Assembly: GCA_049303675.1 (NCBI GenBank) | Contig: JBAQNJ010000001.1 | Coordinates: forward strand, 821,443-885,442 | Source of the DNA: Microgenomates group bacterium | GTDB lineage: Bacteria; Patescibacteriota; Microgenomatia; UBA12405 | DNA: 64,000 bases | Direction: 5' to 3' | In this document: positions 1-64,000 of the stretch, piece by piece | How the letters are laid out: every line of letters begins with the position of its first letter | Numbering within the stretch: position 1 is the stretch's first letter | Translations under genes and position numbers: made by a program | Notes under the pieces: generated by a model | Told to the model about the DNA's origin: nothing | The model's input: only the letters and a program-made list of their open reading frames with translations | Databases searched by the model: none

Positions 1-1
1 A

Positions 2-538
2 GAAATTAATCTCGATAATTGGTACAAAAATTTGTCCTATCTATCGCAGGAATTCAACCATTATTACAATCTCAATCTCCGCGAAAACATCACCCTCGGT
101 GATACTCACAAAATTGCTGACAGTAAAATTTTTCAGGCACTCAGCCAGGCCGATGCCTCATTTATCAAAAAATATCCACTAGGTCTCGACACCCCCATGA
201 GCCAACGCTACGGAGGAGAGGAACCCTCTTGGGGACAGATGCAGAAAATCGCTATTGCTAGGATTTTCTATAGAAATAGCCCTGTGATCATTTTGGATGA
301 ACCCACGGCCAGCATCGACGCAGTTTCCGAATACAAAATCTTCAACCAACTTTATAAAAATATTCATCAAAAGACTTTATTGATTGTTTCCCATCGTTTC
401 TCCACCGTCCGCAATGCCAAGAGAATTATTGTTATCGACAAGGGCCAAATTGTTGAGCAGGGGAGCCACGAGGAATTACTGAAAAACAACGGCCTCTATG
501 CCAAATCATTCCATCTCCAAGCCAAAGGGTACAACTAA
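2..538 (+). CDS. ABC transporter ATP-binding domain, C-terminal part (gene starts upstream of window; MsbA-like exporter)
   Basis: ORF 32..538 continues in frame to the window edge; ABC signature region and Walker B (LSGGQ-like '...QMQKIAIARIF...', 'ILDEPTASID'); H-loop 'LLIVSHR'. Confidence 0.8.
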   Translation, partial: EINLDNWYKNLSYLSQEFNHYYNLNLRENITLGDTHKIADSKIFQALSQADASFIKKYPLGLDTPMSQRYGGEEPSWGQMQKIAIARIFYRNSPVIILDEPTASIDAVSEYKIFNQLYKNIHQKTLLIVSHRFSTVRNAKRIIVIDKGQIVEQGSHEELLKNNGLYAKSFHLQAKGYN

Positions 539-765
539 CTAATTATCTGGCACAATTTACCCACACCTCTAAGAACTGCTCCAATGGCAAAATGCTCTAC
601 TGATCTAAATTCAGCCGTTGCACACGACAGCTCATTTCTTAAGGCCTCAACTGGGGTTTTTGGGTCAGCTGTTGCTCGAACAATAAGGCCAATTTGATCT
701 TCCCACTTTCTACCCATCTTGATATTATATTCACCCTTTTCAATCAAAACATCTGAGATCATCAC
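535..765 (-). CDS. hypothetical small protein (76 aa)
   Basis: ORF only; convergent with ABC gene; no recognisable motif. Confidence 0.25.
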   Translation of the reverse strand: MMISDVLIEKGEYNIKMGRKWEDQIGLIVRATADPKTPVEALRNELSCATAEFRSVEHFAIGAVLRGVGKLCQIIS

Positions 766-783
766 CCATTGTACAATGAAATG

Positions 784-857
784 TGACTCCAGGGGGAGTC
801 GAACCCCCGATTACCTGGATGAAAGCCAGGTGTCCTAGGCCACTAGACGATGGAGCC
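784..857 (-). tRNA. tRNA-Glu (anticodon TTC)
   Basis: reverse complement reads GGCTCCATCGTCTAGTGGCCTAGGACACCTGG-CTTTCAT-CCAGG...GGTTCGACTCCCCCTGGAGTCA; cloverleaf with 7-bp acceptor stem and canonical T-loop. Confidence 0.8.
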
Positions 858-882
858 AGTATATCGGATAATATTTTACCAT

Positions 883-1500
883 ATGATCACTATTTTCCAC
901 GGCGATGACCTAGCCCTCAGTCGCCAAACCTATCTTGACCAACTCACCAAGGTTCCTCTATCTTCAGTCTTCCACACTGATTCCAAAAATATCAACCTAA
1001 ATGAAATAAATAATTTTCTCGAAGGCGGATCACTTTTTGCTGACAGTAAAATAATCGCCATCGATAATTTTTTCTCCATTCCCAAAGCCAATCAAGTCAA
1101 GTTGATTAAATTACTAGAAAAATCATCAGTCGATATCCTCCTCTGGCAGGACAAAATGCTCACCGCTGCCCAATTAAAAATACTGCCCAAAGCCATTACC
1201 AATCGCTTCAAGTCCGACAACCATATTTTCCCTTGTCTCAGTTCTCTCAAACCCCACAATTTGGCCAAATTTATGGGTCTTTATCATCAAGTCTGCGCTC
1301 AGGAACTATTTGATCTTTTTTTATATCTTTTAAAGCAAAATTTTCGCAAACAAATTCAAACTCACTCTATATATCCCCAAATTATTTTGGTCAAAACCTA
1401 TTTACAATTAATCGAACTCGAGTTCCAGTTCAAAACAGGCCAATTATCCCTTCCGCGTGAAATTGCCCTAGAACGCGTCCTGATTCCATTGTTGAAATAG
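883..1500 (+). CDS. DNA polymerase III delta subunit-like protein (HolA-like)
   Basis: start moved to Met12 of ORF 850..1500 to clear the tRNA; N-terminal 'IFHGDDLAL...' resembles the HolA N-terminus; weak. Confidence 0.45.
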   Translation: MITIFHGDDLALSRQTYLDQLTKVPLSSVFHTDSKNINLNEINNFLEGGSLFADSKIIAIDNFFSIPKANQVKLIKLLEKSSVDILLWQDKMLTAAQLKILPKAITNRFKSDNHIFPCLSSLKPHNLAKFMGLYHQVCAQELFDLFLYLLKQNFRKQIQTHSIYPQIILVKTYLQLIELEFQFKTGQLSLPREIALERVLIPLLK

Positions 1501-1605
1501 ATTGATATACAAAGTATACCTAAATATAGGTAAAATACACTTTGATACATCAATTAGCAATCAACATCATACTCTGCTAATATATATTTGATAATATAGA
1601 TTTAT

Positions 1606-2007
1606 ATGGCCAACACTATCATCACCAAACCTTGGGGATCAGAGACAATTCTTTCGGAAACAGATTTACCCTACACATTTAAACTATTAAAAATAAATGC
1701 CGGTAAAAAATTATCACTTCAATATCATGACCTAAAACTAGAAACCCTGACCCTTATTTCAGGTCAAACCCAAATCATTTGGGGGCAAAGCGAAACACAA
1801 TTAAAAACAGAAGAAATGGTGGTAGGAATGGGATACACCATCCGCCCCAATATTATCCACCGTTTTGTAGCTATTACTGATTCGCTGTTGGCCGAAGCCT
1901 CAACAGGGGAGGTGGGGACTACCCATCGGCTCCAGGATGATGCAAACCGACCTGACGAAACTGAGGAGTTACGCAGTCAGCCAAATCGTGGTTGGTCAAA
2001 CTCCTAA
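1606..2007 (+). CDS. cupin-domain protein (mannose-6-phosphate isomerase type II-like cupin)
   Basis: 'KPWGSE...' beta-barrel cupin motif; C-terminal ~35 aa look compositionally odd. Confidence 0.55.
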   Translation: MANTIITKPWGSETILSETDLPYTFKLLKINAGKKLSLQYHDLKLETLTLISGQTQIIWGQSETQLKTEEMVVGMGYTIRPNIIHRFVAITDSLLAEASTGEVGTTHRLQDDANRPDETEELRSQPNRGWSNS

Positions 2008-2026
2008 AAAGTGCTACATTTAATTA

Positions 2027-4297
2027 ATGAAAAGTTCAAATACTCTCTGGTTTAAGGATATTCACTTCGAAGATGTCAACATTGTCGGTGGCAAAGGTGC
2101 CAATTTGGGCGAAATGTACAATCTCGGTATTCCTGTCCCCAATGGCTTTGTCGTCACTTCCTCTGCCTATTTTCAATTTATCAAAGACAACAATCTCAAA
2201 TCTCAAATTAGTGATATTCTCAAAACTACCAATGTCGATGAGCCAGATCAATTATTGTCTGCCTCCAAAAAAATAAAAACTCTTATTAAAAAAAGTCCCC
2301 TGCCAGATGCCCTTGCTTTTGAAATCATGTCCAATTACAAAAAGTTATCTGGGTTTATTGGCCTAAGTAACGCTTCCGTTGCCGTCCGCTCCTCCGCTAC
2401 CGCCGAGGATTCAGCTGATGCTTCGTTTGCCGGCCAACAGGAAACTTTTCTCAATGTAGTTGGTGAAGCCAATGTCGTCAACCGTGTCCGTGATTGTTGG
2501 GCCTCTCTTTTTACCCCTCGTTCCATTTTTTATCGAGTCAAGAAAAAATACGACCATTTCCAAGTGGGGGTCGCTGTGCCAATTCAAAAACAAATTCAGT
2601 CAGAAATCTCGGGAATTATGTTTACTGTCAATCCCGTCAGTAACAACAAAAATCAAATTATTATTGAAACAGTTTGGGGACTAGGGGAGTACATAGTTCA
2701 AGGTCAAGTCACTCCTGACCAAATTATTCTCGATAAAAGTAATTGGGGTATTGTTTCCAAAAATCATGTTAGCCAAGATGTCATGTTAGTCAAATCTCAA
2801 AACGAAACTAGCGAAGTCCCTGTCCCCAAATCAAAACAAAACAAGATCAAGATCAGCGACGAGTTTGCTGTCAAAATCGCCAAAGTTGGCCAAAAGTTGC
2901 ACAACCATTATGGCAAACCCCAAGATATCGAATTTGCCATTTTCAAAAATGAATTATTCATCGTCCAAACTCGACCAATCACCACTGTCGCTTCAAACCA
3001 AAAAACCCTCAACTCCCAAACTACCATCACCTCCAAACCAGACCTGACCGGTGAATCAGCCAGCCCCGGCAATGCCACCGGTGTAGTGATGATTATTAAG
3101 TCACCCAAAGAAATCAACAAAGTTCAAAAGGGTCATATCATGGTCACCTCCATGACCTCCCCTGACTTTGTCCCTGCCATGAAAAAAGTTAATGGCATCA
3201 TTACCGACAAGGGTGGCCAAACATCTCATGCCGCTATCGTTAGTCGCGAATTGGGAGTCCCTTGTGTTGTTGGCACTAAAACTGCCACCAAGTTTTTTCA
3301 CGACGGAGATATTGTCACTATCAATGGAACTACTGGCGAAATTTGGTTTGGTGATCTTACCAACAATATAGCACCCATCGCGCCATCTCCCCACCGCGCC
3401 GTAGCGCTTCGTACTGCCACCAAGGTCTATGTCAACCTAGGCGAACCGGAACTGGCAGCTACAATTAGTAAACGTCACGTTGATGGAGTTGGGCTTCTCC
3501 GAGCGGAATTTATGATTGCCAATATCGGCATCCACCCTAAAAAAATGATTGCTGACGGTCGTCAAAAAGAATATATTGAAAAATTGGCCATGAATATAGC
3601 CAAATTTTGCAAGAGTTTTTCGCCTCGGCCAGTTGTCTACCGAGCCACTGATTTTAAAACCAACGAATATCGGTTTTTAAAATGGGGTAAGCTCTACGAA
3701 CCAGAAGAACCCAATCCCTTACTCGGCTTTCGTGGTGCCACTCGATACATCAACAGTCCTGATGTTTTTAGTATGGAGCTGGAGGCCATCAAAATGGTCC
3801 GCAACCGTCTCAATCTCAAAAACCTTTGGCTGATGATTCCCTTTGTCCGCACCCCTCATGAATTATTTTTAGTCAAAAAACTGATTTCTGATCATGGCTT
3901 ACTTCGTTCTCCTACATTCAAATTGTTTATGATGGTCGAGATACCTAGTAATGTAATTCTCCTCGATAAATTTATTGATGTGGGCATCGATGGTATCAGT
4001 ATCGGTAGCAATGACCTGACCATGCTTACACTCGGGCTCGACCGCGACAATGGTGAAGTCGCCAAGGACTTCAACGAAATGGATCCTGCAGTACTGTGGA
4101 GTCTCAAAAGAGCCATTACTAAGGCCAAAAAACGAGGTGTCCTCGCCTCTATTTGTGGCCAAGCCCCTAGCAATCACCCTGAATTAGTGGAAAAACTAGT
4201 CAAGTGGGGTGTGACCTCAATTTCAGTTTCACCCGATGCTATCGACCGCACCCGTGAGATCATTTCTTGGGCAGAGAAAAAAAGAATGGAAAAATAA
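2027..4297 (+). CDS. ppsA: phosphoenolpyruvate synthase / PEP-utilizing enzyme (three domains)
   Basis: N-terminal ATP-grasp 'GGKGANLGEM', phosphohistidine swivel 'GGQTSHAAIVSRELGVPCVVG', C-terminal PEP-utilizing TIM barrel; 756 aa. Confidence 0.85.
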   Translation: MKSSNTLWFKDIHFEDVNIVGGKGANLGEMYNLGIPVPNGFVVTSSAYFQFIKDNNLKSQISDILKTTNVDEPDQLLSASKKIKTLIKKSPLPDALAFEIMSNYKKLSGFIGLSNASVAVRSSATAEDSADASFAGQQETFLNVVGEANVVNRVRDCWASLFTPRSIFYRVKKKYDHFQVGVAVPIQKQIQSEISGIMFTVNPVSNNKNQIIIETVWGLGEYIVQGQVTPDQIILDKSNWGIVSKNHVSQDVMLVKSQNETSEVPVPKSKQNKIKISDEFAVKIAKVGQKLHNHYGKPQDIEFAIFKNELFIVQTRPITTVASNQKTLNSQTTITSKPDLTGESASPGNATGVVMIIKSPKEINKVQKGHIMVTSMTSPDFVPAMKKVNGIITDKGGQTSHAAIVSRELGVPCVVGTKTATKFFHDGDIVTINGTTGEIWFGDLTNNIAPIAPSPHRAVALRTATKVYVNLGEPELAATISKRHVDGVGLLRAEFMIANIGIHPKKMIADGRQKEYIEKLAMNIAKFCKSFSPRPVVYRATDFKTNEYRFLKWGKLYEPEEPNPLLGFRGATRYINSPDVFSMELEAIKMVRNRLNLKNLWLMIPFVRTPHELFLVKKLISDHGLLRSPTFKLFMMVEIPSNVILLDKFIDVGIDGISIGSNDLTMLTLGLDRDNGEVAKDFNEMDPAVLWSLKRAITKAKKRGVLASICGQAPSNHPELVEKLVKWGVTSISVSPDAIDRTREIISWAEKKRMEK

Positions 4298-4299
4298 TT

Positions 4300-4968
4300 T
4301 TAGTGATAGACAATTACCACCTCACCCCGCGAATCACCTCCAAACTCACTTTCCACTGACTCAAACATTTTGGTCATCTCCCTCACTACTCTCACTTCAC
4401 ATTTTGACCCCTCAATTTCCTTAATTATTTTCACCGATTCTTCAGTTCTATTACCTGCCTCAAAAAACATTTTAACTCCCTCAAAACTTTTATATTTTTC
4501 TATCAATTTTTTCTTATCATTTTCTTTTTTAGGTAAAAAACCCAAAAAACAAAACCGCTGGATTGGCAATCCCGACAACACCGCAGCGTTAATAACCGCC
4601 GACATTCCCCCAATTGCAGTATATTTTAACCCCAACTCTTGGCATTTTTTGACTAGTAACCAGCCTGGATCAGAGATCAGGGGAGTCCCAGCATCAGTCA
4701 CCAATCCCACTTCCAATCCCTCCTTCAACATATTTATTACTTCTGGAATTTTCTGAGCTTCAACTTCATCATAAAATGACATTAGTTTTGGTTTATTGGC
4801 AATCTTTAAACTTTGCAGCAAAAATCCTGTCTTGCGAGTATCTTCACACAGCAAGATATCAATCTGTTCCAGCGTCTCAATCGCCCTCAAAGTAATGTCC
4901 TTCAGGTTTCCTATTGGTGTCGAAATTATATACAACATAATTTTTAATTTAAAATTTATCCTATACAA
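4300..4968 (-). CDS. rsmI: 16S rRNA (cytidine1402-2'-O)-methyltransferase RsmI (tetrapyrrole-methylase fold)
   Basis: 'MLYIISTPIGNLKDITLRAIE...' N-terminal motif; true start may be the internal Met at ~4938. Confidence 0.75.
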   Translation of the reverse strand: MYRINFKLKIMLYIISTPIGNLKDITLRAIETLEQIDILLCEDTRKTGFLLQSLKIANKPKLMSFYDEVEAQKIPEVINMLKEGLEVGLVTDAGTPLISDPGWLLVKKCQELGLKYTAIGGMSAVINAAVLSGLPIQRFCFLGFLPKKENDKKKLIEKYKSFEGVKMFFEAGNRTEESVKIIKEIEGSKCEVRVVREMTKMFESVESEFGGDSRGEVVIVYH

Positions 4969-5581
4969 ACTGTCTAATTACTTGCACCACTTTGCCTCTT
5001 ATCTCTACTTCCCGTACATACATTGGCGACATAGTCGAGTTGGCTGGCTGCAGCCGAATCCGCCCTAGTTCTTTGTAATATCTCTTCAGAGTCGCAAAAC
5101 CGTTTTTGAGCACCGCCACCACAATATCTCCATTGTTGGCTTCTTTTTGTTCCTTTATCACCAAATAATCCCCATTAAGTATTCCATCATCAATCATCGA
5201 ATCTCCCTTAGCCTGCAACACATAAGATTTATATGCTGACTTGATAGTCCCTGCAGCCACCGCCAACGTCGCATTGGGGTCAGTATATGGCTCCAGAGGC
5301 GCCCCACAAGCAATGAACCCTAAAACTGGCAATTCAATCATATTTGAGCTATCGTCATGATTTTCATTTTCAATTACCTCAATCCCTCTAACTGCCCCCC
5401 GATACCGTCTAATTAATCCTTTCTTCTCCAATACCGCTAAATGTTCATGTACCGTCGCCAGAGAAGACAGCCCCAAATGAGAAGCAATTTCCGTCAAAGT
5501 CGGAGCGCAAGAATACTTGTTGATATTTTCACTAATAAAATCGAGTATCTGTTTTTGTCTTCTGTATAGAGTTTGGGCCAT
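4961..5581 (-). CDS. lexA: LexA repressor (S24 peptidase)
   Basis: N-terminal winged HTH; cleavage-site region 'VAAG'; catalytic 'GDSM' Ser and Lys ('ATLKRY'). Confidence 0.9.
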   Translation of the reverse strand: MAQTLYRRQKQILDFISENINKYSCAPTLTEIASHLGLSSLATVHEHLAVLEKKGLIRRYRGAVRGIEVIENENHDDSSNMIELPVLGFIACGAPLEPYTDPNATLAVAAGTIKSAYKSYVLQAKGDSMIDDGILNGDYLVIKEQKEANNGDIVVAVLKNGFATLKRYYKELGRIRLQPANSTMSPMYVREVEIRGKVVQVIRQFV

Positions 5582-5645
5582 AACTTATCTTATACGAATA
5601 ATACCCGAAGTCAATAAGTCAAAAACGATGTTATATTTATAAGAC

Positions 5646-7397
5646 ATGTTTTTATTAACACTACTACTATTAATATTTATCCAGCCCCAGTTATCCCTAG
5701 CCAACAGTGAGTTTGATGTCCTCCAAAAAATTGAGTACTCCGTTGACGAAGTAGGCAATGCCAAAGTCACTCAAGAAATAAATTTAACCAACAAAATTTC
5801 CCAAGTCTATTCCAAGGAATATCAGTTGATCATTCACAACTCAAACATTCAAAATATTACTGGCCACGATAAACATGGCAATATCATCAAATCTGTCATT
5901 CCAGAGTCGGACAAGACCACCATCAATCTCCATTTTGATTCACCCACTATTGGCAAAGATCAGACAAATCAATTCTTTTTGTTGTATACCATCGTTGGCT
6001 TTGCCCAACAAAAAGGTAAAACTTGGGAAATTCTCCTCCCTCAGTTTGAAAACCAAATTACCGACTCCCAGCTGGTCGTTTCCCTTAGTGTGCCTACCAG
6101 TTTTGGAGAACTATCCTCGGCAGCAATACCCATTCAAAGCTCACATCTAGTCAACAATCGTCAAAGTATCCAGCTGGCACCAATATCATCATCCTCCAAA
6201 CAGTTGTTTGTTTTTGGCAACAACCAAATTTTTGATTTCAAATTATTATATTTTCTCAAAAATTCCCAATCAGTATCTCAAAACTTGGAAATACCCATCC
6301 CTCCTGATACCAATATTCAAACTATTACTTACCAAAATTTTGACCCATTACCTCAAAATATTAGACAGGACGGCGATGGTAATTGGTTGGCTCAGTACTA
6401 TCTTAGCCCACAACAGGAGTTGGGCATCACCGTTACCGGTCAAGCCAAAATTCATGCATCCCTCAAAAAGCCAATAAATATTGACCCCTCAACTTACCTC
6501 TCTGCCGACAAATACTGGGACACCAATTCACCCGAAATCACTATCATCAAGCACAGTCTATCCACCCCCAAGTCAATCTACGACTATACAATATCTACCC
6601 TGAGCTATGATTATAATCAAATTAATAACGCTAGCCGCAAGGGAGCAACTGCGGCCCTTAGCTCCCCTACAAACTCACTTTGCACCGAGTTTACCGACTT
6701 GTTTGTCACCCTTGCCAGATCAGTAGGCATTCCGGCTCGCGAAATCGAAGGTTATGCCTATAGTAACAACTCCAAAATCAAGCCCACCAATATTGGTACC
6801 GATATTCTCCATGCTTGGCCAGAATTCTATGACCAGCCCCACAAAAACTGGATCCAGATCGACCCTACCTGGGAGAAAACCACCAATGGCATTGACTATT
6901 TTAATGATCTTGATCTCAACCACATCACCTTTGTTATCCATGGACTCAACAGCCAGTCCCCGCCACCTCCAGGATCATACAAACGTGATTCCTCGCAAAA
7001 AACAGTTTATGTTGATTTTGCCAAATCTCCCTTAATTATTCCCGAACAACCACTAAAAATTAAAGTTGATAATAATCAGCTGATTATTACCAATCCCAAT
7101 TTATTCGCTCTGAATAATCAAATAATCCAAACCCACGACAAACAGTGGAGTACCACTCTCGATGTTTTACCCCCACTTTCCATTCATTCAATCAATTTGC
7201 CCAAAATTCCCATTTTGACCCAATTACTCCCCCGATATTCAAATTACCAGTTTACGGTTAATAATCATCAGCAATCCTACGTTCTACTTATTTTAAATCG
7301 CTATCACTATCTCTACTTGAGCATTCTAGTCGGTGTCACTATCTTTGGCCTGTGTGTTGGCGGTATAATACTCACAACCCATCATCATTCAAAATGA
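5646..7397 (+). CDS. secreted, membrane-anchored transglutaminase-like domain protein
   Basis: signal peptide; Cys-His-Asp core region ('SPTNSLCTEFTDLF...', 'ILHAWPEFYD', 'IQIDPTW'); C-terminal TM helix. Confidence 0.6.
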   Translation: MFLLTLLLLIFIQPQLSLANSEFDVLQKIEYSVDEVGNAKVTQEINLTNKISQVYSKEYQLIIHNSNIQNITGHDKHGNIIKSVIPESDKTTINLHFDSPTIGKDQTNQFFLLYTIVGFAQQKGKTWEILLPQFENQITDSQLVVSLSVPTSFGELSSAAIPIQSSHLVNNRQSIQLAPISSSSKQLFVFGNNQIFDFKLLYFLKNSQSVSQNLEIPIPPDTNIQTITYQNFDPLPQNIRQDGDGNWLAQYYLSPQQELGITVTGQAKIHASLKKPINIDPSTYLSADKYWDTNSPEITIIKHSLSTPKSIYDYTISTLSYDYNQINNASRKGATAALSSPTNSLCTEFTDLFVTLARSVGIPAREIEGYAYSNNSKIKPTNIGTDILHAWPEFYDQPHKNWIQIDPTWEKTTNGIDYFNDLDLNHITFVIHGLNSQSPPPPGSYKRDSSQKTVYVDFAKSPLIIPEQPLKIKVDNNQLIITNPNLFALNNQIIQTHDKQWSTTLDVLPPLSIHSINLPKIPILTQLLPRYSNYQFTVNNHQQSYVLLILNRYHYLYLSILVGVTIFGLCVGGIILTTHHHSK

Positions 7398-7813
7398 GAA
7401 AAATATTCAAACTTACCCTATTAATTTCCTTTGCCCTAGTCGCCCAAAACCAGATTTGGGGTAACCTAGACTTTCATAACTCCGCTATTTCCATCATCAA
7501 AGTAGCCTTTATTCTCACCATTTTTGAATTGTTAATTAAACCAATTATTAAAATTATCTTGTTTCCCATAAACCTCCTCACCCTCGGACTTTTTCGGGTA
7601 GTCATCAACACCGTCGGATTCTACATGGCGGCGTTTTTTCTTTCTGATTTTGTCATCACCAATATCCACACTCTACCTCAAAATATTTACGGTCTAAATC
7701 TACCTGCCATCAATTTAATTGGCTTCTGGGCTCACTTGGTGAATTCCACTTCTAACAGTTTTTTGTTATATATATTTAAATCAATTATAAAATCTAAAAA
7801 GGATAAAAAATGA
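7394..7813 (+). CDS. YvlD/DUF360-family membrane protein (putative holin family)
   Basis: 4-TM protein with 'PINLLTLGLFRVVINTVGFY' motif; start set to the Met overlapping the upstream stop (ATGA). Confidence 0.5.
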   Translation: MRKIFKLTLLISFALVAQNQIWGNLDFHNSAISIIKVAFILTIFELLIKPIIKIILFPINLLTLGLFRVVINTVGFYMAAFFLSDFVITNIHTLPQNIYGLNLPAINLIGFWAHLVNSTSNSFLLYIFKSIIKSKKDKK

Positions 7814-8022
7814 AAACAACTTTGATTGTCGTCCAAATAATTATTTCCGTGGTTTTGACCGGATTAATTTTTCTCCAATCAGGTGACGATAATGAATCAC
7901 GCTCCAACATTATGTCTTCCAATACTTTTCAAAAAAGAGGTTGGGAGCGAGCCGTCTATTTCGCCACAATTGCCATTCTAGTATTATTTCTAATTTCATC
8001 AATTATCCAAACTACAATTTAA
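7810..8022 (+). CDS. secG: preprotein translocase subunit SecG
   Basis: 70 aa, two TM helices, 'GLIFLQSG' loop motif typical of SecG. Confidence 0.6.
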   Translation: MKTTLIVVQIIISVVLTGLIFLQSGDDNESRSNIMSSNTFQKRGWERAVYFATIAILVLFLISSIIQTTI

Positions 8023-8032
8023 TTGCTCCAAC

Positions 8033-9367
8033 TTGTCAAAAAAACTTCGTTTTTTTATTGAATATTTTCTCTACTATCTCAAGACATATTCTCTAGTTAT
8101 CATCCTCGGAATAATCTCCGGCTCACTAATTTACACCAACCGTCTTTACTTAATCCAGTTATTTAACAACCTCACCTTTCAAAAAAATAATATTGGCCTC
8201 GAGGGTCTCTATACTATTTCCAATCTTCCTGAAATAGTCTCCAACCAAATCAGTTATGGTATTACCACCCTCTCCGAAAATGACAAAGCTCAGATATCAC
8301 CCATAGTCGACAAAATTGAGGTTGATGAAAATAATCAAAATTACACCATTTTTTTCAAAAATGACATTTATTGGCACAATGGCCGCAAGTTCCAAACATC
8401 AGATCTAAATTTAAACATTGCCGGAGCCCAAATAACCAATAAATCGGCCACTACCATGACCATATCTCTGCCCACCCCCTTTTCTCCCTTATTATCTTTT
8501 CTCAGCCAACCTCTTTTTTATAATCAGGGGCTAATTGGCCTTGGCAAATATCAGGTCGCCGACACCACCTATCAGGACGGTTATCTCAAAACCATTTCCC
8601 TAGTGTCTGTTACCAATAGCCACGATCAAATCTTTTATCATTTTTATCAAAATAGTGACGACTTGATCAACGCCTTCAAATTAGGTGAAGTTAGCCAAAT
8701 TATCACCACATCGCTCAATCAAGACATTTCTTCGTGGCCAAACATCAAAATAAATCCCGATGTCTCCACTAAAAAATATCTAGCTATTTTTTTCAATACT
8801 GAAAAAATTAGCAGCAAATCCCTGCGACAGTCGTTGGCCTATGCCACCCCCAAAACTAGTACCAACAATCGCTGTCTAGGACCCATATCACCAACCTCAT
8901 GGGCCTATAATCCCCAAATAAAACCATACAACTATAATCCCACTCGCGCCAAAGAGTTGTTGGACAAAGAACACCCCTCCCAAATTAATTTAATTATTAC
9001 CGACCGCCAACTATTACCCATTGCCGAAAGTATCAAAAAAAGTTGGCAGGAAAACCTCAGTATCGATACCCACATCAATATCGAGAGTCAAAAGCCTTCC
9101 CTCACCGATTATGAGGCCATTTTGACCTACGGTACAGTGTCTCGTGATCCCGATCAATACACCTTTTGGCATTCCACTCAGATTAATACCAATATTACCC
9201 ACCTCGATAATTCCCGTATTGATAAACTACTAGAAGAGGGTAGACTAATTTCTAATCAAAGTGAACGAAAGCAAATTTATTATGACTTTCAGAAGTTTTT
9301 GCTTGAAGAATCACCAGTTATATTTTTAGAATTTCCCATCTCTTATAATATATCTAGGATAAAATAA
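8033..9367 (+). CDS. extracellular solute-binding protein family 5-like protein (OppA/DppA fold)
   Basis: N-terminal TM; C-terminal 'DPDQYTFWHS...SRIDKLLEEGRLISNQSERKQIYYDFQKFLLEESPVIFL' matches the SBP_bac_5 C-terminal region; no adjacent permease genes. Confidence 0.5.
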   Translation: MSKKLRFFIEYFLYYLKTYSLVIILGIISGSLIYTNRLYLIQLFNNLTFQKNNIGLEGLYTISNLPEIVSNQISYGITTLSENDKAQISPIVDKIEVDENNQNYTIFFKNDIYWHNGRKFQTSDLNLNIAGAQITNKSATTMTISLPTPFSPLLSFLSQPLFYNQGLIGLGKYQVADTTYQDGYLKTISLVSVTNSHDQIFYHFYQNSDDLINAFKLGEVSQIITTSLNQDISSWPNIKINPDVSTKKYLAIFFNTEKISSKSLRQSLAYATPKTSTNNRCLGPISPTSWAYNPQIKPYNYNPTRAKELLDKEHPSQINLIITDRQLLPIAESIKKSWQENLSIDTHINIESQKPSLTDYEAILTYGTVSRDPDQYTFWHSTQINTNITHLDNSRIDKLLEEGRLISNQSERKQIYYDFQKFLLEESPVIFLEFPISYNISRIK

Positions 9368-9369
9368 TT

Positions 9370-9582
9370 ATGAACGAAAAATCACTCACTCCCATCGGTA
9401 TCATCTTATTATCTATCCTCTTCTTGCTGTTATCTTACGCCGGATATATTTCCTACCAGAGTATCGATTGGACAGTGCTCACCCGACTCGAGTCTCAGCC
9501 ACTAGTCCTACCAACTCCAGTTTCTTCACCCTCGGCAGTTGCTTTATCTCCCACTCCCTCCTTAACGCCAACGACAAAGTAG
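9370..9582 (+). CDS. small membrane protein with Pro/Thr/Ser-rich tail
   Basis: ORF with one TM helix; overlaps the convergent GIY-YIG gene at its 3' end. Confidence 0.3.
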   Translation: MNEKSLTPIGIILLSILFLLLSYAGYISYQSIDWTVLTRLESQPLVLPTPVSSPSAVALSPTPSLTPTTK

Positions 9583-9739
9583 CTACTTTTTCCACATAAA
9601 TCAATTCAAAAGATTTAAAGGCTCTCACATACTTGGACCCTTTGCCTGATTGATGTTTTAATATCCTCTTTTCCACGTCACTAGTTTGGCCGGTATATAG
9701 GGTATTTTTATCTGTTCTTAGAATATATACAAAATACAT
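9479..9739 (-). CDS. GIY-YIG nuclease family protein (UPF0213/YhbQ-like)
   Basis: 'FYVYILRTDKNTLYTGQTSDVEKRILKHQSGKGSKY' GIY-YIG motif. Confidence 0.75.
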   Translation of the reverse strand: MYFVYILRTDKNTLYTGQTSDVEKRILKHQSGKGSKYVRAFKSFELIYVEKVATLSLALRREWEIKQLPRVKKLELVGLVAETRVG

Positions 9740-9740
9740 A

Positions 9741-11264
9741 TTAATAATTTGGCAAACTCGGCACTGGCAAGCTCCCCCAATGTGCCATTAAGTAAGGAAA
9801 AGCTACTTCATTGTATATAAATATCCGATAAATTAGATATCCAAAAAACAACCACCAGATATATCTTACTAGCCCTACTTTCGGCCACCTCAGTCTCATC
9901 CCCAAAATCACTATAAACACAAAAAATATATTTCGATAATGGCCAATGCTCGGTACCAAATTTAGAGCCTCTCTTCCCCAGTAATAAGAGCTCGAAAAAG
10001 GAACTAGGAAAAAAGCGATCCCTTTTGCCCAGTTCGGTTTTTGCATAATTTCCCAGATAAATATTCCACTACACGCAGCCAAAAAGGGGATTGACGACAT
10101 CAAATACCATGGATAGTTTGGACTAGGAACCAACAATATTGTCAATAAATGAGCTGCCAGTGGCAAGGTAATAAACAGCACTTTCTTTACCCTTATTCTT
10201 AAAGAAATAATAAAAAAAGAAATCCATCCCCATATCCACCATCCATCAACCGGAAAATTCTTCAGTTTGAGAGCTTCCAATTGGGTCACCATTTTAATAG
10301 CTCCAAAATAACCTCGATGACTGTTGGTAGCAAAAATAGCCACAAACAAATCTTTTTGCAGCCACAAACCCCAACTGATATAAATCAGAATAGGTACGGC
10401 CACCGCCGTCAAAAATATAAAGATGTTTTTGTAAGGGAGTTTATACACTCCCATCAATATTACCAATCCACCCAAAAAACCGATTGCCGGCTCTTTGGTC
10501 AACACTGCCATTCCCCCAATTATTCCCGCCACTATTAGTGTGGCAGTTTCGTAAGCCATACTTTTTCTCTTTTCATATCCCTCAATCGACAAATACACAA
10601 AAATCAAACTCATCAATATCAGTGGCGATACCGCGTTTTCCAAATAAGCCGTTCTCGTGGCCAAGATATAGGTAGGCACGGTTGAGTAGACAATCAGTGC
10701 TATTAAGGGAACCCAAGGATTCCCGTATAACATTAATAATAGTATATACAATAAGCCACCAGTAATAACTGCCATAACTATGGCTGATTTTCTAAAATCA
10801 GCCGGTCTCACTGCCTCCACTGTCTCAACATTATCAGGCATGCCCCATTCATATATCATTCCCCCAATTGGCGGATGATCAAAAAATGGAGCCACCATCA
10901 ATATTTGCTCCTTACCTTTTAAGTAATCGAGCTCTACTACCCCTGTCAATGGTTTTCTGTCTTGTAAAAATTTATTTAAGTCAACATTATCTATCGAGAA
11001 TCCTCCCACTTCCCCTCGAATTGATCCAAACAATTTATTGCCATATTCCCCCGAGTTTAGCGACCAAGCCATTGGCAGACCAGTCTTTTTGAGACTTATT
11101 GCCTGCCAAATATAGTTGTATTCATCAAGGTTGGGCAGAGGATATGTCTCATAATTAAAATATCTCAAAACCAAGCTATGTTTGGATACTAAAATAGCCA
11201 AAAAAATACTCAAAACAAAAAAAATATACCCCCGATATTTCAACCACATACCCAATATTATCAA
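9741..11264 (-). CDS. GT-C fold membrane glycosyltransferase (ArnT/PMT-like, GT39/83)
   Basis: ~12 predicted TM helices; first periplasmic loop carries 'LDEYNY' (DE motif). Confidence 0.5.
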   Translation of the reverse strand: MIILGMWLKYRGYIFFVLSIFLAILVSKHSLVLRYFNYETYPLPNLDEYNYIWQAISLKKTGLPMAWSLNSGEYGNKLFGSIRGEVGGFSIDNVDLNKFLQDRKPLTGVVELDYLKGKEQILMVAPFFDHPPIGGMIYEWGMPDNVETVEAVRPADFRKSAIVMAVITGGLLYILLLMLYGNPWVPLIALIVYSTVPTYILATRTAYLENAVSPLILMSLIFVYLSIEGYEKRKSMAYETATLIVAGIIGGMAVLTKEPAIGFLGGLVILMGVYKLPYKNIFIFLTAVAVPILIYISWGLWLQKDLFVAIFATNSHRGYFGAIKMVTQLEALKLKNFPVDGWWIWGWISFFIISLRIRVKKVLFITLPLAAHLLTILLVPSPNYPWYLMSSIPFLAACSGIFIWEIMQKPNWAKGIAFFLVPFSSSYYWGREALNLVPSIGHYRNIFFVFIVILGMRLRWPKVGLVRYIWWLFFGYLIYRIFIYNEVAFPYLMAHWGSLPVPSLPNY

Positions 11265-11332
11265 ACTTGTTAGCTCAGTGGAACGATTTTCGAACTAAAA
11301 CCAATTTATCGGTGTGTAATTAAAAAGGAAAA

Positions 11333-11674
11333 TTATTCTTCCGGTTCCTGCATTAGCGTTTTTATTTTACCTATGATCGCTTCTCGTGGAATTCCGGTCG
11401 CAAACAACATTGCACCAATCTGAGGATAAGCAGACCATCTTTGATATATTCTCGCTTCCACTGAAGATTCATCTGGCGTAGTACCGGCAACACCATCTAA
11501 GAATCTTACGACAGGACCATCAAAGTCTGGCTTAGAAGCAGTAGCTACCCAAGATTTTAGATCATTATCTAACCATTCTAATTCTTGTCTGTTTAATGCA
11601 GCACCAATATCTCCTTGGCGGACTAATTTAGTAACTTCCTTGTATCTCTCCCATGGTGGAATAAAATCTGTCAT
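11333..11674 (-). CDS. hypothetical protein (113 aa)
   Basis: ORF with local GC seemingly above surroundings; no motif recognised. Confidence 0.35.
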   Translation of the reverse strand: MTDFIPPWERYKEVTKLVRQGDIGAALNRQELEWLDNDLKSWVATASKPDFDGPVVRFLDGVAGTTPDESSVEARIYQRWSAYPQIGAMLFATGIPREAIIGKIKTLMQEPEE

Positions 11675-11785
11675 ATTATCAGTAATTATATCTTATAATG
11701 TTATAAAGTCAACAACAAACTAAGAAATAAATTTTAAAACCAAATATAACCTGTCCTAAGGACTTATTTTAAAATTTTTCTTAAG

Positions 11786-11856
11786 TTACCCTGCATGGAT
11801 TCGAACCACAATAAACAGCTCCAAAGGCTGTTGTCCTACCATTAGACGACAGGGTA
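11786..11856 (-). tRNA. tRNA-Gln (anticodon TTG)
   Basis: rc: TACCCTGTCGTCTAATGGTAGGACAACAGC-CTTTGGA-GCTGT...GGTTCGAATCCATGCAGGGTAA; U1:A72 as in many tRNA-Gln. Confidence 0.7.
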
Positions 11857-11860
11857 AAGG

Positions 11861-11942
11861 TGCCGACGAGAGGACTTGAACCTCCACACCTTGCGGCATA
11901 CGCACCTCAAGCGTACGTGTATACCAATTTCACCACGTCGGC
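11861..11942 (-). tRNA. tRNA-Leu (anticodon GAG)
   Basis: rc: GCCGACGTGGTGAAATTGGTATACACGTACGC-TTGAGGT-GCGTA + long variable arm + GGAGGTTCAAGTCCTCTCGTCGGCA. Confidence 0.8.
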
Positions 11943-11964
11943 AGATTGTTAAAAGAGCTCTATA

Positions 11965-12186
11965 TTATACATCCTTTCTCTCTCTACTTATCACCACCAA
12001 GTCACCTTCGCTAAGTTGGCCAGAGATGACACCTTTACCTCTCTCCATTTGAGCAAGGTCTGTTTTTTCAAATCTTTTTACAAGTGGTAACGGATCGCCG
12101 ACATTTGTATAACCTAGACTATATAAATAATCTCTCAAGGAAAATTTTCCGATACAATTATAGATAATTTTTGAATTTTCTATCAT
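11965..12186 (-). CDS. small hypothetical protein (~73 aa); paralog of 12341..12568
   Basis: ORF 11965..12279 truncated to the internal Met because its N-terminus is a translation of tRNA-Val; C-terminus '...GDLVVISRERKDV' is shared with the neighbouring paralog. Confidence 0.4.
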   Translation of the reverse strand: MIENSKIIYNCIGKFSLRDYLYSLGYTNVGDPLPLVKRFEKTDLAQMERGKGVISGQLSEGDLVVISRERKDV

Positions 12187-12188
12187 AG

Positions 12189-12261
12189 TGGCCGCTGAGG
12201 GACTCGAACCCCCGACCACCCCGATGTAAACGGGATGCTCTACCAACTGAGCTAAGCAGCC
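12189..12261 (-). tRNA. tRNA-Val (anticodon TAC)
   Basis: rc: GGCTGCTTAGCTCAGTTGGTAGAGCATCCCG-TTTACAT-CGGGG...GGGGGTTCGAGTCCCTCAGCGGCCA. Confidence 0.8.
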
Positions 12262-12340
12262 AAAGTGTGAAGTTGCCAACTGTGGGGTTTATCCCCAGTC
12301 CGAATGCTTTCGGACAGCTAAGCAGCCATGCTGCTGTATT

Positions 12341-12568
12341 TTACCAATCTTTATGTTCTCTGACTATTACCACCTGTCCTGCCTCAACGTGTTCAGGATA
12401 ATCAATTTTCTCTCTTCTCAAACCTGTAGCCCGCAATACATATGCCTCACCACTTTTAACATCCATAACTCCTACTCTCACAGAAAAATCCCCCAAACAC
12501 ACATCCAAAATTGCATCACACAAGCTTGATACCTTCATCTCTACGGCATTTGTTACACCCTTAATCAT
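12341..12568 (-). CDS. small hypothetical protein (75 aa); paralog of 11965..12186
   Basis: ORF; C-terminus '...AGQVVIVREHKDW' and ~60% nucleotide identity over the last ~40 nt with the neighbouring paralog. Confidence 0.4.
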   Translation of the reverse strand: MIKGVTNAVEMKVSSLCDAILDVCLGDFSVRVGVMDVKSGEAYVLRATGLRREKIDYPEHVEAGQVVIVREHKDW

Positions 12569-12571
12569 CTG

Positions 12572-12595
12572 AGCGAGAGACGGGACTCGAACCCG
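12572..12595 (-). pseudogene. tRNA-Gly 3' fragment (T-arm plus 3' acceptor), exact duplicate of the 3' end of tRNA-Gly(GCC) at 12866..12939
   Basis: rc 'CGGGTTCGAGTCCCGTCTCTCGCTC' identical to the 3' 25 nt of the intact gene; upstream sequence does not fold into D or anticodon arms. Confidence 0.55.
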
Positions 12596-12610
12596 TTGGC
12601 AGCCTGTCGC

Positions 12611-12862
12611 CTAAGGCGACTGCTCAACCAATTTAACTTTTAACCACTCACGACCCTTACCAGACTTTAAAGACTTTTCTCTTCTTAAGGCATCTATTCT
12701 CGTTGGCATATTTTCACCATAAATTAAATCAAATGGAAAAGTTAGTGAAGTATATTTGGATTTACCAGAATTATGTTCCGACATTCTTCTTTCAATATCG
12801 TTTGTCTGGCCTACATATAGTCGATTGTTTACCCGACTTTTAAGTACGTATACAGTAAACAT
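12611..12862 (-). CDS. GIY-YIG nuclease family protein (UPF0213/YhbQ-like)
   Basis: 'FTVYVLKSRVNNRLYVGQTNDIERRMSEHNSGKSKY' motif; paralog of 9479..9739. Confidence 0.75.
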   Translation of the reverse strand: MFTVYVLKSRVNNRLYVGQTNDIERRMSEHNSGKSKYTSLTFPFDLIYGENMPTRIDALRREKSLKSGKGREWLKVKLVEQSP

Positions 12863-12865
12863 TCT

Positions 12866-12939
12866 GAGCGAGAGACGGGACTCGAACCCGCAGCCTTCTC
12901 CTTGGCAAGGAGATGCTCAACCAATTGAGCTACTCTCGC
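12866..12939 (-). tRNA. tRNA-Gly (anticodon GCC)
   Basis: rc: GCGAGAGTAGCTCAATTGGTTGAGCATCTCC-TTGCCAA-GGAGA AGGCTGCGGGTTCGAGTCCCGTCTCTCGCT. Confidence 0.85.
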
Positions 12940-12943
12940 AATT

Positions 12944-12974
12944 CAGTTAACAGATTTCAGTTAACCGTTTACAG
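12944..12974. repeat. GTTAAC-core repeat, left flank of four-helix-bundle gene: CAGTTAACAG-ATTT-CAGTTAACCGTTTACAG
   Basis: read directly. Confidence 0.65.
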
Positions 12975-13344
12975 TTTTTAGCGACCTTATCAAACCGTAG
13001 AGTATTTTACCAGTTAAATCAGCCTGTGTTAATACCGGATTTACATCAAGTTTCGGATACAATTTATTAATAATTTTACATATTGCGACCACCTCAACCA
13101 GTGACTTTCTCGATATGCCCAAAAACTTAATGAAATCTCTTCTGCTGTCAGAAGCACTACCTTCAGCAATATTAATTGCCACCGATGTTGACGCTCTCCT
13201 GATCTGATCACCTAGACCATGCACTTCAAAACTAGGCAACAAAGTATGTAAAAGATATGAAAACTCTACTAACCTTACGGACTCTTCCCACACTTTTAAC
13301 TTTTCAAAATTCTGCATTTTCCTCTGTATACTGTTAACTGCCAT
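12961..13344 (-). CDS. four-helix-bundle protein (TIGR02436 / '23S rRNA intervening-sequence protein' family)
   Basis: 'LKVWEESVRL...LP..E.HGLGDQIRRASTSVAINIAEGS...FLGISRKSLVEV' family signature. Confidence 0.75.
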   Translation of the reverse strand: MAVNSIQRKMQNFEKLKVWEESVRLVEFSYLLHTLLPSFEVHGLGDQIRRASTSVAINIAEGSASDSRRDFIKFLGISRKSLVEVVAICKIINKLYPKLDVNPVLTQADLTGKILYGLIRSLKTVNG

Positions 13345-13359
13345 CCGTTAACTGTTTAG
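13331..13359. repeat. GTTAAC-core repeat, right flank of four-helix-bundle gene: CTGTTAACTG-CCATC-CGTTAACTGTTTAG (direct orientation relative to the left flank)
   Basis: read directly. Confidence 0.65.
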
Positions 13360-13432
13360 TGCCGAAAGTTGGACTCGAACCAACATCCCAGGTTTTTCAG
13401 ACCAGTGCCGTGACCATCTTGGCTATTTCGGC
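13360..13432 (-). tRNA. tRNA-Phe (anticodon GAA), copy 1
   Basis: rc: GCCGAAATAGCCAAGATGGTCACGGCACTGGT-CTGAAAA-ACCTG GGAT GTTGGTTCGAGTCCAACTTTCGGCA; anticodon stem has one U.U mismatch; 73/73 identical to the copy at 39464..39536. Confidence 0.65.
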
Positions 13433-13513
13433 TTAAGAAGTATTTGTATTATACAAAATAAAAATATTTTTGTTCTACTGTATTCTATCAACAGTTAACT
13501 GTTCGCTGTCGAG

Positions 13514-13595
13514 TGCCGTTGAGAGGACTTGAACCTCCACGCCTTGCGGCATACGCTTCTGAGACGTACGTGTATACCAATTTCACCACAACGGC
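13514..13595 (-). tRNA. tRNA-Leu (anticodon CAG)
   Basis: rc: GCCGTTGTGGTGAAATTGGTATACACGTACGT-CTCAGAA-GCGTA + long variable arm + GGAGGTTCAAGTCCTCTCAACGGCA. Confidence 0.8.
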
Positions 13596-13643
13596 AAATC
13601 AAGGTATTATCTCACGAAACAAATTCAGTTTTTATCTTTACAA

Positions 13644-14186
13644 CTATTTAATAACATCCTCAAACAGTTCTTTAGCGCTAAACACTAATGGCAATTTTAA
13701 AACCTCTTCACGAGTAAACCATTTTGCCTCAATTACTTTACTCTCAACATCATCTCTAGTTTCAGTTGTTTCAGATATAGTTTCAAAAAAGAAAATCACT
13801 CCATGATAATTATATTTTGGTGCAATTGCCTCTCTGAAGACTAAGAAACTTAGTTCCTTAGCCACAATTCCAGTTTCTTCCAATATCTCTCTTTTAGCCG
13901 CAATCTCCAGAGTTTCTCCAAATTCAACCTTACCTCCTGGTATTATCCAATAATCCTTGCCTCCTTCTAATGTTTCCCTAACTAACAAGAACTTGTTTTT
14001 ATTTCTTACCAACACGCCAACTATTACTTTTGGTTTCCTTTTTATCATTTCTAACTGAATCTTAGGCGGAATCGGCCGACAACTACACTCTCGGTTGTGA
14101 TCCGTATGCCACTGAATTCTCTCGTTCAAACTTGCCTTTTTAGGCATCTTGTTCTTCTGGTGCCACTCTTTATTTATCTTCGCCAT
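13644..14186 (-). CDS. NUDIX hydrolase with N-terminal Cys/His-containing extension
   Basis: Nudix box 'GGKVEFGETLEIAAKREILEETG'. Confidence 0.8.
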   Translation of the reverse strand: MAKINKEWHQKNKMPKKASLNERIQWHTDHNRECSCRPIPPKIQLEMIKRKPKVIVGVLVRNKNKFLLVRETLEGGKDYWIIPGGKVEFGETLEIAAKREILEETGIVAKELSFLVFREAIAPKYNYHGVIFFFETISETTETRDDVESKVIEAKWFTREEVLKLPLVFSAKELFEDVIK

Positions 14187-14218
14187 TATTTATTTTATAC
14201 CACTCTCTTTATCTCATC

Positions 14219-14292
14219 TGGAGCGGGATGGGGGAGTCGAACCCCCCATATCAGTTTGGAAAACTGAAGTTATACCGATTAACTAATCCCGC
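14219..14292 (-). tRNA. tRNA-Gly (anticodon TCC), CCA encoded
   Basis: rc: GCGGGATTAGTTAATCGGTATAACTTCAGT-TTTCCAA-ACTGA...GGGGGGTTCGACTCCCCCATCCCGCTCCA. Confidence 0.8.
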
Positions 14293-14382
14293 AACGTACA
14301 AATTACTTCATAATTTTACGTTGCAGAAACGTTAATTTGCAAAGCAAATTTTACGTTTCGCAAAATAAATTAAGGTGCAATC

Positions 14383-14442
14383 TAAGTCGGGCTATGCCTA
14401 GACTAAGTTCATAAGACATAGTCGGGCTACGCCTCGACAAAG
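14383..14442. repeat. two tandem ~24-bp direct repeats (TAAGTCGGGCTA[T/C]GCCT[A/C]GAC[T/A]AAG) between tRNA-Gly and tRNA-Pro
   Basis: read directly: 14383..14407 and 14419..14442. Confidence 0.6.
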
Positions 14443-14458
14443 CTCGTAGAGAGCGAAG

Positions 14459-14532
14459 TCGGGGATACTGGATTCGAACCAGCAACCTCACGGTCCCAAA
14501 CCGTGCGCGCTAGCCAATTGCGCCAATCCCCG
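14459..14532 (-). tRNA. tRNA-Pro (anticodon TGG)
   Basis: rc: CGGGGATTGGCGCAATTGGCTAGCGCGCACGG-TTTGGGA-CCGTG...GCTGGTTCGAATCCAGTATCCCCGA. Confidence 0.8.
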
Positions 14533-14557
14533 TTGCTCGTGTATTTTACACGAATTG

Positions 14558-14642
14558 TGCCGCCAGAGGGGATCGAACCCCCACGCTTGTTGAGAGCACA
14601 AGATTTTAAGTCTTGCGTGTATACCAATTTCACCATGGCGGC
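14558..14642 (-). tRNA. tRNA-Leu (anticodon TAA)
   Basis: rc: GCCGCCATGGTGAAATTGGTATACACGCAAGA-CTTAAAA-TCTTG + long variable arm + GGGGGTTCGATCCCCTCTGGCGGCA. Confidence 0.8.
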
Positions 14643-14691
14643 TAATTGTAGAATGTATTATATAATCAAAAGAACAATTTCCCAACAACCA

Positions 14692-15807
14692 ATGAGCAAA
14701 CCCCAATTCTTTAAAACCACCACCGGACTTCATATACCACTGCCAGTATTTTTCCCCGACGCTACCCGAGCCGTTCTCAAAACCCTCGACAGTGCCGATA
14801 TTGAGTCCACCAAAACTCAAGGAATACTAGTCAATACTTTTCATCTCAACAATTTCCCCGGAGGATCGGTTATAAAAGAACACAAAGGTGTCCGCAACTT
14901 TATGTCATGGAGTGGGGGAGTTATCTCCGATTCCGGTGGCTTCCAAGTTATGTCACTTGCCAAAACCCACGATGGCACCAAAAACCCAGTTTCTGACAAA
15001 GGAGTCAACTTTAAAATCCCCGGAACCAGCAAGAAAATTCTTTTTACCCCCAAAATGAGTATCGATTTTCAAATGCTTCTCAAAACTGATATGGTAGTAG
15101 TGCTTGACGATTTTACCGATCTTCAGGCCAACGAGGCCAAGCAACGAGAAACTGTCGAACGAACCGTTACTTGGGCGCGAGTTTGTAAAAAAATATTTGA
15201 CAAAAATTGCTCTGATCGCAAAATATCACCTGAATCTCGACCCTACTTACTCGGGGTTGTTCAGGGTGGTCACAACTTAGAATTACGTCGAGAATGTACC
15301 CAAAGATTGGTCGAAATTGGCTTTGATGGACTGGGCTATGGCGGTTGGCCCATGACCGACGATGGCGAATTTAATTTTGAAATACCCCGAGTTATTGGCG
15401 AAAATGTCCCCGATGATTATTTGCTCTATGGTCTAGGAGTAGGCAAACCACATGAAATAGTCCACATGGTCAAAATGGGCTGGAATGTCTTTGACTGTGT
15501 CCTACCCACTCGTGATGCCCGCCACAAACGACTCTATGTTTATGATGCCAAAACAATTGATGACATCGACTTGTCTACCGATAAATTTTATAAATATTTT
15601 GTCCCCGACAAGGAAATTCATTATCATGACCGCAATCCTGTCAGTACCGCCTGTGATTGTCTACTTTGCACTCGTTACGATCGTTCTTATCTTCGCCACC
15701 TATTTCAAATCGGCGATATGACAGCGGGCCGCCTCGCCACTATTCACAATCTACGTTTTTATTCTATTCTCATGGAGAAGCTACAACCAATTTATGAAAA
15801 AATTTAA
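14692..15807 (+). CDS. tgt: queuine tRNA-ribosyltransferase (tRNA-guanine transglycosylase)
   Basis: start trimmed to 'MSKPQFF' (ORF 14503.. overlaps three tRNAs); 'LYGLGVGKPHEIVHMVKMGWNVFDCVLPTRDARHKRLYV' and zinc site 'CDCLLCTRYDRSYLRHLF' (CxCxxC...H). Confidence 0.85.
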   Translation: MSKPQFFKTTTGLHIPLPVFFPDATRAVLKTLDSADIESTKTQGILVNTFHLNNFPGGSVIKEHKGVRNFMSWSGGVISDSGGFQVMSLAKTHDGTKNPVSDKGVNFKIPGTSKKILFTPKMSIDFQMLLKTDMVVVLDDFTDLQANEAKQRETVERTVTWARVCKKIFDKNCSDRKISPESRPYLLGVVQGGHNLELRRECTQRLVEIGFDGLGYGGWPMTDDGEFNFEIPRVIGENVPDDYLLYGLGVGKPHEIVHMVKMGWNVFDCVLPTRDARHKRLYVYDAKTIDDIDLSTDKFYKYFVPDKEIHYHDRNPVSTACDCLLCTRYDRSYLRHLFQIGDMTAGRLATIHNLRFYSILMEKLQPIYEKI

Positions 15808-16825
15808 TGCCATAAATTTTGGCTGTCGCGTCAATGCCGCCGAAACCAATCAATTATCCCAACAACTAATTGATCAAGGTTATACTTTTGACGATCAAAA
15901 TCCCGACACTATTATTGTCAACACCTGCGCCATAACCAAGAAAGGTGAATACGAATCAATTTATAATATAAAAAAAATATTAAAAGACAACCCAAACATT
16001 AAAATAATTGCCACTGGTTGTGCTAACCTAGAAAAATTAAAAGACCTCAAAAACGTTACCATCCTCAAAAATGTCGACAAGGACAAAATCCAATCCGTCT
16101 ACACTCCCCAAATCAGCGACAAATTTTCTCGCACCCATCGTTATATGCTCAAAGTACAATCCGGCTGTAGTGTCAATTGTACTTTTTGTATCGTCCCCAC
16201 CCGTCGCACCACCCTCAACTCTCTGTCTATCTCAGATGCTGTGAAAACAGTTAATACCGTCGTAGAAAACGGCTATACCGAAGTTATTATCACTGGTGTC
16301 AATCTGGCTCAATATCTCCCCAGCCTCGCCGATTTGGTAGAAGCACTGCTCACCCAAACCAAAATAAAATTAATTTCATTTGGTTCAGTCCCACTGCTTT
16401 GTATCAACGATAAATTCATTGATCTGTTAACTGTAAACCGTTCACGGTTAACTGACTTTCTCCACATTCCTCTTCAATCAGGATCAAATAAAATCTTAAA
16501 ATTAATGCACCGCCCATATCATAAAGAAAAAATACTCAATACCTTTAAATTACTAACTTCCCCCCTTGTTAAAGGGGGGACCGAGGGGGGATTGAAATTC
16601 GGGACCGACATCATCGTCGGCTTCCCCACCGAAACTGACTCCGACTTTCAAGAAACTTATAATTTATGCCAATCTTTAGGTTTTTCTAAAATTCATGTTT
16701 TCCGCTATTCTCCCCGCCCCGACACACCTGCTCGAGAATTGTTCCTCAAAAGTGCTAAAATCCCTAAAACCGTCATTTTAGAAAGGTCAAAACTACTCCG
16801 TCAACTAACACCAACAAATATATGA
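15794..16825 (+). CDS. radical-SAM methylthiotransferase (MiaB/RimO family), N-terminal MTTase domain plus radical SAM core
   Basis: 'IIVNTCAITKKGE' MTTase N-domain; 'CSVNCTFC' CxxxCxxC; no TRAM domain within this ORF; contains an in-frame GTTAAC-repeat copy and a GC hairpin. Confidence 0.75.
   Translation: MKKFNAINFGCRVNAAETNQLSQQLIDQGYTFDDQNPDTIIVNTCAITKKGEYESIYNIKKILKDNPNIKIIATGCANLEKLKDLKNVTILKNVDKDKIQSVYTPQISDKFSRTHRYMLKVQSGCSVNCTFCIVPTRRTTLNSLSISDAVKTVNTVVENGYTEVIITGVNLAQYLPSLADLVEALLTQTKIKLISFGSVPLLCINDKFIDLLTVNRSRLTDFLHIPLQSGSNKILKLMHRPYHKEKILNTFKLLTSPLVKGGTEGGLKFGTDIIVGFPTETDSDFQETYNLCQSLGFSKIHVFRYSPRPDTPARELFLKSAKIPKTVILERSKLLRQLTPTNI
16434..16467. repeat. GTTAAC-core repeat copy inside the methylthiotransferase coding sequence (CTGTTAACTGTAAACCGTTCACGGTTAACTGAC), in frame
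   Basis: read directly; encodes '…LLTVNRSRLTDF…'. Confidence 0.6.
16561..16579. repeat. GC hairpin with TGTTAA loop (CCCCCT-TGTTAA-AGGGGGG) inside the methylthiotransferase coding sequence
   Basis: read directly; encodes 'PLVKGG'. Confidence 0.55.
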
Positions 16826-17106
16826 AAGTCCATATCGCTTCACTCCACTATGCCAGCCTCGAGAACACCCATCCCATTCCCGCCGTCACTATCAAAAAAA
16901 TAGATATTCCCACAGCCAGAACATTTAGATTCGGCCAAGGCCAAATTTTACATATCGGAAGAGATCCGTTTACTATCAGCGCTCAGGTCATTGTTGACGA
17001 CGAACTAGTCAGGCGTGAAGCCTCCGGTACACCCCTAGATATTTACCAAATGACCTTCCACACCAGAGACCCAAAAAAAGTTAAAGTCGTCTCCATCTTC
17101 CCCTAA
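16822..17106 (+). CDS. possible detached TRAM-like C-terminal segment of the upstream methylthiotransferase (ATGA overlap; split or frameshifted gene?)
   Basis: 94-aa ORF starts with ATG overlapping the upstream stop; weak TRAM-like pattern '...IGRDPFTISAQVIV...'; speculative. Confidence 0.3.
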   Translation: MKVHIASLHYASLENTHPIPAVTIKKIDIPTARTFRFGQGQILHIGRDPFTISAQVIVDDELVRREASGTPLDIYQMTFHTRDPKKVKVVSIFP

Positions 17107-18192
17107 TCATCTTCCAAACCACACTTCCATCTCATCAAACACCTCATATTTAAAAGACACTTCTTGACCCGCAAATCGGGCACCCTGACCCCAGACAAAA
17201 GCCCGCGCCACATCCTCACTCATCTGTGTCGATAATTTATTGAGTACATCTTTTAACGTCTGACCTCGGTGCATTATCAACGGTTCTTTTCTATCTGGTT
17301 CACTCGTTCGTTCCCTCTTTAAATAAACCCTAACCAATCCTAATTTTCTCCACACTGCTTCCTTAAATTCATCAATTCCCATATTTTTATCAGCACTCAT
17401 GTAAAGTCTATTTTCCACCTTTTCCTTCCTCAAATTTGGCTTGGTATCAATTTTGGTCACAATCTCCAACAGAGGAATATAGGTTCTTGATTTACTCAAC
17501 CCATCTATAAATCGGTCAATTGTCTCTACCTTTTCACCCAATTGAATTAGGGCACTTTCAAATCCCATCTCTGAGGCTATTTGCTCTAATTGTTCCATCG
17601 GTAAAATACTAAACGGATCCAATATCCGTAGGCCACCTTTACTGACTCGATTTATAATTATTTTTGGTGGCTGTTGATTTGGCCGCACCCCTGCCTGTTC
17701 CATTTCTTTTTTTATTTTATCTATCCATGCAATTCTATCAATATCAGCCATTAGTATCACCATATCTGATGCTCGGACCACCGACAACACCTTGCGACCA
17801 AAACCTTTGCCTGTCGCCGCCCCCTCAATAATCCCAGGTAAATCCAACATTTGGATGTTTATACCTTTGTATTCCATCATCCCTGGGATTACCCCCAGAG
17901 TAGTAAAGTCATAATTTCCCACCTTTGATTCAGCATTGGTCACTGCATTGAGTAGCGTCGATTTACCCACTGATGGCAGTCCCACCAACACCACCGAAGC
18001 GTCACCCGAATGTTTGATGGCATAGCCCACACCCCCGCCACCTCCAGTTAATTTGGCATCCAACATGTCCTTAAGCCGTGATAGTTTTGCCTTCAATACC
18101 CCATGATGAAATTGGCTACTCTTGTCATAAGGAGTATCCCGCAGCTCTTTCTCCACTGCCTCAATTTTTTTATTAATTTCTTCTGGAATCAT
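17107..18192 (-). CDS. DRG-family (developmentally regulated GTP-binding protein-like) Obg-class GTPase with C-terminal TGS domain
   Basis: strong resemblance to DRG across 'HHGVLKAKLSRLKD...GGGGGVGYAIKHSGDASVVLVGLPSVGKSTLLNAVTN...YDFTTLGVIPGMMEYKGINIQMLDLPGIIEGAATGKG'; TGS-like C-terminus. Confidence 0.8.
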   Translation of the reverse strand: MIPEEINKKIEAVEKELRDTPYDKSSQFHHGVLKAKLSRLKDMLDAKLTGGGGGVGYAIKHSGDASVVLVGLPSVGKSTLLNAVTNAESKVGNYDFTTLGVIPGMMEYKGINIQMLDLPGIIEGAATGKGFGRKVLSVVRASDMVILMADIDRIAWIDKIKKEMEQAGVRPNQQPPKIIINRVSKGGLRILDPFSILPMEQLEQIASEMGFESALIQLGEKVETIDRFIDGLSKSRTYIPLLEIVTKIDTKPNLRKEKVENRLYMSADKNMGIDEFKEAVWRKLGLVRVYLKRERTSEPDRKEPLIMHRGQTLKDVLNKLSTQMSEDVARAFVWGQGARFAGQEVSFKYEVFDEMEVWFGR

Positions 18193-18209
18193 CTGATAAA
18201 ATAGAGAAC

Positions 18210-19553
18210 ATGTTGGTTCTAATACTAATAATTACTTTTTTCCTAAACTACAGTCCTATTTTAGCATCTGAACGCAATATTTTTGGTCTCCACTTAACTC
18301 AAACCAACGATATCTATTCTGCGGCCAAAATAATTAATTCGAGTAACGGCGACTGGGGCTATGCCACCATTGTTATCCGACTCGACCAGCTCAATCGCCA
18401 AAATTGGCAGGAGTTTATGAATAATTGCCGTAAATTCCATATTATACCTATAATCAGATTGGCCACTATCATGGAAAATAATTATTGGAAAAAGCCAGAA
18501 ACTTCCGATATCGATAATTTGGCCTCTTTTCTCAATTCACTCAATTGGCCCACCCAAGAGCAACATATAATATTATTTAACGAAACCAATCACGGTTCCG
18601 AATGGAGTGGGGGAGTCGATGTTAAGTCATTTACCGACATTTCTATCTATACCTATCAAAAATTAAAAAGTCTAAATTCAAATTTTGTGGTAATTAGTGG
18701 TGCTCTAGACCTTGCCGCACCAAATAAAAACAGTGAATTTAAATCAGCTACGGACTTCTTTAAAGAAATTTACACTTATCGTCCCGAATATTTTGACAAT
18801 CTCGATGCTCTGGGCAACCACTATTATCCGCAAAACAGTCCCCGTGATTATAACTGGGAATTAGGACTTCTAAAAAAGCTTGGGGTAAAAAAAACTTTTC
18901 CAGTTTACATTACCGAAACCGGCTGGCCTCATCGCGAGGGCGAGACCAAAAATAACCAATACTTTCTCGCCCAAACATCGGCCAATCTGTTAATCAAATC
19001 TCTAGCTACATGGCAAAAAGACCCCCGAGTTGTGGCGGTTACCCCATTTATTTTCAACTATCCCTTCGAACCATTTGACCACTTTTCTTGGGTTGATAAA
19101 AATGAAAATCTATTGCCAGCTTATCAATCAGTCGTTAATAATCCCAAACAAAAAAATACTCCTTCTCAAATTACCTCTTATGAAATCACTAGCAATCGCT
19201 TGCCATTTATCATTTTAACCGACTCAGAATACTTGGGCGAAATATCAATAAAAAATACTGGCCAATCAATTTGGGGAGAGACTAATTTTTGCTTGCCCCC
19301 TGACTCCACCCCCAATGTCACCATTGATCAAATTTGTACTACCAATAATTTTGTTTATCCCAACCAAATTGAAAAATTCTCTTATAAATTAAAAATAAAA
19401 AATATACCCGATTACAAGGAAAAAACATTTATCAGTTGGCAGGGATTACCTCCTCTAGAAATCACTCCCTTGAATGGAGAAGGCACTATCTATAGTCCTA
19501 AGTTGACACCGCTGCAAAGGTTAGTTCAATATTTCCAAAGCTGGTTTATTTAA
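18210..19553 (+). CDS. secreted glycoside-hydrolase-like TIM-barrel protein (GH5-like?)
   Basis: signal/TM N-terminus; 'ILFNETNHG' (acid/base-like NE[PT]) and 'VYITETGWPH' (nucleophile-like) motifs; family assignment uncertain. Confidence 0.45.
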   Translation: MLVLILIITFFLNYSPILASERNIFGLHLTQTNDIYSAAKIINSSNGDWGYATIVIRLDQLNRQNWQEFMNNCRKFHIIPIIRLATIMENNYWKKPETSDIDNLASFLNSLNWPTQEQHIILFNETNHGSEWSGGVDVKSFTDISIYTYQKLKSLNSNFVVISGALDLAAPNKNSEFKSATDFFKEIYTYRPEYFDNLDALGNHYYPQNSPRDYNWELGLLKKLGVKKTFPVYITETGWPHREGETKNNQYFLAQTSANLLIKSLATWQKDPRVVAVTPFIFNYPFEPFDHFSWVDKNENLLPAYQSVVNNPKQKNTPSQITSYEITSNRLPFIILTDSEYLGEISIKNTGQSIWGETNFCLPPDSTPNVTIDQICTTNNFVYPNQIEKFSYKLKIKNIPDYKEKTFISWQGLPPLEITPLNGEGTIYSPKLTPLQRLVQYFQSWFI

Positions 19554-19593
19554 ACCAAATTATACTTATTACTGATAAAATACAGTTGATTTG

Positions 19594-19666
19594 TCCTCGT
19601 AGCTCAGTTGGATAGAGCGCTTCCCTTCTAAGGAAGAGGTCATTGGTTCGATCCCAATCGAGGATA
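19594..19666 (+). tRNA. tRNA-Arg (anticodon TCT)
   Basis: GTCCTCGTAGCTCAGTTGGATAGAGCGCTTCC-CTTCTAA-GGAAG AGGTC ATTGGTTCGATCCCAATCGAGGATA. Confidence 0.8.
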
Positions 19667-19667
19667 C

Positions 19668-19739
19668 TAAACAGTTGACAGATTACAGTTTACAGAAAAA
19701 ATCTCTGTTAACTGACAACTGTAGACTGTAAACTGATTA
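19668..19739. repeat. cluster of CAGTT[A/G]AC / ACAGTTTACAG / CTGTAAACTG words between the two tRNA-Arg genes (GTTAAC-core repeat family)
   Basis: read directly: 'aaacagttgacagattacagtttacagaaaaaatctctgttaactgacaactgtagactgtaaactg'. Confidence 0.6.
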
Positions 19740-19811
19740 GCGCCTATAGCTCAATGGATAGAGTACCAGTCTTCGGAACTGGTGATGAGGGTCCGATTCC
19801 CCCTGGGCGTA
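19740..19811 (+). tRNA. tRNA-Arg (anticodon TCG)
   Basis: GCGCCTATAGCTCAATGGATAGAGTACCAGT-CTTCGGA-ACTGG...; acceptor stem has two G.U pairs. Confidence 0.7.
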
Positions 19812-19833
19812 CATATTAATTACAAATTAAAAA

Positions 19834-19850
19834 TTACGAATTACGAATTG
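19834..19850. repeat. ATTACGAATTACGAATT motif (reverse complement of the AATTCGTAATTCG repeat seen at 47.03 and 52.07 kb)
   Basis: read directly. Confidence 0.6.
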
Positions 19851-19899
19851 TTAGGTGTTTTTTGTTGATTTGTAAATTATAATCAGTAATTAACAATTT

Positions 19900-19972
19900 G
19901 GGTCGTTAGCTCAGTCGGTAGAGCAATCGCCTCTTAAGCGATTGGTCGTGAGTTCGAGTCTCACACGACCCA
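19900..19972 (+). tRNA. tRNA-Lys (anticodon CTT)
   Basis: GGGTCGTTAGCTCAGTCGGTAGAGCAATCGC-CTCTTAA-GCGAT...GTGAGTTCGAGTCTCACACGACCCA; TATAAT ~18 nt upstream. Confidence 0.85.
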
Positions 19973-19987
19973 CTAGGTAATTTCATT

Positions 19988-20069
19988 GCCGCAGTGGTGA
20001 AATTGGTATACACGTACGCTTTAGGAGCGTATACCGCAAGGTGTGGAGGTTCAAGTCCTCTCTGCGGCA
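19988..20069 (+). tRNA. tRNA-Leu (anticodon TAG)
   Basis: GCCGCAGTGGTGAAATTGGTATACACGTACGC-TTTAGGA-GCGTA + long variable arm + GGAGGTTCAAGTCCTCTCTGCGGCA; followed by T-run. Confidence 0.8.
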
Positions 20070-20090
20070 CTTTTTTTGCTACACTATTTT

Positions 20091-20867
20091 ATGTTCTTGC
20101 TGTTATTAGCCATATTTATCACTTTCTCGGCAAATACTTTTGCCCAAGAGGCGACACCCACACCTCGACTATTTGACCAATATCAAAAGGACTATCTCTT
20201 CCAATATGACCAATATCAAAAGGACTATCTTGTCTATGTAGACAAAAAACGCGTCTATACCAAATACGGTAGCATTACCACTCAAAAAGACAAATTCAAC
20301 GCCGCCGTTACTGCCATCAATAGTCGTAATCGCACCTACAAAGCTTATTTACTTGCTCTGCGCGTCATGCTTGATGAATACAAAAGTGCCGACAACACTC
20401 AAACCGAAAGAAATCAAATTGACCTCTCCAAATGGGAAGATTGGTTCAACGAACAACTAACCGTAGTACCTTCAATTAATAACGATAGCGACCTCACCAA
20501 GTGGATAAATGATTTCAAAGATAAATATATCAGCATCCAACAAGTAATTTACTCTGCTCTTGTCCAGCACGAAATTAATCTCCGTCAGTTGACCCTAAAT
20601 CAAATCCAATCTCTGGCCAACGATATCAAAAACAATCCCCAAATAAAGCCAGAGAGCCAGCAATGGATCAGTAGTTTGACCGTAAAATCGGATCTAGTTA
20701 GCACAAGTTTTACTAATGCCCAAAATTTTACTAAGAAAAGCCAGAGCCAATCCCGTTTTTCCAATTTTTATCCAGACGCCTTGTCTGAACTTAGTAAAAG
20801 CAATAATTATCTCCGGGAAATATCAGCCGACCTAAAATTAACTGTTACCAAGTTTTATCTACCATGA
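20091..20867 (+). CDS. secreted hypothetical protein with tandem 'DQYQKDYL' repeat
   Basis: start trimmed to 'MFLLLLAIFITFSANTFAQEA' (signal peptide) to clear tRNA-Leu; 27-bp tandem DNA repeat at ~20171..20236. Confidence 0.45.
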   Translation: MFLLLLAIFITFSANTFAQEATPTPRLFDQYQKDYLFQYDQYQKDYLVYVDKKRVYTKYGSITTQKDKFNAAVTAINSRNRTYKAYLLALRVMLDEYKSADNTQTERNQIDLSKWEDWFNEQLTVVPSINNDSDLTKWINDFKDKYISIQQVIYSALVQHEINLRQLTLNQIQSLANDIKNNPQIKPESQQWISSLTVKSDLVSTSFTNAQNFTKKSQSQSRFSNFYPDALSELSKSNNYLREISADLKLTVTKFYLP

Positions 20868-21235
20868 ACGACGCCTACCAAAACCAAGATATTAGTGGGA
20901 CCAATCCCTTGGAAAACACACCAGTAGAGACCACCTCCAAAAAACCGCTCAAAATTCCCAGTGACCCCAAAATTAGAATAATAATAATTTTAGGAGCCAT
21001 TGTTTTTGTTTTGTTACTTATTAGCCTAGTCACCACTTTTTTTAGGAAAATATCTCCCACGCCCATCAGAAATACTCCCACGCCAATAATTACTACTATA
21101 CCCCTGCCTACAGAAAACACGGAGGTCAACAACATCCCCCCAGAGCTGCAAGATAAATTTACTCAAATCGACAATCATATCAACACTAACATAAACTTCA
21201 TTCCACCCCAAATCGACACTGAAATAGGGCTTTAA
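20864..21235 (+). CDS. single-pass membrane protein, Pro/Thr-rich
   Basis: ORF with ATGA overlap; one TM helix. Confidence 0.4.
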   Translation: MNDAYQNQDISGTNPLENTPVETTSKKPLKIPSDPKIRIIIILGAIVFVLLLISLVTTFFRKISPTPIRNTPTPIITTIPLPTENTEVNNIPPELQDKFTQIDNHINTNINFIPPQIDTEIGL

Positions 21236-21798
21236 TTTTTTCTCGACAAATATGCACCTGTCTCAGTGCTCACCGAGATTTCTTCTCCCACTTTGATAAA
21301 CAGAGGAACTAGTACTTTGGCCCCCGTCTCTAGCGTAGCATTCTTCATGGCGCTAGTGGCCGTATCGCCCTTAATCGAATTTTCTGATTCCACCACTTTC
21401 AAAACAATACTTTTTGGCAAAGTTAACCCCACCGGTTTTTCTTCGTAAAACTTAATTCTATACAAAATTCCCTCTTTTAAATATTCTTTGTCATCACCAA
21501 TGATTACCGCTGGTACCATATATTGTTCAAATGTTCGTGGCTCGATAAACACATAATTTTCTCCATCAAAATACGAATACTCGGCCTCATGTGTCTCTAC
21601 CAATACTTCGTCAATTTTTTCTCCAGATTTATAGGTATATTCCACCACTCTACCCGAATATAGTGACTTTAGTTTAGTTTTATAAAAAGCTGATCCCTTA
21701 CCAGGGGACACAAAAGTAATGTCTACCACCATATGTGGCTCTTCGTGAAATATTATATAAATTCCCTTTTTTAGTTGTGCTGTTGATATCATTCCCAT
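21232..21798 (-). CDS. efp: elongation factor P
   Basis: 'KGSAFYKTKLKSL' region; C-terminal 'ATLETGAKVLVPLFIKVGEEISVSTETGAYLSR'. Confidence 0.9.
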   Translation of the reverse strand: MGMISTAQLKKGIYIIFHEEPHMVVDITFVSPGKGSAFYKTKLKSLYSGRVVEYTYKSGEKIDEVLVETHEAEYSYFDGENYVFIEPRTFEQYMVPAVIIGDDKEYLKEGILYRIKFYEEKPVGLTLPKSIVLKVVESENSIKGDTATSAMKNATLETGAKVLVPLFIKVGEEISVSTETGAYLSRKN

Positions 21799-21839
21799 AA
21801 TCCGTATTGTAAACCAATTCTAGATTCATCGCAACCAGT

Positions 21840-22097
21840 TCACTTGACTTCTTTAGCCAATCTATTGGCCAGTTCGATTCTGACTCCAATTTTGGCTCTA
21901 ACTGATTCTAAGGCTACTTGTCTCCTTCTTAGCATCTCACTGCCATCTTCCAATAAAATTGTAGTATTTCTACGACTAATTACTCTTCTATCTAGTACGG
22001 CTGATATTCCCTCCTCTTGGGCAACATTTTCTATCAATTTTCTCAAGTTGTTGTCCAATACTTTTCTCTTTTTTTCATACAGATTCATATAATCCAT
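21840..22097 (-). CDS. hypothetical protein (85 aa)
   Basis: ORF only. Confidence 0.3.
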   Translation of the reverse strand: MDYMNLYEKKRKVLDNNLRKLIENVAQEEGISAVLDRRVISRRNTTILLEDGSEMLRRRQVALESVRAKIGVRIELANRLAKEVK

Positions 22098-22234
22098 AAT
22101 CTACCACTTCAACGCCTGTTCGTAAAGGTTGTAAGTACTTTAATGACATATTCACTTATACACCAATCATCCGCCAAAGGCGGATTGTATTTTGTGGCAA
22201 AATTTTCCCTAGTCATATATTTAATCCCTCTAAA

Positions 22235-22254
22235 TCTCCCCTTAACAGGGGAGA
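22235..22254. repeat. GC hairpin with TTAACA loop (TCTCCCC-TTAACA-GGGGAGA) immediately upstream of the DUF559 gene
   Basis: read directly. Confidence 0.6.
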
Positions 22255-22275
22255 CTTTATGATTAATAATTAAAC

Positions 22276-22692
22276 ATGAAACTTGTTGTCCCCGAAGCGG
22301 TCAATAGCAAAAGAATGTGTGTAGGATATCTTGAGCAATTGACACACATGTCCAGAAAAAACAGGAACAACCCCACAGCGGCAGAGGATAAAATTTGGCA
22401 AGAAGTTTTACGGAAAAGACAAACCGGCTACCTGTTTCTCAGACAAAAGCCAATTTATAGATTCATTACTGATTTCTATTGTGCTGAATTAAAACTCGCT
22501 ATAGAAATAGATGGCAGTTCACACAACAACAAAAAATGCACAGACAAACTTCGTGACCAATTTCTTAAACAAATAGGTATAGACACAATCAGATTTACAA
22601 ATAACGAGATAATCTACAATATAAATGATGTTAAAAATAAACTAATTGCAGTCTTACCCCCTCGTGTTAAAGAGGGGGGAGGGGGAGATTAA
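22276..22692 (+). CDS. DUF559 endonuclease-domain protein (Vsr/restriction-endonuclease-like fold)
   Basis: 'RQKPIYRFITDFYCAELKLAIEIDGSSHN...DKLRDQFLKQIGIDTIRFTNNEI' matches the DUF559 signature. Confidence 0.75.
   Translation: MKLVVPEAVNSKRMCVGYLEQLTHMSRKNRNNPTAAEDKIWQEVLRKRQTGYLFLRQKPIYRFITDFYCAELKLAIEIDGSSHNNKKCTDKLRDQFLKQIGIDTIRFTNNEIIYNINDVKNKLIAVLPPRVKEGGGGD
22657..22678. repeat. GC hairpin with GTGTTAAA loop (CCCCCTC-GTGTTAAA-GAGGGGG) inside the 3' end of the DUF559 gene
   Basis: read directly; encodes 'PPRVKEGGGG'. Confidence 0.6.
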
Positions 22693-22798
22693 GACCAAAA
22701 AATTACAAAAAAAATCCCAGAGCATGCTTTTTAGAGGAGCCACCCCGGGATCTAGCCGCAACTATAACAAATTATATAAGACATGTCAAGGTACGTAA

Positions 22799-23413
22799 CT
22801 AAAACTTACCATTTTCTATTTCTTCGATGAACTGGCGAACTCCGTATGCCCACGAACCATTTGAATGGGGGCAATACTTTTTCATGATCAATTCTGGTGT
22901 ATTCAATCCCTTGTCAAAGTACTGCCTCTTCAAATATTCTGCATACGTTCTCAAGGCTATATCATAGCTCTCAAATTTGAGTGTCCCTGCGCTATTGATA
23001 CCATAACCCCAGCAATTGTGAGAATTCTCGGGAATTTTCTTACATAAATTCGACTCTTGCTGGGCAATTGCCACTATCCAATAATATTCAAAATTATATG
23101 TTTTAGACAAGTCAAAAATTAGTTCCGAATATGGTGCTAGAGGGGACTTGTATTTCTCTAAATATCTTTTAATCAAAAGGGGTCTGGCATCATCCGTCAC
23201 CACCCTTTCTGACACTCCCAAAACAGAGCTGTCAGCTGCATCAACACTGGAAGCTAGAACAACATTTGACCCAGCCTTAGCCAATTTAGATGGTTTGTTT
23301 CCTGCACTATTATTATTTAATAGCAAAATCTCCACCAAAGCTACTACCAACAATAGTGTTGTCAAAACTCCAATAAAAACAAATCTACTTATATCTCTAA
23401 TTAAATCTTGCAT
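22799..23413 (-). CDS. membrane-anchored lysozyme-like (transglycosylase/glucosaminidase-like) protein
   Basis: N-terminal TM; 'YYWIVAIAQQESN...CWGYGINS' resembles lysozyme-like catalytic Glu region. Confidence 0.45.
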   Translation of the reverse strand: MQDLIRDISRFVFIGVLTTLLLVVALVEILLLNNNSAGNKPSKLAKAGSNVVLASSVDAADSSVLGVSERVVTDDARPLLIKRYLEKYKSPLAPYSELIFDLSKTYNFEYYWIVAIAQQESNLCKKIPENSHNCWGYGINSAGTLKFESYDIALRTYAEYLKRQYFDKGLNTPELIMKKYCPHSNGSWAYGVRQFIEEIENGKF

Positions 23414-23448
23414 CTTATTTATTAGTTCATGATATCATAGGCAACACT

Positions 23449-24255
23449 ATGACAACCAATACCCCCGTCTTTACCCCCAATCCCGACAAAACTTTCGTTA
23501 TTAAGGCCACATTCACTGTGCCTACTATTGACAAACAATACCAAAAAGTTCTCACCTCTGCCCAATCAAATATGGATATCAAAGGATTCCGCAAAGGCAA
23601 GGCACCACTGGATATGGTCAAAGATCGTCTCCATGATCACGTCTTAATAGAGGAAACTTTGACCGGATTAATTACGACAATGTATGGGGAAATTATCAAA
23701 ACAAATCACCTCCACCCCATCATCCAACCCCAACTGAAAATTGTCAACCCACCACTGACTCTCGACAAAGAATGGCAAATTGAAGTTACCGGATGTGAGC
23801 TCCCTGAGATCAAGCTAAGTGATAAATATCAAGACGAAATCAAAAAAATAAATAAGGCAGCCAAAGACGATAATGATCGGCTTAATCAGACAATCAGCTG
23901 TCTACTAAAATCATCAACCGTTGATTTACCTGAGATACTGGTCAAAAACGACGTCGAAAATAAATTATCACAGCTAGTTGATCAGACCGAACAAGCAGGA
24001 CTGACTGTCCAAGCCTATCTAAAATCAAAAAATACTACTTTAGACCAGTACAAAAAAGATTTGGAGACTCAAATTCACCAAGAATGGATTACCAATCTGG
24101 CTATCGACAATATAGCCAAAACCAACAAGATTGATGTCTCTCAGGCAGAAGTTGATGATATTATCTCCAAAAACAAAGATATGGCCAAAAATCTCAATTT
24201 AGTCTACTACCTCCTCACCCAGCAAAAAGTCTTCCAATTTTTGAAGAATCTCTAA
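23449..24255 (+). CDS. tig: trigger factor, short form (N-terminal ribosome-binding and C-terminal domains; PPIase domain apparently absent)
   Basis: 'GFRKGKAP' signature loop of the trigger-factor N-domain; 268 aa. Confidence 0.75.
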   Translation: MTTNTPVFTPNPDKTFVIKATFTVPTIDKQYQKVLTSAQSNMDIKGFRKGKAPLDMVKDRLHDHVLIEETLTGLITTMYGEIIKTNHLHPIIQPQLKIVNPPLTLDKEWQIEVTGCELPEIKLSDKYQDEIKKINKAAKDDNDRLNQTISCLLKSSTVDLPEILVKNDVENKLSQLVDQTEQAGLTVQAYLKSKNTTLDQYKKDLETQIHQEWITNLAIDNIAKTNKIDVSQAEVDDIISKNKDMAKNLNLVYYLLTQQKVFQFLKNL

Positions 24256-24280
24256 ACTAACCCACATGGTATAATCCGCC

Positions 24281-24853
24281 ATGGCAGGTGTTGTCGGGAA
24301 CAAAAAAGATCCCAAAAAACTCCACAAGAGCAACAATTTCAGTAATGAATCCATTGCTGAGAATCAACCGTCTACTATCCCCAGTCCTCACAAGCTAACT
24401 TTACGCGGTATTTTGGGTCTTGGTCAGACTATTGAATTCAATAAAAGCTCAGGTAACACTCATGAGATATTTTCAGGAATAAACCATTTACAACAAGAAC
24501 AAACCGTTCTCTTCGACCAGCGACAAAAAGAGCTGGAAAAATCACTAATCGAACTCCGCGAAGCCATAAAGGGTTTGGCCGATACCACCGACAATCTCGG
24601 AAAAGATGTCCAAAATGTTGTGGTCAGTGAAATAGTCGATGTCTCCGAATATCAGGTTAATTTTTTTGTTCGTGTCCGCAATTTTATTCTCGGGGTAAAA
24701 CAAAGCATTTCCGAGACCAGTCTCTGGGTCCAATCTTTTGCCGCCAAGAAGAAGAAGAGAAACTATTTTTGGAATACCGCCAAAAATAAGAAAAAGGGTG
24801 GCGACGCCTTTATGTTTTCCGACGAATCATCCGTTGCCCGATCTGTAGGCTAA
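24281..24853 (+). CDS. hypothetical protein (190 aa)
   Basis: ORF only; Lys-rich C-terminus. Confidence 0.35.
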   Translation: MAGVVGNKKDPKKLHKSNNFSNESIAENQPSTIPSPHKLTLRGILGLGQTIEFNKSSGNTHEIFSGINHLQQEQTVLFDQRQKELEKSLIELREAIKGLADTTDNLGKDVQNVVVSEIVDVSEYQVNFFVRVRNFILGVKQSISETSLWVQSFAAKKKKRNYFWNTAKNKKKGGDAFMFSDESSVARSVG

Positions 24854-24858
24854 ATAAT

Positions 24859-25062
24859 ATGAATATAAGATTTGATCCCATCGAAAAAATGCTATCAGAA
24901 GTAAACCTAGCATTCAACCAAAGAAAAGTAGTAATGAAAAAGTTAGAAGGTATACCACTCACCGAGGGACAAAAAGACAAGATAGATGCCGCCGAGCAAA
25001 AAATAGAGGATAAAATAATTAAACCCTTAGAAGAGGTACTGAACGCCGTTCATAGTAACTGA
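24859..25062 (+). CDS. hypothetical small protein (67 aa)
   Basis: ORF only; tandem with a similar-sized ORF. Confidence 0.3.
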   Translation: MNIRFDPIEKMLSEVNLAFNQRKVVMKKLEGIPLTEGQKDKIDAAEQKIEDKIIKPLEEVLNAVHSN

Positions 25063-25073
25063 GCTATCAAAAT

Positions 25074-25280
25074 ATGAATGAATTAAATACATCTGAAAAA
25101 AGCCTGATGATATTAAACCGTGTAATGAATATCAGACGAGAAATCAATATCGTTTTTGATGATAACCAACAAAATTTAACCCAAGACAACATTACTGAGT
25201 TTGAATTATTAGACCAAATCATTGAAACAAATCTAATTCTACCTCTAACTCAAAGATATAGTTCACTAAACTCCAACTAA
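25074..25280 (+). CDS. hypothetical small protein (68 aa)
   Basis: ORF only. Confidence 0.3.
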   Translation: MNELNTSEKSLMILNRVMNIRREINIVFDDNQQNLTQDNITEFELLDQIIETNLILPLTQRYSSLNSN

Positions 25281-25320
25281 AGATTTTTATTTTACCTATT
25301 TTTGCTATAATCCCATCTAC

Positions 25321-25394
25321 GAGTCTATAGCTCAGTTGGCTAGAGCGTCTCATTGACATTGAGAAGGTCAGAGGTTCAAGTCCTCTTAGACTCA
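25321..25394 (+). tRNA. tRNA-Val (anticodon GAC)
   Basis: GAGTCTATAGCTCAGTTGGCTAGAGCGTCTCA-TTGACAT-TGAGA AGGTC AGAGGTTCAAGTCCTCTTAGACTCA. Confidence 0.85.
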
Positions 25395-27063
25395 CTAGAG
25401 AATACATCGGGTAGTTTATACACCTTTGTGAATATCGGATTTAGCGTATAGTTGGTAACTTTCTTATCTTTAATAGTAAAGTTCAAGAACACTTTTCTTA
25501 GTATAAAATCTAGCTGTCTCAGTGCCTTAGCTTTTTCCACTTCCTGTGGGATAATCTTTACTAGTTCAAGAAATTCATCAAAGGTCTTTGGAATCCGTTT
25601 TGATATCTCTAATTCATACCGAACTCTTTTTAATTCACCTTTGACTTCTGCCAGCCTATCTTCCATTTTAGTCAAATCACCTTCATAACTTTCAACCAAT
25701 CTCCTTTTATCACGCTGTTTCTCGTACCGCAAAATGTACTGCCTAATTGTCAATGCCTGTTTCTCTTTTTGACTTTCCTCAGCCGAAAGCGATCGTCTCA
25801 TACTATCCAATTCTTTAATTTTTTCCTCAGATGCCACCTTAAATTCCTTTTTGTATTCCTCATATCCCTCCTCGACTTTTATTGTAGCCCTCTTTAACAA
25901 ATCAGTAGCAAAATTCACCACTACTTTTGCCCGAACTGACTTATTGTGAAAAATGCAACCCTCTGTTTCGCAACGGAAATAAAATCGATTTACTTTTTGT
26001 TTTGTATGATGGGAAATCCCTGTCGACATTTCCTCTCCACAGTACCCACAAACAACTCTCTGCCTAAGCAAGTCCGCCTTTACAGTCCCGCCTCTTCTCG
26101 CCACAAATGCACCCCCGACCTTACCACCATTTACTTGTAAAAATTGGTCAGGTGTAACCATTGGTCGAAAATCATAAAAATCACCCAAGATACAAACCCT
26201 TGGGATGTTTTCTCCATAACTTAAGACTCCCTCATAAATTGGATTCTTTAACATCCTTGACACCATCTGTTTATCAAAGACACACAACTGATGTTTACCT
26301 CCACCAGTACCAACGGCCATTTTATATTTTTTACTATTCAAATATTCGGCAATTTCTTTCTCTCCTGTTTTGTCCAATCTCATAAACCATGCCTGTTTAA
26401 TATATGCCCAATATTTATCATCTGGCCTCAAAAATCCATTCGCATCCTTATAGTAACCATGTTTCGTTCGATTCAACTGTTTCCCTTTTTTAAGAGCATT
26501 ATTAATGCCTCTTATAACCGATTCTGAAAGATGGTCAGTATATTGTTTAGCCATTACAAACAACATCCCCAACAAAGTTTTGCCTGAAGGATTGTTCTCA
26601 AACTTAACTGTTTTGAATTGTAAATCTTTAATGATTCCCCGATCCAACAAATCAATAATTTCCCCCGCCTCCTTCAAGTTCCGACTTAGCCTGTCAGGGT
26701 GCCAAGATATAATACCGTCAATCTACCCGCCTTAATATCTTCAAGCATTTTCGAAAATAACGGTCTAATACCCGATTCTTTAGCCGACTCTGATTCCTGA
26801 ATTATTCTCTCGTCTTCCTTCCCTGAAATTAGCTTCAAATCCCTATCTTTTACTATTTCCAAACATTCCTCTACTTGAGCTGGTAGCGACTCCACCTGAT
26901 TATCTTTCTCGTCTGTCGACTTACGGGCATAAATCACATACCTAAAACTGTTTGGGTCAATTTTTTCTAACCTAGCGTTCATTATCTCACCAATTTCCTG
27001 AGCCAACTCCACCACTGTCATTGCTCCCTGTTTTTCCCCTATAGTATTATTTTCATTATTCAC
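25376..27063 (-). pseudogene. large serine recombinase (resolvase catalytic domain, recombinase domain, zinc ribbon, coiled coil) interrupted by a -1 frameshift at ~26722-26724
   Basis: N-terminal ORF 26686..27063 has 'YARKSTDE...'; C-terminal ORF 25376..26677 (TTG start) has the recombinase domain and Cys4 ribbon ('CGYCG...C..C'). My hand translation shows the conserved '...KAGR|IDGIISWHPDRLSRN' motif split between two frames; the 3' end overlaps tRNA-Val by 19 nt. Confidence 0.7.
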
Positions 27064-27320
27064 TAAATCAGTATAAAACTCCTACTCACCTAAATCAAAG
27101 ATTCGCCAGCGAAAGCTAAAAGTCGTCTCAGTACCCACAACAGACCATCTCCATCACATCACCAAAACCCATAGGTCTAACATAAATATAATTTCCCATA
27201 CTAATATCACCACGCGAAATATCCTCAATTGCAGTGGCAATATTTTCATTCGCCTAGCGAATCCTATTAGAGAAAACACACAAATCGGTCTCTAATTCTG
27301 CGACCCAAAATTATTATCTT

Positions 27321-27944
27321 CTATTTCCCTTTCCCTTTATCTCCACGTCTTTTTAATCCAGATGTATTTGGCGTTACCCTCCATCCCATAATTGAACCAT
27401 CAACTGCACTTAAATCAAAGGGGGGATTGCTCCCGTCAGGAGTCACGTCGGAAAGTAGAGTCAACTCTCCATTTTTTTTACCAACACACGTCAAGTGTAA
27501 ATTTGTCTGACCAGCTTCATCCTCAACTGTACAAAGGGCTAAATACCTGCCCCCCGCATCAATCGTTTTATCTATTTCCGCAATTGTACAATCTTCAAAA
27601 ATAAACTTGTGATCTCTTAAGCCCATGCCAAAATCCGTATCAGTTTTTCTCATCCTACCAATATACTGATGTATTTTTCCGATCTCGGTGTCTAGTTCTG
27701 GAAACTCACCTTCTAAACTTTTTATCTCACTTACCGCCATACCTCTCTCCAAAAGTGTTTTTCGTGTTGACATCAAGTTAGCAGCCCCCTTTAACATATC
27801 CCCATACCTTTCAACAATAGAGTCAGTATCTGGTTGAACTCCCACCGCAGTACCTAATGCCTTTGGCACACAAGCTTTTTCGGTTGCCCTTTGAAGAATT
27901 GATCCCTTCCCTAAATTTTCAATAAAAACCTTGGTACTTACCAT
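27321..27944 (-). CDS. hypothetical protein (207 aa)
   Basis: ORF only; Lys/Gly-rich C-terminal tail. Confidence 0.4.
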   Translation of the reverse strand: MVSTKVFIENLGKGSILQRATEKACVPKALGTAVGVQPDTDSIVERYGDMLKGAANLMSTRKTLLERGMAVSEIKSLEGEFPELDTEIGKIHQYIGRMRKTDTDFGMGLRDHKFIFEDCTIAEIDKTIDAGGRYLALCTVEDEAGQTNLHLTCVGKKNGELTLLSDVTPDGSNPPFDLSAVDGSIMGWRVTPNTSGLKRRGDKGKGK

Positions 27945-28054
27945 ATAGTATTATATCATAAAGTCCTATAACATTTCATGATCTCCATAAAATAGGCCTG
28001 GCTAAAAAACTCAACGGCAAACCACATTCAATATTTAGACCAATTACTCATGCA

Positions 28055-28375
28055 TCAGAAAGCATCTGTTACACCAACAGATAAAATTGTTGGAATTTTG
28101 TTTACAGGGGGAACAGGTAAAGGGGGAGAGATTGGGGTAACTTTTGGAACCCTTGGCACAGGCTTAACTGAATATAATGCCCTTAAAATGTAGTCTCCGT
28201 CCAAATAACCCCTATAATCTCCAGATCTGTCCCAAACCAAATTCCCTTCTATCCATCCCAAATATTCACCATCTCTAGAAAACAAATAGTCTCCTTGTAT
28301 AAAACCTAAATAAATTCCATTTGATTTAAAAATATATTTCATATTATATGTTTTCCTTTCTGATAAGGGCTTCAA
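28055..28375 (-). CDS. repeat protein with ~4 copies of an 11-12-aa 'G-x-Y-L-G-x-I-x-G' motif and a Pro-rich C-terminus
   Basis: 'NGIYLGFIQGDYLFSRDGEYLGWIEGNLVWDRSGDYRGYLDGDYIL'; overlaps the upstream protease gene by 32 nt. Confidence 0.4.
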   Translation of the reverse strand: MKPLSERKTYNMKYIFKSNGIYLGFIQGDYLFSRDGEYLGWIEGNLVWDRSGDYRGYLDGDYILRALYSVKPVPRVPKVTPISPPLPVPPVNKIPTILSVGVTDAF

Positions 28376-29060
28376 CTTTTATCTCAGGCTCCGAATGTGA
28401 GGGAATATATGCACATGGAACAGCATAGCCTATCCCCAATTGTAGATTATCTATGATAGCTCTATATATTGAAATTGTGTCAACTCCCCAAACAGAAGAT
28501 GCCCCATTTGGCATTCTTTCAACCATGGTCAACAAATTAGATTGTTCACGCCTCTTTGCATTGATCACACCAATGACATTACCATCTGAATTCATTAGGG
28601 GGCAACCACTATTTCCGCCATTAACTGTACCGTCTACTAAGTAGTTTGTAATTCCAGCAGCATCCTTAATTATTGCAGCTAATATACCCTGATGAGTGGT
28701 TAAGGAAAATAAATCAAGTGGAAAACCAGAATAAATAACAGTCATCCCTTCAGAAATATTTTCTGCACTAGCCTGCATGAGTGGCATGTGGGAATCATCT
28801 GTAACCTGCAATAATGCAAGATCGTGCTCTTCATCTCTCAATAAAATCTTCGCTGGTTTTGGATCCTGTTCATCAGAAAACTTAACCAACGCCGCACCCC
28901 CGCCAGTATTTGACACAACATGATTACAAGTAACAATAATTCCTGGCCTATGAAAAACAAAACCACTACCCTTACTTTTAGTTCTATTACTTTCATCAAC
29001 TATCAGTACCAAAACAACACTCGGCTTAATTTTTGCAACCACGGAAGAGAAACCATTCAT
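28344..29060 (-). CDS. trypsin-like serine protease domain protein (S1 family)
   Basis: catalytic triad context: 'VTCNHVV' (His), 'HDLALLQV' (Asp), 'GNSGCPLMNSDGNVIGV' (Ser). Confidence 0.7.
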   Translation of the reverse strand: MNGFSSVVAKIKPSVVLVLIVDESNRTKSKGSGFVFHRPGIIVTCNHVVSNTGGGAALVKFSDEQDPKPAKILLRDEEHDLALLQVTDDSHMPLMQASAENISEGMTVIYSGFPLDLFSLTTHQGILAAIIKDAAGITNYLVDGTVNGGNSGCPLMNSDGNVIGVINAKRREQSNLLTMVERMPNGASSVWGVDTISIYRAIIDNLQLGIGYAVPCAYIPSHSEPEIKVEALIRKENI

Positions 29061-29313
29061 CAGACTTATGATATCACCTCATTGTGGTTTTTAAACTTGT
29101 TTGACCGTTATATAAAATGGATAAAAATGATATAGGATAAGTTTTTGGACCAAGTTCCGTTTTCAGTCAAACCCCTACGGTACCCCGACGGCACCCGCCA
29201 CATAGATTTTAGGAAGAGGGAAGTGGTCTAACTAGTTTTTACTACCCCAACCATCCACCATACCTCATTTAGCTTCAAACAATGCAAAACGACTCACTAA
29301 TGAGCCATTACCT

Positions 29314-29592
29314 TTACCCAAACATAGTTGGTATATAGCTGTTACCTAGTTCAAGAAACTTTATGTTATTGATTATGCCTTCTTCTTTTAGGTCAACAAC
29401 TACGCCACCTACGCCAAAAACTTGACCTGTCTTCAAACCATCACCACTGGACATTCCGCCACCAGTACCACTTAAAGTTGTTTTGATTTCATATAAGTTT
29501 AATTTATCGATAAGTTCGTACAAATCATTACTTTGATACATTTGTTTATTGATTAATCTACTAACTCCCCGATTATAACACCACTGGTGCAA
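29314..29592 (-). CDS. hypothetical Gly-rich small protein (92 aa)
   Basis: ORF only. Confidence 0.3.
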   Translation of the reverse strand: MHQWCYNRGVSRLINKQMYQSNDLYELIDKLNLYEIKTTLSGTGGGMSSGDGLKTGQVFGVGGVVVDLKEEGIINNIKFLELGNSYIPTMFG

Positions 29593-29739
29593 ACTGATTT
29601 TCTAGCTCTTTATAGCCACCACTGATATAATCAGACAGGCTGATATTAAACTCTTCCACTTTTTCTAGGTTACTAAAAGCAAAATTAAAAAGTTCAAGAA
29701 CAGTATCATTACCCTCACTGAACCTAATCTAGAATTGCT

Positions 29740-29815
29740 AGAGCGGTCCGAAAGCTTTCGGACAGGTCAGAGGGAAGTTTATCCACCTGTGACGGAAGCC
29801 CTGTCAGATTCACAA
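29740..29815 (+). ncRNA. candidate structured RNA / leader: perfect palindrome GGTCCGAAAGCTTTCGGACAGG followed by CAGG...CCTG and GACAGG...CCTGTC pairings
   Basis: read directly; lies 5' of a small ORF whose annotated ATG (29735) is inside the structure; no T-run after the first hairpin. Confidence 0.3.
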
Positions 29816-29818
29816 AAT

Positions 29819-30064
29819 ATGCCTAAAAGAAACTTATCGTTACAATTCGAATGTGGAGAGGTAGTGTCAGGAGAACTAATAACCGGCACCGAAATTCAAT
29901 ACGGTATTGGTGGAATTTATAGACGAAGTCAACTACTAAACACTTACTTATCTCACACAGAAGTACACCAAGCTGAAATAGCAACAATACTAGATGGGGA
30001 AACTCCCATTGGAACAGTAACTCGTACTATCGGTGGTGCAAACTTTAGTTTCACCACTACCTAG
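29819..30064 (+). CDS. hypothetical small protein (81 aa)
   Basis: ORF 29735..30064 trimmed to the internal Met after the palindrome; followed by a strong terminator. Confidence 0.35.
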   Translation: MPKRNLSLQFECGEVVSGELITGTEIQYGIGGIYRRSQLLNTYLSHTEVHQAEIATILDGETPIGTVTRTIGGANFSFTTT

Positions 30065-30085
30065 CCCATTCGTGGGTAGTTTTTG
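30063..30085 (+). terminator. rho-independent terminator (CCCATTCGTGGG + TTTTT)
   Basis: read directly. Confidence 0.6.
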
Positions 30086-30139
30086 TATCCACTAACTGGG
30101 CCATCCGATTTCTTCTTATTTATTCTATAATATTCCTAT

Positions 30140-31930
30140 ATGTCACAAAATGACGCCTTACAACACAATGACGACAATCTCTACAAAATCCGCCATAGCG
30201 CCGAGCATATCCTGACGGAGGCCATGCAGCGAGTTTTTGGCGCCGACAAGTTTTTTATGGCCATGGGGCCAGCCACCGATGATGGTTTTTATTTTGATTT
30301 CGAACCACTTGGCGATTTCAAAATTTCTGAAACAGATTTTCCGGCAATTGAAGCCGAAATGACTAAAATAGTCAAAGAAAATTTACCTATAGTTAGGTCC
30401 GAAATTAGTCTAGAAGAAGCCAAAAAAATGTTTGTCAATAATCCTTATAAAATGGAATGGCTCGAGTCAATTAAGGACCGCGATGAAGTTATTTCGATTT
30501 ATAAAACCGGCGACGAATTTGTCGATCTTTGTGCCGGCCCTCATGTCAATTACACCGCCAAAGTCAAGGCCTTTAAACTACTCTCTATCGCCGGTGCCTA
30601 TTGGCACGGCGATGAAAAAAACAAAATGCTCACCCGTATCTACGGCACCGCCTTTGAGAATAAAGAAGAGTTGGCCAAATTCGTCACCAATCTCGAAGAA
30701 GCCCACAAAAGAGACCATCGAAAATTGGGTAAAGAACTAGGTCTATTCACTTTTTCTGAATTAATTGGTAGTGGATTGCCACTTTATACTCCCAAAGGGG
30801 CTCTGATCAGGCTAGCTGTCAATAATTACGTCGAAGAAACCCAAAAAAAACAAGGTTATACTCAAGTTTGGACACCTCAAATAGCCAAGGCTAAGCTGTT
30901 TCAAGTCTCTGGTCACTATGACAAATACAAAGACAGCATGTTTAGAGTGGTCAGCAACTATTCCGATGAAGAATTTTTTCTCAAGCCAATGAATTGTCCC
31001 CAGCATACCCAAATATATGCCTCAGAGGCCCATAGCTATCGTGATTTACCACTTCGCTTTGCCGATTTTGCCATGCTATATCGAGATGAAAAACCTGGGG
31101 AATTAAATGGCCTAGCTCGAGTCCGTGCCTTTTCCCAAGACGACTGTCATATTTTTTGTCGTGAAGATCAAGTCGACGCCGAAATTGATATGGCTCTACA
31201 AATGACCAAAGAAATTATGGGGACTTTTGGACTCAAGTATAAATATCGCCTGTCCACCCGCGATCCCTCTCATCCTGAAAAATATTTAGGTGACCCAAAA
31301 ATTTGGGATAAGGTAGAAAAATGGGCTGTCGATATTATGAAGCGCAATCATATTGAATATTTTGATGGCCCAGGTGAAGCCGCTTTCTATGCTCCCAAAA
31401 TGGACTTAATCGCCACCGATGCTCTTGGTCGAGAATGGCAATTATCTACAGTTCAAATCGATTATGTCATGCCCGAAAGATTTGGTCTAGAATACACCGC
31501 TGCCGATGGCACCAAGCAGCGTCCTATCATGCTCCACCGAGCTATCGTTGGCTCACCCGAGCGTTTTATGATGATCATGATTGAACATTTCGCTGGTGCA
31601 TTTCCAGTTTGGCTATCCCCAGTCCAAGCTAAAATTATTCCTATTACCGATGCCCAGCATGGGTATGCACGGACTGTCGAAGCAGAATTAAGAGCAAGCA
31701 ACATTAGGGTAGAAATTGACGATCGCTCCGAAAAAATGCAGGCCAAAATTCGCGATGCCCAGATGCAAAAGATTCCCTTTATGCTGGTTATTGGTGGCCG
31801 CGAAGCCGACTCTGACTCTGTGGCTGTCCGTCAACGCGACGGCCAAGACCTCGGCGCTGTCAAAGTTGATCAATTTTTATCCCAAATTAAGGATTTAATT
31901 AACACAAAGTCTCTTAATCTGATAAAATAA
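30140..31930 (+). CDS. thrS: threonyl-tRNA synthetase
   Basis: class II aaRS core, 'HRKLGKELGLF', C-terminal anticodon-binding domain; 596 aa (no N-terminal TGS domain). Confidence 0.9.
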   Translation: MSQNDALQHNDDNLYKIRHSAEHILTEAMQRVFGADKFFMAMGPATDDGFYFDFEPLGDFKISETDFPAIEAEMTKIVKENLPIVRSEISLEEAKKMFVNNPYKMEWLESIKDRDEVISIYKTGDEFVDLCAGPHVNYTAKVKAFKLLSIAGAYWHGDEKNKMLTRIYGTAFENKEELAKFVTNLEEAHKRDHRKLGKELGLFTFSELIGSGLPLYTPKGALIRLAVNNYVEETQKKQGYTQVWTPQIAKAKLFQVSGHYDKYKDSMFRVVSNYSDEEFFLKPMNCPQHTQIYASEAHSYRDLPLRFADFAMLYRDEKPGELNGLARVRAFSQDDCHIFCREDQVDAEIDMALQMTKEIMGTFGLKYKYRLSTRDPSHPEKYLGDPKIWDKVEKWAVDIMKRNHIEYFDGPGEAAFYAPKMDLIATDALGREWQLSTVQIDYVMPERFGLEYTAADGTKQRPIMLHRAIVGSPERFMMIMIEHFAGAFPVWLSPVQAKIIPITDAQHGYARTVEAELRASNIRVEIDDRSEKMQAKIRDAQMQKIPFMLVIGGREADSDSVAVRQRDGQDLGAVKVDQFLSQIKDLINTKSLNLIK

Positions 31931-31937
31931 CTAATTC

Positions 31938-32483
31938 ATGGCTACTTATCGAAATCAAAATCAAAACAAAAAGTTTTATCGTATTAATCAGTATATTCAG
32001 GCAACTGAAGTCCGCCTGATCGACGAAGAAGCCAAACAAATTGGCGTACTGTCTATTTCCGAGGCTCGCAAAATGGCTGCCGAAACCGGCCTCGACCTAG
32101 TCGAAGTCGCCCCCATGGCCAAACCACCAGTTGTCAAACTCATTGAGTTCACCAAGTTCAAATATCAAGAAGCCAAAAAGATGAAAGCCGAGAAAAAGGG
32201 GATTCAAGGTGGCCAAATGAAAGAGATTCAAATGACACCTTTTATTAGTGACAACGATTACGATACCGGAATCAAAAAATCCATCAAATTTTTGACTACT
32301 GGAAATAAAGTCCGTCTTAATATAAAATTCCAAGGTCGCCAGATTCAACGAAAAGAGTTTGGCTATGATTTAATCGAAAGATACAAAAAAGATCTTCTCG
32401 ATTATGGTTCACCCGAAGGGGAAGCCAAACTAATGGGCAAGAGGTTGCAATTCATGCTAACCCCCACCAAAAAAAAACAATAA
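31938..32483 (+). CDS. infC: translation initiation factor IF-3
   Basis: 'INQYIQATEVRLIDEEAKQIGVLSISEARKMAAETGLDLVEVAP...PVVKLIEF'. Confidence 0.9.
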   Translation: MATYRNQNQNKKFYRINQYIQATEVRLIDEEAKQIGVLSISEARKMAAETGLDLVEVAPMAKPPVVKLIEFTKFKYQEAKKMKAEKKGIQGGQMKEIQMTPFISDNDYDTGIKKSIKFLTTGNKVRLNIKFQGRQIQRKEFGYDLIERYKKDLLDYGSPEGEAKLMGKRLQFMLTPTKKKQ

Positions 32484-32487
32484 ATAT

Positions 32488-32697
32488 ATGAAAAAACCAA
32501 GCAAACGCTATCGTATCCGCAAATCAGTTAGTAGCCGATTTGAAGTCACCAAAAATGGTGTAGTTTTACGCGAATCTTCATTCCATCGTCATCTTCGTCG
32601 CACCAAGAGCAAAAAACAACTCCGTCGCTTAAAGGGCAAGCACCATGTCTTGGGTCGTTTTGCATTAAAAGTTAAGCGAATGCTAGGATTTAGATAG
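32488..32697 (+). CDS. rpmI: 50S ribosomal protein L35
   Basis: 69-aa basic protein in the conserved infC-rpmI-rplT position. Confidence 0.8.
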   Translation: MKKPSKRYRIRKSVSSRFEVTKNGVVLRESSFHRHLRRTKSKKQLRRLKGKHHVLGRFALKVKRMLGFR

Positions 32698-32737
32698 CTT
32701 TACAAACTTTAAACTTTATAACTTTATAAACTAATAT

Positions 32738-33079
32738 ATGCGCGTTAAAACTGGAATAGTCCGTCACCAACATCACAAAAAAGTCCTAGAGGCAGCCAAG
32801 GGTTTTTGGATGACTCGTCACAAGAGATACAAGGTAGCTCACCAAGCAGTCATGCATTCTGGCAATTACGCCTACGAAGGTCGACGTATTCGCCGTCGTG
32901 ATATGCGTCGATTGTGGATTGTCCGTCTCAACGCTGCTCTCAAGCCATTTGAAGTCCGCTACTCCACTTTCATTAATTTAATGAAAACCAAAAAAGTTGA
33001 TCTCAATCGTAAAATGCTCACCGAGATTGCTATCCAATATCCTGATACTTTCAAATCCATCGTCGCCTTTATAAAATAG
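32738..33079 (+). CDS. rplT: 50S ribosomal protein L20
   Basis: 'MRVKTGIVRHQHHKKVLEAAKGFW...RRDMRRLWIVRLNAA' L20 signature. Confidence 0.9.
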   Translation: MRVKTGIVRHQHHKKVLEAAKGFWMTRHKRYKVAHQAVMHSGNYAYEGRRIRRRDMRRLWIVRLNAALKPFEVRYSTFINLMKTKKVDLNRKMLTEIAIQYPDTFKSIVAFIK

Positions 33080-33104
33080 GGTACGGGGATTCACTTAAAT
33101 TTTT

Positions 33105-33139
33105 AAGCTCTCCGATAGCTATCGGAGAGCTTTTGTTTT
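33105..33139 (+). terminator. rho-independent terminator (perfect 12-bp-stem hairpin AAGCTCTCCGATAGCTATCGGAGAGCTT + TTTGTTTT) abutting the pheS-fragment ATG
   Basis: read directly; no SD sequence between the hairpin and the ATG at 33140. Confidence 0.65.
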
Positions 33140-33640
33140 ATGCAACTAGAAGAAATAAAAAAAGAAATAGAAAAATGTTCAACGGCAGCTGATTTGGAAA
33201 ATATTCGTATAAAATATCTAGGTAGAACTGGTCTAATTAATGCCGAATTTTCCAAAATAAAGTCTGCCCCAGACCATAAACTTTTTGGTATAGAGTTAAA
33301 TGAATTAAAAAAATCAGTTGAAGAATTAATCGAAACAAAAAATTCTTCCCTTGGTCACGAAATAAAATCAATCAAAAAAAATATATCAGTAGCTTCAATA
33401 AAAAAAATCGGACATTTACATCCTTTAACAATAACTGAGCGTCAACTCAACGAAGTTTTCCGCAAACTAGGCTTCTCCATCTACAATTCTCCTGAGATTG
33501 TCACTGATGAGTACAATTTTGAGCGCCTGAATGTCCCCAAAAATTACCCTGCCCGTGACATGAAAGAGATTGGACCCATTACAATTATCAAAGTTGAAAT
33601 AGCAGATAATATCTCGACAATATTTTACGAATTAAAATAA
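33140..33640 (+). pseudogene. pheS: phenylalanyl-tRNA synthetase alpha subunit, N-terminal 141 codons only (homology ends after 'NYPARDM' at ~33563; tail is unrelated)
   Basis: 'LENIRIKYLGRTGLIN' and 'GHLHPLTITERQLNEVFRKLGFSIYNSPEIVTDEYNFERLNVPKNYPARDM' align to PheS residues ~25-155; the catalytic core and pheT are absent from the window. Confidence 0.7.
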
Positions 33641-33701
33641 TTTACATAATATAAGTTATTGACCGATTTCATCATTGATAGAGTATAATTCCACCAGCTA
33701 A

Positions 33702-35183
33702 ATGGCAAAAGTTACTTTTACTATCTCAGGGTTATCGAAAAAATTCATATTCAAGACAATCGGCAAAGACATCTCAGCATTACAAAAAAAACTTTTTCGC
33801 TTGCAAATTGCCACCAAACTTCCTCCAGAATTTTTACCTCTCCATGCGTGTTTATTAAAAAAAAATAATATTGGTATTCTCTTGACCGGTCCGAGCCAAT
33901 CTGGCAAATCAACACTAGCTACTTTACTTAACCAAATAGGTTTTGAGCCTCTAGCAAATGATTTTGTTGCAGTTACCTCTGAAAAAAATAAATTGATGGC
34001 CAGTGATATTAATTACCAATCAAATAGTAACCACTACTTACCAACACCCATTGATTATATATTCGCTTTAAACTCAAAAGATGAACTTGATATCAGCAGA
34101 ATGTCCAAAAAGGTATTTAGACATTTTTATATAGAACAACTACAACCACTATCACACAAGTCAGTTTTGCCCTTAACAAAAAGACCACTGTTTAAACAAT
34201 TGTTTCTGAAACATATTAGCCTAGGAAACAGAAAAAACCCAGTGAAATGGCTCAAAAGCATAAAGTATATTATGTCTTTGTCAATACCAAAAAAAGTTGG
34301 AATTTTTGGGTTAGGTACAATTGGCCAAGATATATCAAGCCTACTTCTTACCCAATCAAATTTAAGTGAATTACATCTATTTACCCGCGATCAAATTAAA
34401 CTAGCTTCTTTCGTTTTAGATTTAAAAAGTGCCAACCAAAAACTAGTAATTATTGCTCATACAAAAGTCGAGGACTTTTTTAACAGTAGTGATATCGTAA
34501 TTCTGTGTTTTAGAGAAGACGTATCCGTAACCTCTAGTCCCCAAGTTGAAGAAAGAGTTAAGAAACTTCTTCCCCACTCAAAGATTATTTGGGATCTCAG
34601 TCGTGTTACTCGTAAGGTTGGATTTACGGGCAGTATTTTAATGGTTACTAACCCAGTCGACTTGCTCTCTTCGCTACTCTACAACTTTTCATGGTTAAAT
34701 GATCAGAACCAGTCAGATGACCAAGGGCTGTTTTCAAACCAAATACTTGGAGTGGGAATTGGCTTAGACTATAAACGTTTAAAGACCTTCAAGCAGACGG
34801 AGAAATTAGAATTAGTTGGTCCACACGGTAGCGATTTACAACTTGCTCAGGTCAAAAACGGAATATTAACAGAGGCAAATTCAAAATACCTAGCCGGCGT
34901 CATAAGTTATTCCGATAAAATTCGACTTGGTTGTGCCCGAACTAGGGTGGGTCCAGTATATGAAATAAACAAAATTCTCACTACACTCTTGATAGGGAAA
35001 GGAATCATCAGAGCCTCTGGTTTATACCACTCAGGCATATTTTTAGGTAATATCTGGAGAATCAAGAATCACATTCCCAGCACTAACTATATTTTGGATA
35101 AAAAATTACAAAAAAAACTGGATCAGATATCCGCTAAACAAAACGATTTGTTGCAAACAACTAAAATCGATTTGTTTAGGTAG
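33702..35183 (+). CDS. two-domain fusion protein: N-terminal HprK-like P-loop kinase domain plus C-terminal L-lactate/malate dehydrogenase-like domain
   Basis: N: 'IGILLTGPSQSGKSTLATLLNQIGFEPLANDFVAV' (HprK C-domain-like Walker A). C: 'KKVGIFGLGTIGQD' (GxGxxG), 'LMVTNPVDLL' (NPVD), 'ILGVGIGLDYKRL' (LDxxR), 'VGPHGSDL' (catalytic His). Confidence 0.6.
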   Translation: MAKVTFTISGLSKKFIFKTIGKDISALQKKLFRLQIATKLPPEFLPLHACLLKKNNIGILLTGPSQSGKSTLATLLNQIGFEPLANDFVAVTSEKNKLMASDINYQSNSNHYLPTPIDYIFALNSKDELDISRMSKKVFRHFYIEQLQPLSHKSVLPLTKRPLFKQLFLKHISLGNRKNPVKWLKSIKYIMSLSIPKKVGIFGLGTIGQDISSLLLTQSNLSELHLFTRDQIKLASFVLDLKSANQKLVIIAHTKVEDFFNSSDIVILCFREDVSVTSSPQVEERVKKLLPHSKIIWDLSRVTRKVGFTGSILMVTNPVDLLSSLLYNFSWLNDQNQSDDQGLFSNQILGVGIGLDYKRLKTFKQTEKLELVGPHGSDLQLAQVKNGILTEANSKYLAGVISYSDKIRLGCARTRVGPVYEINKILTTLLIGKGIIRASGLYHSGIFLGNIWRIKNHIPSTNYILDKKLQKKLDQISAKQNDLLQTTKIDLFR

Positions 35184-35250
35184 TTCTTCTGCTTGACACC
35201 TAAGTATCGAGTATGTATCATTACCAGCAAATAAGAAAATTACCAAGTTT

Positions 35251-36333
35251 ATGTCACATAATTGCCGAGAATATAAAATTAGACCAGCCGAACCAAGTGA
35301 TGCACCCGAACTAGTTGAACTAGTTAAAAATGGTATGCCAGGCTATCCATTTGAATCTGTATATCGTGAACAATCAGTCAAAGAATCCATTGAAAGTCCA
35401 ACCTCATATAGAGTAATTGCTGAAAGAAAGGGCAAAGTTGTCGGAACCGCAGTCCTAGGTGAAACTGGTGAGTACCAACAAGAAATCAAAAGGGTTGTAG
35501 TCTCACCAACTGAGCGAGGCAATGGTCTCGCTAGCACCATGACCAAACACCTAGCCGATAAGGCCACTGCAGCAGGTATCGTCCCATGGCTAGATGCTAG
35601 AACCAGAGAACCCGCCATGCAGCAAGCTGGTCTAAGCGCTGGTATGCATGCCATGTCTCTCGAAAAAGGCAAACATCTAGTTTATAACCATTTAGATAGT
35701 CAAGGACAAGAAGTTGGCCCAGCTCGGGAAACTATGGTAAACGAAACATTACTAACAAAAGACCCTCAAGAATTGACTGGTGGACTAAAAAGATGGGGTC
35801 ATAATTTATTAAAAACTCTAGCGGCAAACATGGAAGATTCATTTTCTCCTCCACCCAAAGATGTAAGTATTGTAAATAAAGAAATACCTAGTGCTAGAGA
35901 AGTTAAGGAAAAAATTGAGAGAGGGATTAGAAACCTGTCACCAAGCACCGTTCAAAGGACTTCAAACCCCGACATCGTTATCCTCTCAGAACACCAAACA
36001 TCTATGGTAGTAGTCACGCCGGATGCATCAGCATTTGTTTTGACCAAACCAAACGTCGGACTAAAGAAGATGGTCGAAACAGGTGAAAAAATTGGACTAC
36101 AAACCATCACCGCATATATTGATATTGGTGATATTAAATCACAACGACATTTACGAGACGCAGATATGTCTCCAACTATGGTTCGCTTAAATCAAAACAA
36201 AAGGTGTGAACCTATAACCTATCAAGTAGGTTGGAGAAAAACGGCCAATAGCTTTAACCAGTGTGTCGACGAAATCAAAGTTGCCCCTGAAGCAGAACGT
36301 CAAATTCGAGACATCATCAAAAGAATTCCGTAA
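35251..36333 (+). CDS. GNAT-family N-acetyltransferase domain protein with ~200-aa C-terminal extension of unknown function
   Basis: 'IRPAEPSDAPELVELVK...VVGTAVLGE...VVVSPTERGNGLASTMTKHLADKA' GNAT motifs A/B. Confidence 0.6.
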   Translation: MSHNCREYKIRPAEPSDAPELVELVKNGMPGYPFESVYREQSVKESIESPTSYRVIAERKGKVVGTAVLGETGEYQQEIKRVVVSPTERGNGLASTMTKHLADKATAAGIVPWLDARTREPAMQQAGLSAGMHAMSLEKGKHLVYNHLDSQGQEVGPARETMVNETLLTKDPQELTGGLKRWGHNLLKTLAANMEDSFSPPPKDVSIVNKEIPSAREVKEKIERGIRNLSPSTVQRTSNPDIVILSEHQTSMVVVTPDASAFVLTKPNVGLKKMVETGEKIGLQTITAYIDIGDIKSQRHLRDADMSPTMVRLNQNKRCEPITYQVGWRKTANSFNQCVDEIKVAPEAERQIRDIIKRIP

Positions 36334-36348
36334 GTATATAATTAGACA

Positions 36349-37425
36349 ATGAAAAACGAATTGTTGAAAATATTAACCAAGCTTGTCAGCTTCCAAACAA
36401 CCAACGACCAGCCAGAAAATATTACCAAATGCTTTGACTATATAGATAGCCAGTTATCTTTTTATCCCTTCGCCAAAAAAATATATATCCAAAATGGGGT
36501 AGAATCACGTGTCTGGAGTACAAAAAAATCCCTAAACACGGAATATATTCTAAATGCTCATATTGATGTAGTACCTGCAGATCAAAAACTTTTTAAGCTC
36601 CACCTTCAACAAGACAAACTAAATGGCAGGGGAGTGTCCGACATGAAATTCTCGATTGCCTCCTACATTTGTATTTTAAAAGATATCTATACTGCTACAA
36701 AGAAGCTACCGTCCATTGCCCTTATGTTGACTTCAGACGAAGAGCTTGGTGGCTATAACGGTGTCAACTACTTGGTTAATCAAATTGGATATAGTGCCTC
36801 TGTCGTTATGGTACCCGATGGTGGAGAGAATAACAAAATAGTTGAAAACGCCAAGGGTGTGTTGCATTTACAAATTAGTTCCACTGGTATTCCCGCCCAC
36901 GCTGCCAGACTTTGGGAAGGGGAATCTGCAATTGAAAAATTAGCTCAGGCTATTGTCAATTTACGAAAAATATATCCTTATCCGTCAAAATCTGTTTGGA
37001 AAAACACCCTAAATATAGGTAAAATACAAGGTGGCACTCAAACTAATCAAGTTCCGGATTCAGCTTTTATGTATCTCGACATCCGCTATCTCCCCACTAC
37101 CAACACTGATATTGTAGTAAAAAAAATAGCCAATGCCTGCCCCAATTGTCAAGTTAAAACAATTATTAATGGTGAGGCTTTTCATATAGACAAAAACAAT
37201 AAATATATTAGCAGGTGGGCCAAGTTAATTTCAAATGGCAAACAGGTTTATATTAATGAAAACATAGCTTCAGATGGTCGATACTTCTCTGCCAAAAACA
37301 TTCCGGTAATTGTTTCCAAACCAATTGGTGGACTAATTCACCACCATGATGAATGGACTAGCCTATCTTCCCTCATGGAATTTACTAACAATCTGAAAAA
37401 ATTTTTGACAAATGACACTGACTAG
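36349..37425 (+). CDS. M20-family metallopeptidase/deacylase (ArgE/DapE/CPG2-like)
   Basis: 'LNAHIDVVP', 'GRGVSDMKFSIA', 'LMLTSDEELGG' metal-binding motifs. Confidence 0.7.
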   Translation: MKNELLKILTKLVSFQTTNDQPENITKCFDYIDSQLSFYPFAKKIYIQNGVESRVWSTKKSLNTEYILNAHIDVVPADQKLFKLHLQQDKLNGRGVSDMKFSIASYICILKDIYTATKKLPSIALMLTSDEELGGYNGVNYLVNQIGYSASVVMVPDGGENNKIVENAKGVLHLQISSTGIPAHAARLWEGESAIEKLAQAIVNLRKIYPYPSKSVWKNTLNIGKIQGGTQTNQVPDSAFMYLDIRYLPTTNTDIVVKKIANACPNCQVKTIINGEAFHIDKNNKYISRWAKLISNGKQVYINENIASDGRYFSAKNIPVIVSKPIGGLIHHHDEWTSLSSLMEFTNNLKKFLTNDTD

Positions 37426-37744
37426 ACTAAAAGGAATTGGTATTGGCAACTCAAAAGGGAGTGGCCGAGTTTTAATCATTAGTTCACATCAGGATTTTGC
37501 CAAAGTCAAGGGTAATGAGGTCCTCGTGGTCCAAAATGCCACACCCGATTTCATTGTAATTCTCAAAAAAGTAAAATGTCTTATCACCGATCAAGGCGGA
37601 GCCACTTCTCATATCGCCATTGTTTGTCGTGAGTTGTCCATACATGCCATTATTGCCACCGGCCTAGCCACAGCCAAATTCCATAATAACGATGAAATTT
37701 ACTTTGATACAACAAAAGGAACTGTCACCAGATATGATCCATAA
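37412..37744 (+). CDS. stand-alone PEP-utilizing-enzyme mobile (phosphohistidine swivel) domain protein
   Basis: 'LITDQGGATSHIAIVCRELSIHAIIATG' matches the swivel His motif (compare 'GGQTSHAAIVSRELGVPCVVG' in ppsA of this window); 110 aa. Confidence 0.65.
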   Translation: MTLTRLKGIGIGNSKGSGRVLIISSHQDFAKVKGNEVLVVQNATPDFIVILKKVKCLITDQGGATSHIAIVCRELSIHAIIATGLATAKFHNNDEIYFDTTKGTVTRYDP

Positions 37745-38483
37745 ATCACTTCAACTACTCCATAAAACATTAATTAGTTATCCGTCAATCGTCACTAATT
37801 ACTTTGACAAGTGGGGGATCAGGCCAGAGAACTTGATCACCCGTCTTTCCGACACCAATTTTCATGGAGGCATTGAATCAAAGATTATTTCAATCCACAA
37901 CCTCCCCTCAAAAAAATATTCCACTACATTAGACATAGGTCCAGAAACGGGGATAGAAATATTTCTACTTTCAGAGATATCTGCCCATCTTCAAGTAGCC
38001 GACCCAGATGAAGACAATTTAATTCTATTAAAATCTATTACCGACAAGGCCCTTCCAATTTATTCAAAAAATATCAAATATATCCCCTGTGGACTAGATA
38101 ACAGCCATACCTATCTAGCAGAAAATTCATACTATACCCAACTAAAAAAAATACAAAAAAATTCAATTCCTACGTTTTACCATCTCACTTCCACCTCAGA
38201 ACTGGCCAATCTAGATTCAAAATTTGACCTAATCTATATCCACAAAATTATATCCACTATTAGTCGTTCACAAAAAACCCCAGCCAACTCAATATTTCAT
38301 AAATCACTTGACACGCTTTTTACTAAACTAAATAAAAAAGGCATTATTTCTTGGACTGAGCCAAAATTCTTCTGGGATCAACAAAAATTGACTATACCTG
38401 ATAAATATAAGACAAAAGTTATAGACTATCAACTCTCCAACACAGCTGACAATTATCGACAACTATTAATAACTCATGATTAA
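37734..38483 (+). CDS. hypothetical protein, possible class I SAM-methyltransferase-like
   Basis: start trimmed to Met15 to reduce overlap; 'TLDIGPETGIEIFLLSE' loosely resembles MTase motif I; weak. Confidence 0.3.
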   Translation: MIHKSLQLLHKTLISYPSIVTNYFDKWGIRPENLITRLSDTNFHGGIESKIISIHNLPSKKYSTTLDIGPETGIEIFLLSEISAHLQVADPDEDNLILLKSITDKALPIYSKNIKYIPCGLDNSHTYLAENSYYTQLKKIQKNSIPTFYHLTSTSELANLDSKFDLIYIHKIISTISRSQKTPANSIFHKSLDTLFTKLNKKGIISWTEPKFFWDQQKLTIPDKYKTKVIDYQLSNTADNYRQLLITHD

Positions 38484-39444
38484 CCCCCGCTTAAATCCCT
38501 GGAACATTTATGGAAATTTTTCCAATCCAGACCCATCCATTACCGCCAACGTATATGCCAATGGTCATGAATGGTACAACTCTTACATGCCACCTTTTTT
38601 TTTGCTAAAAGACAAGCAACAAATCGCCAACATCAGAAAGAAACTTGATAAAGAATATATACAATATATATCAACAATATTTTCACCAAAAAATAGACTA
38701 AAAACAATCAAATTGCAATATTACCGAATCAAAAAATTTTTTAGCTTATCGAAAAAATTGATTCCAGAATTTGAGAAAATCGACGATCTCCAAAAACTGA
38801 ATCAACTACTTTATAAGTCAATCAATCTGATGCAGACATACCTAAACCCACTAGAGGCCATTGTCACCGGTAAACGTTCTTTATACAACCCGATTCCTCA
38901 TATTTTTAAAAACCAACATACCCAAATTGAATCACTAAAAAAATCACCCTCCTTAGAAACAATTTTTATTCCCATGTCAATAATTTTCACACACCGAAAA
39001 ACATTTTCAATTGAATATAAAAAAGTATTCAAGTATCTTACCTCCACTTTATTTTGTACCTCCAGAGATCTTCAGTTTGCCTTTAAATATGTTGAGAAGA
39101 CCTATCACTATAGTCACTTTATGGAATTATTTGACGCCCAACATGTTGTCAAACAAAATTATCACAAAATATTACACCTATCAGAACTCACACCTACCCA
39201 AGAATTTGTACACCATCTTCAGACAATCAGTGGTATTTTAACATGGTCAAAATATATCCCGATATCATACAAACCACTCCACTTTCGCTATTTTTGTGAA
39301 ATAGAAACATATTCAATTCTCTTAAATACACCCGAGGTAAAAGCATCAGAATTTCTCAAAAAAGAACTGTCGATCAAATCAAACTCAGGCTCAGAAAAGT
39401 TTGCCAAAACTATTTTTGCATTTAAATATTTTAACCATTTCTAA
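38476..39444 (+). CDS. hypothetical protein (322 aa)
   Basis: ORF overlapping the upstream stop; no motif recognised. Confidence 0.35.
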   Translation: MINPRLNPWNIYGNFSNPDPSITANVYANGHEWYNSYMPPFFLLKDKQQIANIRKKLDKEYIQYISTIFSPKNRLKTIKLQYYRIKKFFSLSKKLIPEFEKIDDLQKLNQLLYKSINLMQTYLNPLEAIVTGKRSLYNPIPHIFKNQHTQIESLKKSPSLETIFIPMSIIFTHRKTFSIEYKKVFKYLTSTLFCTSRDLQFAFKYVEKTYHYSHFMELFDAQHVVKQNYHKILHLSELTPTQEFVHHLQTISGILTWSKYIPISYKPLHFRYFCEIETYSILLNTPEVKASEFLKKELSIKSNSGSEKFAKTIFAFKYFNHF

Positions 39445-39463
39445 TGTGATATCATCATGTCAA

Positions 39464-39536
39464 GCCGAAATAGCCAAGATGGTCACGGCACTGGTCTGAA
39501 AAACCTGGGATGTTGGTTCGAGTCCAACTTTCGGCA
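39464..39536 (+). tRNA. tRNA-Phe (anticodon GAA), copy 2 (73/73 identical to 13360..13432)
   Basis: GCCGAAATAGCCAAGATGGTCACGGCACTGGTCTGAAAAACCTGGGATGTTGGTTCGAGTCCAACTTTCGGCA. Confidence 0.65.
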
Positions 39537-39685
39537 CTAGATGTCTGTTCTTTGCGGTACACTCCTTTTTCTTATTTCTATCATCGTTGTCTCTATTTTT
39601 TTTTGATATTCTACCAGTTTATAACTCCCGTCTTTAATCCACGGTAGAAGATTATCTTTTTTTGTTTCATTTTTTGTAGTCATAC

Positions 39686-39712
39686 AACAAAAAACCTCCC
39701 TTTCGGGAGGTT
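39686..39712 (-). terminator. rho-independent terminator for the decarboxylase gene (CCTCCC-TTTC-GGGAGG + T-run on minus strand)
   Basis: read directly. Confidence 0.55.
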
Positions 39713-39834
39713 CCTAATTTAAATCTATAATGAGATTACAAGTTAGGCCCCCCTAAGGAAGGCATAAAAAAGAAGAATTGGACACCCTTCATTACTTGTA
39801 ACACTAATCAATTATATACTAGTAATTGCATCTG

Positions 39835-41415
39835 TCAACCCGTCCGCGCTTCGATGGCATCAAAAATTAGTTTTTCCAAATTATCCACAGCGTCGTCCAA
39901 TATACCGTCAGTTGTCCATGGATTCATAATACAGGCTCTCCATGTCCACAATTTTCTCTCCTTAGTATCTGTTTCATCAAGTAAATCAGTTTCGGAAAAA
40001 TAATAACCACCTGGATTCTGAAAATCATTATCTAAAACATGCCTTGTTTTTGTAATGAAGCAGTGAAATGCTTCACTGTGTCCGTCTAAGTTTAATTTAG
40101 CCAAAACATCATCCCTCAGGGTAAAACATAATAAATTTAGTTCTGGGTCATGAAATGGACGTAAATATGTTGACTCCTTCAGCCTTGCATGAAGATGATT
40201 TATTCTATCAAGTGCCATATCAAAACTAGTTTGGAGTCCTTCCCTTCCCAAAGTATCCATCATCGCTTTGACTACCAATATTCCTCCAGCCCCTCCCGAT
40301 CCTTCAATTCTTTTAGAGCCTAATCCAGCCGTCCCTTCAATTAAAGATTTTGCGATCCTAGGCCTATCTTTTTCAAATTCTTCGGATTTATCAGCCATAT
40401 TTATCCCAATATAATTAGCTTTCACCCCTTTGGCTAATCCTGCATGTTTCCTCGCATCTTTGAAGCAGACGGCCCCACTACTTCCATTATATGGACCATA
40501 CAAGTTTTTGTGGACATCAAATACAACCGCATCATATTCTGGCAAGCCATCAAATTTATCACCAACCCTAGATAGTCTATACGGTGCACCATAGGCAGCA
40601 TCTCCAATCGTAAAGATTTCATTTTCACAAGCAATTCTATTTATCTCAACCCCGTCATCAACCAGCCCAGTTTCCGTTTCTCCCATGATTCCGATAATCG
40701 CCATTACAGGAATTCCCTTTGATTCCGCCTCACGAATTTTGTTTCTAAGATCATCTAGCGACATCTTTAAACCACATGTTTTTAATGTTTGTATTTTTAT
40801 ATTGTGATTTGGTCCACCCAATAAATCCACTGCCTTCGGAATAGAGTAATGGGCCATATCAGTAGTTAGCACCCAAACTTCATCAGGAAATCTTGTTCCA
40901 GCTTGTTCATACTTGGCTTCCATTTCTTTTCGAGCAACTGCAAGAGCAGTGAAATTGGCCATAGTCCCACCAGAACAAAATGTACCACTAGCTTTTTCCT
41001 TATCATAACCAATAATATCTAAGATATGTCCCATCGATTGATGTTCCAAACGTGTTTCTACCATACTCACCTCAGGCGCTACTGTGTTTGAACCTAATTC
41101 TGTCGACAGCAAATTTGCTACCAGTGCCGGAATAGGTACCTCAGTCAACATATGGCCCAAATAATTACTTGTAAACCTCCTAGCTCCTGACATTTGAACA
41201 AAACTATCGTTCATACCAGCCATCAGCTCCAAATTATTTTCCGAACCTTCGGCCAACAACTCTTTCAATAGTTTCTCTGCCAGAAACTCTCTATCCTCCT
41301 GTTGATTAGCAAAAGCCGCCAAAACTCTGCTTACCTCAACCTCCGAGTGATCAGTAGAAGTTGGTCTTTCTTTTATTGCTTTTGTCATAAAAAAAAGCCC
41401 CGCATAGCGGGGCAA
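39835..41415 (-). CDS. PLP-dependent group II decarboxylase (glutamate/tyrosine/aspartate decarboxylase-like)
   Basis: 'FCSGGTMANFTALAVARK', PLP-Lys 'FDVHKNLYG'; 526 aa. Confidence 0.75.
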   Translation of the reverse strand: MPRYAGLFFMTKAIKERPTSTDHSEVEVSRVLAAFANQQEDREFLAEKLLKELLAEGSENNLELMAGMNDSFVQMSGARRFTSNYLGHMLTEVPIPALVANLLSTELGSNTVAPEVSMVETRLEHQSMGHILDIIGYDKEKASGTFCSGGTMANFTALAVARKEMEAKYEQAGTRFPDEVWVLTTDMAHYSIPKAVDLLGGPNHNIKIQTLKTCGLKMSLDDLRNKIREAESKGIPVMAIIGIMGETETGLVDDGVEINRIACENEIFTIGDAAYGAPYRLSRVGDKFDGLPEYDAVVFDVHKNLYGPYNGSSGAVCFKDARKHAGLAKGVKANYIGINMADKSEEFEKDRPRIAKSLIEGTAGLGSKRIEGSGGAGGILVVKAMMDTLGREGLQTSFDMALDRINHLHARLKESTYLRPFHDPELNLLCFTLRDDVLAKLNLDGHSEAFHCFITKTRHVLDNDFQNPGGYYFSETDLLDETDTKERKLWTWRACIMNPWTTDGILDDAVDNLEKLIFDAIEARTG

Positions 41416-41524
41416 AATTACCTAATAAATGTAAAGCAGAAAAAATTTATAAATAATTTTTCTATCATATTAGTCGCATTATATCACTAGCACAATGTTT
41501 GGAAATAACCAAATTCTTATAGGA

Positions 41525-41869
41525 TTATTTTGATCTCAATAAGTCGGTGAACATCACTTCTCCAAACTTTTTAGCACTGGGATCTCTACTTAGTCCGTCC
41601 TCGACCAAATCCAACATTGCTCCTGCCGCCAATGGTGCTCTGATTACTTCTGTTGTCCTATATAGTCTATTGTGCTCAACCGGCAACCGCTCAATGCCCA
41701 CACTTCTTAATGTCATTTGGGTGTCACTATTCATCTCTCCACCCCTAAATCCATTTGTGGCAATTACTATTTCCCAAGCCAGTTTACGCATGTCTAGATC
41801 AGCAGGATTAGACGTTTTTACTATTTGTACAAATTCTTTTTTTAGTTGATCCATTTCTATCATGGGCAT
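41525..41869 (-). CDS. hypothetical protein (114 aa)
   Basis: ORF only. Confidence 0.3.
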   Translation of the reverse strand: MPMIEMDQLKKEFVQIVKTSNPADLDMRKLAWEIVIATNGFRGGEMNSDTQMTLRSVGIERLPVEHNRLYRTTEVIRAPLAAGAMLDLVEDGLSRDPSAKKFGEVMFTDLLRSK

Positions 41870-42345
41870 ATTTTATCACGACAACACCTACTTTACATTT
41901 TCCCCGATTATTTGTATATTTGACCCAATGACCTCTTTACGTCTTATTTCTATTTATAAACTTATTCACCCGCTAGCCGGAGGAATATTGACGTAAACAG
42001 TCCCCAAGTCAATTTAGCCCCTCCGGCAACGGAGGGGCTTTTTGTATCTTTGTTAATTATTTAAACAAAAAAATATGTCATCACAAATAGACAAGTGGAT
42101 AGAGCAACGTCGGTTAGCTCAAGAATTATCCAAAAAACAACGTCAAAATCTGGCCGATGTTGCAAAAATAGTAACCAGCAACATCCATCTTTTCCAGCCC
42201 AGAAATGTTGAAACAAAAGTTGCTGTCACCAAGTCAGAGTCAACTTCCAAACCCTAGTTTCGTCTCTAGCACTCCAAACAAATGAGTGCTAACAACAATA
42301 TCTAAACAGATACTTCCTATTTTTAGATAATATTTCTATATCAAT

Positions 42346-44967
42346 CTAATTCGAACTAGGTAACACTGTTACAATCGGCAGGGGAGTAATTGTCGGAACA
42401 GGCGTATTTGTCGGTGTTGGGCTAGGTGCCCAATCCCAAGGTTTATTCACCCCAATCTTAATTTCCTTACTGTAACTCGCTCCATCAACATCGCTGACTA
42501 CCGCCTTGAGACTATAAGTGCCATCACTTAGACCAATATCACCCTCAAATGGTCTCTCGGTCCATGACTTTTTTTCGACATCATTTACCAGCAGTTTTAC
42601 TTGAGTTATTTTTTTGAGGGAATTGGTACTTATTTTGACATTAAAAGTCCCTCCCACCGTCGATCTGTCACTCGGGCTATCAAAACTAGCCGAAACAGTG
42701 CCATCGTTGCGACAATAATCGCTTGGCGGGCTGTACATATCTTTATTTGGCTGCTGGGCAATCCAGCCATCTATTCCCTGTTGCCATCGATTGACCCCAT
42801 CTTTAGAAATAGGATCATCTTCTTTGAGCCTAATATATTCTTTCTCATCAAAATTGTTGTTGGCTACATCTTCAGGTGGTGCAATACCTCCGCCAGCTGG
42901 CGGATTACCTTTACAGACTTTTAATTTCAAATGGATTGGATCATTTATATTAGGTTGGGTTCCATCGATAAAATACATCGAAGTTGCAGGAAATCCATCA
43001 TGAGCTGCATATCCGGAAATTTTATCCACTTCAACTTGAACAATCGACGATGGGATAGGGAAATCTTGCTTTGGTCGTGTGGGCAATGTAGCTAGCATGA
43101 TCCTTTTCCAGATCGGACTGGCACCAGACACACCCGAAGCCACTTTGAGCATTGGGGTATTGTTATTATTCCCCACCCAAACTGTCGCTAATAAATTTGG
43201 CGTCCAGCCAATTGTCCAATTATCTTTTTTGTCATTAGTAGTTCCCGTTTTTACTGCCACTTGATAACCAGATACCTGCAATCCGTTGACGGCCCCAAAG
43301 GTAAGTATCCGATTATTGTTATCAGACAAGATATTGGAAATAATAAATGCTTCCTGAGGACTCATCACTTTTTTTCCTTCGACTTGTTTGAATTCTTCCA
43401 AAATACGTCCATCACGACCAACTACTTTGAGTATCCCCACTGGCTCGACCTTTAGCCCACCATTGGCAAAAGCTCCATAGGCCGAGGCCAAATCAATCAT
43501 CTTTACTTCCGCACCTCCCAAAGTGACTGCCAAGCCATATTTTTTCAGATTTTCCGTTGTTGGTTCGAGCGTCGTCATTCCCATGTCGTAGGCTTGCCTC
43601 AACATATTGGACAGTCCGACGTTAGCCAACGTTTTCACTGCTACCGTATTTATTGAATTACCTAGAGCTTGGGCCAAGCTCATCGGACCATTAAACTTAC
43701 CATTATAATTTTGCGGGCTATAATCTTTTTGTCCCACCACTGTCGAAGCAAAAGTCACCGGAGTGTCCATTACCATCGAGGCCGCCGAATAGCCTTTCCT
43801 AATAGCAGTCAAATATGTCACTGGTTTAATCGCCGACCCTGGCTGTCTCAAACCCTGAGTGACTACATTAAATTTGCCGTCTGTTTTGTCGCTAAAATAT
43901 CCCCGCGAACCCACCATTGCCAAGACTTGACCGTTAGTTGGATCCAACACCACTGCCGCACCATTACTAATTCCCAGTTTTTCGGCCTTGTCAATTTCTT
44001 CCGCTACAATTGTTTGCACCTGATTTTGAATTTTTAGATCCAGTGTAGTGGTTACTTTCAGACCACTACCATCGACCACATCTGCCCCATAAGTTCTGGT
44101 CAATAAATCTTTGATCCAAAAGACAAAGTGCTGGGCTTGTATTTGGGTTTTATTATCATGAAACTTGTAACTTTTTACTTCCTCCATTGTCTTCTTTTCT
44201 GTCTCGGCATCAATATAACCATCCTCTTTCATTCTCGCCAAAACATGGCCCGTTCTATCAATATAAAGGGTTGGGGTTGCCGAAAAAGGGGAGTAAGCAT
44301 TTGGACGTTGGGGTAACCCCGCCAATATGGCCGATTCTGTTAGATTCAAGTCTTTGACCTCTTTATTAAAATACTGTTTGGCGGCCGGTCCCACTCCCCA
44401 GTCAGCGCCACCATATGGTGCCTCGTTCAGATACATTAATAATATTTCACTTTTCTTATACTTTGCCTCGATCTGGACAGCCAATATAAATTCCTTGACC
44501 TTTCGGGTAACACTCACATCAGAATTAAGGAGTACATTTTTGACTAATTGTTGAGTTAGAGTTGACCCGCCAGTTAACTTATGAAAATAAAACACATTTT
44601 TGACAATCCGCAGTGGTGCCAGTGGATCAAACCCCTGATGTTTGTAAAAATCTTTGTCCTCAACTGCCACTGTCGCGTTTTTGAGTGCGTCGGGGACATC
44701 CTCCCAGACTACTGGCACCCGTTTAGCATCCTTGTAAACATCGTAGATCAGCTCTCCATTACGATCATATATCTGGGTGGAAAAACCATCACGCCGAACC
44801 ACCTTGTTGGGGGTCGGTAAATCCTTGGAGTACCATACAAAAGAAATTAAAATGAGGGCATAACCGACCAAAAATATCCCCAACAATACGGCAAAAAACC
44901 TGTACCAAAACCATTTTTCTCCCCAACCAATTTTTTTTAGCCAAAAAGCTACTTTACGATTTCTCAT
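42346..44967 (-). CDS. class A penicillin-binding protein (glycosyltransferase GT51 plus transpeptidase) with C-terminal Ig-like, Pro/Thr-rich extension
   Basis: 'GGSTLTQQLVKN' (GT51), 'SGSAIKP' (SxxK), N-terminal TM anchor; 873 aa. Confidence 0.9.
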   Translation of the reverse strand: MRNRKVAFWLKKIGWGEKWFWYRFFAVLLGIFLVGYALILISFVWYSKDLPTPNKVVRRDGFSTQIYDRNGELIYDVYKDAKRVPVVWEDVPDALKNATVAVEDKDFYKHQGFDPLAPLRIVKNVFYFHKLTGGSTLTQQLVKNVLLNSDVSVTRKVKEFILAVQIEAKYKKSEILLMYLNEAPYGGADWGVGPAAKQYFNKEVKDLNLTESAILAGLPQRPNAYSPFSATPTLYIDRTGHVLARMKEDGYIDAETEKKTMEEVKSYKFHDNKTQIQAQHFVFWIKDLLTRTYGADVVDGSGLKVTTTLDLKIQNQVQTIVAEEIDKAEKLGISNGAAVVLDPTNGQVLAMVGSRGYFSDKTDGKFNVVTQGLRQPGSAIKPVTYLTAIRKGYSAASMVMDTPVTFASTVVGQKDYSPQNYNGKFNGPMSLAQALGNSINTVAVKTLANVGLSNMLRQAYDMGMTTLEPTTENLKKYGLAVTLGGAEVKMIDLASAYGAFANGGLKVEPVGILKVVGRDGRILEEFKQVEGKKVMSPQEAFIISNILSDNNNRILTFGAVNGLQVSGYQVAVKTGTTNDKKDNWTIGWTPNLLATVWVGNNNNTPMLKVASGVSGASPIWKRIMLATLPTRPKQDFPIPSSIVQVEVDKISGYAAHDGFPATSMYFIDGTQPNINDPIHLKLKVCKGNPPAGGGIAPPEDVANNNFDEKEYIRLKEDDPISKDGVNRWQQGIDGWIAQQPNKDMYSPPSDYCRNDGTVSASFDSPSDRSTVGGTFNVKISTNSLKKITQVKLLVNDVEKKSWTERPFEGDIGLSDGTYSLKAVVSDVDGASYSKEIKIGVNKPWDWAPSPTPTNTPVPTITPLPIVTVLPSSN

Positions 44968-45106
44968 TTTATGAGTAGACTCAAAAATGGTGTAATTCCT
45001 CCTAGTAACAGGGCCAACATCGCCACTATTAATACAAATTTGGTAACCCCCTTACGGTTTATCTTTTTACCCAATATCCTCATAGCTAAATGATAACATA
45101 GAAAAG

Positions 45107-47023
45107 ATGACTGATATTAATAGTCTTGTTGGAATTGGCCCCAAAACTGCTACTGCCTTTCGCCAGATCGGCATCGATCTGGTTGAAAATTTGCTTGACT
45201 ATTATCCTTATCGCTATCTCGATTTTTCCCACACCTTAAAAATTGCCGATTATGATCAAATTTCTCCAGCTACTTATAGTGGTATTGTTCTCAATTTCCA
45301 AAACGTATATACCCGCAGTCACAAAAATATTCAAAAAGCCACTATCAAGGATAGTACCGGCACTCTTGATTTAATTTGGTTTAACTCTCCCTATCTTGCC
45401 AAAATTATTAAAGTTGACGAAATAGTCAATGTCGCTGGTATTGTTAGTCTATACAAACACAGGCCAACTATTATTGCCCCAATGTTGGGTCAAAAAACTG
45501 GCAGAATTATCCCTCTTTACCATCAAGCCCCTGGACTAAGGTCATCCCAGATTGAAAAAATTTTTCACCAGAATCACTCTCAAATTTTCAAAAACATCAC
45601 TGACCCCCTACCTTTATCAATTATTACAAAATATCGGCTGGGTAACTTACTGGATACTTTGACCGAAATTCATTTTCCAACTAGTCAAAAAAACATTTCC
45701 ACTGCTCAGTTGCGTCTTTCTCTGGACCAAGCCCTCCAACTATTGGCTACCTCCAATATTCAAAAAAATATTCTTAATCAAAAAAGAGTTGCCAAAAAAA
45801 TGTCCAAAGTTACACCAATTAATTTTCTACCCTACGAACTGAGCCAATCACAAAAATTATCATGGCAAGAAATCCAAAACGATCTCCTGTTATCCGTTCC
45901 TTGTCATCGGTTGATTTCTGGCGATGTCGGTAGTGGTAAAACCATTATTGCCCTATTGGCCGCCCATATGGCCAGTATCAACCACCAGATCTCCTTGATT
46001 ATTGCTCCCACCCAAGTATTGGCCAAACAGCATTTTGAATTTTTCTCCAATATTCTCCCCCATACTCCCATTATATTTCTCGATAAAAAAACAAAAAAAA
46101 TACCTAGAAACGCCATTATTATCTCCACTCACACCGCCTTTTATAAAGATACAAAGTTCATCAAACAAATCTCGTTGTTAATTATCGACGAGCAACACAA
46201 ATTTGGGGTTAACCAGAGAAACTTTTTGAGTTCCCTTCCCCACCCACCCCACACCATTTCCCTGACAGCTACCCCCATTCCCCGTACTCTAGCCCTATCG
46301 ATTTACGGCCACCTCGATATTTCTTATTTGGACCATTTAGACCGCTGGCACCCAGTCAAAACATTTGTGGTCCCTCCTCCAAAACAAAATAGTTGTTACC
46401 AGTGGCTTGACCAACATATTCAAAAAACCCATCAACAAGCATTTATTGTCTGTCCCTTTATCGAAGACTCCGACACCCTTACCACCGTTAAATCAGTCAC
46501 CAGCGAGTTTGGAAACTTAAAATTATTATTGCCCCACCTTAAACTAGGGCTTATTCATTCCCAGATTAAGTTAGCCCAGCGCCAAAAAATATTTAATGAC
46601 TTTGCCTCAAATAAAATTAATATATTGGTTACTACCCCTATAATCGAAGTGGGCATCGATTATCCCAATGCCGGTGTAATTATAATTCAATCAGCCGATC
46701 GTTTTGGATTGGCCTCACTTCACCAATTGCGAGGACGAGTTGGTAGAGGAGTCGAATTAGGCTATTGTTATTTATTTTCACCAAGGGACAATAGTCGATT
46801 AACTTATCTCGCCAGCCATTACGAGGGCCGACAATTGGCCGAGTTTGATCTCCAGACCCGCGGTCAAGGTAAATTATTTTCTACCATTCAGCACGGACAT
46901 TTCCCCCTCAATACCCAATCGATCGAATTGGCCACCAAAATAATCAAGGATTTAATCAAAGAAAAGTTTGATTTAAATAAATTAACCTCCAACGGTGAAA
47001 AAATAACCAGTTTAAGTAATTAG
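45107..47023 (+). CDS. recG: ATP-dependent DNA helicase RecG
   Basis: N-terminal 'LVGIGPKTATAFRQIGIDLVENLLDYYPYRYLDF', Walker A 'GDVGSGKT', 'DEQHKFGV', helicase C-domain. Confidence 0.85.
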   Translation: MTDINSLVGIGPKTATAFRQIGIDLVENLLDYYPYRYLDFSHTLKIADYDQISPATYSGIVLNFQNVYTRSHKNIQKATIKDSTGTLDLIWFNSPYLAKIIKVDEIVNVAGIVSLYKHRPTIIAPMLGQKTGRIIPLYHQAPGLRSSQIEKIFHQNHSQIFKNITDPLPLSIITKYRLGNLLDTLTEIHFPTSQKNISTAQLRLSLDQALQLLATSNIQKNILNQKRVAKKMSKVTPINFLPYELSQSQKLSWQEIQNDLLLSVPCHRLISGDVGSGKTIIALLAAHMASINHQISLIIAPTQVLAKQHFEFFSNILPHTPIIFLDKKTKKIPRNAIIISTHTAFYKDTKFIKQISLLIIDEQHKFGVNQRNFLSSLPHPPHTISLTATPIPRTLALSIYGHLDISYLDHLDRWHPVKTFVVPPPKQNSCYQWLDQHIQKTHQQAFIVCPFIEDSDTLTTVKSVTSEFGNLKLLLPHLKLGLIHSQIKLAQRQKIFNDFASNKINILVTTPIIEVGIDYPNAGVIIIQSADRFGLASLHQLRGRVGRGVELGYCYLFSPRDNSRLTYLASHYEGRQLAEFDLQTRGQGKLFSTIQHGHFPLNTQSIELATKIIKDLIKEKFDLNKLTSNGEKITSLSN

Positions 47024-47050
47024 TAATTAGTAATTCGTAATTCGTAATTA
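47017..47050. repeat. 7-bp tandem TAATT[A/C]G x4.5 (contains AATTCGTAATTCGTAATT) immediately upstream of the rpmF promoter
   Basis: read directly. Confidence 0.6.
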
Positions 47051-47068
47051 GTTTGTTATAATAGCTCC

Positions 47069-47224
47069 ATGACAGCAGTACCCAAACATTGGCCCAGTAG
47101 TCGTCGACAAGGCCGTCGTCGCGCCACTCACACCGGCCCCACCATCCAAAAACCCATCACCTGCAAACATTGTGGTCAGCCAAAATTGGCTGGATTCCAA
47201 TGTCCAAATTGCAAACAAAATTAA
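47069..47224 (+). CDS. rpmF: 50S ribosomal protein L32 (51 aa; absent from the ORF track because <60 aa)
   Basis: translation MTAVPKHWPSSRRQGRRRATHTGPTIQKPITCKHCGQPKLAGFQCPNCKQN; L32 'VPK..SK...RRR' start and CxxC...CxxC zinc ribbon; TGtTATAAT extended -10 at 47054..47062. Confidence 0.8.
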   Translation: MTAVPKHWPSSRRQGRRRATHTGPTIQKPITCKHCGQPKLAGFQCPNCKQN

Positions 47225-47230
47225 ACAAAA

Positions 47231-47599
47231 GTGAAAAGCCATCAAGACCCCAGACATCTCCGTCGAATAAAAAACATGCAGTCACTATTTGCCTACAACA
47301 TGGGTAACAGTGAGCCATCAACCCCAGACTCGACTGACATAATTAGTCATCTGTCAGAAATTGATTCCCAAATTAGTACTTACGCCCCCAAATGGCCCAT
47401 CGACAAAATAAATCAAGTCGACTTAGCTATCCTCCGTTGTGCAATCTGGGAATTAACATTTTCCCAAAAAACTCCGCCAAAAGTTGTTGTCGATGAATCG
47501 ATTGAGTTGGCCAAAGAATTTGGCACCGACACCAGTTCATCATTTATTAACGGCTGTCTCGGCGGTATTCTCAAAACTAATGACTCCATCACTAACTAA
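47231..47599 (+). CDS. nusB: transcription antitermination factor NusB
   Basis: 'RHLRRIKNMQSLFAY', 'DLAILRCAIWEL', 'VVVDESIELAKEFG' NusB pattern. Confidence 0.8.
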   Translation: MKSHQDPRHLRRIKNMQSLFAYNMGNSEPSTPDSTDIISHLSEIDSQISTYAPKWPIDKINQVDLAILRCAIWELTFSQKTPPKVVVDESIELAKEFGTDTSSSFINGCLGGILKTNDSITN

Positions 47600-48275
47600 C
47601 TTACAAAAACTACTCGGTACCAAATACAAAAAACCCGAATTATTGGAACTTGCCCTAATTCACCGGTCATATCTTAACGAAAACCGTTCCCTTGGCCTAG
47701 TCTCCAACGAAAGATTAGAATTTTTAGGCGACGCGGTGCTCGAACTGTGGACTACCGAAAAACTCTATCATTTATTTCCTAGTTTACCCGAAGGCGATCT
47801 TACCAACCTCCGCTCCTTGATTGTTTGCACCCAAAGTTTGGCCAAAGTGGCCGATACCATCAGCTTAGGAGAATATATTCAATTGAGCCGCGGCGAAGAA
47901 AGCCATGGTGGTCGTCAAAACCAATCAATTTTGGCTGATGCCCTCGAAAGTGTTATTGGTAGTCTCTATCTCGATCAGGGTTACCCCGCTATCGACAAAT
48001 TGCTAAATTCACTTCTCGATAATCAAATCAAAGAAGTTTCCCAACAAAAAGTTTTCAAAGATCCCAAAAGCACCTTCCAAGAAATTGCTCAATCGAAGAG
48101 GGGAGTTACCCCACACTATGTCACTATTACCGAAACAGGTCCTGATCACAAAAAAATATTTGAGGTCGCCGCCTATATTGGCACTGATCTAATTGCCGAA
48201 GGTAAGGGTAATTCCAAACAAAAAGCCGAAGAATCCGCCGCCATCGCCGCCACCAAAGTTTTGACAAATGGATAA
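47580..48275 (+). CDS. rnc: ribonuclease III
   Basis: start trimmed to 'MTPSLTNLQKLLG'; 'ELALIHRSY', 'ERLEFLGDAVLEL' RNase III signature; C-terminal dsRBD. Confidence 0.85.
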   Translation: MTPSLTNLQKLLGTKYKKPELLELALIHRSYLNENRSLGLVSNERLEFLGDAVLELWTTEKLYHLFPSLPEGDLTNLRSLIVCTQSLAKVADTISLGEYIQLSRGEESHGGRQNQSILADALESVIGSLYLDQGYPAIDKLLNSLLDNQIKEVSQQKVFKDPKSTFQEIAQSKRGVTPHYVTITETGPDHKKIFEVAAYIGTDLIAEGKGNSKQKAEESAAIAATKVLTNG

Positions 48276-48321
48276 TTACATTAAAGAATTAAATCATTAA
48301 AAATTGATTAAAAATTAAAAA

Positions 48322-48350
48322 TTAAAAATTGTAAATTAATTTGGTATAAT
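48322..48350 (+). promoter_or_regulatory. probable promoter of rpsP: A-tract UP-like region plus extended -10 (TGgTATAAT) 8 nt before the ATG region
   Basis: 'aaaaattaaaaattaaaaattgtaaattaatttggtataat'. Confidence 0.45.
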
Positions 48351-48357
48351 CTCTCCT

Positions 48358-48681
48358 ATGCTTAAGATAAAACTATACCCCAAGGGTAAAAAACATCAAC
48401 GAACTTTTCGGATTGTCATTGCCGAATCACGCACCAAATTTAATGGTAAATTTGTCGACGACATCGGCTTTTACACTCCCCAAACCAAAACTCTCCAAGT
48501 GGACATGGAAAAACTCAAATCATGGACCGTCAAGGGAGCCCAATTAACCCTCGGTGTCGACAAACTAGTCAATCCTAGTAAATATCCCAAAAAAGTCAAA
48601 GTCAAACCAGTCAAAACCGAAGAGGTCACCCCAGCCGAAACTGTCGCTGAAACTGTTACAGAGCCAGCAGCCCAAGCATAA
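48358..48681 (+). CDS. rpsP: 30S ribosomal protein S16
   Basis: 'MLKIKLYPKGKKHQRTFRIVIAESRTKFNGKFVDDIGFYTP'. Confidence 0.85.
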   Translation: MLKIKLYPKGKKHQRTFRIVIAESRTKFNGKFVDDIGFYTPQTKTLQVDMEKLKSWTVKGAQLTLGVDKLVNPSKYPKKVKVKPVKTEEVTPAETVAETVTEPAAQA

Positions 48682-48683
48682 TT

Positions 48684-48917
48684 ATGGCCAATATTCAAGA
48701 CACCCTCGATTACTTGCTAAAAAGCGTCGTCACCGACTCCTCTTCAATTGTTATCGACACACAAGAGACAGACGGGGTAACCATCTTTGAAGTTACCGCT
48801 GCTGCCGAAATTATTGGCCAACTGATTGGTAAAGAAGGCAAAGTTATCAAGTCCATTCGCACCATCCTCAACTTGGCCTATCCTGATATCCGCTACTCAC
48901 TCGAAATCAAGGGTTAA
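48684..48917 (+). CDS. KH-domain RNA-binding protein (YlqC/UPF0109-like)
   Basis: 'IIGQLIGKEGKVIKSIRTIL' KH GxxG loop; conserved position after rpsP. Confidence 0.8.
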   Translation: MANIQDTLDYLLKSVVTDSSSIVIDTQETDGVTIFEVTAAAEIIGQLIGKEGKVIKSIRTILNLAYPDIRYSLEIKG

Positions 48918-49692
48918 ATGGGTCTCTCTTTTGATATTCCACAAAAATCGGTTTTTCACTAGTGCTGCCATCGCCTTTTTCAGCAATAACATAGCTACCC
49001 AGACCTGATATCACATCCATTTCTTCTTTTTTGAGTGTTAATTCTGCCAAAGTTAATTTATTAATATCCAGAGCGATAGCATCATCGATATAAAAGGCGG
49101 AGATTTCCAAATCAAGCTTAGCCAAACTCCCTGTATTACTCATTTTAAATGTAGAAATAGACAGAATTGGTAAAGTTCTCTCCATCGCTTTGATTAGCTC
49201 CAGATATCTATCCTTTGGTCCGGTAATCACGACTTTAATCGGAATTCGTGACACTCCTTTACTCGACGCTACCGGTTGAGCATTATTATCGATAACCCCT
49301 GGATTTATCAAAAAGCTATCGATTTGAAAATCATAACGGGTAATTACTTTTCGAATTACATTTACCAACAGATAAGAGTTTTTTTGGGGCATTATCGCGC
49401 TCGATAAAGATTCTTCATTTTGTTGCAATTCAGTCGGATCAATTGATTGAATATACCGTGTTTTGTCCACAATTATCTGGGTTTGTCGCTTCAGTTCTGT
49501 CAAACTTTTTTGGATACTCCTAATCTCCTCAAACTTTGGCACAAACACCAAATTAGTACTGACAATAATCATTAATATGATGATTAGCATGGGCACAAAA
49601 ATTATTACATTGGCCGAATCAATTCCAAAAATTTTATCAGGAATATCCAGTTTTAAATTCATTTTAAGGTTACCTCCATTGTAAAATTCCAT
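48907..49692 (-). CDS. type IV pilus assembly protein PilO-like (bitopic membrane protein)
   Basis: position downstream of pilM/pilN; N-terminal TM followed by a coiled-coil region. Confidence 0.45.
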   Translation of the reverse strand: MEFYNGGNLKMNLKLDIPDKIFGIDSANVIIFVPMLIIILMIIVSTNLVFVPKFEEIRSIQKSLTELKRQTQIIVDKTRYIQSIDPTELQQNEESLSSAIMPQKNSYLLVNVIRKVITRYDFQIDSFLINPGVIDNNAQPVASSKGVSRIPIKVVITGPKDRYLELIKAMERTLPILSISTFKMSNTGSLAKLDLEISAFYIDDAIALDINKLTLAELTLKKEEMDVISGLGSYVIAEKGDGSTSEKPIFVEYQKRDPFNP

Positions 49693-50207
49693 TCGTTGTT
49701 TTGGAGTCGTAGACCAGTTAGTTTGGCAGAAGTCAATTTTTCACTCTGACCTCCGTTAATATCCTCGATAGTTTTCTCCAACAAATCCACATTTTCTCTA
49801 GTTGTCGTCACTCCCTTGACTTCAAACACCCCTCCATCCCGTAAATCATAGCTTGTCAGGTTAATTGTTGAAGGAAACAAGCTTTGGATTGTCTCAAAGG
49901 AACTACCATATTCAAATCGAGTACTCAGTACTCCACCTACCATTTTCGCCTTATATTTTAGTTTTTGACTAGTGACAATATCACTCTGCAGTGAATTATA
50001 ACTTTCCTGAACTTGTTTTTTGTTGGCACTGGCTCTTTTAACCGATACATTCATTATCCCCGTCAACAAAAATAATACTCCCCCAATAGCAATCCATAAT
50101 ATTAACAAAACAATCGTCGCCAAGCCCACTTTTCTTTGCAGTTTAATTCTAGTCGCCTGAAACTTGGCCTTTGAGGGAATTAAATTCAAATTCATGACAC
50201 TGGTCAT
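49659..50207 (-). CDS. type IV pilus assembly protein PilN-like
   Basis: 'NLNLIPSK' N-terminus, single TM; follows pilM. Confidence 0.55.
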   Translation of the reverse strand: MTSVMNLNLIPSKAKFQATRIKLQRKVGLATIVLLILWIAIGGVLFLLTGIMNVSVKRASANKKQVQESYNSLQSDIVTSQKLKYKAKMVGGVLSTRFEYGSSFETIQSLFPSTINLTSYDLRDGGVFEVKGVTTTRENVDLLEKTIEDINGGQSEKLTSAKLTGLRLQNNEWNFTMEVTLK

Positions 50208-51232
50208 ACCAACCCCCTTAAGGCCAGTCCAACAGCCAAACTAAATCGACAACCCTCAGTCGTCAAATCCAGAGGTAAGACTATTTTAGTAGTATTCATT
50301 TTGACAAATGGTTGAATTACTTGTACTTCGATACCCAGTATTTTTGTCAATTCCTCCGCCAATCCGGGTAAATTGGCACCACCACCACTCAACACCAACA
50401 AATCGGCTGGCTTATTTTGTTCATCTCTAAAAGAGGCCAAGGCTCGGCGAATCTCCTCGGCCATACTGGTAAATACTGGCGTAATCGCATTTTTTATCTT
50501 GCCCTCCAATTCCATTTCCTTTAGTCCGTAGGCTTTTTTGTATTCCTCGGCCGAGGCCATATCCAAACCCAAGTTTATCGAAATCGCTCGAGTCAACGAT
50601 TCACCACCTACAGACATCGCCCGAGTGAAATAAACTTTACTAGCATTAATACAGACAATGTCGGAATATTTTTCGCCCATGTCAACCAAAAGCATTCCTG
50701 CCGTAGCCGACACCGATTCGACCACAGCTCGTCGCATAGCCACAGCGGGGGATTCGAGTGCCGCCAAATCGATACCCAATATTTTAAATAATTTTACATA
50801 CGAGGCAATCAATTCGTTGCGAGCCGCAATCGCAAAGACTGTCAATCGCCCTGATTCATCTGTCTCCAACACCTCATAATCAATCGATACTTGGTCCAGA
50901 GGGTAAGGGACAAAAGTCTCAGCTTCAAATTTTAGAGCATCCCGCACCTCACTCTCTTTGAGTGGTGGCAGGCGAATCAATCGGGAAACTACCTCATCTT
51001 CGGGCAAACTTGTCACTACTTGAGTTGGTTTTATCTTTAGATCACCCAACAACAATTTGATGGCGTTTGCCACCTCTGTCATGGCCTTGCCCGAAGGATC
51101 GTTTTTGGTCCAATCGACTTGGGGTGTCTTGGTCTCCCCAATCGAATCTAGTACCATTCCCGAAGTACTGTTGGAGATAGATACCAGCTTGATGCTCCCG
51201 ATGCCGATATCCAATCCAATTGTATTACTCAT
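50204..51232 (-). CDS. pilM: type IV pilus assembly ATPase-fold protein PilM
   Basis: actin-like 'IGLDIGIGSIKLV' N-terminus; 342 aa. Confidence 0.8.
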   Translation of the reverse strand: MSNTIGLDIGIGSIKLVSISNSTSGMVLDSIGETKTPQVDWTKNDPSGKAMTEVANAIKLLLGDLKIKPTQVVTSLPEDEVVSRLIRLPPLKESEVRDALKFEAETFVPYPLDQVSIDYEVLETDESGRLTVFAIAARNELIASYVKLFKILGIDLAALESPAVAMRRAVVESVSATAGMLLVDMGEKYSDIVCINASKVYFTRAMSVGGESLTRAISINLGLDMASAEEYKKAYGLKEMELEGKIKNAITPVFTSMAEEIRRALASFRDEQNKPADLLVLSGGGANLPGLAEELTKILGIEVQVIQPFVKMNTTKIVLPLDLTTEGCRFSLAVGLALRGLV

Positions 51233-51254
51233 ACTTCAGTATAAACATTATTTC

Positions 51255-52088
51255 CTAGTTACTCAACACATTTCCATATGTAGTAATCGCTTCCATAGCA
51301 AAGGCCGGCAACTGATAGAGCTTGGTCACATTAATTTTACGACTCGCCCCTGTGGCCGCTGCACTATCTCCCGCCATTCCCGTCGAGCTAATAACTATTC
51401 CCTGTACCGGGAAAGCCGACCCACCATCACCATACAAATACATCCTCGCTCCACTCCCAATTGGTTTAATCGATAACAATAGGGGTACAATTCCTCCCCC
51501 TAGAGGTGTCGTCAATGCTATTTCTCTATAGCCAGTTATACAGTTTCCCGAGCCAGCCACCGGACCGGTATCACTAAAACCAGAGACATAGCCGGCACTG
51601 GTATTGAATCCCTGATGAGCCACTATAAAATTTGACCCAGCATCCCGATAAAAATAGTCCACCTTCAGTGCTCCGCCAAATCCACTATTAACACATACCG
51701 ATAAATTAGTCCCCGTATAATATGTGGCATAATCAAGACCGCCATCAGCTAGGTGACCCACCAACCAATACTGCAATGTATTATTTACTAGTGTTAATTG
51801 GTTATAATTTATGGTCGTTCCCTGGCCAATATTTGTGACTTTGACATTGGCCCGACTCAGACTGTCCATGGCCACAAATTTGGTCTCGCCAGTGCCTAGA
51901 TAATATTCAATTCCCGACTCGGCGGCATTAAACGCTTGTTTTAATTGCTCCTCATTGGTATCTATTTTGGTGTCAACAACCGTCTTTCTCGACACCGACA
52001 ATCCGACTGTCATCACCACCGCCGAAATCAACAAGACTATTAGTGCCACCTGTCCTTTGTTTTTATTAATTCGTAATTCGTAATTCAT
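51255..52088 (-). CDS. membrane-anchored hypothetical protein in pilus locus (pseudopilin/PilX-like?)
   Basis: N-terminal hydrophobic helix without the canonical G-F-T-L-I-E prepilin motif; first codons overlap the TAATTCG repeat. Confidence 0.4.
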   Translation of the reverse strand: MNYELRINKNKGQVALIVLLISAVVMTVGLSVSRKTVVDTKIDTNEEQLKQAFNAAESGIEYYLGTGETKFVAMDSLSRANVKVTNIGQGTTINYNQLTLVNNTLQYWLVGHLADGGLDYATYYTGTNLSVCVNSGFGGALKVDYFYRDAGSNFIVAHQGFNTSAGYVSGFSDTGPVAGSGNCITGYREIALTTPLGGGIVPLLLSIKPIGSGARMYLYGDGGSAFPVQGIVISSTGMAGDSAAATGASRKINVTKLYQLPAFAMEAITTYGNVLSN

Positions 52089-52093
52089 AATTA
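52067..52093. repeat. TAATTCGTAATTCGTAATTCATAATTA repeat (third copy of the AATTCGTAATTCG family)
   Basis: read directly; overlaps the start codon region of the minus-strand gene 51255..52088. Confidence 0.6.
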
Positions 52094-52097
52094 TTAA

Positions 52098-54968
52098 TTA
52101 ATTTTGTCTCCATCCTGATAAAACTTTTAGAAAACTACCAGGTAAATTAAACCATAAATCCGGTCGATAATTTATCACCACTGACGGTGCTGAATTGTTA
52201 TCAAGCGGATCAGTAAAGTCCCGAGAGAAGGCAATGTTGCCATAAGTACTCGATGAATATAGTGACCCACTGATAGTCAGAGCAGTAGCTGCTGCTCCAC
52301 TGGTACTAATTCCACCATCTGCCACAAAAATCCCCGCCGATTGAGTCACTAAATCTGAAAAATTAATTGTCCCCTTAGAAATAATTATTAATGAATTTCC
52401 CAAATTTACAGTGTTATTTACATCTATATCCAAATCACCATTCACAAAGACAACTCCCGTTCCACCCACCGCCAAAACATTGGACATAGTAGAATTAGCC
52501 GGCATAGTTACTCCGTACCCGTAGCTCAAAAAATATTTATCATAAAAATATTGATAACTATATTTGTCCAAAGAGGACAATGTATCCAATTCTTTGTACC
52601 AATTATTAGGACTGCCATAATCACAACCAGTTTGGCCGAGGGCACATCCACCATTGGTAATAGAATTCGCGGTAATTAATCCATTATTGGTAATCGACAT
52701 TGCTGGAACACAACTCGGACTATAAACACAAGTCGAAGGTATAGCATTTGAGAGATTTCCCCGTACCTCAATTCCACCACCAACTACCTGATACCAGCGA
52801 CTCTGGGCCCCTGTCGAAGCAAAATCAACTAGTAGTACCGCCGAACTTGATGTATAAGGATCAATCACACTCTCTGTCAATGCTAGTTGAGGGCCACAAC
52901 TGGTTGTCCCCACCCCCAAATCTATCCAGCGTACGCTAGCTACACTCCCAGTAATATCTGCATTTGGAGAAGCGGTATATGTCTTGCCCCATATAACATT
53001 ATCCGAACCATAGGCAGAATCAGTTGTAGCATCAATTCGAACTGCCGTCCCCACCGTCGGGGTAAAATCAGCATAATTAAAATTCATATTGGAACCAGCC
53101 GGAGTATTATAACCAGCCCCCGAGGGACACTGAGCTCCCAGTGCCGAATCGGCAGCATCATACATATTTCCCAATACAGAGACATTACAACTCCACACCT
53201 TCCAAGTATATGGCGAGGCCACCCAACCAGTGTCTGACGTGGTATCAGTTAATCTTGTTTCAATAACATAGAGGTTGTTATCACCAACGCCAGTATAATC
53301 CACCACAGCACTCGCCCCCACCGACACTGCCGCCGAAGTAGTCCCAATTACCAAATTGGTAATTGTCCCATTCCAACGCATTTGGGCCGTTTTGATATCA
53401 TTACTGCCATCGGCATCACTCAGAGTAAAATAAAAAGTGACTAGGCGAGGGGAGGCATCATTGGCAAAACCACTTTTACAAATTTGATTTTTGTTACCTG
53501 TATCCATCGCCACCACTGTCCCCACACTATTTTTATAGACCATTGAATCAACTACTGGACCTTGATTCAGGCTAAAAGCCCAAACAGTCGACCATATAAT
53601 GTTGCCATTGCCGTTATTGGCCCCCACTTTCCAATACCATATCCCCGAAGCCAGTGCCGACACTACATGATTTATATCGGTTGTCCCTGTCACATAGACC
53701 CCATCGCTAGCTACATCACAAGGGTCTAGCGAATTTCTACCATAACATAGGTCATATTTTTGTTGAAGTGGACAGGCTCCCCACTGGACACCACTCAGAG
53801 CATTCCATTGGAGATTAATCGATGTCACCACTTGATTGTTGGTCGGAGACGCCAGTGTCGGGGCTATCGGATCAGTGCCAGTCATGGTGCCATAACACGA
53901 TACCCCCGGACAGTTACTGTTGCATGTCTGGGTACCGCAAGTATTGGCCACACAGGGCGAGCTAGCCACCGAGCAATCAGGGGTACAGCCACTACCCGAT
54001 GTTGGTACTGGTGTTCCAGCCCCACTCCCTGGACACGACCCACAGCTTGGACCACCACAATTATCACAATTACCTACCCCCCCACAAGCAATGCTCGGAT
54101 CAAACCCAGGACAATACGCACTCGGCGCACTCTCGCAAGTCAATGGATGACAAACAGCAGACGTTGGTGCAGCTCCATCAACCGGACAAACAATTGTATT
54201 ATTTAGCCTCAATACTTCGTTGCAATAGTTTCCACCGTCAACACAATTAATACTACTGTAACATTTTACATGGGCAGTGCCATCATTGGCACCACCCGCT
54301 TGATTGCATGTCTGATCACAATAACTCGACCCATGATTACAGACATTACCAGCATCTATTTTTTCACACGAACAAGTCCCATTTGGTGCTCTCGCAATTC
54401 CCGTGGCACAAGTCACACCACCACAGGCTGCTTGTCCCCACTCTCCACAAACAGGAGTCGGAGTCGCTGTAGGTGTTGGGGGAACCGGTGTCGCTGTCAG
54501 TGCCGCGTTGCCACAACAATGCCCATTACTACAATTCCCCGAACCAGATGGATATCCCTCAGAAGCGCAAGTCCCAATTGATGTCTTCAAACACCACGAT
54601 CCCGAGGCACAGACTGGTACCGGAGTACTCGTCGGTGGCTTGGGAGTCGAAGTTGCCTTTGGACAAGCACCCCAAGAACCAGAGCTACTACACGTTGCCC
54701 CACAAGCACTAGTCGACCCTGGGGTACAGCCACTCCAAGATGAAGCACATGACTTTGACCTCACACTACTCCCTGGACATGATCCAGCCGAGGCACCTCC
54801 ACAGGAAGCATAAGTTGACTTAGTAGCGCATGTACAATCGATCAATGAATTCCAACAGGTACATGATCCAGTATTGACACACCCAGCCAGCACATTTTTA
54901 GACGCTCCATGCCAGCAAAATATCCCGATTACAAAAGCAAATAATATCCAATATTTTTTAATTGGCAC
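52098..54968 (-). CDS. large secreted Cys/Gly/Thr/Pro-rich protein (956 aa) with Cys-rich N-terminal half and beta-helix-like C-terminal half; candidate pilus-associated adhesin
   Basis: signal peptide; dozens of Cys in CxxxC / CxC spacing; PT-rich linkers; the ORF is compositionally GC-richer and the opposite strand is littered with spurious ORFs. Confidence 0.6.
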   Translation of the reverse strand: MPIKKYWILFAFVIGIFCWHGASKNVLAGCVNTGSCTCWNSLIDCTCATKSTYASCGGASAGSCPGSSVRSKSCASSWSGCTPGSTSACGATCSSSGSWGACPKATSTPKPPTSTPVPVCASGSWCLKTSIGTCASEGYPSGSGNCSNGHCCGNAALTATPVPPTPTATPTPVCGEWGQAACGGVTCATGIARAPNGTCSCEKIDAGNVCNHGSSYCDQTCNQAGGANDGTAHVKCYSSINCVDGGNYCNEVLRLNNTIVCPVDGAAPTSAVCHPLTCESAPSAYCPGFDPSIACGGVGNCDNCGGPSCGSCPGSGAGTPVPTSGSGCTPDCSVASSPCVANTCGTQTCNSNCPGVSCYGTMTGTDPIAPTLASPTNNQVVTSINLQWNALSGVQWGACPLQQKYDLCYGRNSLDPCDVASDGVYVTGTTDINHVVSALASGIWYWKVGANNGNGNIIWSTVWAFSLNQGPVVDSMVYKNSVGTVVAMDTGNKNQICKSGFANDASPRLVTFYFTLSDADGSNDIKTAQMRWNGTITNLVIGTTSAAVSVGASAVVDYTGVGDNNLYVIETRLTDTTSDTGWVASPYTWKVWSCNVSVLGNMYDAADSALGAQCPSGAGYNTPAGSNMNFNYADFTPTVGTAVRIDATTDSAYGSDNVIWGKTYTASPNADITGSVASVRWIDLGVGTTSCGPQLALTESVIDPYTSSSAVLLVDFASTGAQSRWYQVVGGGIEVRGNLSNAIPSTCVYSPSCVPAMSITNNGLITANSITNGGCALGQTGCDYGSPNNWYKELDTLSSLDKYSYQYFYDKYFLSYGYGVTMPANSTMSNVLAVGGTGVVFVNGDLDIDVNNTVNLGNSLIIISKGTINFSDLVTQSAGIFVADGGISTSGAAATALTISGSLYSSSTYGNIAFSRDFTDPLDNNSAPSVVINYRPDLWFNLPGSFLKVLSGWRQN

Positions 54969-55001
54969 AATTAATTAAACCACAATGCCCCGATATTTGC
55001 A

Positions 55002-55439
55002 CTACTCTTTGAACCCACACACCCGATAGCCGTTACTTATCGCCATCAATACTTTACTTGTTTGTGGATCAATGGCCAGATTGACCATGTCCCCCTGACA
55101 AAATGCCGTATTGTAGGCATTTTTATCACTACTGGGGACTATGCGCAGTCCTTCGCCACGGGTATTTTGCTTAGGGATAATCAGTTGAGTCTCATTATCA
55201 ATTTGAAACTTTTTATCCTGTCCATTGACAGTCATTTCTAGTATATCGGCAGCAGCATCCCAACTAACCACTACTCCAGCCACACTACTTGTCTGGGTCT
55301 TCACCCCATTTCTCTCTACCACGTTAGTCTCGGTAGTCCTCCCTGCTTTTTCTAAGATGACATTTTTTTTAACAAATCTAAAAAACCCTATTACTATCAA
55401 TCCCAAAACAACAATAATTATCAAAATATTTCTACTCAC
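55002..55439 (-). CDS. membrane-anchored hypothetical protein (145 aa)
   Basis: N-terminal TM; ORF. Confidence 0.4.
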   Translation of the reverse strand: MSRNILIIIVVLGLIVIGFFRFVKKNVILEKAGRTTETNVVERNGVKTQTSSVAGVVVSWDAAADILEMTVNGQDKKFQIDNETQLIIPKQNTRGEGLRIVPSSDKNAYNTAFCQGDMVNLAIDPQTSKVLMAISNGYRVCGFKE

Positions 55440-55461
55440 AAATTATTCTAACATGATTTTT

Positions 55462-56814
55462 TTACTTACCAGCCACTCCCAACAATATCACCATATACTC
55501 ATCAAGCTTGTCCCATTCAATGTAATATCCTGGCTGACTATCAATAATTGCCTGAGATATAGTATAATCAGCCTCAGGATTTCTTTTTTTTGCCGCATCC
55601 ACGCTAGTCTGATCACACATTACTGTAATTGATACAGATCCATTCATCATGTCATATATTATTCCTCTATTATTTAAAGGAAATGTTTTCAAATCTTGGG
55701 CCGCTCTTAATAGATGTAGTCCATCTTTATTTTCTGCCGGGAAAAGATAGACCGGCACTGACGTCCCATTGTACTCAAAAGTAGTTATCGCCACCGGCTG
55801 GACATCTGATGTAGCTAGTCTGTAATATCCATTTCCCCTATCTCCATCTCCATTAAATCTTGGTCCGATATTTTCTTTACCAACCCTCTCTAGATATTTT
55901 TGAAACTCAGCGTCGATTCTCTTCATATCATCTTTCCATAACTCATGTTCTTCAATTGGACTATGTATCCACATCGCTTGTTTGAGGACATCAGCTACTT
56001 CATAAGACTTGAGTCCAGTAAATTTGTCAAACAAATTGTTTTCAAATCGATTATGGAGCTTCCCTTCGGTATCAAAATTACCCAATATTCTCCCTTGATT
56101 ATCATAGACGATACTTCCCACAATTTTTGAATCCACTGGTATCCCTGTCTCGGCGTACATCTCGGGGGAGATGACTAATTTTGTTGGTGTTTTTGTGGTT
56201 TCCTGTTGTGCCGGTTGAGTTGGTGTCTCCCGATTTTGGGGTATTAACGGGCCAGCTGAATATTGCACCATGTCCTCCATTTCACTCCTCCAAGTGTTTG
56301 CCTCACCGCTACCAAGTACTACACTCTTGTCATGTGAAAAAACTATAGCCTGGCCAAGTTCATCAAATTCCCAGATAGGTACCTGAACCAGATTTCCTGT
56401 AGCTCGATCAATAGTCCGGTAACCATAAACTGTTTTACCTGCTTCTTCACCTACAATCAGTGTCTCACCGATTGGATAATAGTCGCTTCCCACCTGATAA
56501 TTAGCCACTTCATAATGAGACTTGCCATCACCATCAGACACTTGACAAAAACCATAAGCAATAGTTTCATCGTCAACTTGTGCCTGCATCATCCTTTCAG
56601 AACCTTCGACATAATTAGGGTATTTTTTTGCACAAAAATTTTTTATCACATCCAAATTCTTTTTTGCAGCATCGGCATAGGCACCCAGCAAGTCGGCATT
56701 TTTACGAGTAATGTTTACCGGTTGAGCCACTATCGGTGCACATTCCGTAAGTACCGCAGCAGCAGTAGCTAACCCAGCCAACTTTAAAAAATCTCTTCTA
56801 TTTAGATTTCGCAT
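55462..56814 (-). CDS. secreted hypothetical protein with twin-arginine-like signal (MRNLNRRDFLKLAGLATAAAV)
   Basis: RRDFLK motif plus hydrophobic stretch plus 'TECAP'. Confidence 0.5.
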   Translation of the reverse strand: MRNLNRRDFLKLAGLATAAAVLTECAPIVAQPVNITRKNADLLGAYADAAKKNLDVIKNFCAKKYPNYVEGSERMMQAQVDDETIAYGFCQVSDGDGKSHYEVANYQVGSDYYPIGETLIVGEEAGKTVYGYRTIDRATGNLVQVPIWEFDELGQAIVFSHDKSVVLGSGEANTWRSEMEDMVQYSAGPLIPQNRETPTQPAQQETTKTPTKLVISPEMYAETGIPVDSKIVGSIVYDNQGRILGNFDTEGKLHNRFENNLFDKFTGLKSYEVADVLKQAMWIHSPIEEHELWKDDMKRIDAEFQKYLERVGKENIGPRFNGDGDRGNGYYRLATSDVQPVAITTFEYNGTSVPVYLFPAENKDGLHLLRAAQDLKTFPLNNRGIIYDMMNGSVSITVMCDQTSVDAAKKRNPEADYTISQAIIDSQPGYYIEWDKLDEYMVILLGVAGK

Positions 56815-56983
56815 ATAGTATCATTTTACTCCTCTTCACCCCAATAATCAATCCTATAATATATGTATATAACAGATGTGTATCTACTTTAATCTATTTC
56901 AATCTAAATCTATCCTCCAAACTATCTAAAATCACCTCTAGATATCTCATAGTTCTCCTAGTTCCTCACCAGAGGTGAAAGTA

Positions 56984-57526
56984 CTAACTTAAATATTTCT
57001 CTAATTCCTTTACACCCCACAGTTTTGATTCACTAGCAAATCTCATCAAAGCAAAACTCGGTTTATGGGAAAATCCAAAATATTCAACTTTTTTACCAAG
57101 ATCTTTTACTTTTTTTATTGCCGGTATTAAATCGGTATCCGAAGAAATTAAGACTAAGGTATCATAAGTTTCTTCATATGCTCCCACCAACATATCAACC
57201 GACATGTTTACATCAACACCTTTTTCATGGTAAACACCATCATTTTTTAGTAAATATCCAAATACAACTTTAATATTTTGTTTATTTAGGTTTCCTGTTA
57301 ATTTTCTCTGTTCTTTGAATAATCGAAAACTTTTTGTATTGCCCACCTCTGTTCTTACTGCTCCCACATGATACCTAACTTCTGTTAGTTTTTTGTCGGC
57401 CACTAGATCTTTGATAAACAAATCATAACGAAAATTCATCAATCCTTTTTGTGGAAACTTCAAATCAATTAATTTATGGAAAAAATTGCTCCCATCAATT
57501 ATCACTAATACGCGTTCACTCGTCAT
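56984..57526 (-). CDS. NYN-domain (LabA-like, PIN-like nuclease fold) protein
   Basis: 'VLVIIDGSNF', 'KGVDVNMSVDMLV', 'DTLVLISSDTDLIPAIKKV' NYN Asp residues. Confidence 0.7.
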   Translation of the reverse strand: MTSERVLVIIDGSNFFHKLIDLKFPQKGLMNFRYDLFIKDLVADKKLTEVRYHVGAVRTEVGNTKSFRLFKEQRKLTGNLNKQNIKVVFGYLLKNDGVYHEKGVDVNMSVDMLVGAYEETYDTLVLISSDTDLIPAIKKVKDLGKKVEYFGFSHKPSFALMRFASESKLWGVKELEKYLS

Positions 57527-57678
57527 ATTTTTTCAAAAAAACACCCGCGAGCATTGCTGGTCGCGGGGGATGTTATTAATCAGATTATAACTGAAAACAG
57601 GTAAATTAACAATAATCAAATTGACCAAAACTACCATAAATTATTCTATCACTATTTACACATATCTTTTATTCAAAG

Positions 57679-58197
57679 CTAGTTCCTCACCACCACACTC
57701 GAGTTAAAAGTCTTGCTGTTTCCTGCCACAGGGGAGACGGCTGTATCTCCTGATGACAAATTGAAAAGCAAGTTTACCTTCGCCACCCGATCCGCCGTAT
57801 CAGGATACAAATCGCATCTGGCAAAATTATCACACCCCGTCACTTTGACTGAATTGGTAGTCAAATCAAAGTTGCCATTAGCCGATTCTGAGGCAATTTT
57901 TGAATTTTCATAACACACCAAATTGGTCACTTGTCCGTCATCTATATTGGTCAGCGCCAAAGTGCTCCCCGCACTCACTCCATCAACCACACAACTCACC
58001 CCAATACCAGCAGTCATCATAATGTTGTTTCGAATCTCACGAGTCACTAGGGCACCGTTTTGCTCTACCAAATCGGCCACAGCTACCCTATTTTTAGCCT
58101 TAAATGAATTGGCCAATATACTCGTTACCGTAATCATAATTATGGCCAATACTCCTACCACCACCAACATTTCAATCAAAGTAAACCCTCTTTTCAT
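57679..58197 (-). CDS. type IV pilin-like protein (prepilin N-terminus MKRGFTLIEMLVV)
   Basis: class III signal peptide G|FTLIE. Confidence 0.8.
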   Translation of the reverse strand: MKRGFTLIEMLVVVGVLAIIMITVTSILANSFKAKNRVAVADLVEQNGALVTREIRNNIMMTAGIGVSCVVDGVSAGSTLALTNIDDGQVTNLVCYENSKIASESANGNFDLTTNSVKVTGCDNFARCDLYPDTADRVAKVNLLFNLSSGDTAVSPVAGNSKTFNSSVVVRN

Positions 58198-58598
58198 TTT
58201 TTGGAAAAAAATCTATTAGAACTACTCATAGTTTGATTACTACCCCAACCGACAGTTACCGTCGCATTGATACATTCCACCACTGTTGGACTACATCCTA
58301 GTCCGCTCACCTGTGATGGAGTCACTCGATAATTGTAGTCTCCGCTCACATGGTTTTGGCCCATGTCCAGCCAATAAATTGAGTTTAGATTCCAAAATGA
58401 AGTGGCGTCCGCCGACTTGGATTCCACCATCCCCTCAATCACATTTTGCGACAATTCTACCGCCTTTTTCCGTTCATAACTCTTGCTCTTGGCTCCCAAT
58501 GATTGGACCAACAAAAACACCACCCCTGATACCACTACCGCAATCAGTCCTATCGAGAAAACCACTTCAATTAAACTTTGCCCCATTTGTTTTTTCAT
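58194..58598 (-). CDS. pseudopilin-like protein with atypical N-terminus (MKKQMGQSLIEVVFSIGLIAVV)
   Basis: G|QSLIE variant of the prepilin motif. Confidence 0.55.
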   Translation of the reverse strand: MKKQMGQSLIEVVFSIGLIAVVVSGVVFLLVQSLGAKSKSYERKKAVELSQNVIEGMVESKSADATSFWNLNSIYWLDMGQNHVSGDYNYRVTPSQVSGLGCSPTVVECINATVTVGWGSNQTMSSSNRFFSKK

Positions 58599-59113
58599 AA
58601 TATCGATTCCGTCACCGCCCCAAATGAATTAATAATTACTTGACGAGTATTACCAACGTTTGCAGACGTTATAGTCACTCCCACGGCCGCAGCTGAGCTA
58701 AGGGGATAGCTACTATAAGAGGGTAGGGGATCCTTGCCCAGCAGTTTTCCATTACCCGCAGCAAACAATAAATCGCCAAAATTTAAACTGGTAAAAATGA
58801 TTCCACTCCCACCGACATATTTTGAACTAAAACTGTTTCCCACTCCTGTCGAATTATTTACCGGCATAATTGATACCCATCCATCAGTCGTTAGGGTCAC
58901 TGCCACATAATCCAAATCCACAAAACCTGTGGTAGTCTGGTTGGAAACTGCGGTAGATCTGGCCAAATCAAACATCGTCACTAGCTCAGTCATGGCCGCA
59001 TTCAAATTTTCTCCCGAGCTAAATCGAGTCACTGCCACCGAGACACCAGTAATCAACAGCATACTAATACTAATCACCACCATCAATTCAATCAAAGTAA
59101 AACCCCGCTTCAT
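58595..59113 (-). CDS. type IV pilin-like protein (MKRGFTLIELMVV)
   Basis: prepilin motif. Confidence 0.8.
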   Translation of the reverse strand: MKRGFTLIELMVVISISMLLITGVSVAVTRFSSGENLNAAMTELVTMFDLARSTAVSNQTTTGFVDLDYVAVTLTTDGWVSIMPVNNSTGVGNSFSSKYVGGSGIIFTSLNFGDLLFAAGNGKLLGKDPLPSYSSYPLSSAAAVGVTITSANVGNTRQVIINSFGAVTESIL

Positions 59114-59131
59114 ACTATCATTGTAAACTAT

Positions 59132-59524
59132 TTAAGGATTGGTTATCCGATAATTACAAGTTACCGTGCCACAACTACCTGCGGGGGATATATTGGTCGA
59201 TCCCAAATCCTCCATATAAGCACTAATCGTATAAGTATAGTTAGTCGAAGAATACAAATAATCATATGTCTTTGGATCGGTTGGTAAAGCTTGGAGATAG
59301 CTCGGCACCAGAGTATCAGCCGAGGCTGGGTACGTCCCCCCTACCTGTCGAGCTAATTCTAGGGCTACTGCCATTTTCTGTAAATCTGACATCCGTCGAC
59401 TATCCCTCGCCCGTTTGTTGGTCCCCCCAAAACTAACCATCGTTACCGCCGTCAGCACGGCAATAATTGTAATTACTACTATTAGTTCTATTAATGTAAA
59501 TCCCGTTTCTCTTTTTGTTACCAT
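59132..59524 (-). CDS. type IV pilin-like protein (…ETGFTLIELIVV)
   Basis: prepilin motif. Confidence 0.8.
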   Translation of the reverse strand: MVTKRETGFTLIELIVVITIIAVLTAVTMVSFGGTNKRARDSRRMSDLQKMAVALELARQVGGTYPASADTLVPSYLQALPTDPKTYDYLYSSTNYTYTISAYMEDLGSTNISPAGSCGTVTCNYRITNP

Positions 59525-59559
59525 TTTTAAATTCTGTTAAATTCTTAAATTTTTTCTAA

Positions 59560-59982
59560 CTATTGTTGATTTTTAACACAATAATATTGTTTAGTCCCCA
59601 ATGTAGCAAAATTACAATCGGCATTGACTGTATTGGCACCTGTTGTCCCTTCAATAATGCTACAAATGCAATAATCAGTGCCCGAAATTATGGTCGAAAA
59701 AGTGTAACCCGCTCCCCGAGGGTCCAGCGGCACCGCCTCCAAAATTGTCTGTGTCCCTACCGACCACGCACTACTCAAGTTTACTGGATATGAAGAGCTA
59801 CTCAGCATATAGTATTGCTCGGCCGCTTTTTGCACCAAGCTTAGATCCTGCATTCTCTTGGCATCCCGTGCCTTTTTCTGGGCCGAGCCAAATGACACAA
59901 TTGCTATTGCTGTCAGTATGGCAATAATTGAAATACTCACCAATAGTTCAAATAGTGTAAACCCAAATTCTTTTCTTTTCAT
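59560..59982 (-). CDS. type IV pilin-like protein (…EFGFTLFELLVS)
   Basis: prepilin motif. Confidence 0.75.
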   Translation of the reverse strand: MKRKEFGFTLFELLVSISIIAILTAIAIVSFGSAQKKARDAKRMQDLSLVQKAAEQYYMLSSSSYPVNLSSAWSVGTQTILEAVPLDPRGAGYTFSTIISGTDYCICSIIEGTTGANTVNADCNFATLGTKQYYCVKNQQ

Positions 59983-60023
59983 TTTATTTATTAAATTCTG
60001 TTAAATTTTTAAATTTTATTAAA

Positions 60024-60446
60024 CTATTTTGCACATACCGCATACACCTTGTCAGCGGTAAAACCTACCCCCACCCCACAAAGACCACCCCCAAATCCGC
60101 ATTTGTTCTGCGAATCAGTATCATCATTGCCCACTCCCGCTTCCAGTACAGAACAGAGGACAAATCCATCACCATTATCAGTTTGGGCATAGGTATAACC
60201 TAGACTAACAATGTTACTCATATAACCTGTCATTCCTACTCCAATAGTAGCCGGATATGATTGGTTGTCATTGTAATAGAGACGCAGGGCAGTTTTCATC
60301 GCCGACATATCCTGAATTTTCTGGGCATCACGAGCCCTCTCCCGCGCCCCCATAAAATTGGGTAATAGTATCGCCATCATACTGGCCATAATGGCAATTG
60401 CTACCAATAGCTCCACTAGAGTAAAGCCTGTCTCTTTAGTATCCAC
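60024..60446 (-). CDS. type IV pilin-like protein (…ETGFTLVELLVA)
   Basis: prepilin motif. Confidence 0.8.
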   Translation of the reverse strand: MDTKETGFTLVELLVAIAIMASMMAILLPNFMGARERARDAQKIQDMSAMKTALRLYYNDNQSYPATIGVGMTGYMSNIVSLGYTYAQTDNGDGFVLCSVLEAGVGNDDTDSQNKCGFGGGLCGVGVGFTADKVYAVCAK

Positions 60447-60915
60447 TCACTTCCTCCAAACTAGTATTGGGACTAACCACTCCATAACAATAAGTCCGCC
60501 CTCCGCAACTATAACTTCCACTACATTCATGATCTGAGGTATTTTCCAGCTGGGCAAATAATCCGTATTTTTTGGGATTTATAGCCGTGTCTACCTTGTA
60601 GCAATACGGATAAGCCGTCAAATAGTTTTCCACTGGCATTTTTTTCATATAGACATATGGTGGGTTGGAAGCGTCGACAAACGTCCCACCGGTAGTCAAA
60701 TCAATTGCCTCTTTAACTGGGAAAAATCCATAATCAGTGAAATACATCTGTAGTGCCTTGGAAACACCGTTTAGATCCCCCTTGCGGGCCACATCATTGG
60801 CCTTTTTCTTGGCGGTAGAAAACTGGGACACCGTCACAATAGTCAATATCGAAATAATCGTAATCACCACTAACAACTCAATTAAAGTAAAGCCCCTCCT
60901 CATATTATTAATCAT
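60436..60915 (-). CDS. type IV pilin-like protein (…RRGFTLIELLVV)
   Basis: prepilin motif. Confidence 0.8.
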   Translation of the reverse strand: MINNMRRGFTLIELLVVITIISILTIVTVSQFSTAKKKANDVARKGDLNGVSKALQMYFTDYGFFPVKEAIDLTTGGTFVDASNPPYVYMKKMPVENYLTAYPYCYKVDTAINPKKYGLFAQLENTSDHECSGSYSCGGRTYCYGVVSPNTSLEEVSGY

Positions 60916-60928
60916 ACTGTTTTTTTAA

Positions 60929-61582
60929 TTAATTACAAATTCGGCCATTATTGCAACAGCTAACCTGACAACCAGCCTTACAATTATTATCTACATAGGC
61001 ATTCAAGTGATCGGCATCACGGCTCAGTGACTGGCAACCATCACTGTAAACATCATAACAGTCTCCAAATACGGTATTACAACTCACCGGATCAGGCAAC
61101 ACCTCGTCATACCAATTAATATTACTACTCGAAACTCCATAGTTCACGTCATTACTAGTTAGGGACCCATCTCCAAAGTGATAATTTGACCCCTGATCGT
61201 ACCAACCTATGGGAATATGGGCATCTTTTTTATACAATAAATCGGTTAGGAGGATATAAGTCTTGGGACAACTAGCACCTGTATAAATTTTGTAGGCACC
61301 ACCTTTTGGATCACAGGGCCAATTTGGCAGCCAGGGAGCAAAACCATTACCTCTGCAAGTCAAACTATCGATCATTGTCTGATCAGGGAAACATTCCCTG
61401 TCATTAAAGTATTCCTCAAACGCCACTTTTATTCGGGCCAAATCTTTTTTTCTTTGTGAATCTTGGGCTCGATTTATTAGTGCTCCTGGATTTAGAGCCA
61501 TCAGACCCATCAATGCCATAATAATAATCAATGTTAATACAATCAAAAACTCAATTAATGTAAAACCACTCTTTAAAACCAT
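60929..61582 (-). CDS. type IV pilin-like protein, Cys-rich C-terminal domain (…KSGFTLIEFLIV)
   Basis: prepilin motif; 217 aa. Confidence 0.75.
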   Translation of the reverse strand: MVLKSGFTLIEFLIVLTLIIIMALMGLMALNPGALINRAQDSQRKKDLARIKVAFEEYFNDRECFPDQTMIDSLTCRGNGFAPWLPNWPCDPKGGAYKIYTGASCPKTYILLTDLLYKKDAHIPIGWYDQGSNYHFGDGSLTSNDVNYGVSSSNINWYDEVLPDPVSCNTVFGDCYDVYSDGCQSLSRDADHLNAYVDNNCKAGCQVSCCNNGRICN

Positions 61583-62316
61583 CTATATACATAATATAAT
61601 ATTTTCTCCCCATAAATATAAGCAACCATTGTCCCCGCGATCAAAAACGGCCCAAAGGCAATTTTAGTATTTTTTTTATATTTTTTGAAAAACATTAGCC
61701 CCAATCCAACTATCGCCCCACTAATAAAAGCCACATAAAAGGCCACAATAATTCTCGGCCAACCAAGAATTAATCCCATAAACAAGGCATATTTAACATC
61801 ACCCATCCCCATGCCTTTACCTCTGGTACCAATGTGTAAAATTAATAAAAACAAAAACGCTCCAATTCCACTTATCAAATTTTGCCATCCCAATATCAAT
61901 GATATCGCTATCAAAAGATAAGTTGAAAAATCCGGTAAAATCATGTGTTTTAGATCAAATACCGCCGAAAAAACCAACAAAGTAATCATCACCAATCCAA
62001 CATAATTGGTACCAAACATCACAAATAATATTCCTGTTGTTAACTCTACTACAGGATAATATCCCGATAATTTTTGGTGACAACATTTACTTTTGCCTCC
62101 CAGCATAATCCAAGAAACAATCGGGATGTTTTCATACCATCGCAACTGCCTGCCACAAAAGTCACAAAAACTCCTATCTTTATTTTTTAAATTTTTAAAT
62201 TCTGTTAAATTTTTTCTTAATTTATATTTAACCTCTGTCCGATAGACCATCATATTCACAAAACTGCCACAACAAATTCCGATCAAAAACAAAACAATAT
62301 ATATAAATGCAGTCAC
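61573..62316 (-). CDS. pilD: prepilin peptidase (A24 family)
   Basis: 'CDFCGRQLRWYENIPIVSW' N-terminal Cys motif; polytopic membrane protein with conserved Asp-containing loops. Confidence 0.75.
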   Translation of the reverse strand: MTAFIYIVLFLIGICCGSFVNMMVYRTEVKYKLRKNLTEFKNLKNKDRSFCDFCGRQLRWYENIPIVSWIMLGGKSKCCHQKLSGYYPVVELTTGILFVMFGTNYVGLVMITLLVFSAVFDLKHMILPDFSTYLLIAISLILGWQNLISGIGAFLFLLILHIGTRGKGMGMGDVKYALFMGLILGWPRIIVAFYVAFISGAIVGLGLMFFKKYKKNTKIAFGPFLIAGTMVAYIYGEKILYYVYRWF

Positions 62317-62329
62317 AAATCATTCTACC

Positions 62330-62363
62330 AATAAAAAATCCCTCCGAAAGCTTTCGGAGGGAT
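62330..62363 (-). terminator. rho-independent terminator after the major-pilin-like gene (ATCCCTCCGAAAG-CTTTCGGAGGGAT + T6 on minus strand)
   Basis: read directly. Confidence 0.65.
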
Positions 62364-62381
62364 TTAAGTTACATTTTTCGA

Positions 62382-63089
62382 TTACTCCGGTACACATCTA
62401 AACATTCCGGTAGTCCCATCCAACAATGGAGTCGACCAACCAGCAGCAGTAACCGCCAGTGCCGCACAAGTCCGACCACCACTCGCATCACCCACCTTGA
62501 CTAACTCCTTGGTTCCTGTTGCTCCCCACGCACTATCTGAATTATAAAGACAATAAAGTTTGTCTACCAACTGTCTATTTGATTTAGCTTTTGGTATATA
62601 ACATACATACACCGATCCACCCGAACCAGTAGACTTGACTAAGTACAAAGAATTTTCATAGCTATCGCCTGGTACCTGGAACTCTCCCTTACCTGCAAAA
62701 GATGTCTTCAATTCATCATTTTCAATCAGCTTACCCAAATCTGCCCCACTAGTATTACAACCGCCCTCTATGGATGAAGAAGTAGTTGTCGGACCATAAC
62801 AAATTCCGAATCCAACCCGATCTGAACGATAGATAACGGAATCATCCACAGTTATTGGTGTTGTCTCGGTAAATTGCATCCATGGATAGGCTGAACCATT
62901 CACATAATAGCGCTCATAAGCATTCATCACCTCAGCCGCATCATTTTGGACAGTCGAATCCTTGGCTTTATTGGCTTGCTCAATAGGGTTGATGGTCGCC
63001 AAGACAGCCACTGAGAGGATGGCGATCAGCGCAATAACGATTAATAGTTCTACCAGCGTAAAAGCTTTTTGAGCTATAGTTCTTTTCAT
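62382..63089 (-). CDS. type IV pilin (candidate major pilin; MKRTIAQKAFTLVELLIVIALIAIL)
   Basis: prepilin motif; first pilin after pilC; followed by a strong terminator. Confidence 0.75.
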   Translation of the reverse strand: MKRTIAQKAFTLVELLIVIALIAILSVAVLATINPIEQANKAKDSTVQNDAAEVMNAYERYYVNGSAYPWMQFTETTPITVDDSVIYRSDRVGFGICYGPTTTSSSIEGGCNTSGADLGKLIENDELKTSFAGKGEFQVPGDSYENSLYLVKSTGSGGSVYVCYIPKAKSNRQLVDKLYCLYNSDSAWGATGTKELVKVGDASGGRTCAALAVTAAGWSTPLLDGTTGMFRCVPE

Positions 63090-63133
63090 TTATTTTTATA
63101 AAATAATATTAATTCTTAATTCATTATTTACCA

Positions 63134-64000
63134 CTAAAATTGGCTTGTCAAGTTATAGATTGGCATGATGACTGCTACAACCAAGAATGCCACACCCAGA
63201 CCGAGCACAATCATAATTATTGGCTCAATGGCCGAGGTCAGGGCCTTGACCGATTGTTCAGCCTCGGTGGCAAAATAATCCGAGGCCCGCAGCAATACCT
63301 CATCCAGTTTACCTGTCGCCTCACCAGTCGACACCATCTGTTCCACGATTATGGGAAATACCCCCGTTTCTTCAAACGAATTGGAAATCGGGAACCCCTT
63401 TTGCACCCTCTCGGCAATTTTAATATAAGCCCGAAAGTACACTTCATTACCCGCCACTTTAGAGACAATTCGCACGGCCTCGACTAGACCAATACCTGCT
63501 CCCAGTAACATTGATAATGTTCGCAGAGTATTGGCCAACATGGTTTTCTTATTTAGTTCACCCATAATTGGGATTTTCAATTTATAGGTATCTATTTTGA
63601 GCATCATGTCAGAATTTTTTGAAGCTACCTTCATCCCCATGATCCAACCCACCACCAAAAAAGGGAATATAAACCACCATTTGGCCACAAAATTGGACAT
63701 GTCCATTAGAGCTTGAGTCGAGGCAGGCATCTTTGACCCAAAATCAGCGTATAGTCCCATTAATTTTGGTACTACAAATATCATCATTATAAATGCCACA
63801 ATAATCATCCCTATAATCACAATTACCGGATATATCATCGCTCCCTTGACCTTGCCATTAAATTCATTTTGGTTTTCCATACTGGTAGCCAGTTTAGCTA
63901 AGATTTCCTCCAGTACCCCCGCTTCTTCTCCAGCACTAATCGAGGCAATATAAGCTTCACCAAATTCATTTTCATATTTGGCCATGGACTTCCCCAGAGG
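63134..64000 (-). CDS. pilC: type IV pilus assembly platform protein PilC (GspF family), 3' part; gene continues beyond the window end
   Basis: T2SS-F domain motifs ('…LEEILAKLA…', '…GEATGKLDEVL…'); three TM segments. Confidence 0.75.
   Translation of the reverse strand, partial: PLGKSMAKYENEFGEAYIASISAGEEAGVLEEILAKLATSMENQNEFNGKVKGAMIYPVIVIIGMIIVAFIMMIFVVPKLMGLYADFGSKMPASTQALMDMSNFVAKWWFIFPFLVVGWIMGMKVASKNSDMMLKIDTYKLKIPIMGELNKKTMLANTLRTLSMLLGAGIGLVEAVRIVSKVAGNEVYFRAYIKIAERVQKGFPISNSFEETGVFPIIVEQMVSTGEATGKLDEVLLRASDYFATEAEQSVKALTSAIEPIIMIVLGLGVAFLVVAVIMPIYNLTSQF

Follow-up and report, generated by a model that had tools for sequence, protein, structure and literature searches.

Replacement of the pheS 3' part and pheT by a putative amino-acid gene cluster carrying tRNA-Phe in a Shapirobacteria-like bacterium

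What becomes of an essential synthetase gene when pheS, at the end of a conserved thrS-infC-rpmI-rplT-pheS operon, breaks off inside its catalytic core and is followed by accessory genes and a gene for the cognate tRNA? Here we report the analysis of such a locus in a stretch of 64 kb (hereafter the window), which belongs to a 998-kb contig of Microgenomates (Shapirobacteria-like) affiliation from a roughly 1-Mb bacterium of the candidate phyla radiation (CPR). The original prediction offered two readings, an integrative island at tRNA-Phe and a functional module of a PheS fragment and tRNA-Phe. We consider it probable that, instead, the 3' part of pheS and pheT were lost, that an 8.3-kb non-integrative amino-acid cluster came to stand in their place, that the remaining stub is young, and that PheRS is encoded elsewhere. 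Coordinates are collected in Table 1.

Table 1. Features of the pheS locus and the second tRNA-Phe site (window coordinates)
Feature	Coordinates	Strand	Description and basis
tRNA-Phe(GAA) copy A	13359..13432	-	In tRNA array
thrS-infC-rpmI-rplT	30140..33079	+	Conserved upstream operon part (ORF list): thrS 30140-31930; infC 31938-32483; rpmI 32488-32697; rplT 32738-33079
rplT-pheS hairpin	33105..33132	+	Hairpin then T-run, 7 nt before pheS ATG (terminator scan)
pheS'	33140..33640	+	166-aa ORF; residues 1-143 PheS, 144-166 unrelated tail from inserted DNA
Left junction	33569..33576	.	Relatives' pheS homology ends (nucleotide alignment), codon 143-145
Promoter-like TTGACC / TATAAT	33660..33690	+	19-nt spacer, before six-gene operon; putative, read from sequence
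o493	33702..35183	+	HprK-like P-loop domain fused to complete LDH/MDH-type 2-hydroxyacid dehydrogenase (Pfam/NCBIfam)
GNAT360	35251..36333	+	GNAT acyltransferase (aa 1-130) plus uncharacterised 230-aa C-terminal part
M20	36349..37425	+	ArgE/DapE-type amidohydrolase
PEP-mobile domain	37412..37744	+	Stand-alone PEP-utilising 'mobile' phosphohistidine domain, 110 aa
o263	37692..38483	+	No family match
o322	38476..39444	+	Rare uncharacterised family
tRNA-Phe(GAA) copy B	39464..39537	+	ARAGORN; Rfam 65 bits
Hairpin	39690..39715	.	GC-rich, terminator-like, between convergent operon/tRNA and decarboxylase gene
Decarboxylase	39835..41415	-	Group II PLP-dependent amino-acid decarboxylase
o114	41525..41869	-	Small ORF, final block gene
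Right junction	41890..41926	.	Homology to relatives' pheT-PBP intergenic region restarts (L009 ~11,528)
PBP	42346..44967	-	Class A penicillin-binding protein, first gene of resumed synteny

The pheS break and the remaining stub

The ORFs of thrS-infC-rpmI-rplT-pheS' and of six co-directional genes (33702-39444) agree with those described before. The upstream part of the operon is collinear with seven related loci (L009, L006, L004, L008, L011, L015 and L021), intact pheS is present in 76 relatives, and the order thrS-infC-rpmI-rplT-pheS-pheT-PBP recurs in L094-L097. The part of PheS retained in the window comprises the N-terminal coiled coil and the first part of the catalytic core, ending at 'YPARDM'; it matches Phe_tRNA-synt_N (aa 15-71) and, for tRNA-synt_2d, only the first 57 columns (aa 87-143). 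Tblastn searches of the whole 64-kb window in all frames, for which 13 related PheS proteins served as queries together with complete PheS and PheT from the closest relative, confined the homology to 33140-33568 and found no further PheS or PheT similarity at E<0.05. The predicted truncation, with loss of the catalytic core and pheT, was thus borne out. A frameshift, named at the time as a finding that would overturn it, is dismissed, since no downstream PheS match occurs in any frame; the break itself lies slightly beyond the codon 141 first proposed.

An assembly artefact, whether through chimeric joining at 33.57 kb or through wrong resolution of the 78-nt tRNA-Phe repeat, is very improbable. 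The right half of the block (tRNA-Phe, decarboxylase, PBP) has its support from MAG assemblies only, the Logan contigs ending 30 nt inside the tRNA repeat. However, the rplT-pheS'-o493 junction is matched at 100% in two independent, conservative single-run Logan assemblies, and the proteins recur in unchanged order in two NCBI MAGs. All of these cross the junction unbroken, and the chimera at 33.56 kb, earlier named as a refuting outcome, fails. The assembled orientation is also collinear with relatives on both sides, and wrong resolution of the inverted repeat would turn 26 kb around without bringing pheS back.

The start of the stub retains its native signals. The hairpin between rplT and pheS keeps its position, with compensatory changes, in at least four of the five relatives aligned; the pheS ATG follows the T-run by 7-9 nt in L009, L006 and L019, and lies farther away in L004 and L008, where the hairpin is also present. 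Four of these five relatives have an intact pheS, and L019 has an early stop. The hairpin before the ATG is, as judged from these alignments, the ancestral arrangement and no sign of decay, and the earlier view that it would leave the stub poorly translated is wrong, as relatives with intact pheS share it. Of 43 conserved columns the stub deviates in one, where Tyr stands for the invariant His136, and its divergence from relatives falls inside the range between intact orthologues. With both native hairpin and native start retained, and almost every conserved residue in place, it looks like a young remnant. Its GC3 is 0.27 versus 0.36-0.44 in the upstream genes, a point against our overall account, as the low value could reflect arrival with the block instead of native origin.

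The replacement block and related gene sets

The block (~33,570-41,890, 8.3 kb) fills the place of the pheS 3' part and pheT. Four relatives (L009, L008, L011 and L021) are collinear on both of its flanks, and compared with them ~2.7 kb is gone from the window, namely pheS from codon ~144, pheT and ~350 bp beyond. Because the relatives' synteny holds on both sides while 2.7 kb of host DNA is missing, the comparison identifies the event as a replacement, not an insertion. The accessory block stands as predicted except for its end, which had been placed at ~39,540; it extends 2.4 kb more, to ~41,890-41,926, and includes the minus-strand PLP decarboxylase gene and the 114-aa ORF, which was not found in relatives.

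The last four of the six co-directional genes have overlapping or near-abutting ends. The promoter-like pair in front of them is not in the list of our promoter scan, which accepts spacers of 16-18 nt. The AF2 model of o493 (pLDDT 89.5) matches LDH structures in Foldseek (TM ~0.7 on target), and the NPVD, D..R and GxHG residues are invariant across 13 homologues. GNAT360 has no relatives in JGI metagenome contigs. In L092 and L093 the stand-alone PEP-mobile domain is found together with homologues of o263 and of o322; o322 belongs to a family of 21 representatives among 1.84 billion that accompanies this domain and o263. For o263, the NCBI gene call is 249 aa (start 37734), and an 'LDIGPETG' motif suggests a possible SAM-methyltransferase-like fold. 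The best matches of the decarboxylase, all sub-threshold, are PanP, DABA decarboxylase and tyrosine decarboxylase; that the top one is the aspartate decarboxylase PanP, not an aromatic enzyme, speaks against our account.

The P-loop-LDH fusion, the group II PLP decarboxylase and the M20 amidohydrolase occur together in four other CPR loci (L088, L089, L098 and L099), where the decarboxylases and M20 proteins next to the o493 homologues are 31-36% and 23-35% identical, respectively, to those of the window. This gene set usually adjoins synthetase genes, often a second TyrRS. TyrRS, M20 and decarboxylase genes stand in a row in L089, L098 and L099, which each carry two TyrRS genes above the NCBIfam tyrS cut-off, and in one case (L080/L081) a TyrRS-tRNA-Tyr pair lies near an o493 homologue. 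Across the seven o493-family loci (132 kb), 15 synthetase genes were counted versus roughly 3 expected by our own estimate of ~20 per Mb. The block thus represents one version of a gene set found repeatedly in CPR genomes, there adjoining synthetase genes. GNAT360, o263 and o322 were not found in the other o493 loci, which also counts against the whole account and marks the block as a mosaic rather than one conserved operon.

In the scenario that we favour, a Shapirobacteria-like CPR bacterium has lost, from its ancestral thrS-infC-rpmI-rplT-pheS-pheT locus, the segment from pheS codon ~144 to ~350 bp past pheT, where the 8.3-kb block now stands. This block combines the set of P-loop-LDH fusion, PLP decarboxylase and M20 with a GNAT, a small putative PEP-type phosphotransfer module (the mobile His domain, o263 and o322) and tRNA-Phe. 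The cluster may have entered the variable pheT-PBP gap, with a later 2.3-kb deletion of the pheS 3' part and pheT, or a single illegitimate recombination may have replaced both; the locus bears no signature that tells the two routes apart. A GNAT gene is inserted directly 3' of pheT in L096, marking a variable spot.

The tRNA-Phe gene and the source of PheRS

Copy B of tRNA-Phe begins 19 nt after o322, with no terminator between them and an extended -10-like element, TGATATCAT, read just upstream. Its identity to the array copy, noticed earlier, holds over 78/78 nt (13357-13434), the two copies being inverted relative to each other and set in unrelated flanks. By pure accident, synthetase and tRNA would both be for Phe in about 1 case in 20, which weighs against the account as a whole.

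That an island integrated at tRNA-Phe, bringing or regenerating a full tRNA copy, is highly improbable. A full tRNA-Phe does sit inside foreign DNA, the block has a lower GC3 than the flanking core genes, and an integrated element with a serine recombinase adjoins tRNA-Val 8 kb upstream in the same genome. Nevertheless, the block contains no integrase or recombinase (Pfam, NCBIfam, PHROGs); the short direct repeats suggested for both junctions were looked for and not found; and the window holds no partial tRNA-Phe copy within 3 mismatches. The tRNA gene is internal, with 5.9 kb of the block to its left and 2.4 kb to its right, no relative has a tRNA-Phe target at this locus, and 2.7 kb of host DNA was removed, which site-specific integration does not do. 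Two queries with block proteins found no relatives in IMG/VR contigs. The attachment-site island is therefore not supported, and these results show that the block is no integrative element of the tRNA-targeting kind. It resembles known tRNA-gene-targeted islands, such as the pheV/pheU islands of Enterobacteriaceae, in foreign DNA with a tRNA-Phe gene and atypical composition, and differs from them in each of the features of integration just listed.

Since the stub lacks motifs 2 and 3 and a beta subunit, it cannot charge tRNA, and PheRS must come from another gene. We infer that this gene lies at another chromosomal site or on a replicon that was not binned and, if present, is probably not of the Shapirobacteria type. 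Among the matches listed by two database searches, none was a PheS N-domain or core of the Shapirobacteria type that belongs to this contig. For the missing core, the best 120 of 444 matches (clusters to 60% identity) included no representative from it, nor did the members checked in 20 multi-member clusters; a divergent xenologue would escape this search. That no second PheRS was found there or in the 64-kb window is a further point against our account. It is decidedly unlikely that the chromosome has no PheRS at all, with pheST lost and the gene on an unbinned replicon, or, as the far more radical version, with PheRS or Phe-tRNA-Phe supplied by a host. Besides the search results, the destruction of the native locus in every assembly covering it agrees with such a loss; but the genome search covered, out of 998 kb, the 64-kb window and small flanks, the retention of two tRNA-Phe genes implies that they are charged, and we know of no free-living or symbiotic bacterium without PheRS. 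Native synthetases are known to be displaced after gain of a xenologue, as by the archaeal-type PheRS of spirochaetes. The present case is similar in that an essential synthetase gene is lost from its conserved ancestral position, which is tolerable only with another copy. It differs in that no replacing gene was found among the matches listed or in the window, and in the visible remnant, which is rarely preserved.

It is unlikely that the PheS N-terminal tRNA-binding fragment and tRNA-Phe act with the cluster, either in a pathway that consumes phenylalanine, as its Phe/tRNA-Phe sensor or regulator much like tyrS in tyramine loci, or in aminoacyl-tRNA-dependent chemistry by the GNAT. The tRNA is the cognate one for the stub, conservation of the stub matches that of intact orthologues, its native start signals are retained, the tRNA gene follows o322 closely, homologous clusters adjoin full-length, apparently extra synthetase genes, and GNAT360 has an uncharacterised C-terminal part of 230 aa. 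On the other side, all synthetase genes of judgeable length in the other o493 loci are full-length or nearly so, with no stub. We found no stand-alone truncated PheS-N family, short matches being cut by contig ends or assembly breaks, and the stub has a 23-residue read-through tail and has lost an invariant His. The o322 homologues of L090-L093 have no tRNA nearby, and no Fem, L/F-transferase, CDPS, PEARL or LanB-type family was detected in the block. HisZ, YadB/GluQRS, PoxA, AlaX and YbaK are likewise short proteins homologous to part of a synthetase, but they form conserved families with complete domains, whereas the stub breaks inside the catalytic core, has a read-through end and belongs to no like-sized family that we found.

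Of the predicted module, the strict form is thus not upheld, no known aminoacyl-tRNA-using enzyme family being present; a looser functional link is plausible, as homologous CPR clusters adjoin synthetase genes, once a TyrRS-tRNA-Tyr pair. For tyramine and histamine clusters, association with a synthetase gene has been called 'a general feature', and a regulatory role of TyrS in the lactic-acid-bacteria (LAB) locus was not demonstrated (PMC3315439). Like the LAB loci (tyrS-tdcA-tyrP-nhaC; hdc with hisS), the present one links a PLP decarboxylase cluster to a synthetase gene. Here, however, this gene is a truncated alpha-subunit stub at the native ribosomal-protein operon instead of an extra full-length copy, a tRNA gene is included, and there is no antiporter and no T-box leader (Rfam matched tRNA only); the LAB loci lack the P-loop-LDH fusion, the M20 and the PPDK_N or PEP-mobile partners. 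Within the replacement account, the block may serve amino-acid, probably aromatic amino-acid, salvage or catabolism, and by analogy with the tyrS-tdc and hisS-hdc loci it may be kept near the cognate charging machinery.

Replacement of the pheS 3' part and pheT

In the Shapirobacteria-like relatives compared (L004-L021 and L094-L097), thrS-infC-rpmI-rplT-pheS-pheT is followed by a class A penicillin-binding protein (PBP) gene on the minus strand, and a scan of the genome collection yielded 76 loci with an intact pheS. In the window, the ORF calls placed thrS, infC, rpmI and rplT at the positions originally reported, and the predicted alternative arrangement of the relatives, an uninterrupted rplT-pheS-pheT without the accessory block, was found upon alignment of the locus. 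Synteny with the nearest relative, L009, is lost within pheS and resumes in the pheT-PBP gap (see table), and thus the event is a replacement, in which ~8.3 kb (33,570-41,890) stand for ~2.7 kb. The truncation of pheS was correctly recognized, but its placement at codon 141 was not: in the nucleotide alignment, the homology runs through codon 143 and the break lies at 33,569-33,576, directly after '...YPARDM', where the relatives go on with 'QDTIYI...'. None of the 76 relatives carries block genes within 10 kb of pheS.

Coordinates of features in the window and their counterparts in the nearest relative, L009
Feature	Window position	Strand	Counterpart in L009 or remark
tRNA-Gly(gcc) 3' end, exact 28-nt copy	12568-12595 and 12863-12890		295 bp from full gene, inside tRNA array
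tRNA-Phe, copy A	13357-13434		in tRNA array
AT-rich repeats	19815-19849, 47020-47070, 48308-48358, 52063-52113	both
Upstream synteny, through pheS codon 143	20112-24859 and 30133-33568		273-8870
tRNA-Val(gac)	25321-25395
4.7-kb element	25396-30130		between tRNA-Val(gac) and thrS
Split large serine recombinase	26686-27063 and 25376-26677	minus	PHROG integrase
Trypsin-like protease	28344-29060		in the 4.7-kb element
Operon mosaic	30140-33079
pheS stub (166-aa ORF)	33140-33640	plus	PheS similarity at 33140-33568
pheS 3' part, pheT and 350 bp beyond	absent		8871 to about 11527
P-loop-LDH fusion (o493)	33702-35183	plus	first of six plus-strand genes, followed by tRNA, hairpin and two further genes
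tRNA-Phe, copy B	39464-39537		inside block
Group II PLP decarboxylase	39835-41415	minus	after hairpin
114-aa ORF (o114)	41525-41869
Resumed synteny, from pheT-PBP gap onwards	41926-49686		11528-19294
39-nt conserved segment	58159-58197, 59075-59113, 60865-60903, 61538-61576		5' ends of minus-strand ORFs

It is directly observed that the pheS 3' part and pheT are lost and that the block stands in their place, and two routes could have led to this state: the cluster may have entered the pheT-PBP gap before a 2.3-kb deletion, or a single illegitimate replacement may have taken place. In L096, a 141-aa GNAT gene (3330-3755) lies directly after pheT, and therefore this gap is variable in the lineage. 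The operon itself has a history of recombination. ThrS is 78-82% identical to its counterparts in L011, L015 and L021 and ~60% to those in L009 and L006, whereas for InfC, RpmI and RplT the higher identities, 84-94%, are with L009, L006 and L019, and the lower ones, 64-82%, with the L011/L015/L021 group; these opposing identities imply that a recombination event had its breakpoint close to the border of thrS and infC.

Two trivial causes of the apparent truncation had been named in the original prediction, a contig chimeric at 33.56 kb and a simple frameshift in pheS. Chimerism at 33.57 kb is very unlikely, because two Logan contigs and a second MAG agree across this junction. The contigs, from single-run assemblies of SRR28062879 and SRR28062869, are 100% identical to window 30905-35868 and 31578-33939, and both span the path from rplT through the stub to the P-loop-LDH fusion gene. 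The 166-aa stub ORF is encoded on both of them and also on JBAQFH010000001.1 (998,417 bp, 'Microgenomates group bacterium', GCA_049287145.1). Each protein looked up, from ThrS to the block protein o322, has two NCBI accessions, and along the window one series descends (MFZ2153160 to 2153150) while the other ascends (MFZ3031219 to 3031229), which therefore reveals a second MAG with the same gene order. As for the frameshift, tblastn with 13 related PheS proteins and the full L009 PheS (330 aa) and PheT (581 aa) detected similarity in the 64-kb window only in the stub, with nothing else better than E=0.05, and close PheS and PheT queries at E up to 50 gave no match past 33568 in any frame. Neither was there any PheT similarity within the window that could supply a beta subunit beside the stub.

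Both Logan contigs carrying o322 end at 39491, 30 nt into the tRNA-Phe gene, which is the expected behaviour of a k=31 graph at a repeat; therefore the path from the tRNA to the decarboxylase is based on the MAG assemblies and synteny. The identical tRNA-Phe genes (13357-13434 and 39462-39539) are inverted repeats 26 kb apart, and recombination between them would invert a segment with the ribosomal-protein operon and the six-gene cluster. Since short-read assemblies break at this repeat, both orientations of the segment could coexist.

Properties of the pheS stub

Profile searches agreed with the original assignment of the ORF after rplT to the N-terminal part of PheS. They matched the PheS N-terminal domain and, from the class II core (tRNA-synt_2d, 246 columns), no more than an initial stretch of 57 (columns 10-66), the complete core with motifs 1-3 being absent; the score of the ORF against TIGR00468 is 57.6 bits, at a cut-off of 237. 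Judged from its sequence, the stub cannot be a synthetase, because it is without motifs 2 and 3 and without a beta subunit. We read it as a young remnant of pheS, with co-option possible. As in a remnant, partial homology at the ancestral syntenic position is followed by unrelated sequence and a stop. The homologous part has no internal stop and departs from 80 full-length relatives at one of 43 well-conserved columns, where His136, the invariant histidine of HPARD (80/80), is replaced by Tyr. Its identity to relatives, 54-71%, is not below the expectation from the flanking genes; the intact genes of L009 and L006 are themselves only 65% identical over the same stretch, and excess divergence as a sign of decay was not seen against intact orthologues. 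The GC3 of the stub (0.27, vs 0.36-0.44 for thrS to rplT and 0.30-0.36 for the block) is compatible with AT drift as well as with arrival alongside the block.

The stub had been thought to be poorly translated, as a terminator hairpin abuts its ATG. The hairpin and T-run, however, occur at the same place in five relatives, with compensatory stem changes and with the ATG 7-9 nt after the T-run in L009, L006 and L019, as in the window; pheS is intact in four of these five and has an early stop in L019. The hairpin is native architecture, and therefore gives no indication of poor translation. A search against Rfam at E up to 0.1 for a regulatory RNA ahead of the stub returned the tRNA as the sole match.

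Several assemblies contain 187-aa 'PheS' ORFs (L019 9476-10456; P0038, P0042, P0049, P0057, P0058 and P0107) that begin at the Met of HPARDM, the residue at which the homology in the window ends; in L019, the cause is a stop within the N-terminal domain, after codon 65. It seems that the A-rich linker of the PheS N-domain is prone to breaks, either real or from sequencing.

Block genes and the second tRNA-Phe

Six co-directional genes and a tRNA were correctly predicted, although the block does not end at the tRNA after ~6 kb but runs on to ~41,890. In the first gene product, o493, an HprK-like P-loop domain is joined to a complete LDH/MDH fold whose catalytic residues are conserved: NPVD, Asp-x-x-Arg and the catalytic His are invariant in 13 homologues, in line with membership of the LDH/MDH superfamily, and the AF2 model (pLDDT 89.5) matches LDH in Foldseek with E as low as 1e-17 and a TM on target of ~0.7. 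It is followed by genes for a GNAT protein (GNAT360) with a C-terminal part of no assigned family, an ArgE/DapE-type M20 hydrolase, a free-standing PEP-utilising phosphohistidine domain, and the proteins o263 and o322. Protein o322 belongs to a rare family, with 21 representatives among 1.84 billion, whose members in metagenome contigs accompany the same PEP-mobile domain and o263 (in L092 with the order conserved) and, in L093, M20 genes. In Pfam and NCBIfam, GNAT360 matches only ordinary N-acetyltransferase models; it had no relatives in JGI metagenomes, and its single-sequence AF2 model (pLDDT 41) is unusable. The decarboxylase matches PanP (154 bits, cut-off 606) and MfnA (78 bits) only below threshold. 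Pfam and NCBIfam detected in the block neither aminoacyl-tRNA-using families (Fem/L-F-transferase, CDPS, PEARL, LanB) nor a transporter or precursor-amine antiporter; an EamA protein occurs only in L080 and L099, two loci with o493 homologues. The block looks like two functional pieces plus the decarboxylase, all for small amino-acid-like substrates.

The second tRNA-Phe gene is real, as originally claimed, and is a 78/78 inverted copy of the first. An integrative island that used tRNA-Phe as its attachment site had been put forward to explain it, and several observations speak against this reading. No integrase, recombinase or transposase was detected in 33.57-41.89 kb by Pfam, NCBIfam, PADLOC or PHROGs, and the direct repeats expected at the block boundaries were not found with seeds down to 9 nt. 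The 22-nt 3' end of tRNA-Phe, searched at up to three mismatches, occurs in the window only in the two full copies, with no partial one. Copy B is internal to the block and not at an island/host boundary, and no tRNA-Phe is present at this locus in 35 relatives. A segmental duplication was rejected as well, because in a sensitive blastn of the flanks the two copies cease to be identical 2-3 nt beyond either end of the gene. PADLOC found no defence system. As to a phage or mobile origin, the block proteins compared with PHROGs (o263, o322, a 48-aa ORF and o114) had no match, and IMG/VR scans with o322 and the decarboxylase were likewise negative.

A genuine integrated element of 4.7 kb is located 8 kb upstream of the block, behind tRNA-Val(gac), which in relatives stands just before thrS. 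It encodes a trypsin-like protease and a large serine recombinase, the latter split into two ORFs; no repeat of the 3' end of tRNA-Val was detected for it.

Synthetase genes in CPR loci and the source of PheRS

Homologues of o493 in other CPR genomes are 35-56% identical, and at four of the seven loci inspected they adjoin homologues of the window decarboxylase (31-36%) and M20 protein (23-35%), often also with an HD protein and a PPDK_N protein. All seven loci have synthetase genes within 10 kb: TyrRS directly followed by tRNA-Tyr in L080/L081, with prephenate dehydratase; GluRS and AspRS in L082; TyrRS in L083; ArgRS in L088; two TyrRS, HisRS and a short ThrRS in L089, with a Trp repressor; two TyrRS and a class II Asp/Asn/Lys-type enzyme in L098; and two TyrRS and a short ThrRS in L099. 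The seven class Ib genes tested (L083, L089, L098, L099) all passed the NCBIfam tyrS cut-off, and the N-terminally short ThrRS proteins have 416-421 aa. In total, 15 synthetase genes were found in 132 kb, vs ~3 expected at ~20 per Mb by our estimate. A conserved order, TyrRS - M20 - group II PLP decarboxylase - HD - PPDK_N, is divergent from the P-loop-LDH fusion gene; TyrRS is at most one gene away from the decarboxylase, adjacent in L089 and with M20 between in L098 and L099. This CPR neighbourhood of a P-loop-LDH fusion, a PLP decarboxylase, M20 and a PPDK-like or PEP-mobile module appears to be undescribed. In the window, a decarboxylase likewise stands near a synthetase gene, the distance being 6.2 kb to the pheS stub and 0.3 kb to tRNA-Phe.

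The closest parallel known is found in lactic acid bacteria, where the linkage of tyrS to tyrosine decarboxylase and of hisS to histidine decarboxylase is 'a general feature' whose purpose is still unsettled (PMC3315439). Given such linkage elsewhere, it may be more than chance that the stub and the extra tRNA beside the cluster are both of the Phe type. The proposal that the stub, tRNA-Phe and the cluster form a functional module is unproven, and these loci provide a broader analogue of it. The echo of the lactic acid bacteria in the CPR neighbourhood suggests a general coupling of amino acid consumption with tRNA charging. In L081, a Paceibacterota contig (2383-6720), the tRNA-Tyr lies 7 nt after TyrRS, and just upstream there are another tRNA-Tyr, which differs in sequence, and a serine recombinase; this may be a mobile cassette of a synthetase and its cognate tRNA.

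No synthetase-like ORF was found in the rest of the 64-kb window. A search with the stub down to 40% identity gave no second PheS N-domain from JBAQFH010000001.1. For the missing PheS core, none of the cluster representatives among the best 120 of 444 matches, down to 60% identity, came from this contig, which is weaker evidence as the contig field covers representatives only; 20 multi-member PheS-core clusters examined member by member also had none. Thus a vertically inherited second pheS appears unlikely, and the sensible expectation is that PheRS is a divergent xenologue or an off-chromosome copy. We regard it as highly improbable that this ~1-Mb near-complete CPR genome has lost its only PheRS while keeping two tRNA-Phe genes, with Phe-tRNA-Phe formation dependent on an unbinned replicon or, at the extreme, on a host cell, and with the stub beside the extra tRNA-Phe possibly involved; such an organism would be the first bacterium known without a PheRS. 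If, as we expect, there is another PheRS, the locus offers a rare view of an essential synthetase gene shortly after it became redundant and was overwritten, while its stub is still intact, which is useful for dating and understanding gene displacement in streamlined symbiont genomes. The locus combines already known kinds of arrangement, synthetase gene displacement and decarboxylase-synthetase linkage. Our literature search found no paper mentioning the accessions or discussing PheRS in CPR.

Several further features of the window and its relatives were recorded. The 28-nt copy of the tRNA-Gly(gcc) 3' end resembles an att-type scar, such as a former integration or excision would leave. ARAGORN called a tRNA with a CTA anticodon ('Pyl') in L005 (2218-2292) and L029 (1887-1962), at the array position occupied by tRNA-Arg(tct) in other relatives. 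The AT-rich repeats are of the type AATTCGTAATTCGTAATT. The 39-nt segment is repeated at the starts of consecutive ORFs of ~160-220 aa, an indication of tandemly arranged paralogues with a common N-terminus.

Follow-up and report, generated by a model that had tools for sequence, protein, structure and literature searches.

A conserved two-gene acyltransferase and M20 hydrolase module in Microgenomates bacteria

The locus and its local rearrangement

The window analysed here is a stretch of 64,000 nucleotides from the genome of a Microgenomates group bacterium (contig JBAQNJ010000001.1, positions 821,443 to 885,442). Positions 35251-37425 of the window hold exactly two open reading frames, one for a GNAT-family acyltransferase (hereafter GNATx) and one for an M20-family hydrolase, and a P-loop-dehydrogenase fusion is encoded directly upstream (Table 1). 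A sequence-only reading of this DNA had described all three proteins, and their presence is borne out by the ORF coordinates and by Pfam and NCBIfam matches. It had also placed them in a six-gene island. The genes do form a tightly packed same-strand run in this genome but the set is not conserved elsewhere: when the island proteins were compared by BLAST with the ORFs of 23 fetched loci, only GNATx and M20 recurred.

Table 1. Genes and sequence elements at the locus, numbered by position in the window
Feature	Position	Strand	Description
Intrinsic-terminator-like hairpin	33105..33132	+	Strong; 12-bp stem then T-run; directly after rplT
pheS 5' fragment	33140..33640	+	166 aa; PheS similarity stops after '...PARDM', near 33563
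HprK-like P-loop domain fused to LDH/MDH-type dehydrogenase	33702..35183	+	493 aa; neighbour, outside the conserved module
Promoter-like site	35193..35221	+	TTGACA-17-TATCAT, 11/12 matches (consensus scan); within the 67 nt that precede GNATx
GNATx, two-domain acyltransferase	35251..36333	+	360 aa; canonical GNAT N-domain; C-half of helical linker and degenerate GNAT-like domain
GNATx N-domain	35251-35751	+	Residues 1-~167; canonical GNAT domain with CoA-pyrophosphate motif R89-G-N-G-L-A
GNATx C-terminal half	35752-36333	+	Residues ~168-360; four-helix linker and degenerate GNAT-like alpha/beta domain
M20A di-metal amidohydrolase	36349..37425	+	358 aa; ArgE/DapE/CPG2-like with dimerisation domain (Pfam/NCBIfam); conserved partner of GNATx
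PEP-utilizer mobile (phospho-His) domain protein	37412-37744	+	Stand-alone; outside the conserved module
ORFan	37692-38483	+	Outside the conserved module
ORFan	38476-39444	+	Outside the conserved module
tRNA-Phe(GAA), second copy	39464..39537	+	Bounds the lineage-specific genes on their downstream side; same sequence as the 13359-13432 copy

The PEP-utilizer gene and the two ORFans (37412..39444) sit where relatives have pheS-pheT, and the pheS fragment is a trace of local rearrangement in what was ancestrally an rplT-GNATx-M20-pheS-pheT order. None of these three genes has a homologue in the 17 other long-form loci or the short-form locus described below, and searches with the ORFans found no family or PDB match. 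Together with the fusion they are genome-specific additions that accompanied the rearrangement which removed pheS-pheT here; the 'island' arose by recent local rearrangement in a single genome. The promoter-like site is a possible separate transcription start for GNATx and M20, as judged from its consensus match. Although the two tRNA-Phe genes are identical, their flanks are unrelated. A mobile island integrated at tRNA-Phe was considered but is not supported, there being no flanking direct repeats beyond chance-level 16-27-mers, and nor is a defence or phage origin (PADLOC gave no hits; the PHROGs matches were all generic ones, to acetyltransferase, M20-like and kinase families).

The GNATx gene had been noted as GC-richer than its neighbours, and this holds (0.417, with 0.445 in the N-domain, versus 0.353 for the fusion, 0.371 for M20, 0.340 for u263, 0.322 for u322 and 0.319 for the pheS fragment). 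It does not look foreign, however: its GC content is close to the window mean of 0.399 and to that of thrS, rplT and PBP1 (~0.43), and its third-codon-position GC is not elevated (0.296), so that it is the neighbours that are AT-rich.

Domain architecture and relatives of the two enzymes

GNATx has the GNAT alpha/beta fold, with a match to Pfam Acetyltransf_1 (PF00583; 39.8 bits; gathering score 20.7) that is confined to residues 37-117. The N-domain carries the R/Q-x-x-G-x-G/A pyrophosphate-binding motif after strand beta4, and R89 of this motif is invariant in the 33 sequences compared; an equivalent conserved CoA motif is absent from the C-domain in the same comparison. Many charged residues are invariant in the N-domain and C-domain alike, and the invariant positions of the C-domain include D258, S260, F262, T287, Y289 and R329. 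We infer from these features that GNATx is an acyl-CoA-dependent N-acyltransferase.

The extension that follows the catalytic domain had been described as being of unknown function and about 200 amino acids long; it measures ~190 amino acids, and no match was found for residues ~168-360 in Pfam, NCBIfam or PDB profile searches. Its GNAT-like character came from a fold search only, using a structure prediction (pLDDT 94.8) in which the extension is a helical linker followed by a degenerate GNAT-like fold. On this model it would be a pseudo-GNAT domain that had previously gone unannotated. Assignment as a Fem-type transferase, an MshD-type or another known domain found no support, as residues 168-360 gave no sequence match, and an internal duplication was undetectable when the N-domain and C-domain were aligned with hhalign (probability 0.5%). 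Enzymes with which GNATx may be compared are the tandem-GNAT proteins MshD mycothiol synthase (1ozp), VipF (6wqb), clavulanate ORF14 (2wpw) and MAB_4324 (7q3a); by analogy with such enzymes, MshD for example, the C-terminal half probably contributes to the acceptor pocket or to an oligomer interface. The match to the MshD equivalog itself is below cut-off (TIGR03448, 22 bits versus 163.1).

The best-scoring named family for the catalytic domain is AblB (TIGR03827), at 31.4 bits against a cut-off of 205.1. The same model was the top named family in all ten of the short single-domain relatives tested (40-66 bits), and the next nearest named families, for GNATx and short relatives together, were the amino-acid N-acetyltransferases NAGS and ArsN. 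A metagenome scan that used the archaeal short relative returned no matches.

The M20 protein matches Peptidase_M20 (78.3 bits; gathering score 24.6) and M20_dimer (65.1 bits; gathering score 21) in Pfam. Its top NCBIfam match is to TIGR01910, an ArgE/DapE subfamily model, with 156.7 bits where the cut-off is 217.6, and it falls under every DapE, ArgE and LysK equivalog cut-off (TIGR01246, 96.4 versus 361.8; TIGR01892, 89.5 versus 297.7; NF001747, 62.4 versus 288). For both proteins, then, matches to characterised families lie far below curated cut-offs (AblB 31 versus 205; ArgE/DapE 157 versus 218). The nearest solved structure to M20 is an uncharacterised M20 protein, 2rb7 (E 2e-35), with DapE structures only at E 1e-12 to 1e-14. 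Residues H71, D73, D98, E131, E132, H184 and H331 are invariant in 18/18 GNAT-adjacent M20s, comprising 17 from other long-form loci and that of the window. With its di-metal site intact, the enzyme is predicted to hydrolyse an N-acyl-amine or peptide-like bond.

Conservation of the pair and its neighbours

Comparison loci consisted of 17 other independent loci with a long, two-domain GNATx and one with a short relative, all from Microgenomates-type CPR bacteria. An M20 gene lies beside GNATx in all 17 of the other long-form loci; in 15 of these the two genes either overlap, by at most 11 nt, or are separated by no more than 41 nt. In many loci the start and stop codons of the two genes overlap, which suggests coupled expression, and the pair is probably co-transcribed. 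The short single-domain relative, P0187, has 35% identity to the GNATx N-domain, and the next gene downstream encodes an M20 of the same subfamily; this pair is upstream of thrS-infC-rpmI-rplT-pheS-pheT. GNATx and M20 therefore constitute a real two-gene module that is conserved in Microgenomates. The genomes of CPR bacteria are tiny and many of their conserved genes have no known role; here, a two-gene enzyme module has been retained within a translation operon that ranks among the most conserved in bacteria.

The typical gene order is thrS-infC-rpmI-rplT-GNAT-M20-pheS-pheT, and the thrS...pheT operon contains or adjoins the pair in 12/16 informative long-form loci, counting that of the window. 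Three arrangements were seen, with the pair in the rplT/pheS interval, upstream of thrS (Amesbacteria L014 and L021) or downstream of pheT (L011). The pair also stays together in four loci away from ribosomal genes (L004/5, L015, L016 and L019). No third gene common to the GNATx-M20 loci was found: a GCS2-like ligase was rejected for this role because it occurs only in L015 and L019. M20 paralogues are numerous, with three in L004/L005 and one on either side of GNATx in L022, and a 355-aa protein before the second M20 in L006 was examined as a hidden GNATx paralogue and rejected (hhalign probability 8.8%, not significant). A literature search on GNAT and M20 in Microgenomates found nothing relevant.

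The fusion gene behaves differently from the pair. The sequence-only reading had made it the second and third steps of a four-step pathway in which a substrate is N-acylated by the GNAT, phosphorylated, reduced and then deacylated by M20, as in ArgA-ArgB-ArgC-ArgE or LysX-Z-Y-K. All three proteins are encoded on one strand within 3.7 kb in this genome, the GNAT most resembles amino-acid N-acetyltransferases and M20 is ArgE/DapE-like. The fusion, however, occurs in none of the 17 other long-form loci, nor in the short-form locus. Its family has 12 homologues, two of which (L009 and L010) were examined; their surroundings are unrelated, and the fetched loci contain neither a GNAT nor an M20 homologue. 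Scattered genes with no conserved linkage were what the sequence-only reading itself had named as evidence against it, and this is what is seen for the phosphorylation and reduction steps and for the six-gene island.

The enzyme families are also the wrong ones for such a pathway. An amino-acid kinase joined to a Cys-dependent semialdehyde dehydrogenase was rejected in favour of HprK and LDH/MDH: Hpr_kinase_C matches residues 47-100 (24.3 bits, below the gathering score of 33.3) and Ldh_1_N residues 198-334 (38.2 bits; gathering score 27), the Walker A motif G63-K69 is invariant across the family, and so are the LDH/MDH catalytic residues R285, N317, D356, R359 and H375. The Semialdhyde_dh match is sub-threshold (20.2 bits; gathering score 26) and covers only the Rossmann fold. 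Judged by these matches, the families of the fusion are not those that phosphorylate carboxylates or reduce acyl-phosphates. The promoter-like site lies between the fusion and GNATx, and the fusion is AT-rich, unlike GNATx. The fusion is an unrelated lineage-specific neighbour of the pair, a status that leaves the four-step arginine-like pathway unsupported; we consider that pathway highly improbable and removed as an idea. What stands of the acyl-protect and deprotect logic is the conserved GNAT-M20 pair and the amino-acid N-acetyltransferase relatives of its first member.

Possible roles of the module

The reading that we prefer, and hold with about even confidence, is that GNATx-M20 is a conserved Microgenomates module that N-acetylates and N-deacylates a single class of small primary amines. 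We infer the substrate class, a compound common to both enzymes and the physiological role as follows. GNATx would N-acylate a small primary amine, probably one from among the amino acids, diamino acids and damaged or non-cognate amino acids; M20 would remove the acyl group from the same class of amine; and the pair, expressed together with the translation operon thrS-infC-rpmI-rplT-pheST, would function in salvage or detoxification. If a transferase and a hydrolase worked on one bond and nothing acted in between, the result would be a futile cycle, and any conversion between acylation and deacylation would fall to enzymes whose genes lie elsewhere. The pair is a well-defined target for biochemistry, being two soluble enzymes with high-confidence models, and could reveal amino-acid salvage or detoxification in auxotrophic, host-dependent cells.

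CPR genomes preserve gene order strongly, so the adjacency of the two genes and their place in the operon could be a matter of inheritance and not of function, and given the numerous M20 paralogues in these loci, M20 could be a general peptidase. The two would then be independent housekeeping genes: GNATx a Rim-like enzyme that acetylates the N-terminus of a ribosomal or translation protein, docked by its second domain, and M20 a general di/tripeptidase or aminoacylase that feeds amino acids to an auxotrophic CPR cell. The structural matches of the GNAT do not discriminate substrates (polyamine, amino-acid and aminoglycoside acetyltransferases are equal in score), but AblB- and NAGS-type models outscore rimI for GNATx and for 10/10 of the short relatives. 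The overlapping start and stop codons, and the four loci at which the pair has been kept together away from ribosomal genes, also argue against independence, and we regard this explanation as unlikely, though worth serious consideration.

In most loci a class A PBP gene (Transgly and Transpeptidase) lies within a few kb of the pair and the top equivalog-type matches of M20 are to DapE models, as would fit a role in supplying or recycling meso-DAP, lysine or another stem-peptide component of the cell wall. GNATx would in that case replace a DapH/DapD-type acyltransferase and M20 would be an N-acyl-DAP deacylase (DapE/DapL-like). The proximity of the PBP gene, however, is accounted for by conserved pheT-PBP1 synteny; the DapE and ArgE scores of M20 are far below their cut-offs and its DapE structural matches far behind 2rb7, as given above; and dapA, dapB, an aminotransferase and dapF are absent from all the listed gene tables. 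A cell-wall role is accordingly improbable.

The recurrent tie of the pair to thrS and pheST, in three gene orders, would be explained if it acted on the amino-acid or aminoacyl-tRNA pool of ThrRS and PheRS. As a CPR-specific translation-linked module, GNATx would N-acetylate mischarged or non-cognate aminoacyl species, a damaged amino acid or a toxic Phe/Thr analogue, and M20 would recycle the N-acetyl-amino acid. Detoxification of amino-acid analogues and acetylation of aminoacyl-tRNA are both known from GNATs (PAT/ArsN, MddA, TacT/AtaT), and in this genome the neighbours of the pair include the pheS fragment and the second tRNA-Phe gene. Against this, there is no similarity to toxins of the TacT/AtaT type, no antitoxin-like gene such as RHH/DUF1778 (the partner is M20) and no PADLOC hit; no tRNA-binding feature was identified in the pair, and at four loci it is not linked to thrS or pheST. 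We find this explanation, too, improbable.

The preferred reading, of amine N-acetylation and N-deacylation, can be set against characterised systems. ArgA/ArgE and DapE-type enzymes share with the pair an M20 fold with a dimerisation domain, the metal and catalytic residues, and a weak NAGS match of the GNAT; they differ in that M20 is under the equivalog cut-offs and the conserved module has neither kinase nor reductase. YodP, an AblB-type protein, presumably adjoins the M20-type YodQ in the kamA operon of Bacillus subtilis. AblB/YodP is a beta-lysine N-epsilon-acetyltransferase that acts on a free amino-acid amine (PMC9049628); its likeness to GNATx lies in being the best-scoring family, but the region additional to the catalytic domain is N-terminal in the AblB model and C-terminal in GNATx, and the radical-SAM/aminomutase family (lysine 2,3-aminomutase, ablA/kamA) is absent from every locus gene table. 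A precedent for the acetylate-and-deacetylate logic is the salvage of S-(2-succino)cysteine by ScmL/ScmK/ScmP (YxeL/K/P) of B. subtilis, in which acetylation is followed by breakdown and deacetylation (PMC9706529, PMC12757645). Although the sequences are not close, and GNATx-M20 is without a conserved monooxygenase, lyase, transporter or thiol-related context, the two systems are alike in having, in one cluster, an acetyltransferase and a metal-dependent N-acetyl-amino-acid deacetylase, which in the Scm system bracket a transformation step.

Linkage of GNATx and M20 across loci

The segment 35251-37425 fits exactly the ORFs of a 360-aa GNAT protein (GNATx) and its 358-aa ArgE/DapE-type M20 partner. 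A sequence-only reading had grouped these with a 493-aa kinase-dehydrogenase fusion, within a six-gene island, as a set that acyl-protects, phosphorylates, reduces and deprotects; Pfam and NCBIfam confirmed all three domain assignments. Comparison of gene contexts gave the decisive evidence, upholding the pair and neither the kinase and reductase steps nor the six-gene set.

Features of the locus and associated RNA genes, in map order
Feature	Position	Remarks
Dense tRNA cluster	11785-14642	10 genes
tRNA-Phe(GAA), first copy	13359-13432	(-)
Dense tRNA cluster	19593-20070	4 genes
thrS	30140-31930	
infC, rpmI		between thrS and rplT
rplT	32738-33079	
Strong terminator-like hairpin	33105-33132	after rplT
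pheS 5' fragment	33140-33640	166 aa
HprK-like/LDH-like fusion	33702-35183	
Near-consensus promoter-like site	35193-35221	between fusion gene and GNATx
GNATx	35251-36333	Pfam, NCBIfam
M20	36349-37425	Pfam, NCBIfam
PEP-utilizer mobile domain	37412-37744	stand-alone, 110 aa; intact GGATSH phospho-His motif
ORFan 1	37692-38483	263 aa; AT-rich, overlaps ORFan 2
ORFan 2	38476-39444	322 aa; AT-rich, overlaps ORFan 1
tRNA-Phe(GAA), second copy	39464-39537	(+)
Terminator-like hairpin	39715-39690	minus strand
Group II PLP-dependent decarboxylase	39835-41415	(-)
114-aa ORF, then class A PBP		both (-), beyond decarboxylase
recG		last in map

The window's proteins were compared with 17 other independent loci encoding two-domain (long-form) GNATx, one short-form locus and two fusion loci. 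M20 lies directly downstream of GNATx in 16 of the 17, with a spacing between an 11-nt overlap and a 41-nt gap in 15 of those 16. A 156-aa ORF separates GNATx from the downstream M20 in L015; in L004/L005 a HEPN/nucleotidyltransferase toxin-antitoxin-like pair is inserted there, and another M20 sits directly upstream. M20 paralogues gather around GNATx, with one upstream and two downstream in L004/L005 (8700-14212), and M20 genes flank it on both sides in L022, the upstream one being a C-terminal fragment (L022:2-370).

The order seen most often is thrS-infC-rpmI-rplT-GNATx-M20-pheS-pheT, after which come a class A PBP gene (minus strand) and then recG. The pair precedes thrS in two Amesbacteria loci (L014, L021) and follows pheT in Shapirobacteria L011; counting the window's own, 12 of 16 informative long-form loci have it inside or adjoining the thrS...pheT operon. 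P0187, a short single-domain relative, repeats the pairing: its downstream neighbour is an M20 from the subfamily of the GNATx partners (30-35% identity to them), and the two lie upstream of this same operon. The fusion, the PEP-utilizer protein, both ORFans, the decarboxylase and the 114-aa ORF accompany the pair in none of the other loci compared, so that only GNATx and M20 recur and the six genes do not form a conserved unit.

Several further features of these loci were observed. Just past the PBP gene, L006:18706-20840 encodes an unannotated 355-aa protein with an "ERGNG" GNAT-like motif, then another M20; hhalign comparison of this protein with the GNATx family was not significant (probability 8.8%). 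Proteins of ~590 aa with a match to GCS2 (glutamate-cysteine ligase family 2), 50% identical to each other, are encoded just upstream of GNATx in L015:8007-9773 and L019:7097-8890, neither of them thrS-linked, and in no other locus. Four loci (L013, L017, L019, L020) combine GNATx with gene order typical of the candidate phyla radiation (CPR), yet their MAGs bear the label "uncultured Gammaproteobacteria" or "Pseudomonadales", probably through errors of taxonomy or binning.

The two enzymes and their proposed role

The family of GNATx is small and clearly delimited. Among 5.8 billion proteins there were 34 matches, all of 326-422 aa with 81-100% query coverage and E values of 1e-44 or better; an exhaustive HMMER scan of 1.84 billion cluster representatives gave ~33 full-length two-domain representatives, and a pattern-based scan, whose count is a lower bound, found the family in at least 11 of 185,579 species-representative genomes, those informatively labelled being Woese-, Roizman-, Shapiro- or Amesbacteria or "Microgenomates group". 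The GNAT profile match stops at about residue 120, and residues 168-360 matched no Pfam or NCBIfam model, in line with the ~200-aa extension pointed out earlier.

Beyond the family, the next matches are single-domain GNATs of 216-326 aa that align to the N-domain only (E 1e-24 to 1e-11) and have in common the signature motifs FPxYP(Y/F), AEIxQVVV, VRTRxPGMQKA, VYH and RExM. For both groups the top NCBIfam model was beta-lysine N-acetyltransferase AblB, followed by models including the amino-acid N-acetyltransferases NAGS and ArsN, with rimI below AblB every time; all scored far under curated cut-offs. By this ranking, free-amino-acid acetyltransferases are the named group closest to the catalytic domain, but the ranking does not pin down a substrate. 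An archaeal short-form relative (L023:8001-9289) lies among Spt4, Rpb7 and eRF1 genes and is followed by a V4R-domain protein, with no M20 neighbour.

The M20 protein has both catalytic and dimerisation domains, and H71, D73, D98, E131, E132, H184 and H331 are invariant in 18 GNAT-adjacent M20s (17 from other long-form loci and the window's own), which indicates an intact di-metal hydrolase. Orthology to DapE, ArgE or LysK was rejected, as every equivalog score fell well under its cut-off; the nearest solved structure is the uncharacterised M20 2rb7 (E 2e-35), with DapE at only 1e-14. YodQ of B. subtilis, encoded next to yodP, is likewise an M20 enzyme.

GNATx and M20 are intact, conserved, adjacent enzymes, probably co-translated. 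The substrate N-acylated by GNATx would be a small primary amine, with an amino acid or diamino acid the likeliest candidate, and the putative C-terminal pseudo-GNAT domain would help to bind it; M20 would take the N-acyl group off the same class of compound. Expressed together with aminoacyl-tRNA synthetases, the pair would serve salvage or detoxification. A precedent comes from B. subtilis, where S-(2-succino)cysteine undergoes "acetylation, breakdown, deacetylation" by means of an acetyltransferase and a metal-dependent deacetylase (PMC9706529, PMC12757645); AblA/AblB chemistry is documented (PMC9049628). We consider this reading of the pair about as likely as not: no conserved middle enzyme was found beside the pair across the compared loci, and this, the sub-threshold family matches and the strongly conserved CPR synteny are its weaknesses. 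It is rather unlikely that the two work independently as housekeeping enzymes, one a Rim-like protein acetyltransferase and the other a peptidase; a cell-wall diamino-acid role is improbable, and equally so a translation-linked role with amino acids or aminoacyl-tRNA. The pair itself is real and uncharacterised; its chemistry is of the known GNAT/M20 kind in a new architecture, confined to Microgenomates.

The kinase-dehydrogenase fusion

Twelve homologues of the fusion were found among 5.8 billion proteins, in CPR bacteria where labelled. The two retrieved loci (L009:10001-11500, L010:10001-11518) are unrelated settings and contain no GNATx or M20 homologue; alanine racemase and an EamA transporter lie beside one, PPDK_N and HD proteins beside the other. 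Walker A is invariant (G63...G68-K69) and the LDH/MDH catalytic set is kept (R285, equivalent to Arg109; N317-P-V-D320; D356; R359; H375). L-lactate, malate and 2-hydroxyisocaproate dehydrogenases are the relatives with solved structures. On these features the protein is an HprK-type P-loop domain joined to a 2-hydroxyacid dehydrogenase, possibly a regulated or bifunctional fermentative enzyme, of a rare and apparently undescribed family. By the same sequence criteria it falls outside the families that phosphorylate carboxylates or reduce acyl-phosphates; with its absence from all other GNATx-M20 loci compared, this makes a four-step pathway of GNAT, fusion and M20 scarcely credible, even though its first and last enzymes are a genuine pair.

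Probable rearrangement of the locus in this genome

In the pheS fragment, similarity spans PheS residues 11-157 and is lost after "PARDM" near 33563. The rest of the 64-kb window has neither pheS nor pheT sequence, which places these essential genes outside it unless the assembly was joined at the fragment. Where relatives have pheS-pheT after M20, this genome has the PEP-utilizer gene, which overlaps the end of M20 by 14 nt, then both ORFans and the second tRNA-Phe gene. The first three are AT-rich and lineage-specific, and the ORFans had no match in Pfam, NCBIfam, PHROG, PADLOC or PDB. GNATx was correctly noted as GC-richer than its immediate neighbours (0.417 versus 0.32-0.37); however, this is the level of thrS, rplT and PBP1, and third-codon-position GC is not elevated, so it is the adjacent genes that are unusually AT-rich and GNATx does not look foreign. 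The apparent island most plausibly reflects rearrangement or replacement of genes locally, around an ancestral order of rplT-GNATx-M20-pheST, though it may be an assembly join.

The two tRNA-Phe genes are 100% identical over ~76 nt with unrelated flanks, a duplication unusual for a ~1 Mb genome, the second copy standing exactly at the pheS-pheT position of relatives. The decarboxylase, present in this genome's locus only among all those compared, best matches PanP-type aspartate 1-decarboxylase (154 bits, cut-off 606). Every 1-kb bin of the window has a negative GC skew (cumulative -13.8).

Follow-up and report, generated by a model that had tools for sequence, protein, structure and literature searches.

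A 110-residue protein encoded by a Microgenomates group bacterium consists of a PEP-utilizers swivel domain alone, catalytic histidine included, and its gene lies in a four-gene module that is complete in every locus long enough to contain it. The best reading of this arrangement, to which we give somewhat less than an even chance, is that the protein functions as a diffusible phosphohistidine carrier within a conserved amino-acid-tailoring module. In the window, by which we mean the whole 64,000-nucleotide stretch of DNA analysed, the core genes are:

36349..37425, plus strand: M20 metallopeptidase/deacylase of the ArgE/DapE type (PF01546, PF07687), a core gene overlapping the swivel start by 14 nt
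37412..37744, plus strand: free-standing swivel (phosphohistidine) protein, 110 aa, ATG start, matching PF00391, its putative phospho-acceptor being His67
37734..38483, plus strand: divergent class I SAM-methyltransferase-fold protein, 249 aa, a core gene overlapping the swivel stop by 11 nt
38476..39444, plus strand: orphan all-alpha protein with a short N-terminal beta-hairpin, 322 aa, a core gene

Residues 34-103 of the swivel protein cover positions 3-72 of the 72 in PF00391 (E 3.2e-18, 65.5 bits; Pfam cut-off 23.1), and a Pfam profile search found no second domain, in keeping with the initial annotation of the ORF as essentially only the mobile His domain. The ORF contains the motif TDQGGATSHIAIVCRELSIHAII, and its loop, T59-D-Q-G-G-A-T-S-H67, fits the T/SxxGGxxxH pattern; His67, of GGATSH, occupies the aligned position of the catalytic His both in PEP synthases from the PDB and in the separate, intact enzyme that the window was correctly said to encode:

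2027..4297, plus strand: three-domain PEP synthase PpsA (PPDK_N, PEP-utilizers and PEP-utilizers_C), intact and outside the module

The free swivel is 38% identical to the swivel of this PpsA. Its top PDB match is likewise a PEP synthase (8a8e, E 1e-16), and it matches the PEP synthase model NF005057 at E 5e-24; the match to the swivel of rifampin phosphotransferase (RPH) is weak (E 2.7e-5 by PDB sequence comparison), and pyruvate kinases also appear among its profile and PDB matches. Scored against profiles, the swivel reaches 84 bits with PEP synthase and a nearly equal 80 bits with the C-terminal swivel of PRK08296-type proteins; we take the latter to be subunits of two-component dikinases. 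Relatives from other assemblies (n=13) are each stand-alone proteins of 104-114 aa with the His present. Across the 13-member alignment, at 45-67% identity, the loop T-x-x-G-G-x-T-[SC]-H is invariant, His67 and Thr65 among its residues, and Cys56 and Cys72 are specific to the family. A Rosetta-stone search recovered no fusion of the swivel with a partner, all family members being single-domain in length.

A short ORF of this kind might also be a decaying piece of a larger PEP-utilizing gene, or arise by chance, and the surroundings lend the idea some substance: the cluster is low in GC and adjoins, at its left edge, a truncated synthetase gene, which points to rearrangement of the region:

33140..33640, plus strand: truncated pheS at the left edge of the low-GC cluster (GC 0.319), encoding the N-terminal 143 residues of PheRS alpha, then unrelated sequence and a stop

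This gene matches only positions 10-66 of the 246 in tRNA-synt_2d and scores 57.6 bits against TIGR00468 (cut-off 237); no continuation of pheS lies beside the cluster in any frame, and a regex search of all six frames across the window gave no match resembling PheS motif 3. A pseudogene remnant is nonetheless ruled out by tblastn of PpsA over 33000..42400 (33-42.4 kb), in which the swivel stretch alone matches (E 8e-17) and nothing else falls below E 0.3, so that similarity to PpsA is absent from the flanks in every frame. The domain is moreover full length with its catalytic loop, has 13 relatives of the same length in a conserved operon context, and is overlapped by genes on either side, leaving a decayed or chance ORF with next to no probability.

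The core module comprises the M20 peptidase, the swivel, a protein of about 260 aa and a protein of about 340 aa, the stop codon of one gene usually overlapping the start of the next. All four genes are present in 7 of the 7 loci long enough to show them (the window, L001, L007, L008, L009, L010 and L011); three further loci are partial, L012 ending at a contig end with the three non-M20 genes, and L005 and L006 ending before the gene for the helical protein. In L001, L011 and L010 the genes stand in a different order, though the same members are present, and the M20 gene adjoins the swivel gene in each locus that extends far enough. The overlaps in the window are 14, 11 and 8 nt, the first two joining the swivel gene to its upstream and downstream neighbours; since the genes usually overlap, translational coupling probably leads to joint synthesis of the core proteins. 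The module was found in 3 of 185,579 species genomes and is so far almost confined to bacteria of the candidate phyla radiation (CPR). The two downstream ORFs had been proposed as partners of the swivel, supplying nucleotide- and substrate-binding parts: co-occurrence in seven loci supports their being true functional partners, whereas neither contains the ATP-grasp, PPDK_N or RPH domain that such parts would bring. Mirror-tree correlations of pairwise identities were weak and uninformative (r 0.05-0.51). As for other kinds of system, PADLOC gave no match to an anti-phage defence system for any cluster protein, and a search of IMG/VR with the profile of the 322-aa family found no phage-borne module.

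Of the swivel's partners, the M20 protein is the most readily classified: it matches Peptidase_M20 (PF01546) at E 1e-21 and the M20 dimerisation domain (PF07687) at E 6.5e-18, with every DapE or ArgE equivalog below its cut-off (the best, TIGR01910, at 156.7 bits against 217.6). The ORF downstream of the swivel most likely starts at 37734, as in the NCBI and initial annotations, rather than at 37692. Its predicted structure is a seven-stranded Rossmann-like methyltransferase fold, and the family conserves features of a putative SAM site, namely a variant of motif I (LDIGPETGxE) and, following beta-2, an acidic position (ADPD), together with the invariant motifs HGG, HK and SWxEP; no Pfam methyltransferase model matches it at threshold. 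The 322-aa protein has conserved motifs of its own (PWNIY, EWYNSFMPPFF, PVEAxxTxK, TWSKYIP and SGSEK) and invariant or near-invariant residues at E32, E127, K133, K259, R271, E307 and K308. A confident predicted model of it found no fold relative in the PDB and no similarity to the RPH fold, and to judge from that model the fold is apparently new. Nor can SGSEKxGK be read as a Walker A motif, its Lys and second Gly not being conserved in the family and the motif lying at the C-terminal end.

These results bear directly on the proposal, made in the initial annotation, that the cluster is a dikinase of the PEP synthase or rifampin-phosphotransferase type rebuilt from separate polypeptides, in which the 322-aa, methyltransferase-like or kinase-like ORF would supply the ATP-grasp and substrate-binding domains. 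The swivel's near-equal scores against PEP synthase and PRK08296-type proteins and the tight linkage of the three genes speak for it, as do the known precedents of split dikinases (PMC12167813). Profile searches, however, detected no ATP-grasp, PPDK_N or rifampin-phosphotransferase domain in 38476..39444 or in the other downstream partner, nor did they find PPDK_N in any of the cluster's proteins; compared with PpsA by hhalign, the 322-aa family gave a probability of 0.1%. The PEP-utilizers_C TIM barrel is absent from the swivel ORF and the region, the models of the two partners showing a methyltransferase fold in one and a helical bundle in the other, and the module core holds no ATP-grasp, PEP-binding TIM barrel or P-loop. 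In none of the loci do the four core genes include an ATP-grasp; the only one nearby, on the opposite strand in L010, scores below the cut-off for PreAtp-grasp (25.7 against 27.5 bits), is not PPDK_N, and looks like an amino-acid ligase of the Lal-like type. Nothing resembling a rifampin-binding substrate domain, which as a rule precedes the swivel in the same polypeptide, was found in the module, and neither partner resembles the domains of RPH. A nucleotide-binding partner of dikinase type thus went undetected, and the view of the module as a split PEP synthase or rifampin phosphotransferase is largely refuted and now very improbable.

Among the closest characterised systems, HpeHI, CreHI and the phenylphosphate synthase PpsAB are split, operon-encoded swivel dikinases acting on small molecules, with a PF00391 swivel and a T/SxxGGxxxH loop, in which phosphate is carried between separate polypeptides (PMC12167813); there, however, the swivel is fused to a rifampin-binding-like domain and partnered by an ATP-grasp subunit, whereas the swivel of the module is a separate protein of 110 aa beside no ATP-grasp. 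PEP synthase and PPDK, the closest sequence relatives of the free swivel, share the Thr-Ser-His of GGxTSH but have PPDK_N and PEP-utilizers_C, both missing from the swivel protein and the operon. RPH, a small-molecule precedent for swivel-domain dikinases (PMC4844700), and TalE, which forms an N-P bond (PMC6482885), transfer phosphate by a swivel onto substrates resembling secondary metabolites, and differ in being single polypeptides with an ATP-grasp. TalE acts on a dipeptide and is encoded beside the ATP-grasp amino-acid ligase TalD, recalling the amino-acid enzymes that surround the module, among them the Lal-like ATP-grasp in L010.

Around the core, the window holds accessory and flanking genes:

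33702..35183, plus strand: accessory fusion protein, 493 aa, joining an HPr-kinase-like P-loop domain (N-terminal) to an LDH/MDH-like NAD-binding dehydrogenase domain (C-terminal)
35251..36333, plus strand: accessory GNAT acyltransferase, 360 aa, matching Acetyltransf_1 (E 6e-10), with an unassigned C-terminal half of about 240 aa
39464..39537, plus strand: tRNA-Phe(GAA), found by ARAGORN, at the right edge of the operon
39835..41415, minus strand: group II PLP-dependent decarboxylase, PanP/DABA-decarboxylase-like (PF00282, E 4e-20), convergent to the operon

The fusion protein is the kinase-like neighbour that had been placed next to the swivel and in a phosphotransfer relay with it; it does lie upstream, two genes away rather than adjacent. 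It carries the P-loop GPSQSGKST and matches Ldh_1_N (E 1.8e-9); its matches to Hpr_kinase_C (24.3 bits over about 55 aligned residues, Pfam cut-off 33.3), HprK_rel_A (25.6 bits, cut-off 200) and ScmC are weak. A single ortholog, beside the module in L007, shares 28% identity over 455 aa (E 2e-32); recurring in only one other locus, the fusion is no constant partner of the swivel. Its P-loop domain might still be the swivel's cognate kinase, phosphorylating Thr65, Ser66 or His67 after the manner of HPr kinase on HPr or of the PEP-synthase regulatory protein on PpsA. The P-loop with its weak kinase-family matches, the adjacency to the module in L007 as well and the invariance of Thr65 all agree with such a role. 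We nevertheless think it unlikely, as the fusion is missing from the sequence of L001, L008, L009, L010, L011 and L012, some of whose contigs are short, the Hpr_kinase_C score lies under the Pfam cut-off, and Thr65 is also kept in enzymes that have no regulatory role at that site.

The remaining flanks vary from locus to locus. The GNAT of the window has weak matches of the AblB and N-acetylglutamate-synthase types; its position in L007 is taken by a weakly GNAT-like protein (Acetyltransf_1 E 0.023, below the cut-off) with no BLAST similarity to it, which a fragment in L009 matches, and L001 and L011 have different GNATs. The PLP decarboxylase, a possible accessory enzyme of the module, scores 154 bits against TIGR03799 (cut-off 606) and was found in this genome only, no homolog turning up in the other loci. 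Taken across loci, the flanks include GNATs, HAL of the hutH type, the Lal-like ATP-grasp, ADI/DDAH-type proteins, the PLP decarboxylase and EamA exporters, along with proteins of phosphatase type, L011 having a HAD phosphatase and L009 a member of the histidine-phosphatase superfamily. Aminoacyl-tRNA synthetase genes repeatedly adjoin the module, twice together with enzymes acting on that synthetase's amino acid, and in one locus the module stands beside a second hisS, an S66 (MccF-family) peptidase, a GNAT and an exporter. The tRNA-Phe gene of the window is identical at 74/74 positions to a copy at 13359..13432 on the minus strand, within a 78-nt perfect inverted repeat, and this 100% identity rules out a divergent tRNA-Phe dedicated to the cluster.

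The amino-acid-tailoring and phospho-related enzymes in these variable flanks support the interpretation of the swivel as a carrier, from which we infer a transport of phosphate with a donor, an acceptor and a chemistry as follows. His67 would be phosphorylated by a donor site other than an ATP-grasp of the module's own; the donor might be PpsA working in trans, an accessory kinase specific to the locus, such as the HPr-kinase-like P-loop protein of the window and L007, or the orphan helical protein. From the carrier the phosphoryl group would go to a small substrate, probably derived from an amino acid, that the helical protein holds; this role is suggested solely by the Lys, Arg and Glu positions conserved in that protein. 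The methyltransferase-fold protein may methylate the same substrate, and the M20 deacylase and variable GNAT may provide N-acyl protection and deprotection. Against the carrier reading, the core lacks an ATP-grasp, a PEP-binding TIM barrel and a P-loop, the HprK-like kinase occurs in only 2 loci, the ATP-grasp of L010 resembles an amino-acid ligase, and a swivel domain may serve regulation alone, as in pyruvate kinase (10.1101/2024.08.15.607825). PTS phosphocarriers such as HPr and the EI-like domain of DhaM offer a parallel in being small proteins or domains that solely carry a phosphoryl group on His, and DhaM also in its PF00391-type domain (the free swivel matches NF008478 weakly); they differ in their associates: the scanned cluster genes yielded no recognisable EI PEP-binding domain, HPr, EIIA or Dha kinase subunit, the swivel's partners being the M20 peptidase and the methyltransferase-fold and orphan helical proteins.

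Alternatively, the swivel might be a regulatory or scaffolding subunit that allosterically controls the M20, methyltransferase-fold or helical enzyme, its phosphorylation state possibly reporting PEP or energy status. There is a precedent in the extra C-terminal (PEPut) domain that pyruvate kinase carries in Bacillota: homologous to PF00391, with the His conserved, it mediates autoinhibition and allosteric control and, like the swivel, has neither ATP-grasp nor PEP-utilizers_C TIM barrel (10.1101/2024.08.15.607825). The pyruvate kinases among the swivel's matches and the core's lack of a recognisable donor or acceptor catalytic domain fit this idea. That domain, however, is fused to its enzyme, whereas the module's swivel is free and the module has no pyruvate kinase, and invariance of the entire catalytic loop would be needless in a pure scaffold; regulation seems to us a minority prospect, if a less improbable one than the cognate-kinase role.

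The phosphohistidine carrier could belong to an undescribed multi-protein phosphotransfer system, in which the orphan all-alpha fold would provide the donor or acceptor site and the methyltransferase fold would have been repurposed. We offer this more speculatively than the carrier reading itself, along with a product that would be a phosphorylated, methylated amino-acid derivative. Repeated adjacency to synthetase genes, and the locus with a second hisS, S66 peptidase, GNAT and exporter, further suggest that the product could be a synthetase inhibitor of the aminoacyl-phosphate or phosphoramidate type, accompanied by genes for self-resistance.

Characterised swivel domains, to our knowledge, either share a polypeptide with an ATP-grasp or a PEP-binding barrel or have one as a partner. 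The module's swivel would be a free one, linked firmly at the genetic level to an M20 hydrolase, a methyltransferase fold and a protein without a recognisable fold; the module also gives two orphan protein families a testable context. If the carrier reading is true, the swivelling phosphohistidine mechanism would also be at work in a diffusible carrier, and with catalytic partners of a new sort. Few secondary pathways are known from CPR bacteria, whose genomes are very small; the module points to a specialised, amino-acid-derived metabolism among them and, should the synthetase link prove real, could specify synthetase-directed compounds of a new class.

The 110-aa ORF at 37412..37744 (+), which opens with an ATG in the ORF listing, encodes a swivel, or phosphohistidine mobile domain, standing free of any larger enzyme. 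Its residues 34-103 cover the whole of PF00391 (PEP-utilizers mobile domain; E 3.2e-18, 65.5 bits against a cut-off of 23.1 bits), the only domain that a Pfam profile search found in the ORF, and the window's PEP synthase, PpsA (2027..4297), is intact, with PPDK_N, PEP-utilizers and PEP-utilizers_C, upholding the initial annotation's description of a free-standing swivel separate from ppsA. The nearest NCBIfam models are PEP synthases (NF005057, E 5e-24; TIGR01418, E 2e-23), with the C-terminal swivel of PRK08296-type proteins nearly as close (E 1e-22) and EI, pyruvate kinase, PigC/RedH and rifampin phosphotransferase models weaker; among structures already solved, PEP synthases match best (8a8e, E 1e-16). 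Free and PpsA swivels share 38% identity, and their catalytic loops align (GGATSH versus GGQTSH). The alternative raised at the outset was a pseudogene remnant of a larger gene, with flanking similarity in other frames; a tblastn search of PpsA against 33000..42400 matched the swivel segment only (E 8e-17), with nothing else below E 0.3. The ORF is no leftover of a longer gene. Neighbouring genes overlap it on both sides, and we regard the chance that it is a pseudogene as negligible.

NCBI annotates an identical protein, from a 998-kb contig of a Microgenomates-group MAG, as 'PEP-utilizing enzyme'. Among 5.8 billion proteins, relatives were found in only seven 90%-identity clusters, all of whose proteins are 108-114 aa long and carry PF00391 alone. 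Thirteen members, including some from loci recovered later, beyond the cluster search, could be aligned (45-67% identity); they retain the loop D-x-G-G-x-T-[SC]-H, with Thr65 and the putative phospho-acceptor His67 invariant, and conserve Cys56 and Cys72, where PpsA has Gly and Ser. To judge from these sequences, the swivel is a small protein family in which purifying selection keeps the catalytic loop.

In the window the swivel gene lies among the following features:

33140..33640 (+), truncated pheS
33702..35183 (+), 493-aa protein with an HPr-kinase-like P-loop and an LDH-like Rossmann domain
35251..36333 (+), 360-aa GNAT protein
36349..37425 (+), M20 ArgE/DapE-type deacylase
37412..37744 (+), swivel
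37734..38483 (+), 249-aa protein, methyltransferase fold ('263' family)
38476..39444 (+), 322-aa protein, orphan and all-alpha ('322' family)
39464..39537 (+), tRNA-Phe
(-), PLP-dependent decarboxylase, convergent to the plus-strand module genes

The last four plus-strand protein genes, which we call the module, each run into the next, with overlaps of 14, 11 and 8 nt. Contigs from other assemblies encode their relatives in these orders, with proteins of the two families among those given as numbers:

L007: M20, swivel, 254, 340; upstream, a 503-aa HprK/LDH-like fusion and a weakly GNAT-like protein
L008: M20, swivel, 266, 359, then a second M20
L009: M20, swivel, 258, 358
L001 to L004: HAL, GNAT, 273, M20, 378, swivel, 268
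L011 (Candidatus Collierbacteria): M20, 358, swivel, 277
L010: swivel, 280, M20, 371
L012: (cut) 246, swivel, 261
L005 and L006: divergent M20, swivel, start of a 263-family gene

Gene order thus varies between loci while membership is constant. Across loci, BLAST shows the members of the '263' family (32-51% identity) to be orthologous, and likewise those of the '322' family (24-38%); this co-encoding supports the earlier proposal that the swivel, 249-aa and 322-aa ORFs are functionally linked. A scan of one genome per species found the module in 3 of 185,579 species; the 322-aa family, clustered at 50% identity, comes to 24 representatives in a set of 1.84 billion proteins, and no viral contigs carrying this family were found. 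The MAG labels of L010 ('uncultured Gammaproteobacteria') and L012 ('Pseudomonadales') are at odds with otherwise CPR-like (candidate phyla radiation) gene content.

Distant orphan methyltransferase-fold proteins of ~285 aa share N-terminal helices and an LDIGPE[TM]G motif with the 249-aa protein, to which they are 20-25% identical; with its counterparts in other modules, identity reaches up to 36%. Their loci (L017 9399..12063; L021 2581..5810; L026 5504..6891; L032 867..2200) contain no swivel, M20 or 322-aa partner, so the methyltransferase-fold family extends beyond the module. XRE-type HTH_3 regulators adjoin these relatives in L017, L026 and L032, as does a REase-ARP/PD-(D/E)XK nuclease in L017; L021 also has an integrase and L017 an N6 DNA methylase, each several kilobases away on the contig.

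The module region is clearly the product of rearrangement or acquisition; no integrase stood out among its genes. GC content is 0.32-0.37 in the core genes, 0.41 in the swivel and 0.43 in housekeeping genes; the cluster at 33702..39444 averages 0.365 (three genes at 0.32-0.35) against 0.404 for the rest of the window, and GC skew, negative throughout, is weakest at 30-38 kb. The pheS fragment (GC 0.319 versus 0.43 for thrS) occupies the canonical thrS-infC-rpmI-rplT-pheS position, with ~143 PheS-like N-terminal residues and then 23 residues of unrelated sequence before a stop codon. Beside the cluster the gene does not resume in any frame, and a six-frame regex scan of the window turned up nothing resembling PheS motif 3; either the genome must carry an intact pheS-pheT at another place, or the assembly must be rearranged at the fragment. 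The tRNA-Phe(GAA) exactly at the module operon's 3' end is 100% identical to one 26 kb away at 13359..13432 (-), forming a perfect 78-nt inverted repeat, a possible marker of a site of integration or recombination. The window also holds dense tRNA clusters (nine genes at 11785..14642 (-), four at 19593..20070 (+)), whose tRNA-Leu genes form 86-91% identical repeats.

Most loci have aminoacyl-tRNA synthetase genes a few genes away from the module, in what appear to be four independent contexts:

Window: truncated pheS and duplicated tRNA-Phe
L001 2835..5796, L011 1642..5420, L012 1892..6308: HisRS (L001, L011); class II synthetase without specific assignment (L012); hutH-type HAL (L001, L012)
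L005 919..5500: a pair of class IIb synthetases (Asp/Lys/Asn type), of which the M20-adjacent one resembles LysRS by eye
L010 4194..9793: ArgRS with ADI and DDAH

Twice the synthetase accompanies enzymes acting on its own amino acid (HisRS with HAL in L001, ArgRS with ADI and DDAH in L010). L011 has two genes above the hisS equivalog cut-off flanking an S66 (MccF-family) peptidase, with a GNAT and an EamA exporter adjoining, an arrangement that may be a self-resistance pattern around a synthetase-directed antibiotic. Alternatively, the adjacency may merely reflect dense synthetase genes in CPR genomes. A rough binomial estimate of chance adjacency gives p near 0.01 and ignores both synthetase clustering in CPR and the loci's shared ancestry, so we treat it only as a lead. 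Also in L010, 9830..10813 (+) encodes a 'methanogenesis marker protein 11' homolog (TIGR03280, 279 bits, above cut-off) with TiaS TCKD-like similarity.

A link of the module to the cell wall is possible. A class A penicillin-binding protein is encoded just downstream in the window (42346..44967 (-)) and in L008 (5991..9060 (-)), there followed by a sortase; FemAB-like (L001), Mur ligase (L005) and MurA/MurB (L012) genes occur near other modules. Farther along the window lie RecG (45107..47023) and its neighbour, a 955-aa ORF (52098..54968 (-)) for which no sequence relative exists in the PDB at E <= 1e-10.

Less could be kept of the suggestion that the linked ORFs rebuild a PEP synthase or rifampin phosphotransferase from separate polypeptides. 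In the split dikinases HpeHI, CreHI and PpsAB, an ATP-grasp subunit partners a subunit fusing a rifampin-binding-like domain to a swivel (PMC12167813), and RPH holds those three domains in a single chain (PMC4844700). Both defining partners, ATP-grasp and substrate domain, were sought in the module and neither was found, leaving that assignment of the downstream ORFs unsupported and a split dikinase very improbable.

Going beyond domain identity, conservation and synteny, where each step is one we infer, we tentatively propose that the swivel is a free phosphohistidine carrier serving the module, with an amino-acid-derived acceptor. We read it so because its loop is invariant, it is co-encoded with its partners in usually overlapping genes and, to our knowledge, every characterised relative uses this histidine for phosphotransfer. 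The donor could be the genome's own PpsA in trans (the swivel that its ATP-grasp and PEP-binding domains dock by nature is 38% identical to the free one); accessory kinases particular to certain loci (the HprK-like P-loop fusions of the window and L007); or the orphan helical protein itself. The 493-aa fusion combines a P-loop (GPSQSGKST) of sub-threshold likeness to HPr kinase, HprK-related kinase A and ScmC with an LDH/MDH-type NAD domain, as might suit a dedicated pair of HprK-like kinase and swivel; in the sequence available for the other loci, some of it short, it recurs in L007 only, and we consider such a pair distinctly unlikely.

The carrier's acceptor would probably be a small amino-acid-derived molecule, because the M20 deacylase is constant and the variable flanks point there: they hold GNATs, Lal-like ATP-grasp, ADI/DDAH-type enzymes, a PLP decarboxylase, EamA exporters, HAD and histidine-phosphatase-type proteins, and a histidine ammonia-lyase of hutH type that passes its equivalog cut-off. 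TalE, a PPDK-like enzyme that N-phosphorylates a dipeptide from an adjacent ATP-grasp ligase, offers a precedent for such chemistry (PMC6482885). The main rival, a regulatory or scaffold role like that of the extra PEP-utilizers-type C-terminal domain of Bacillota pyruvate kinase (10.1101/2024.08.15.607825), we think unlikely; the invariant loop speaks for a carrier. The domain is already known; what is new is a stand-alone copy tied to partners outside the dikinases, one of which has no structural neighbour in the PDB. Should the carrier role and the new chemistry of the partners be borne out, the module would represent a new type of multi-protein phosphotransfer system.
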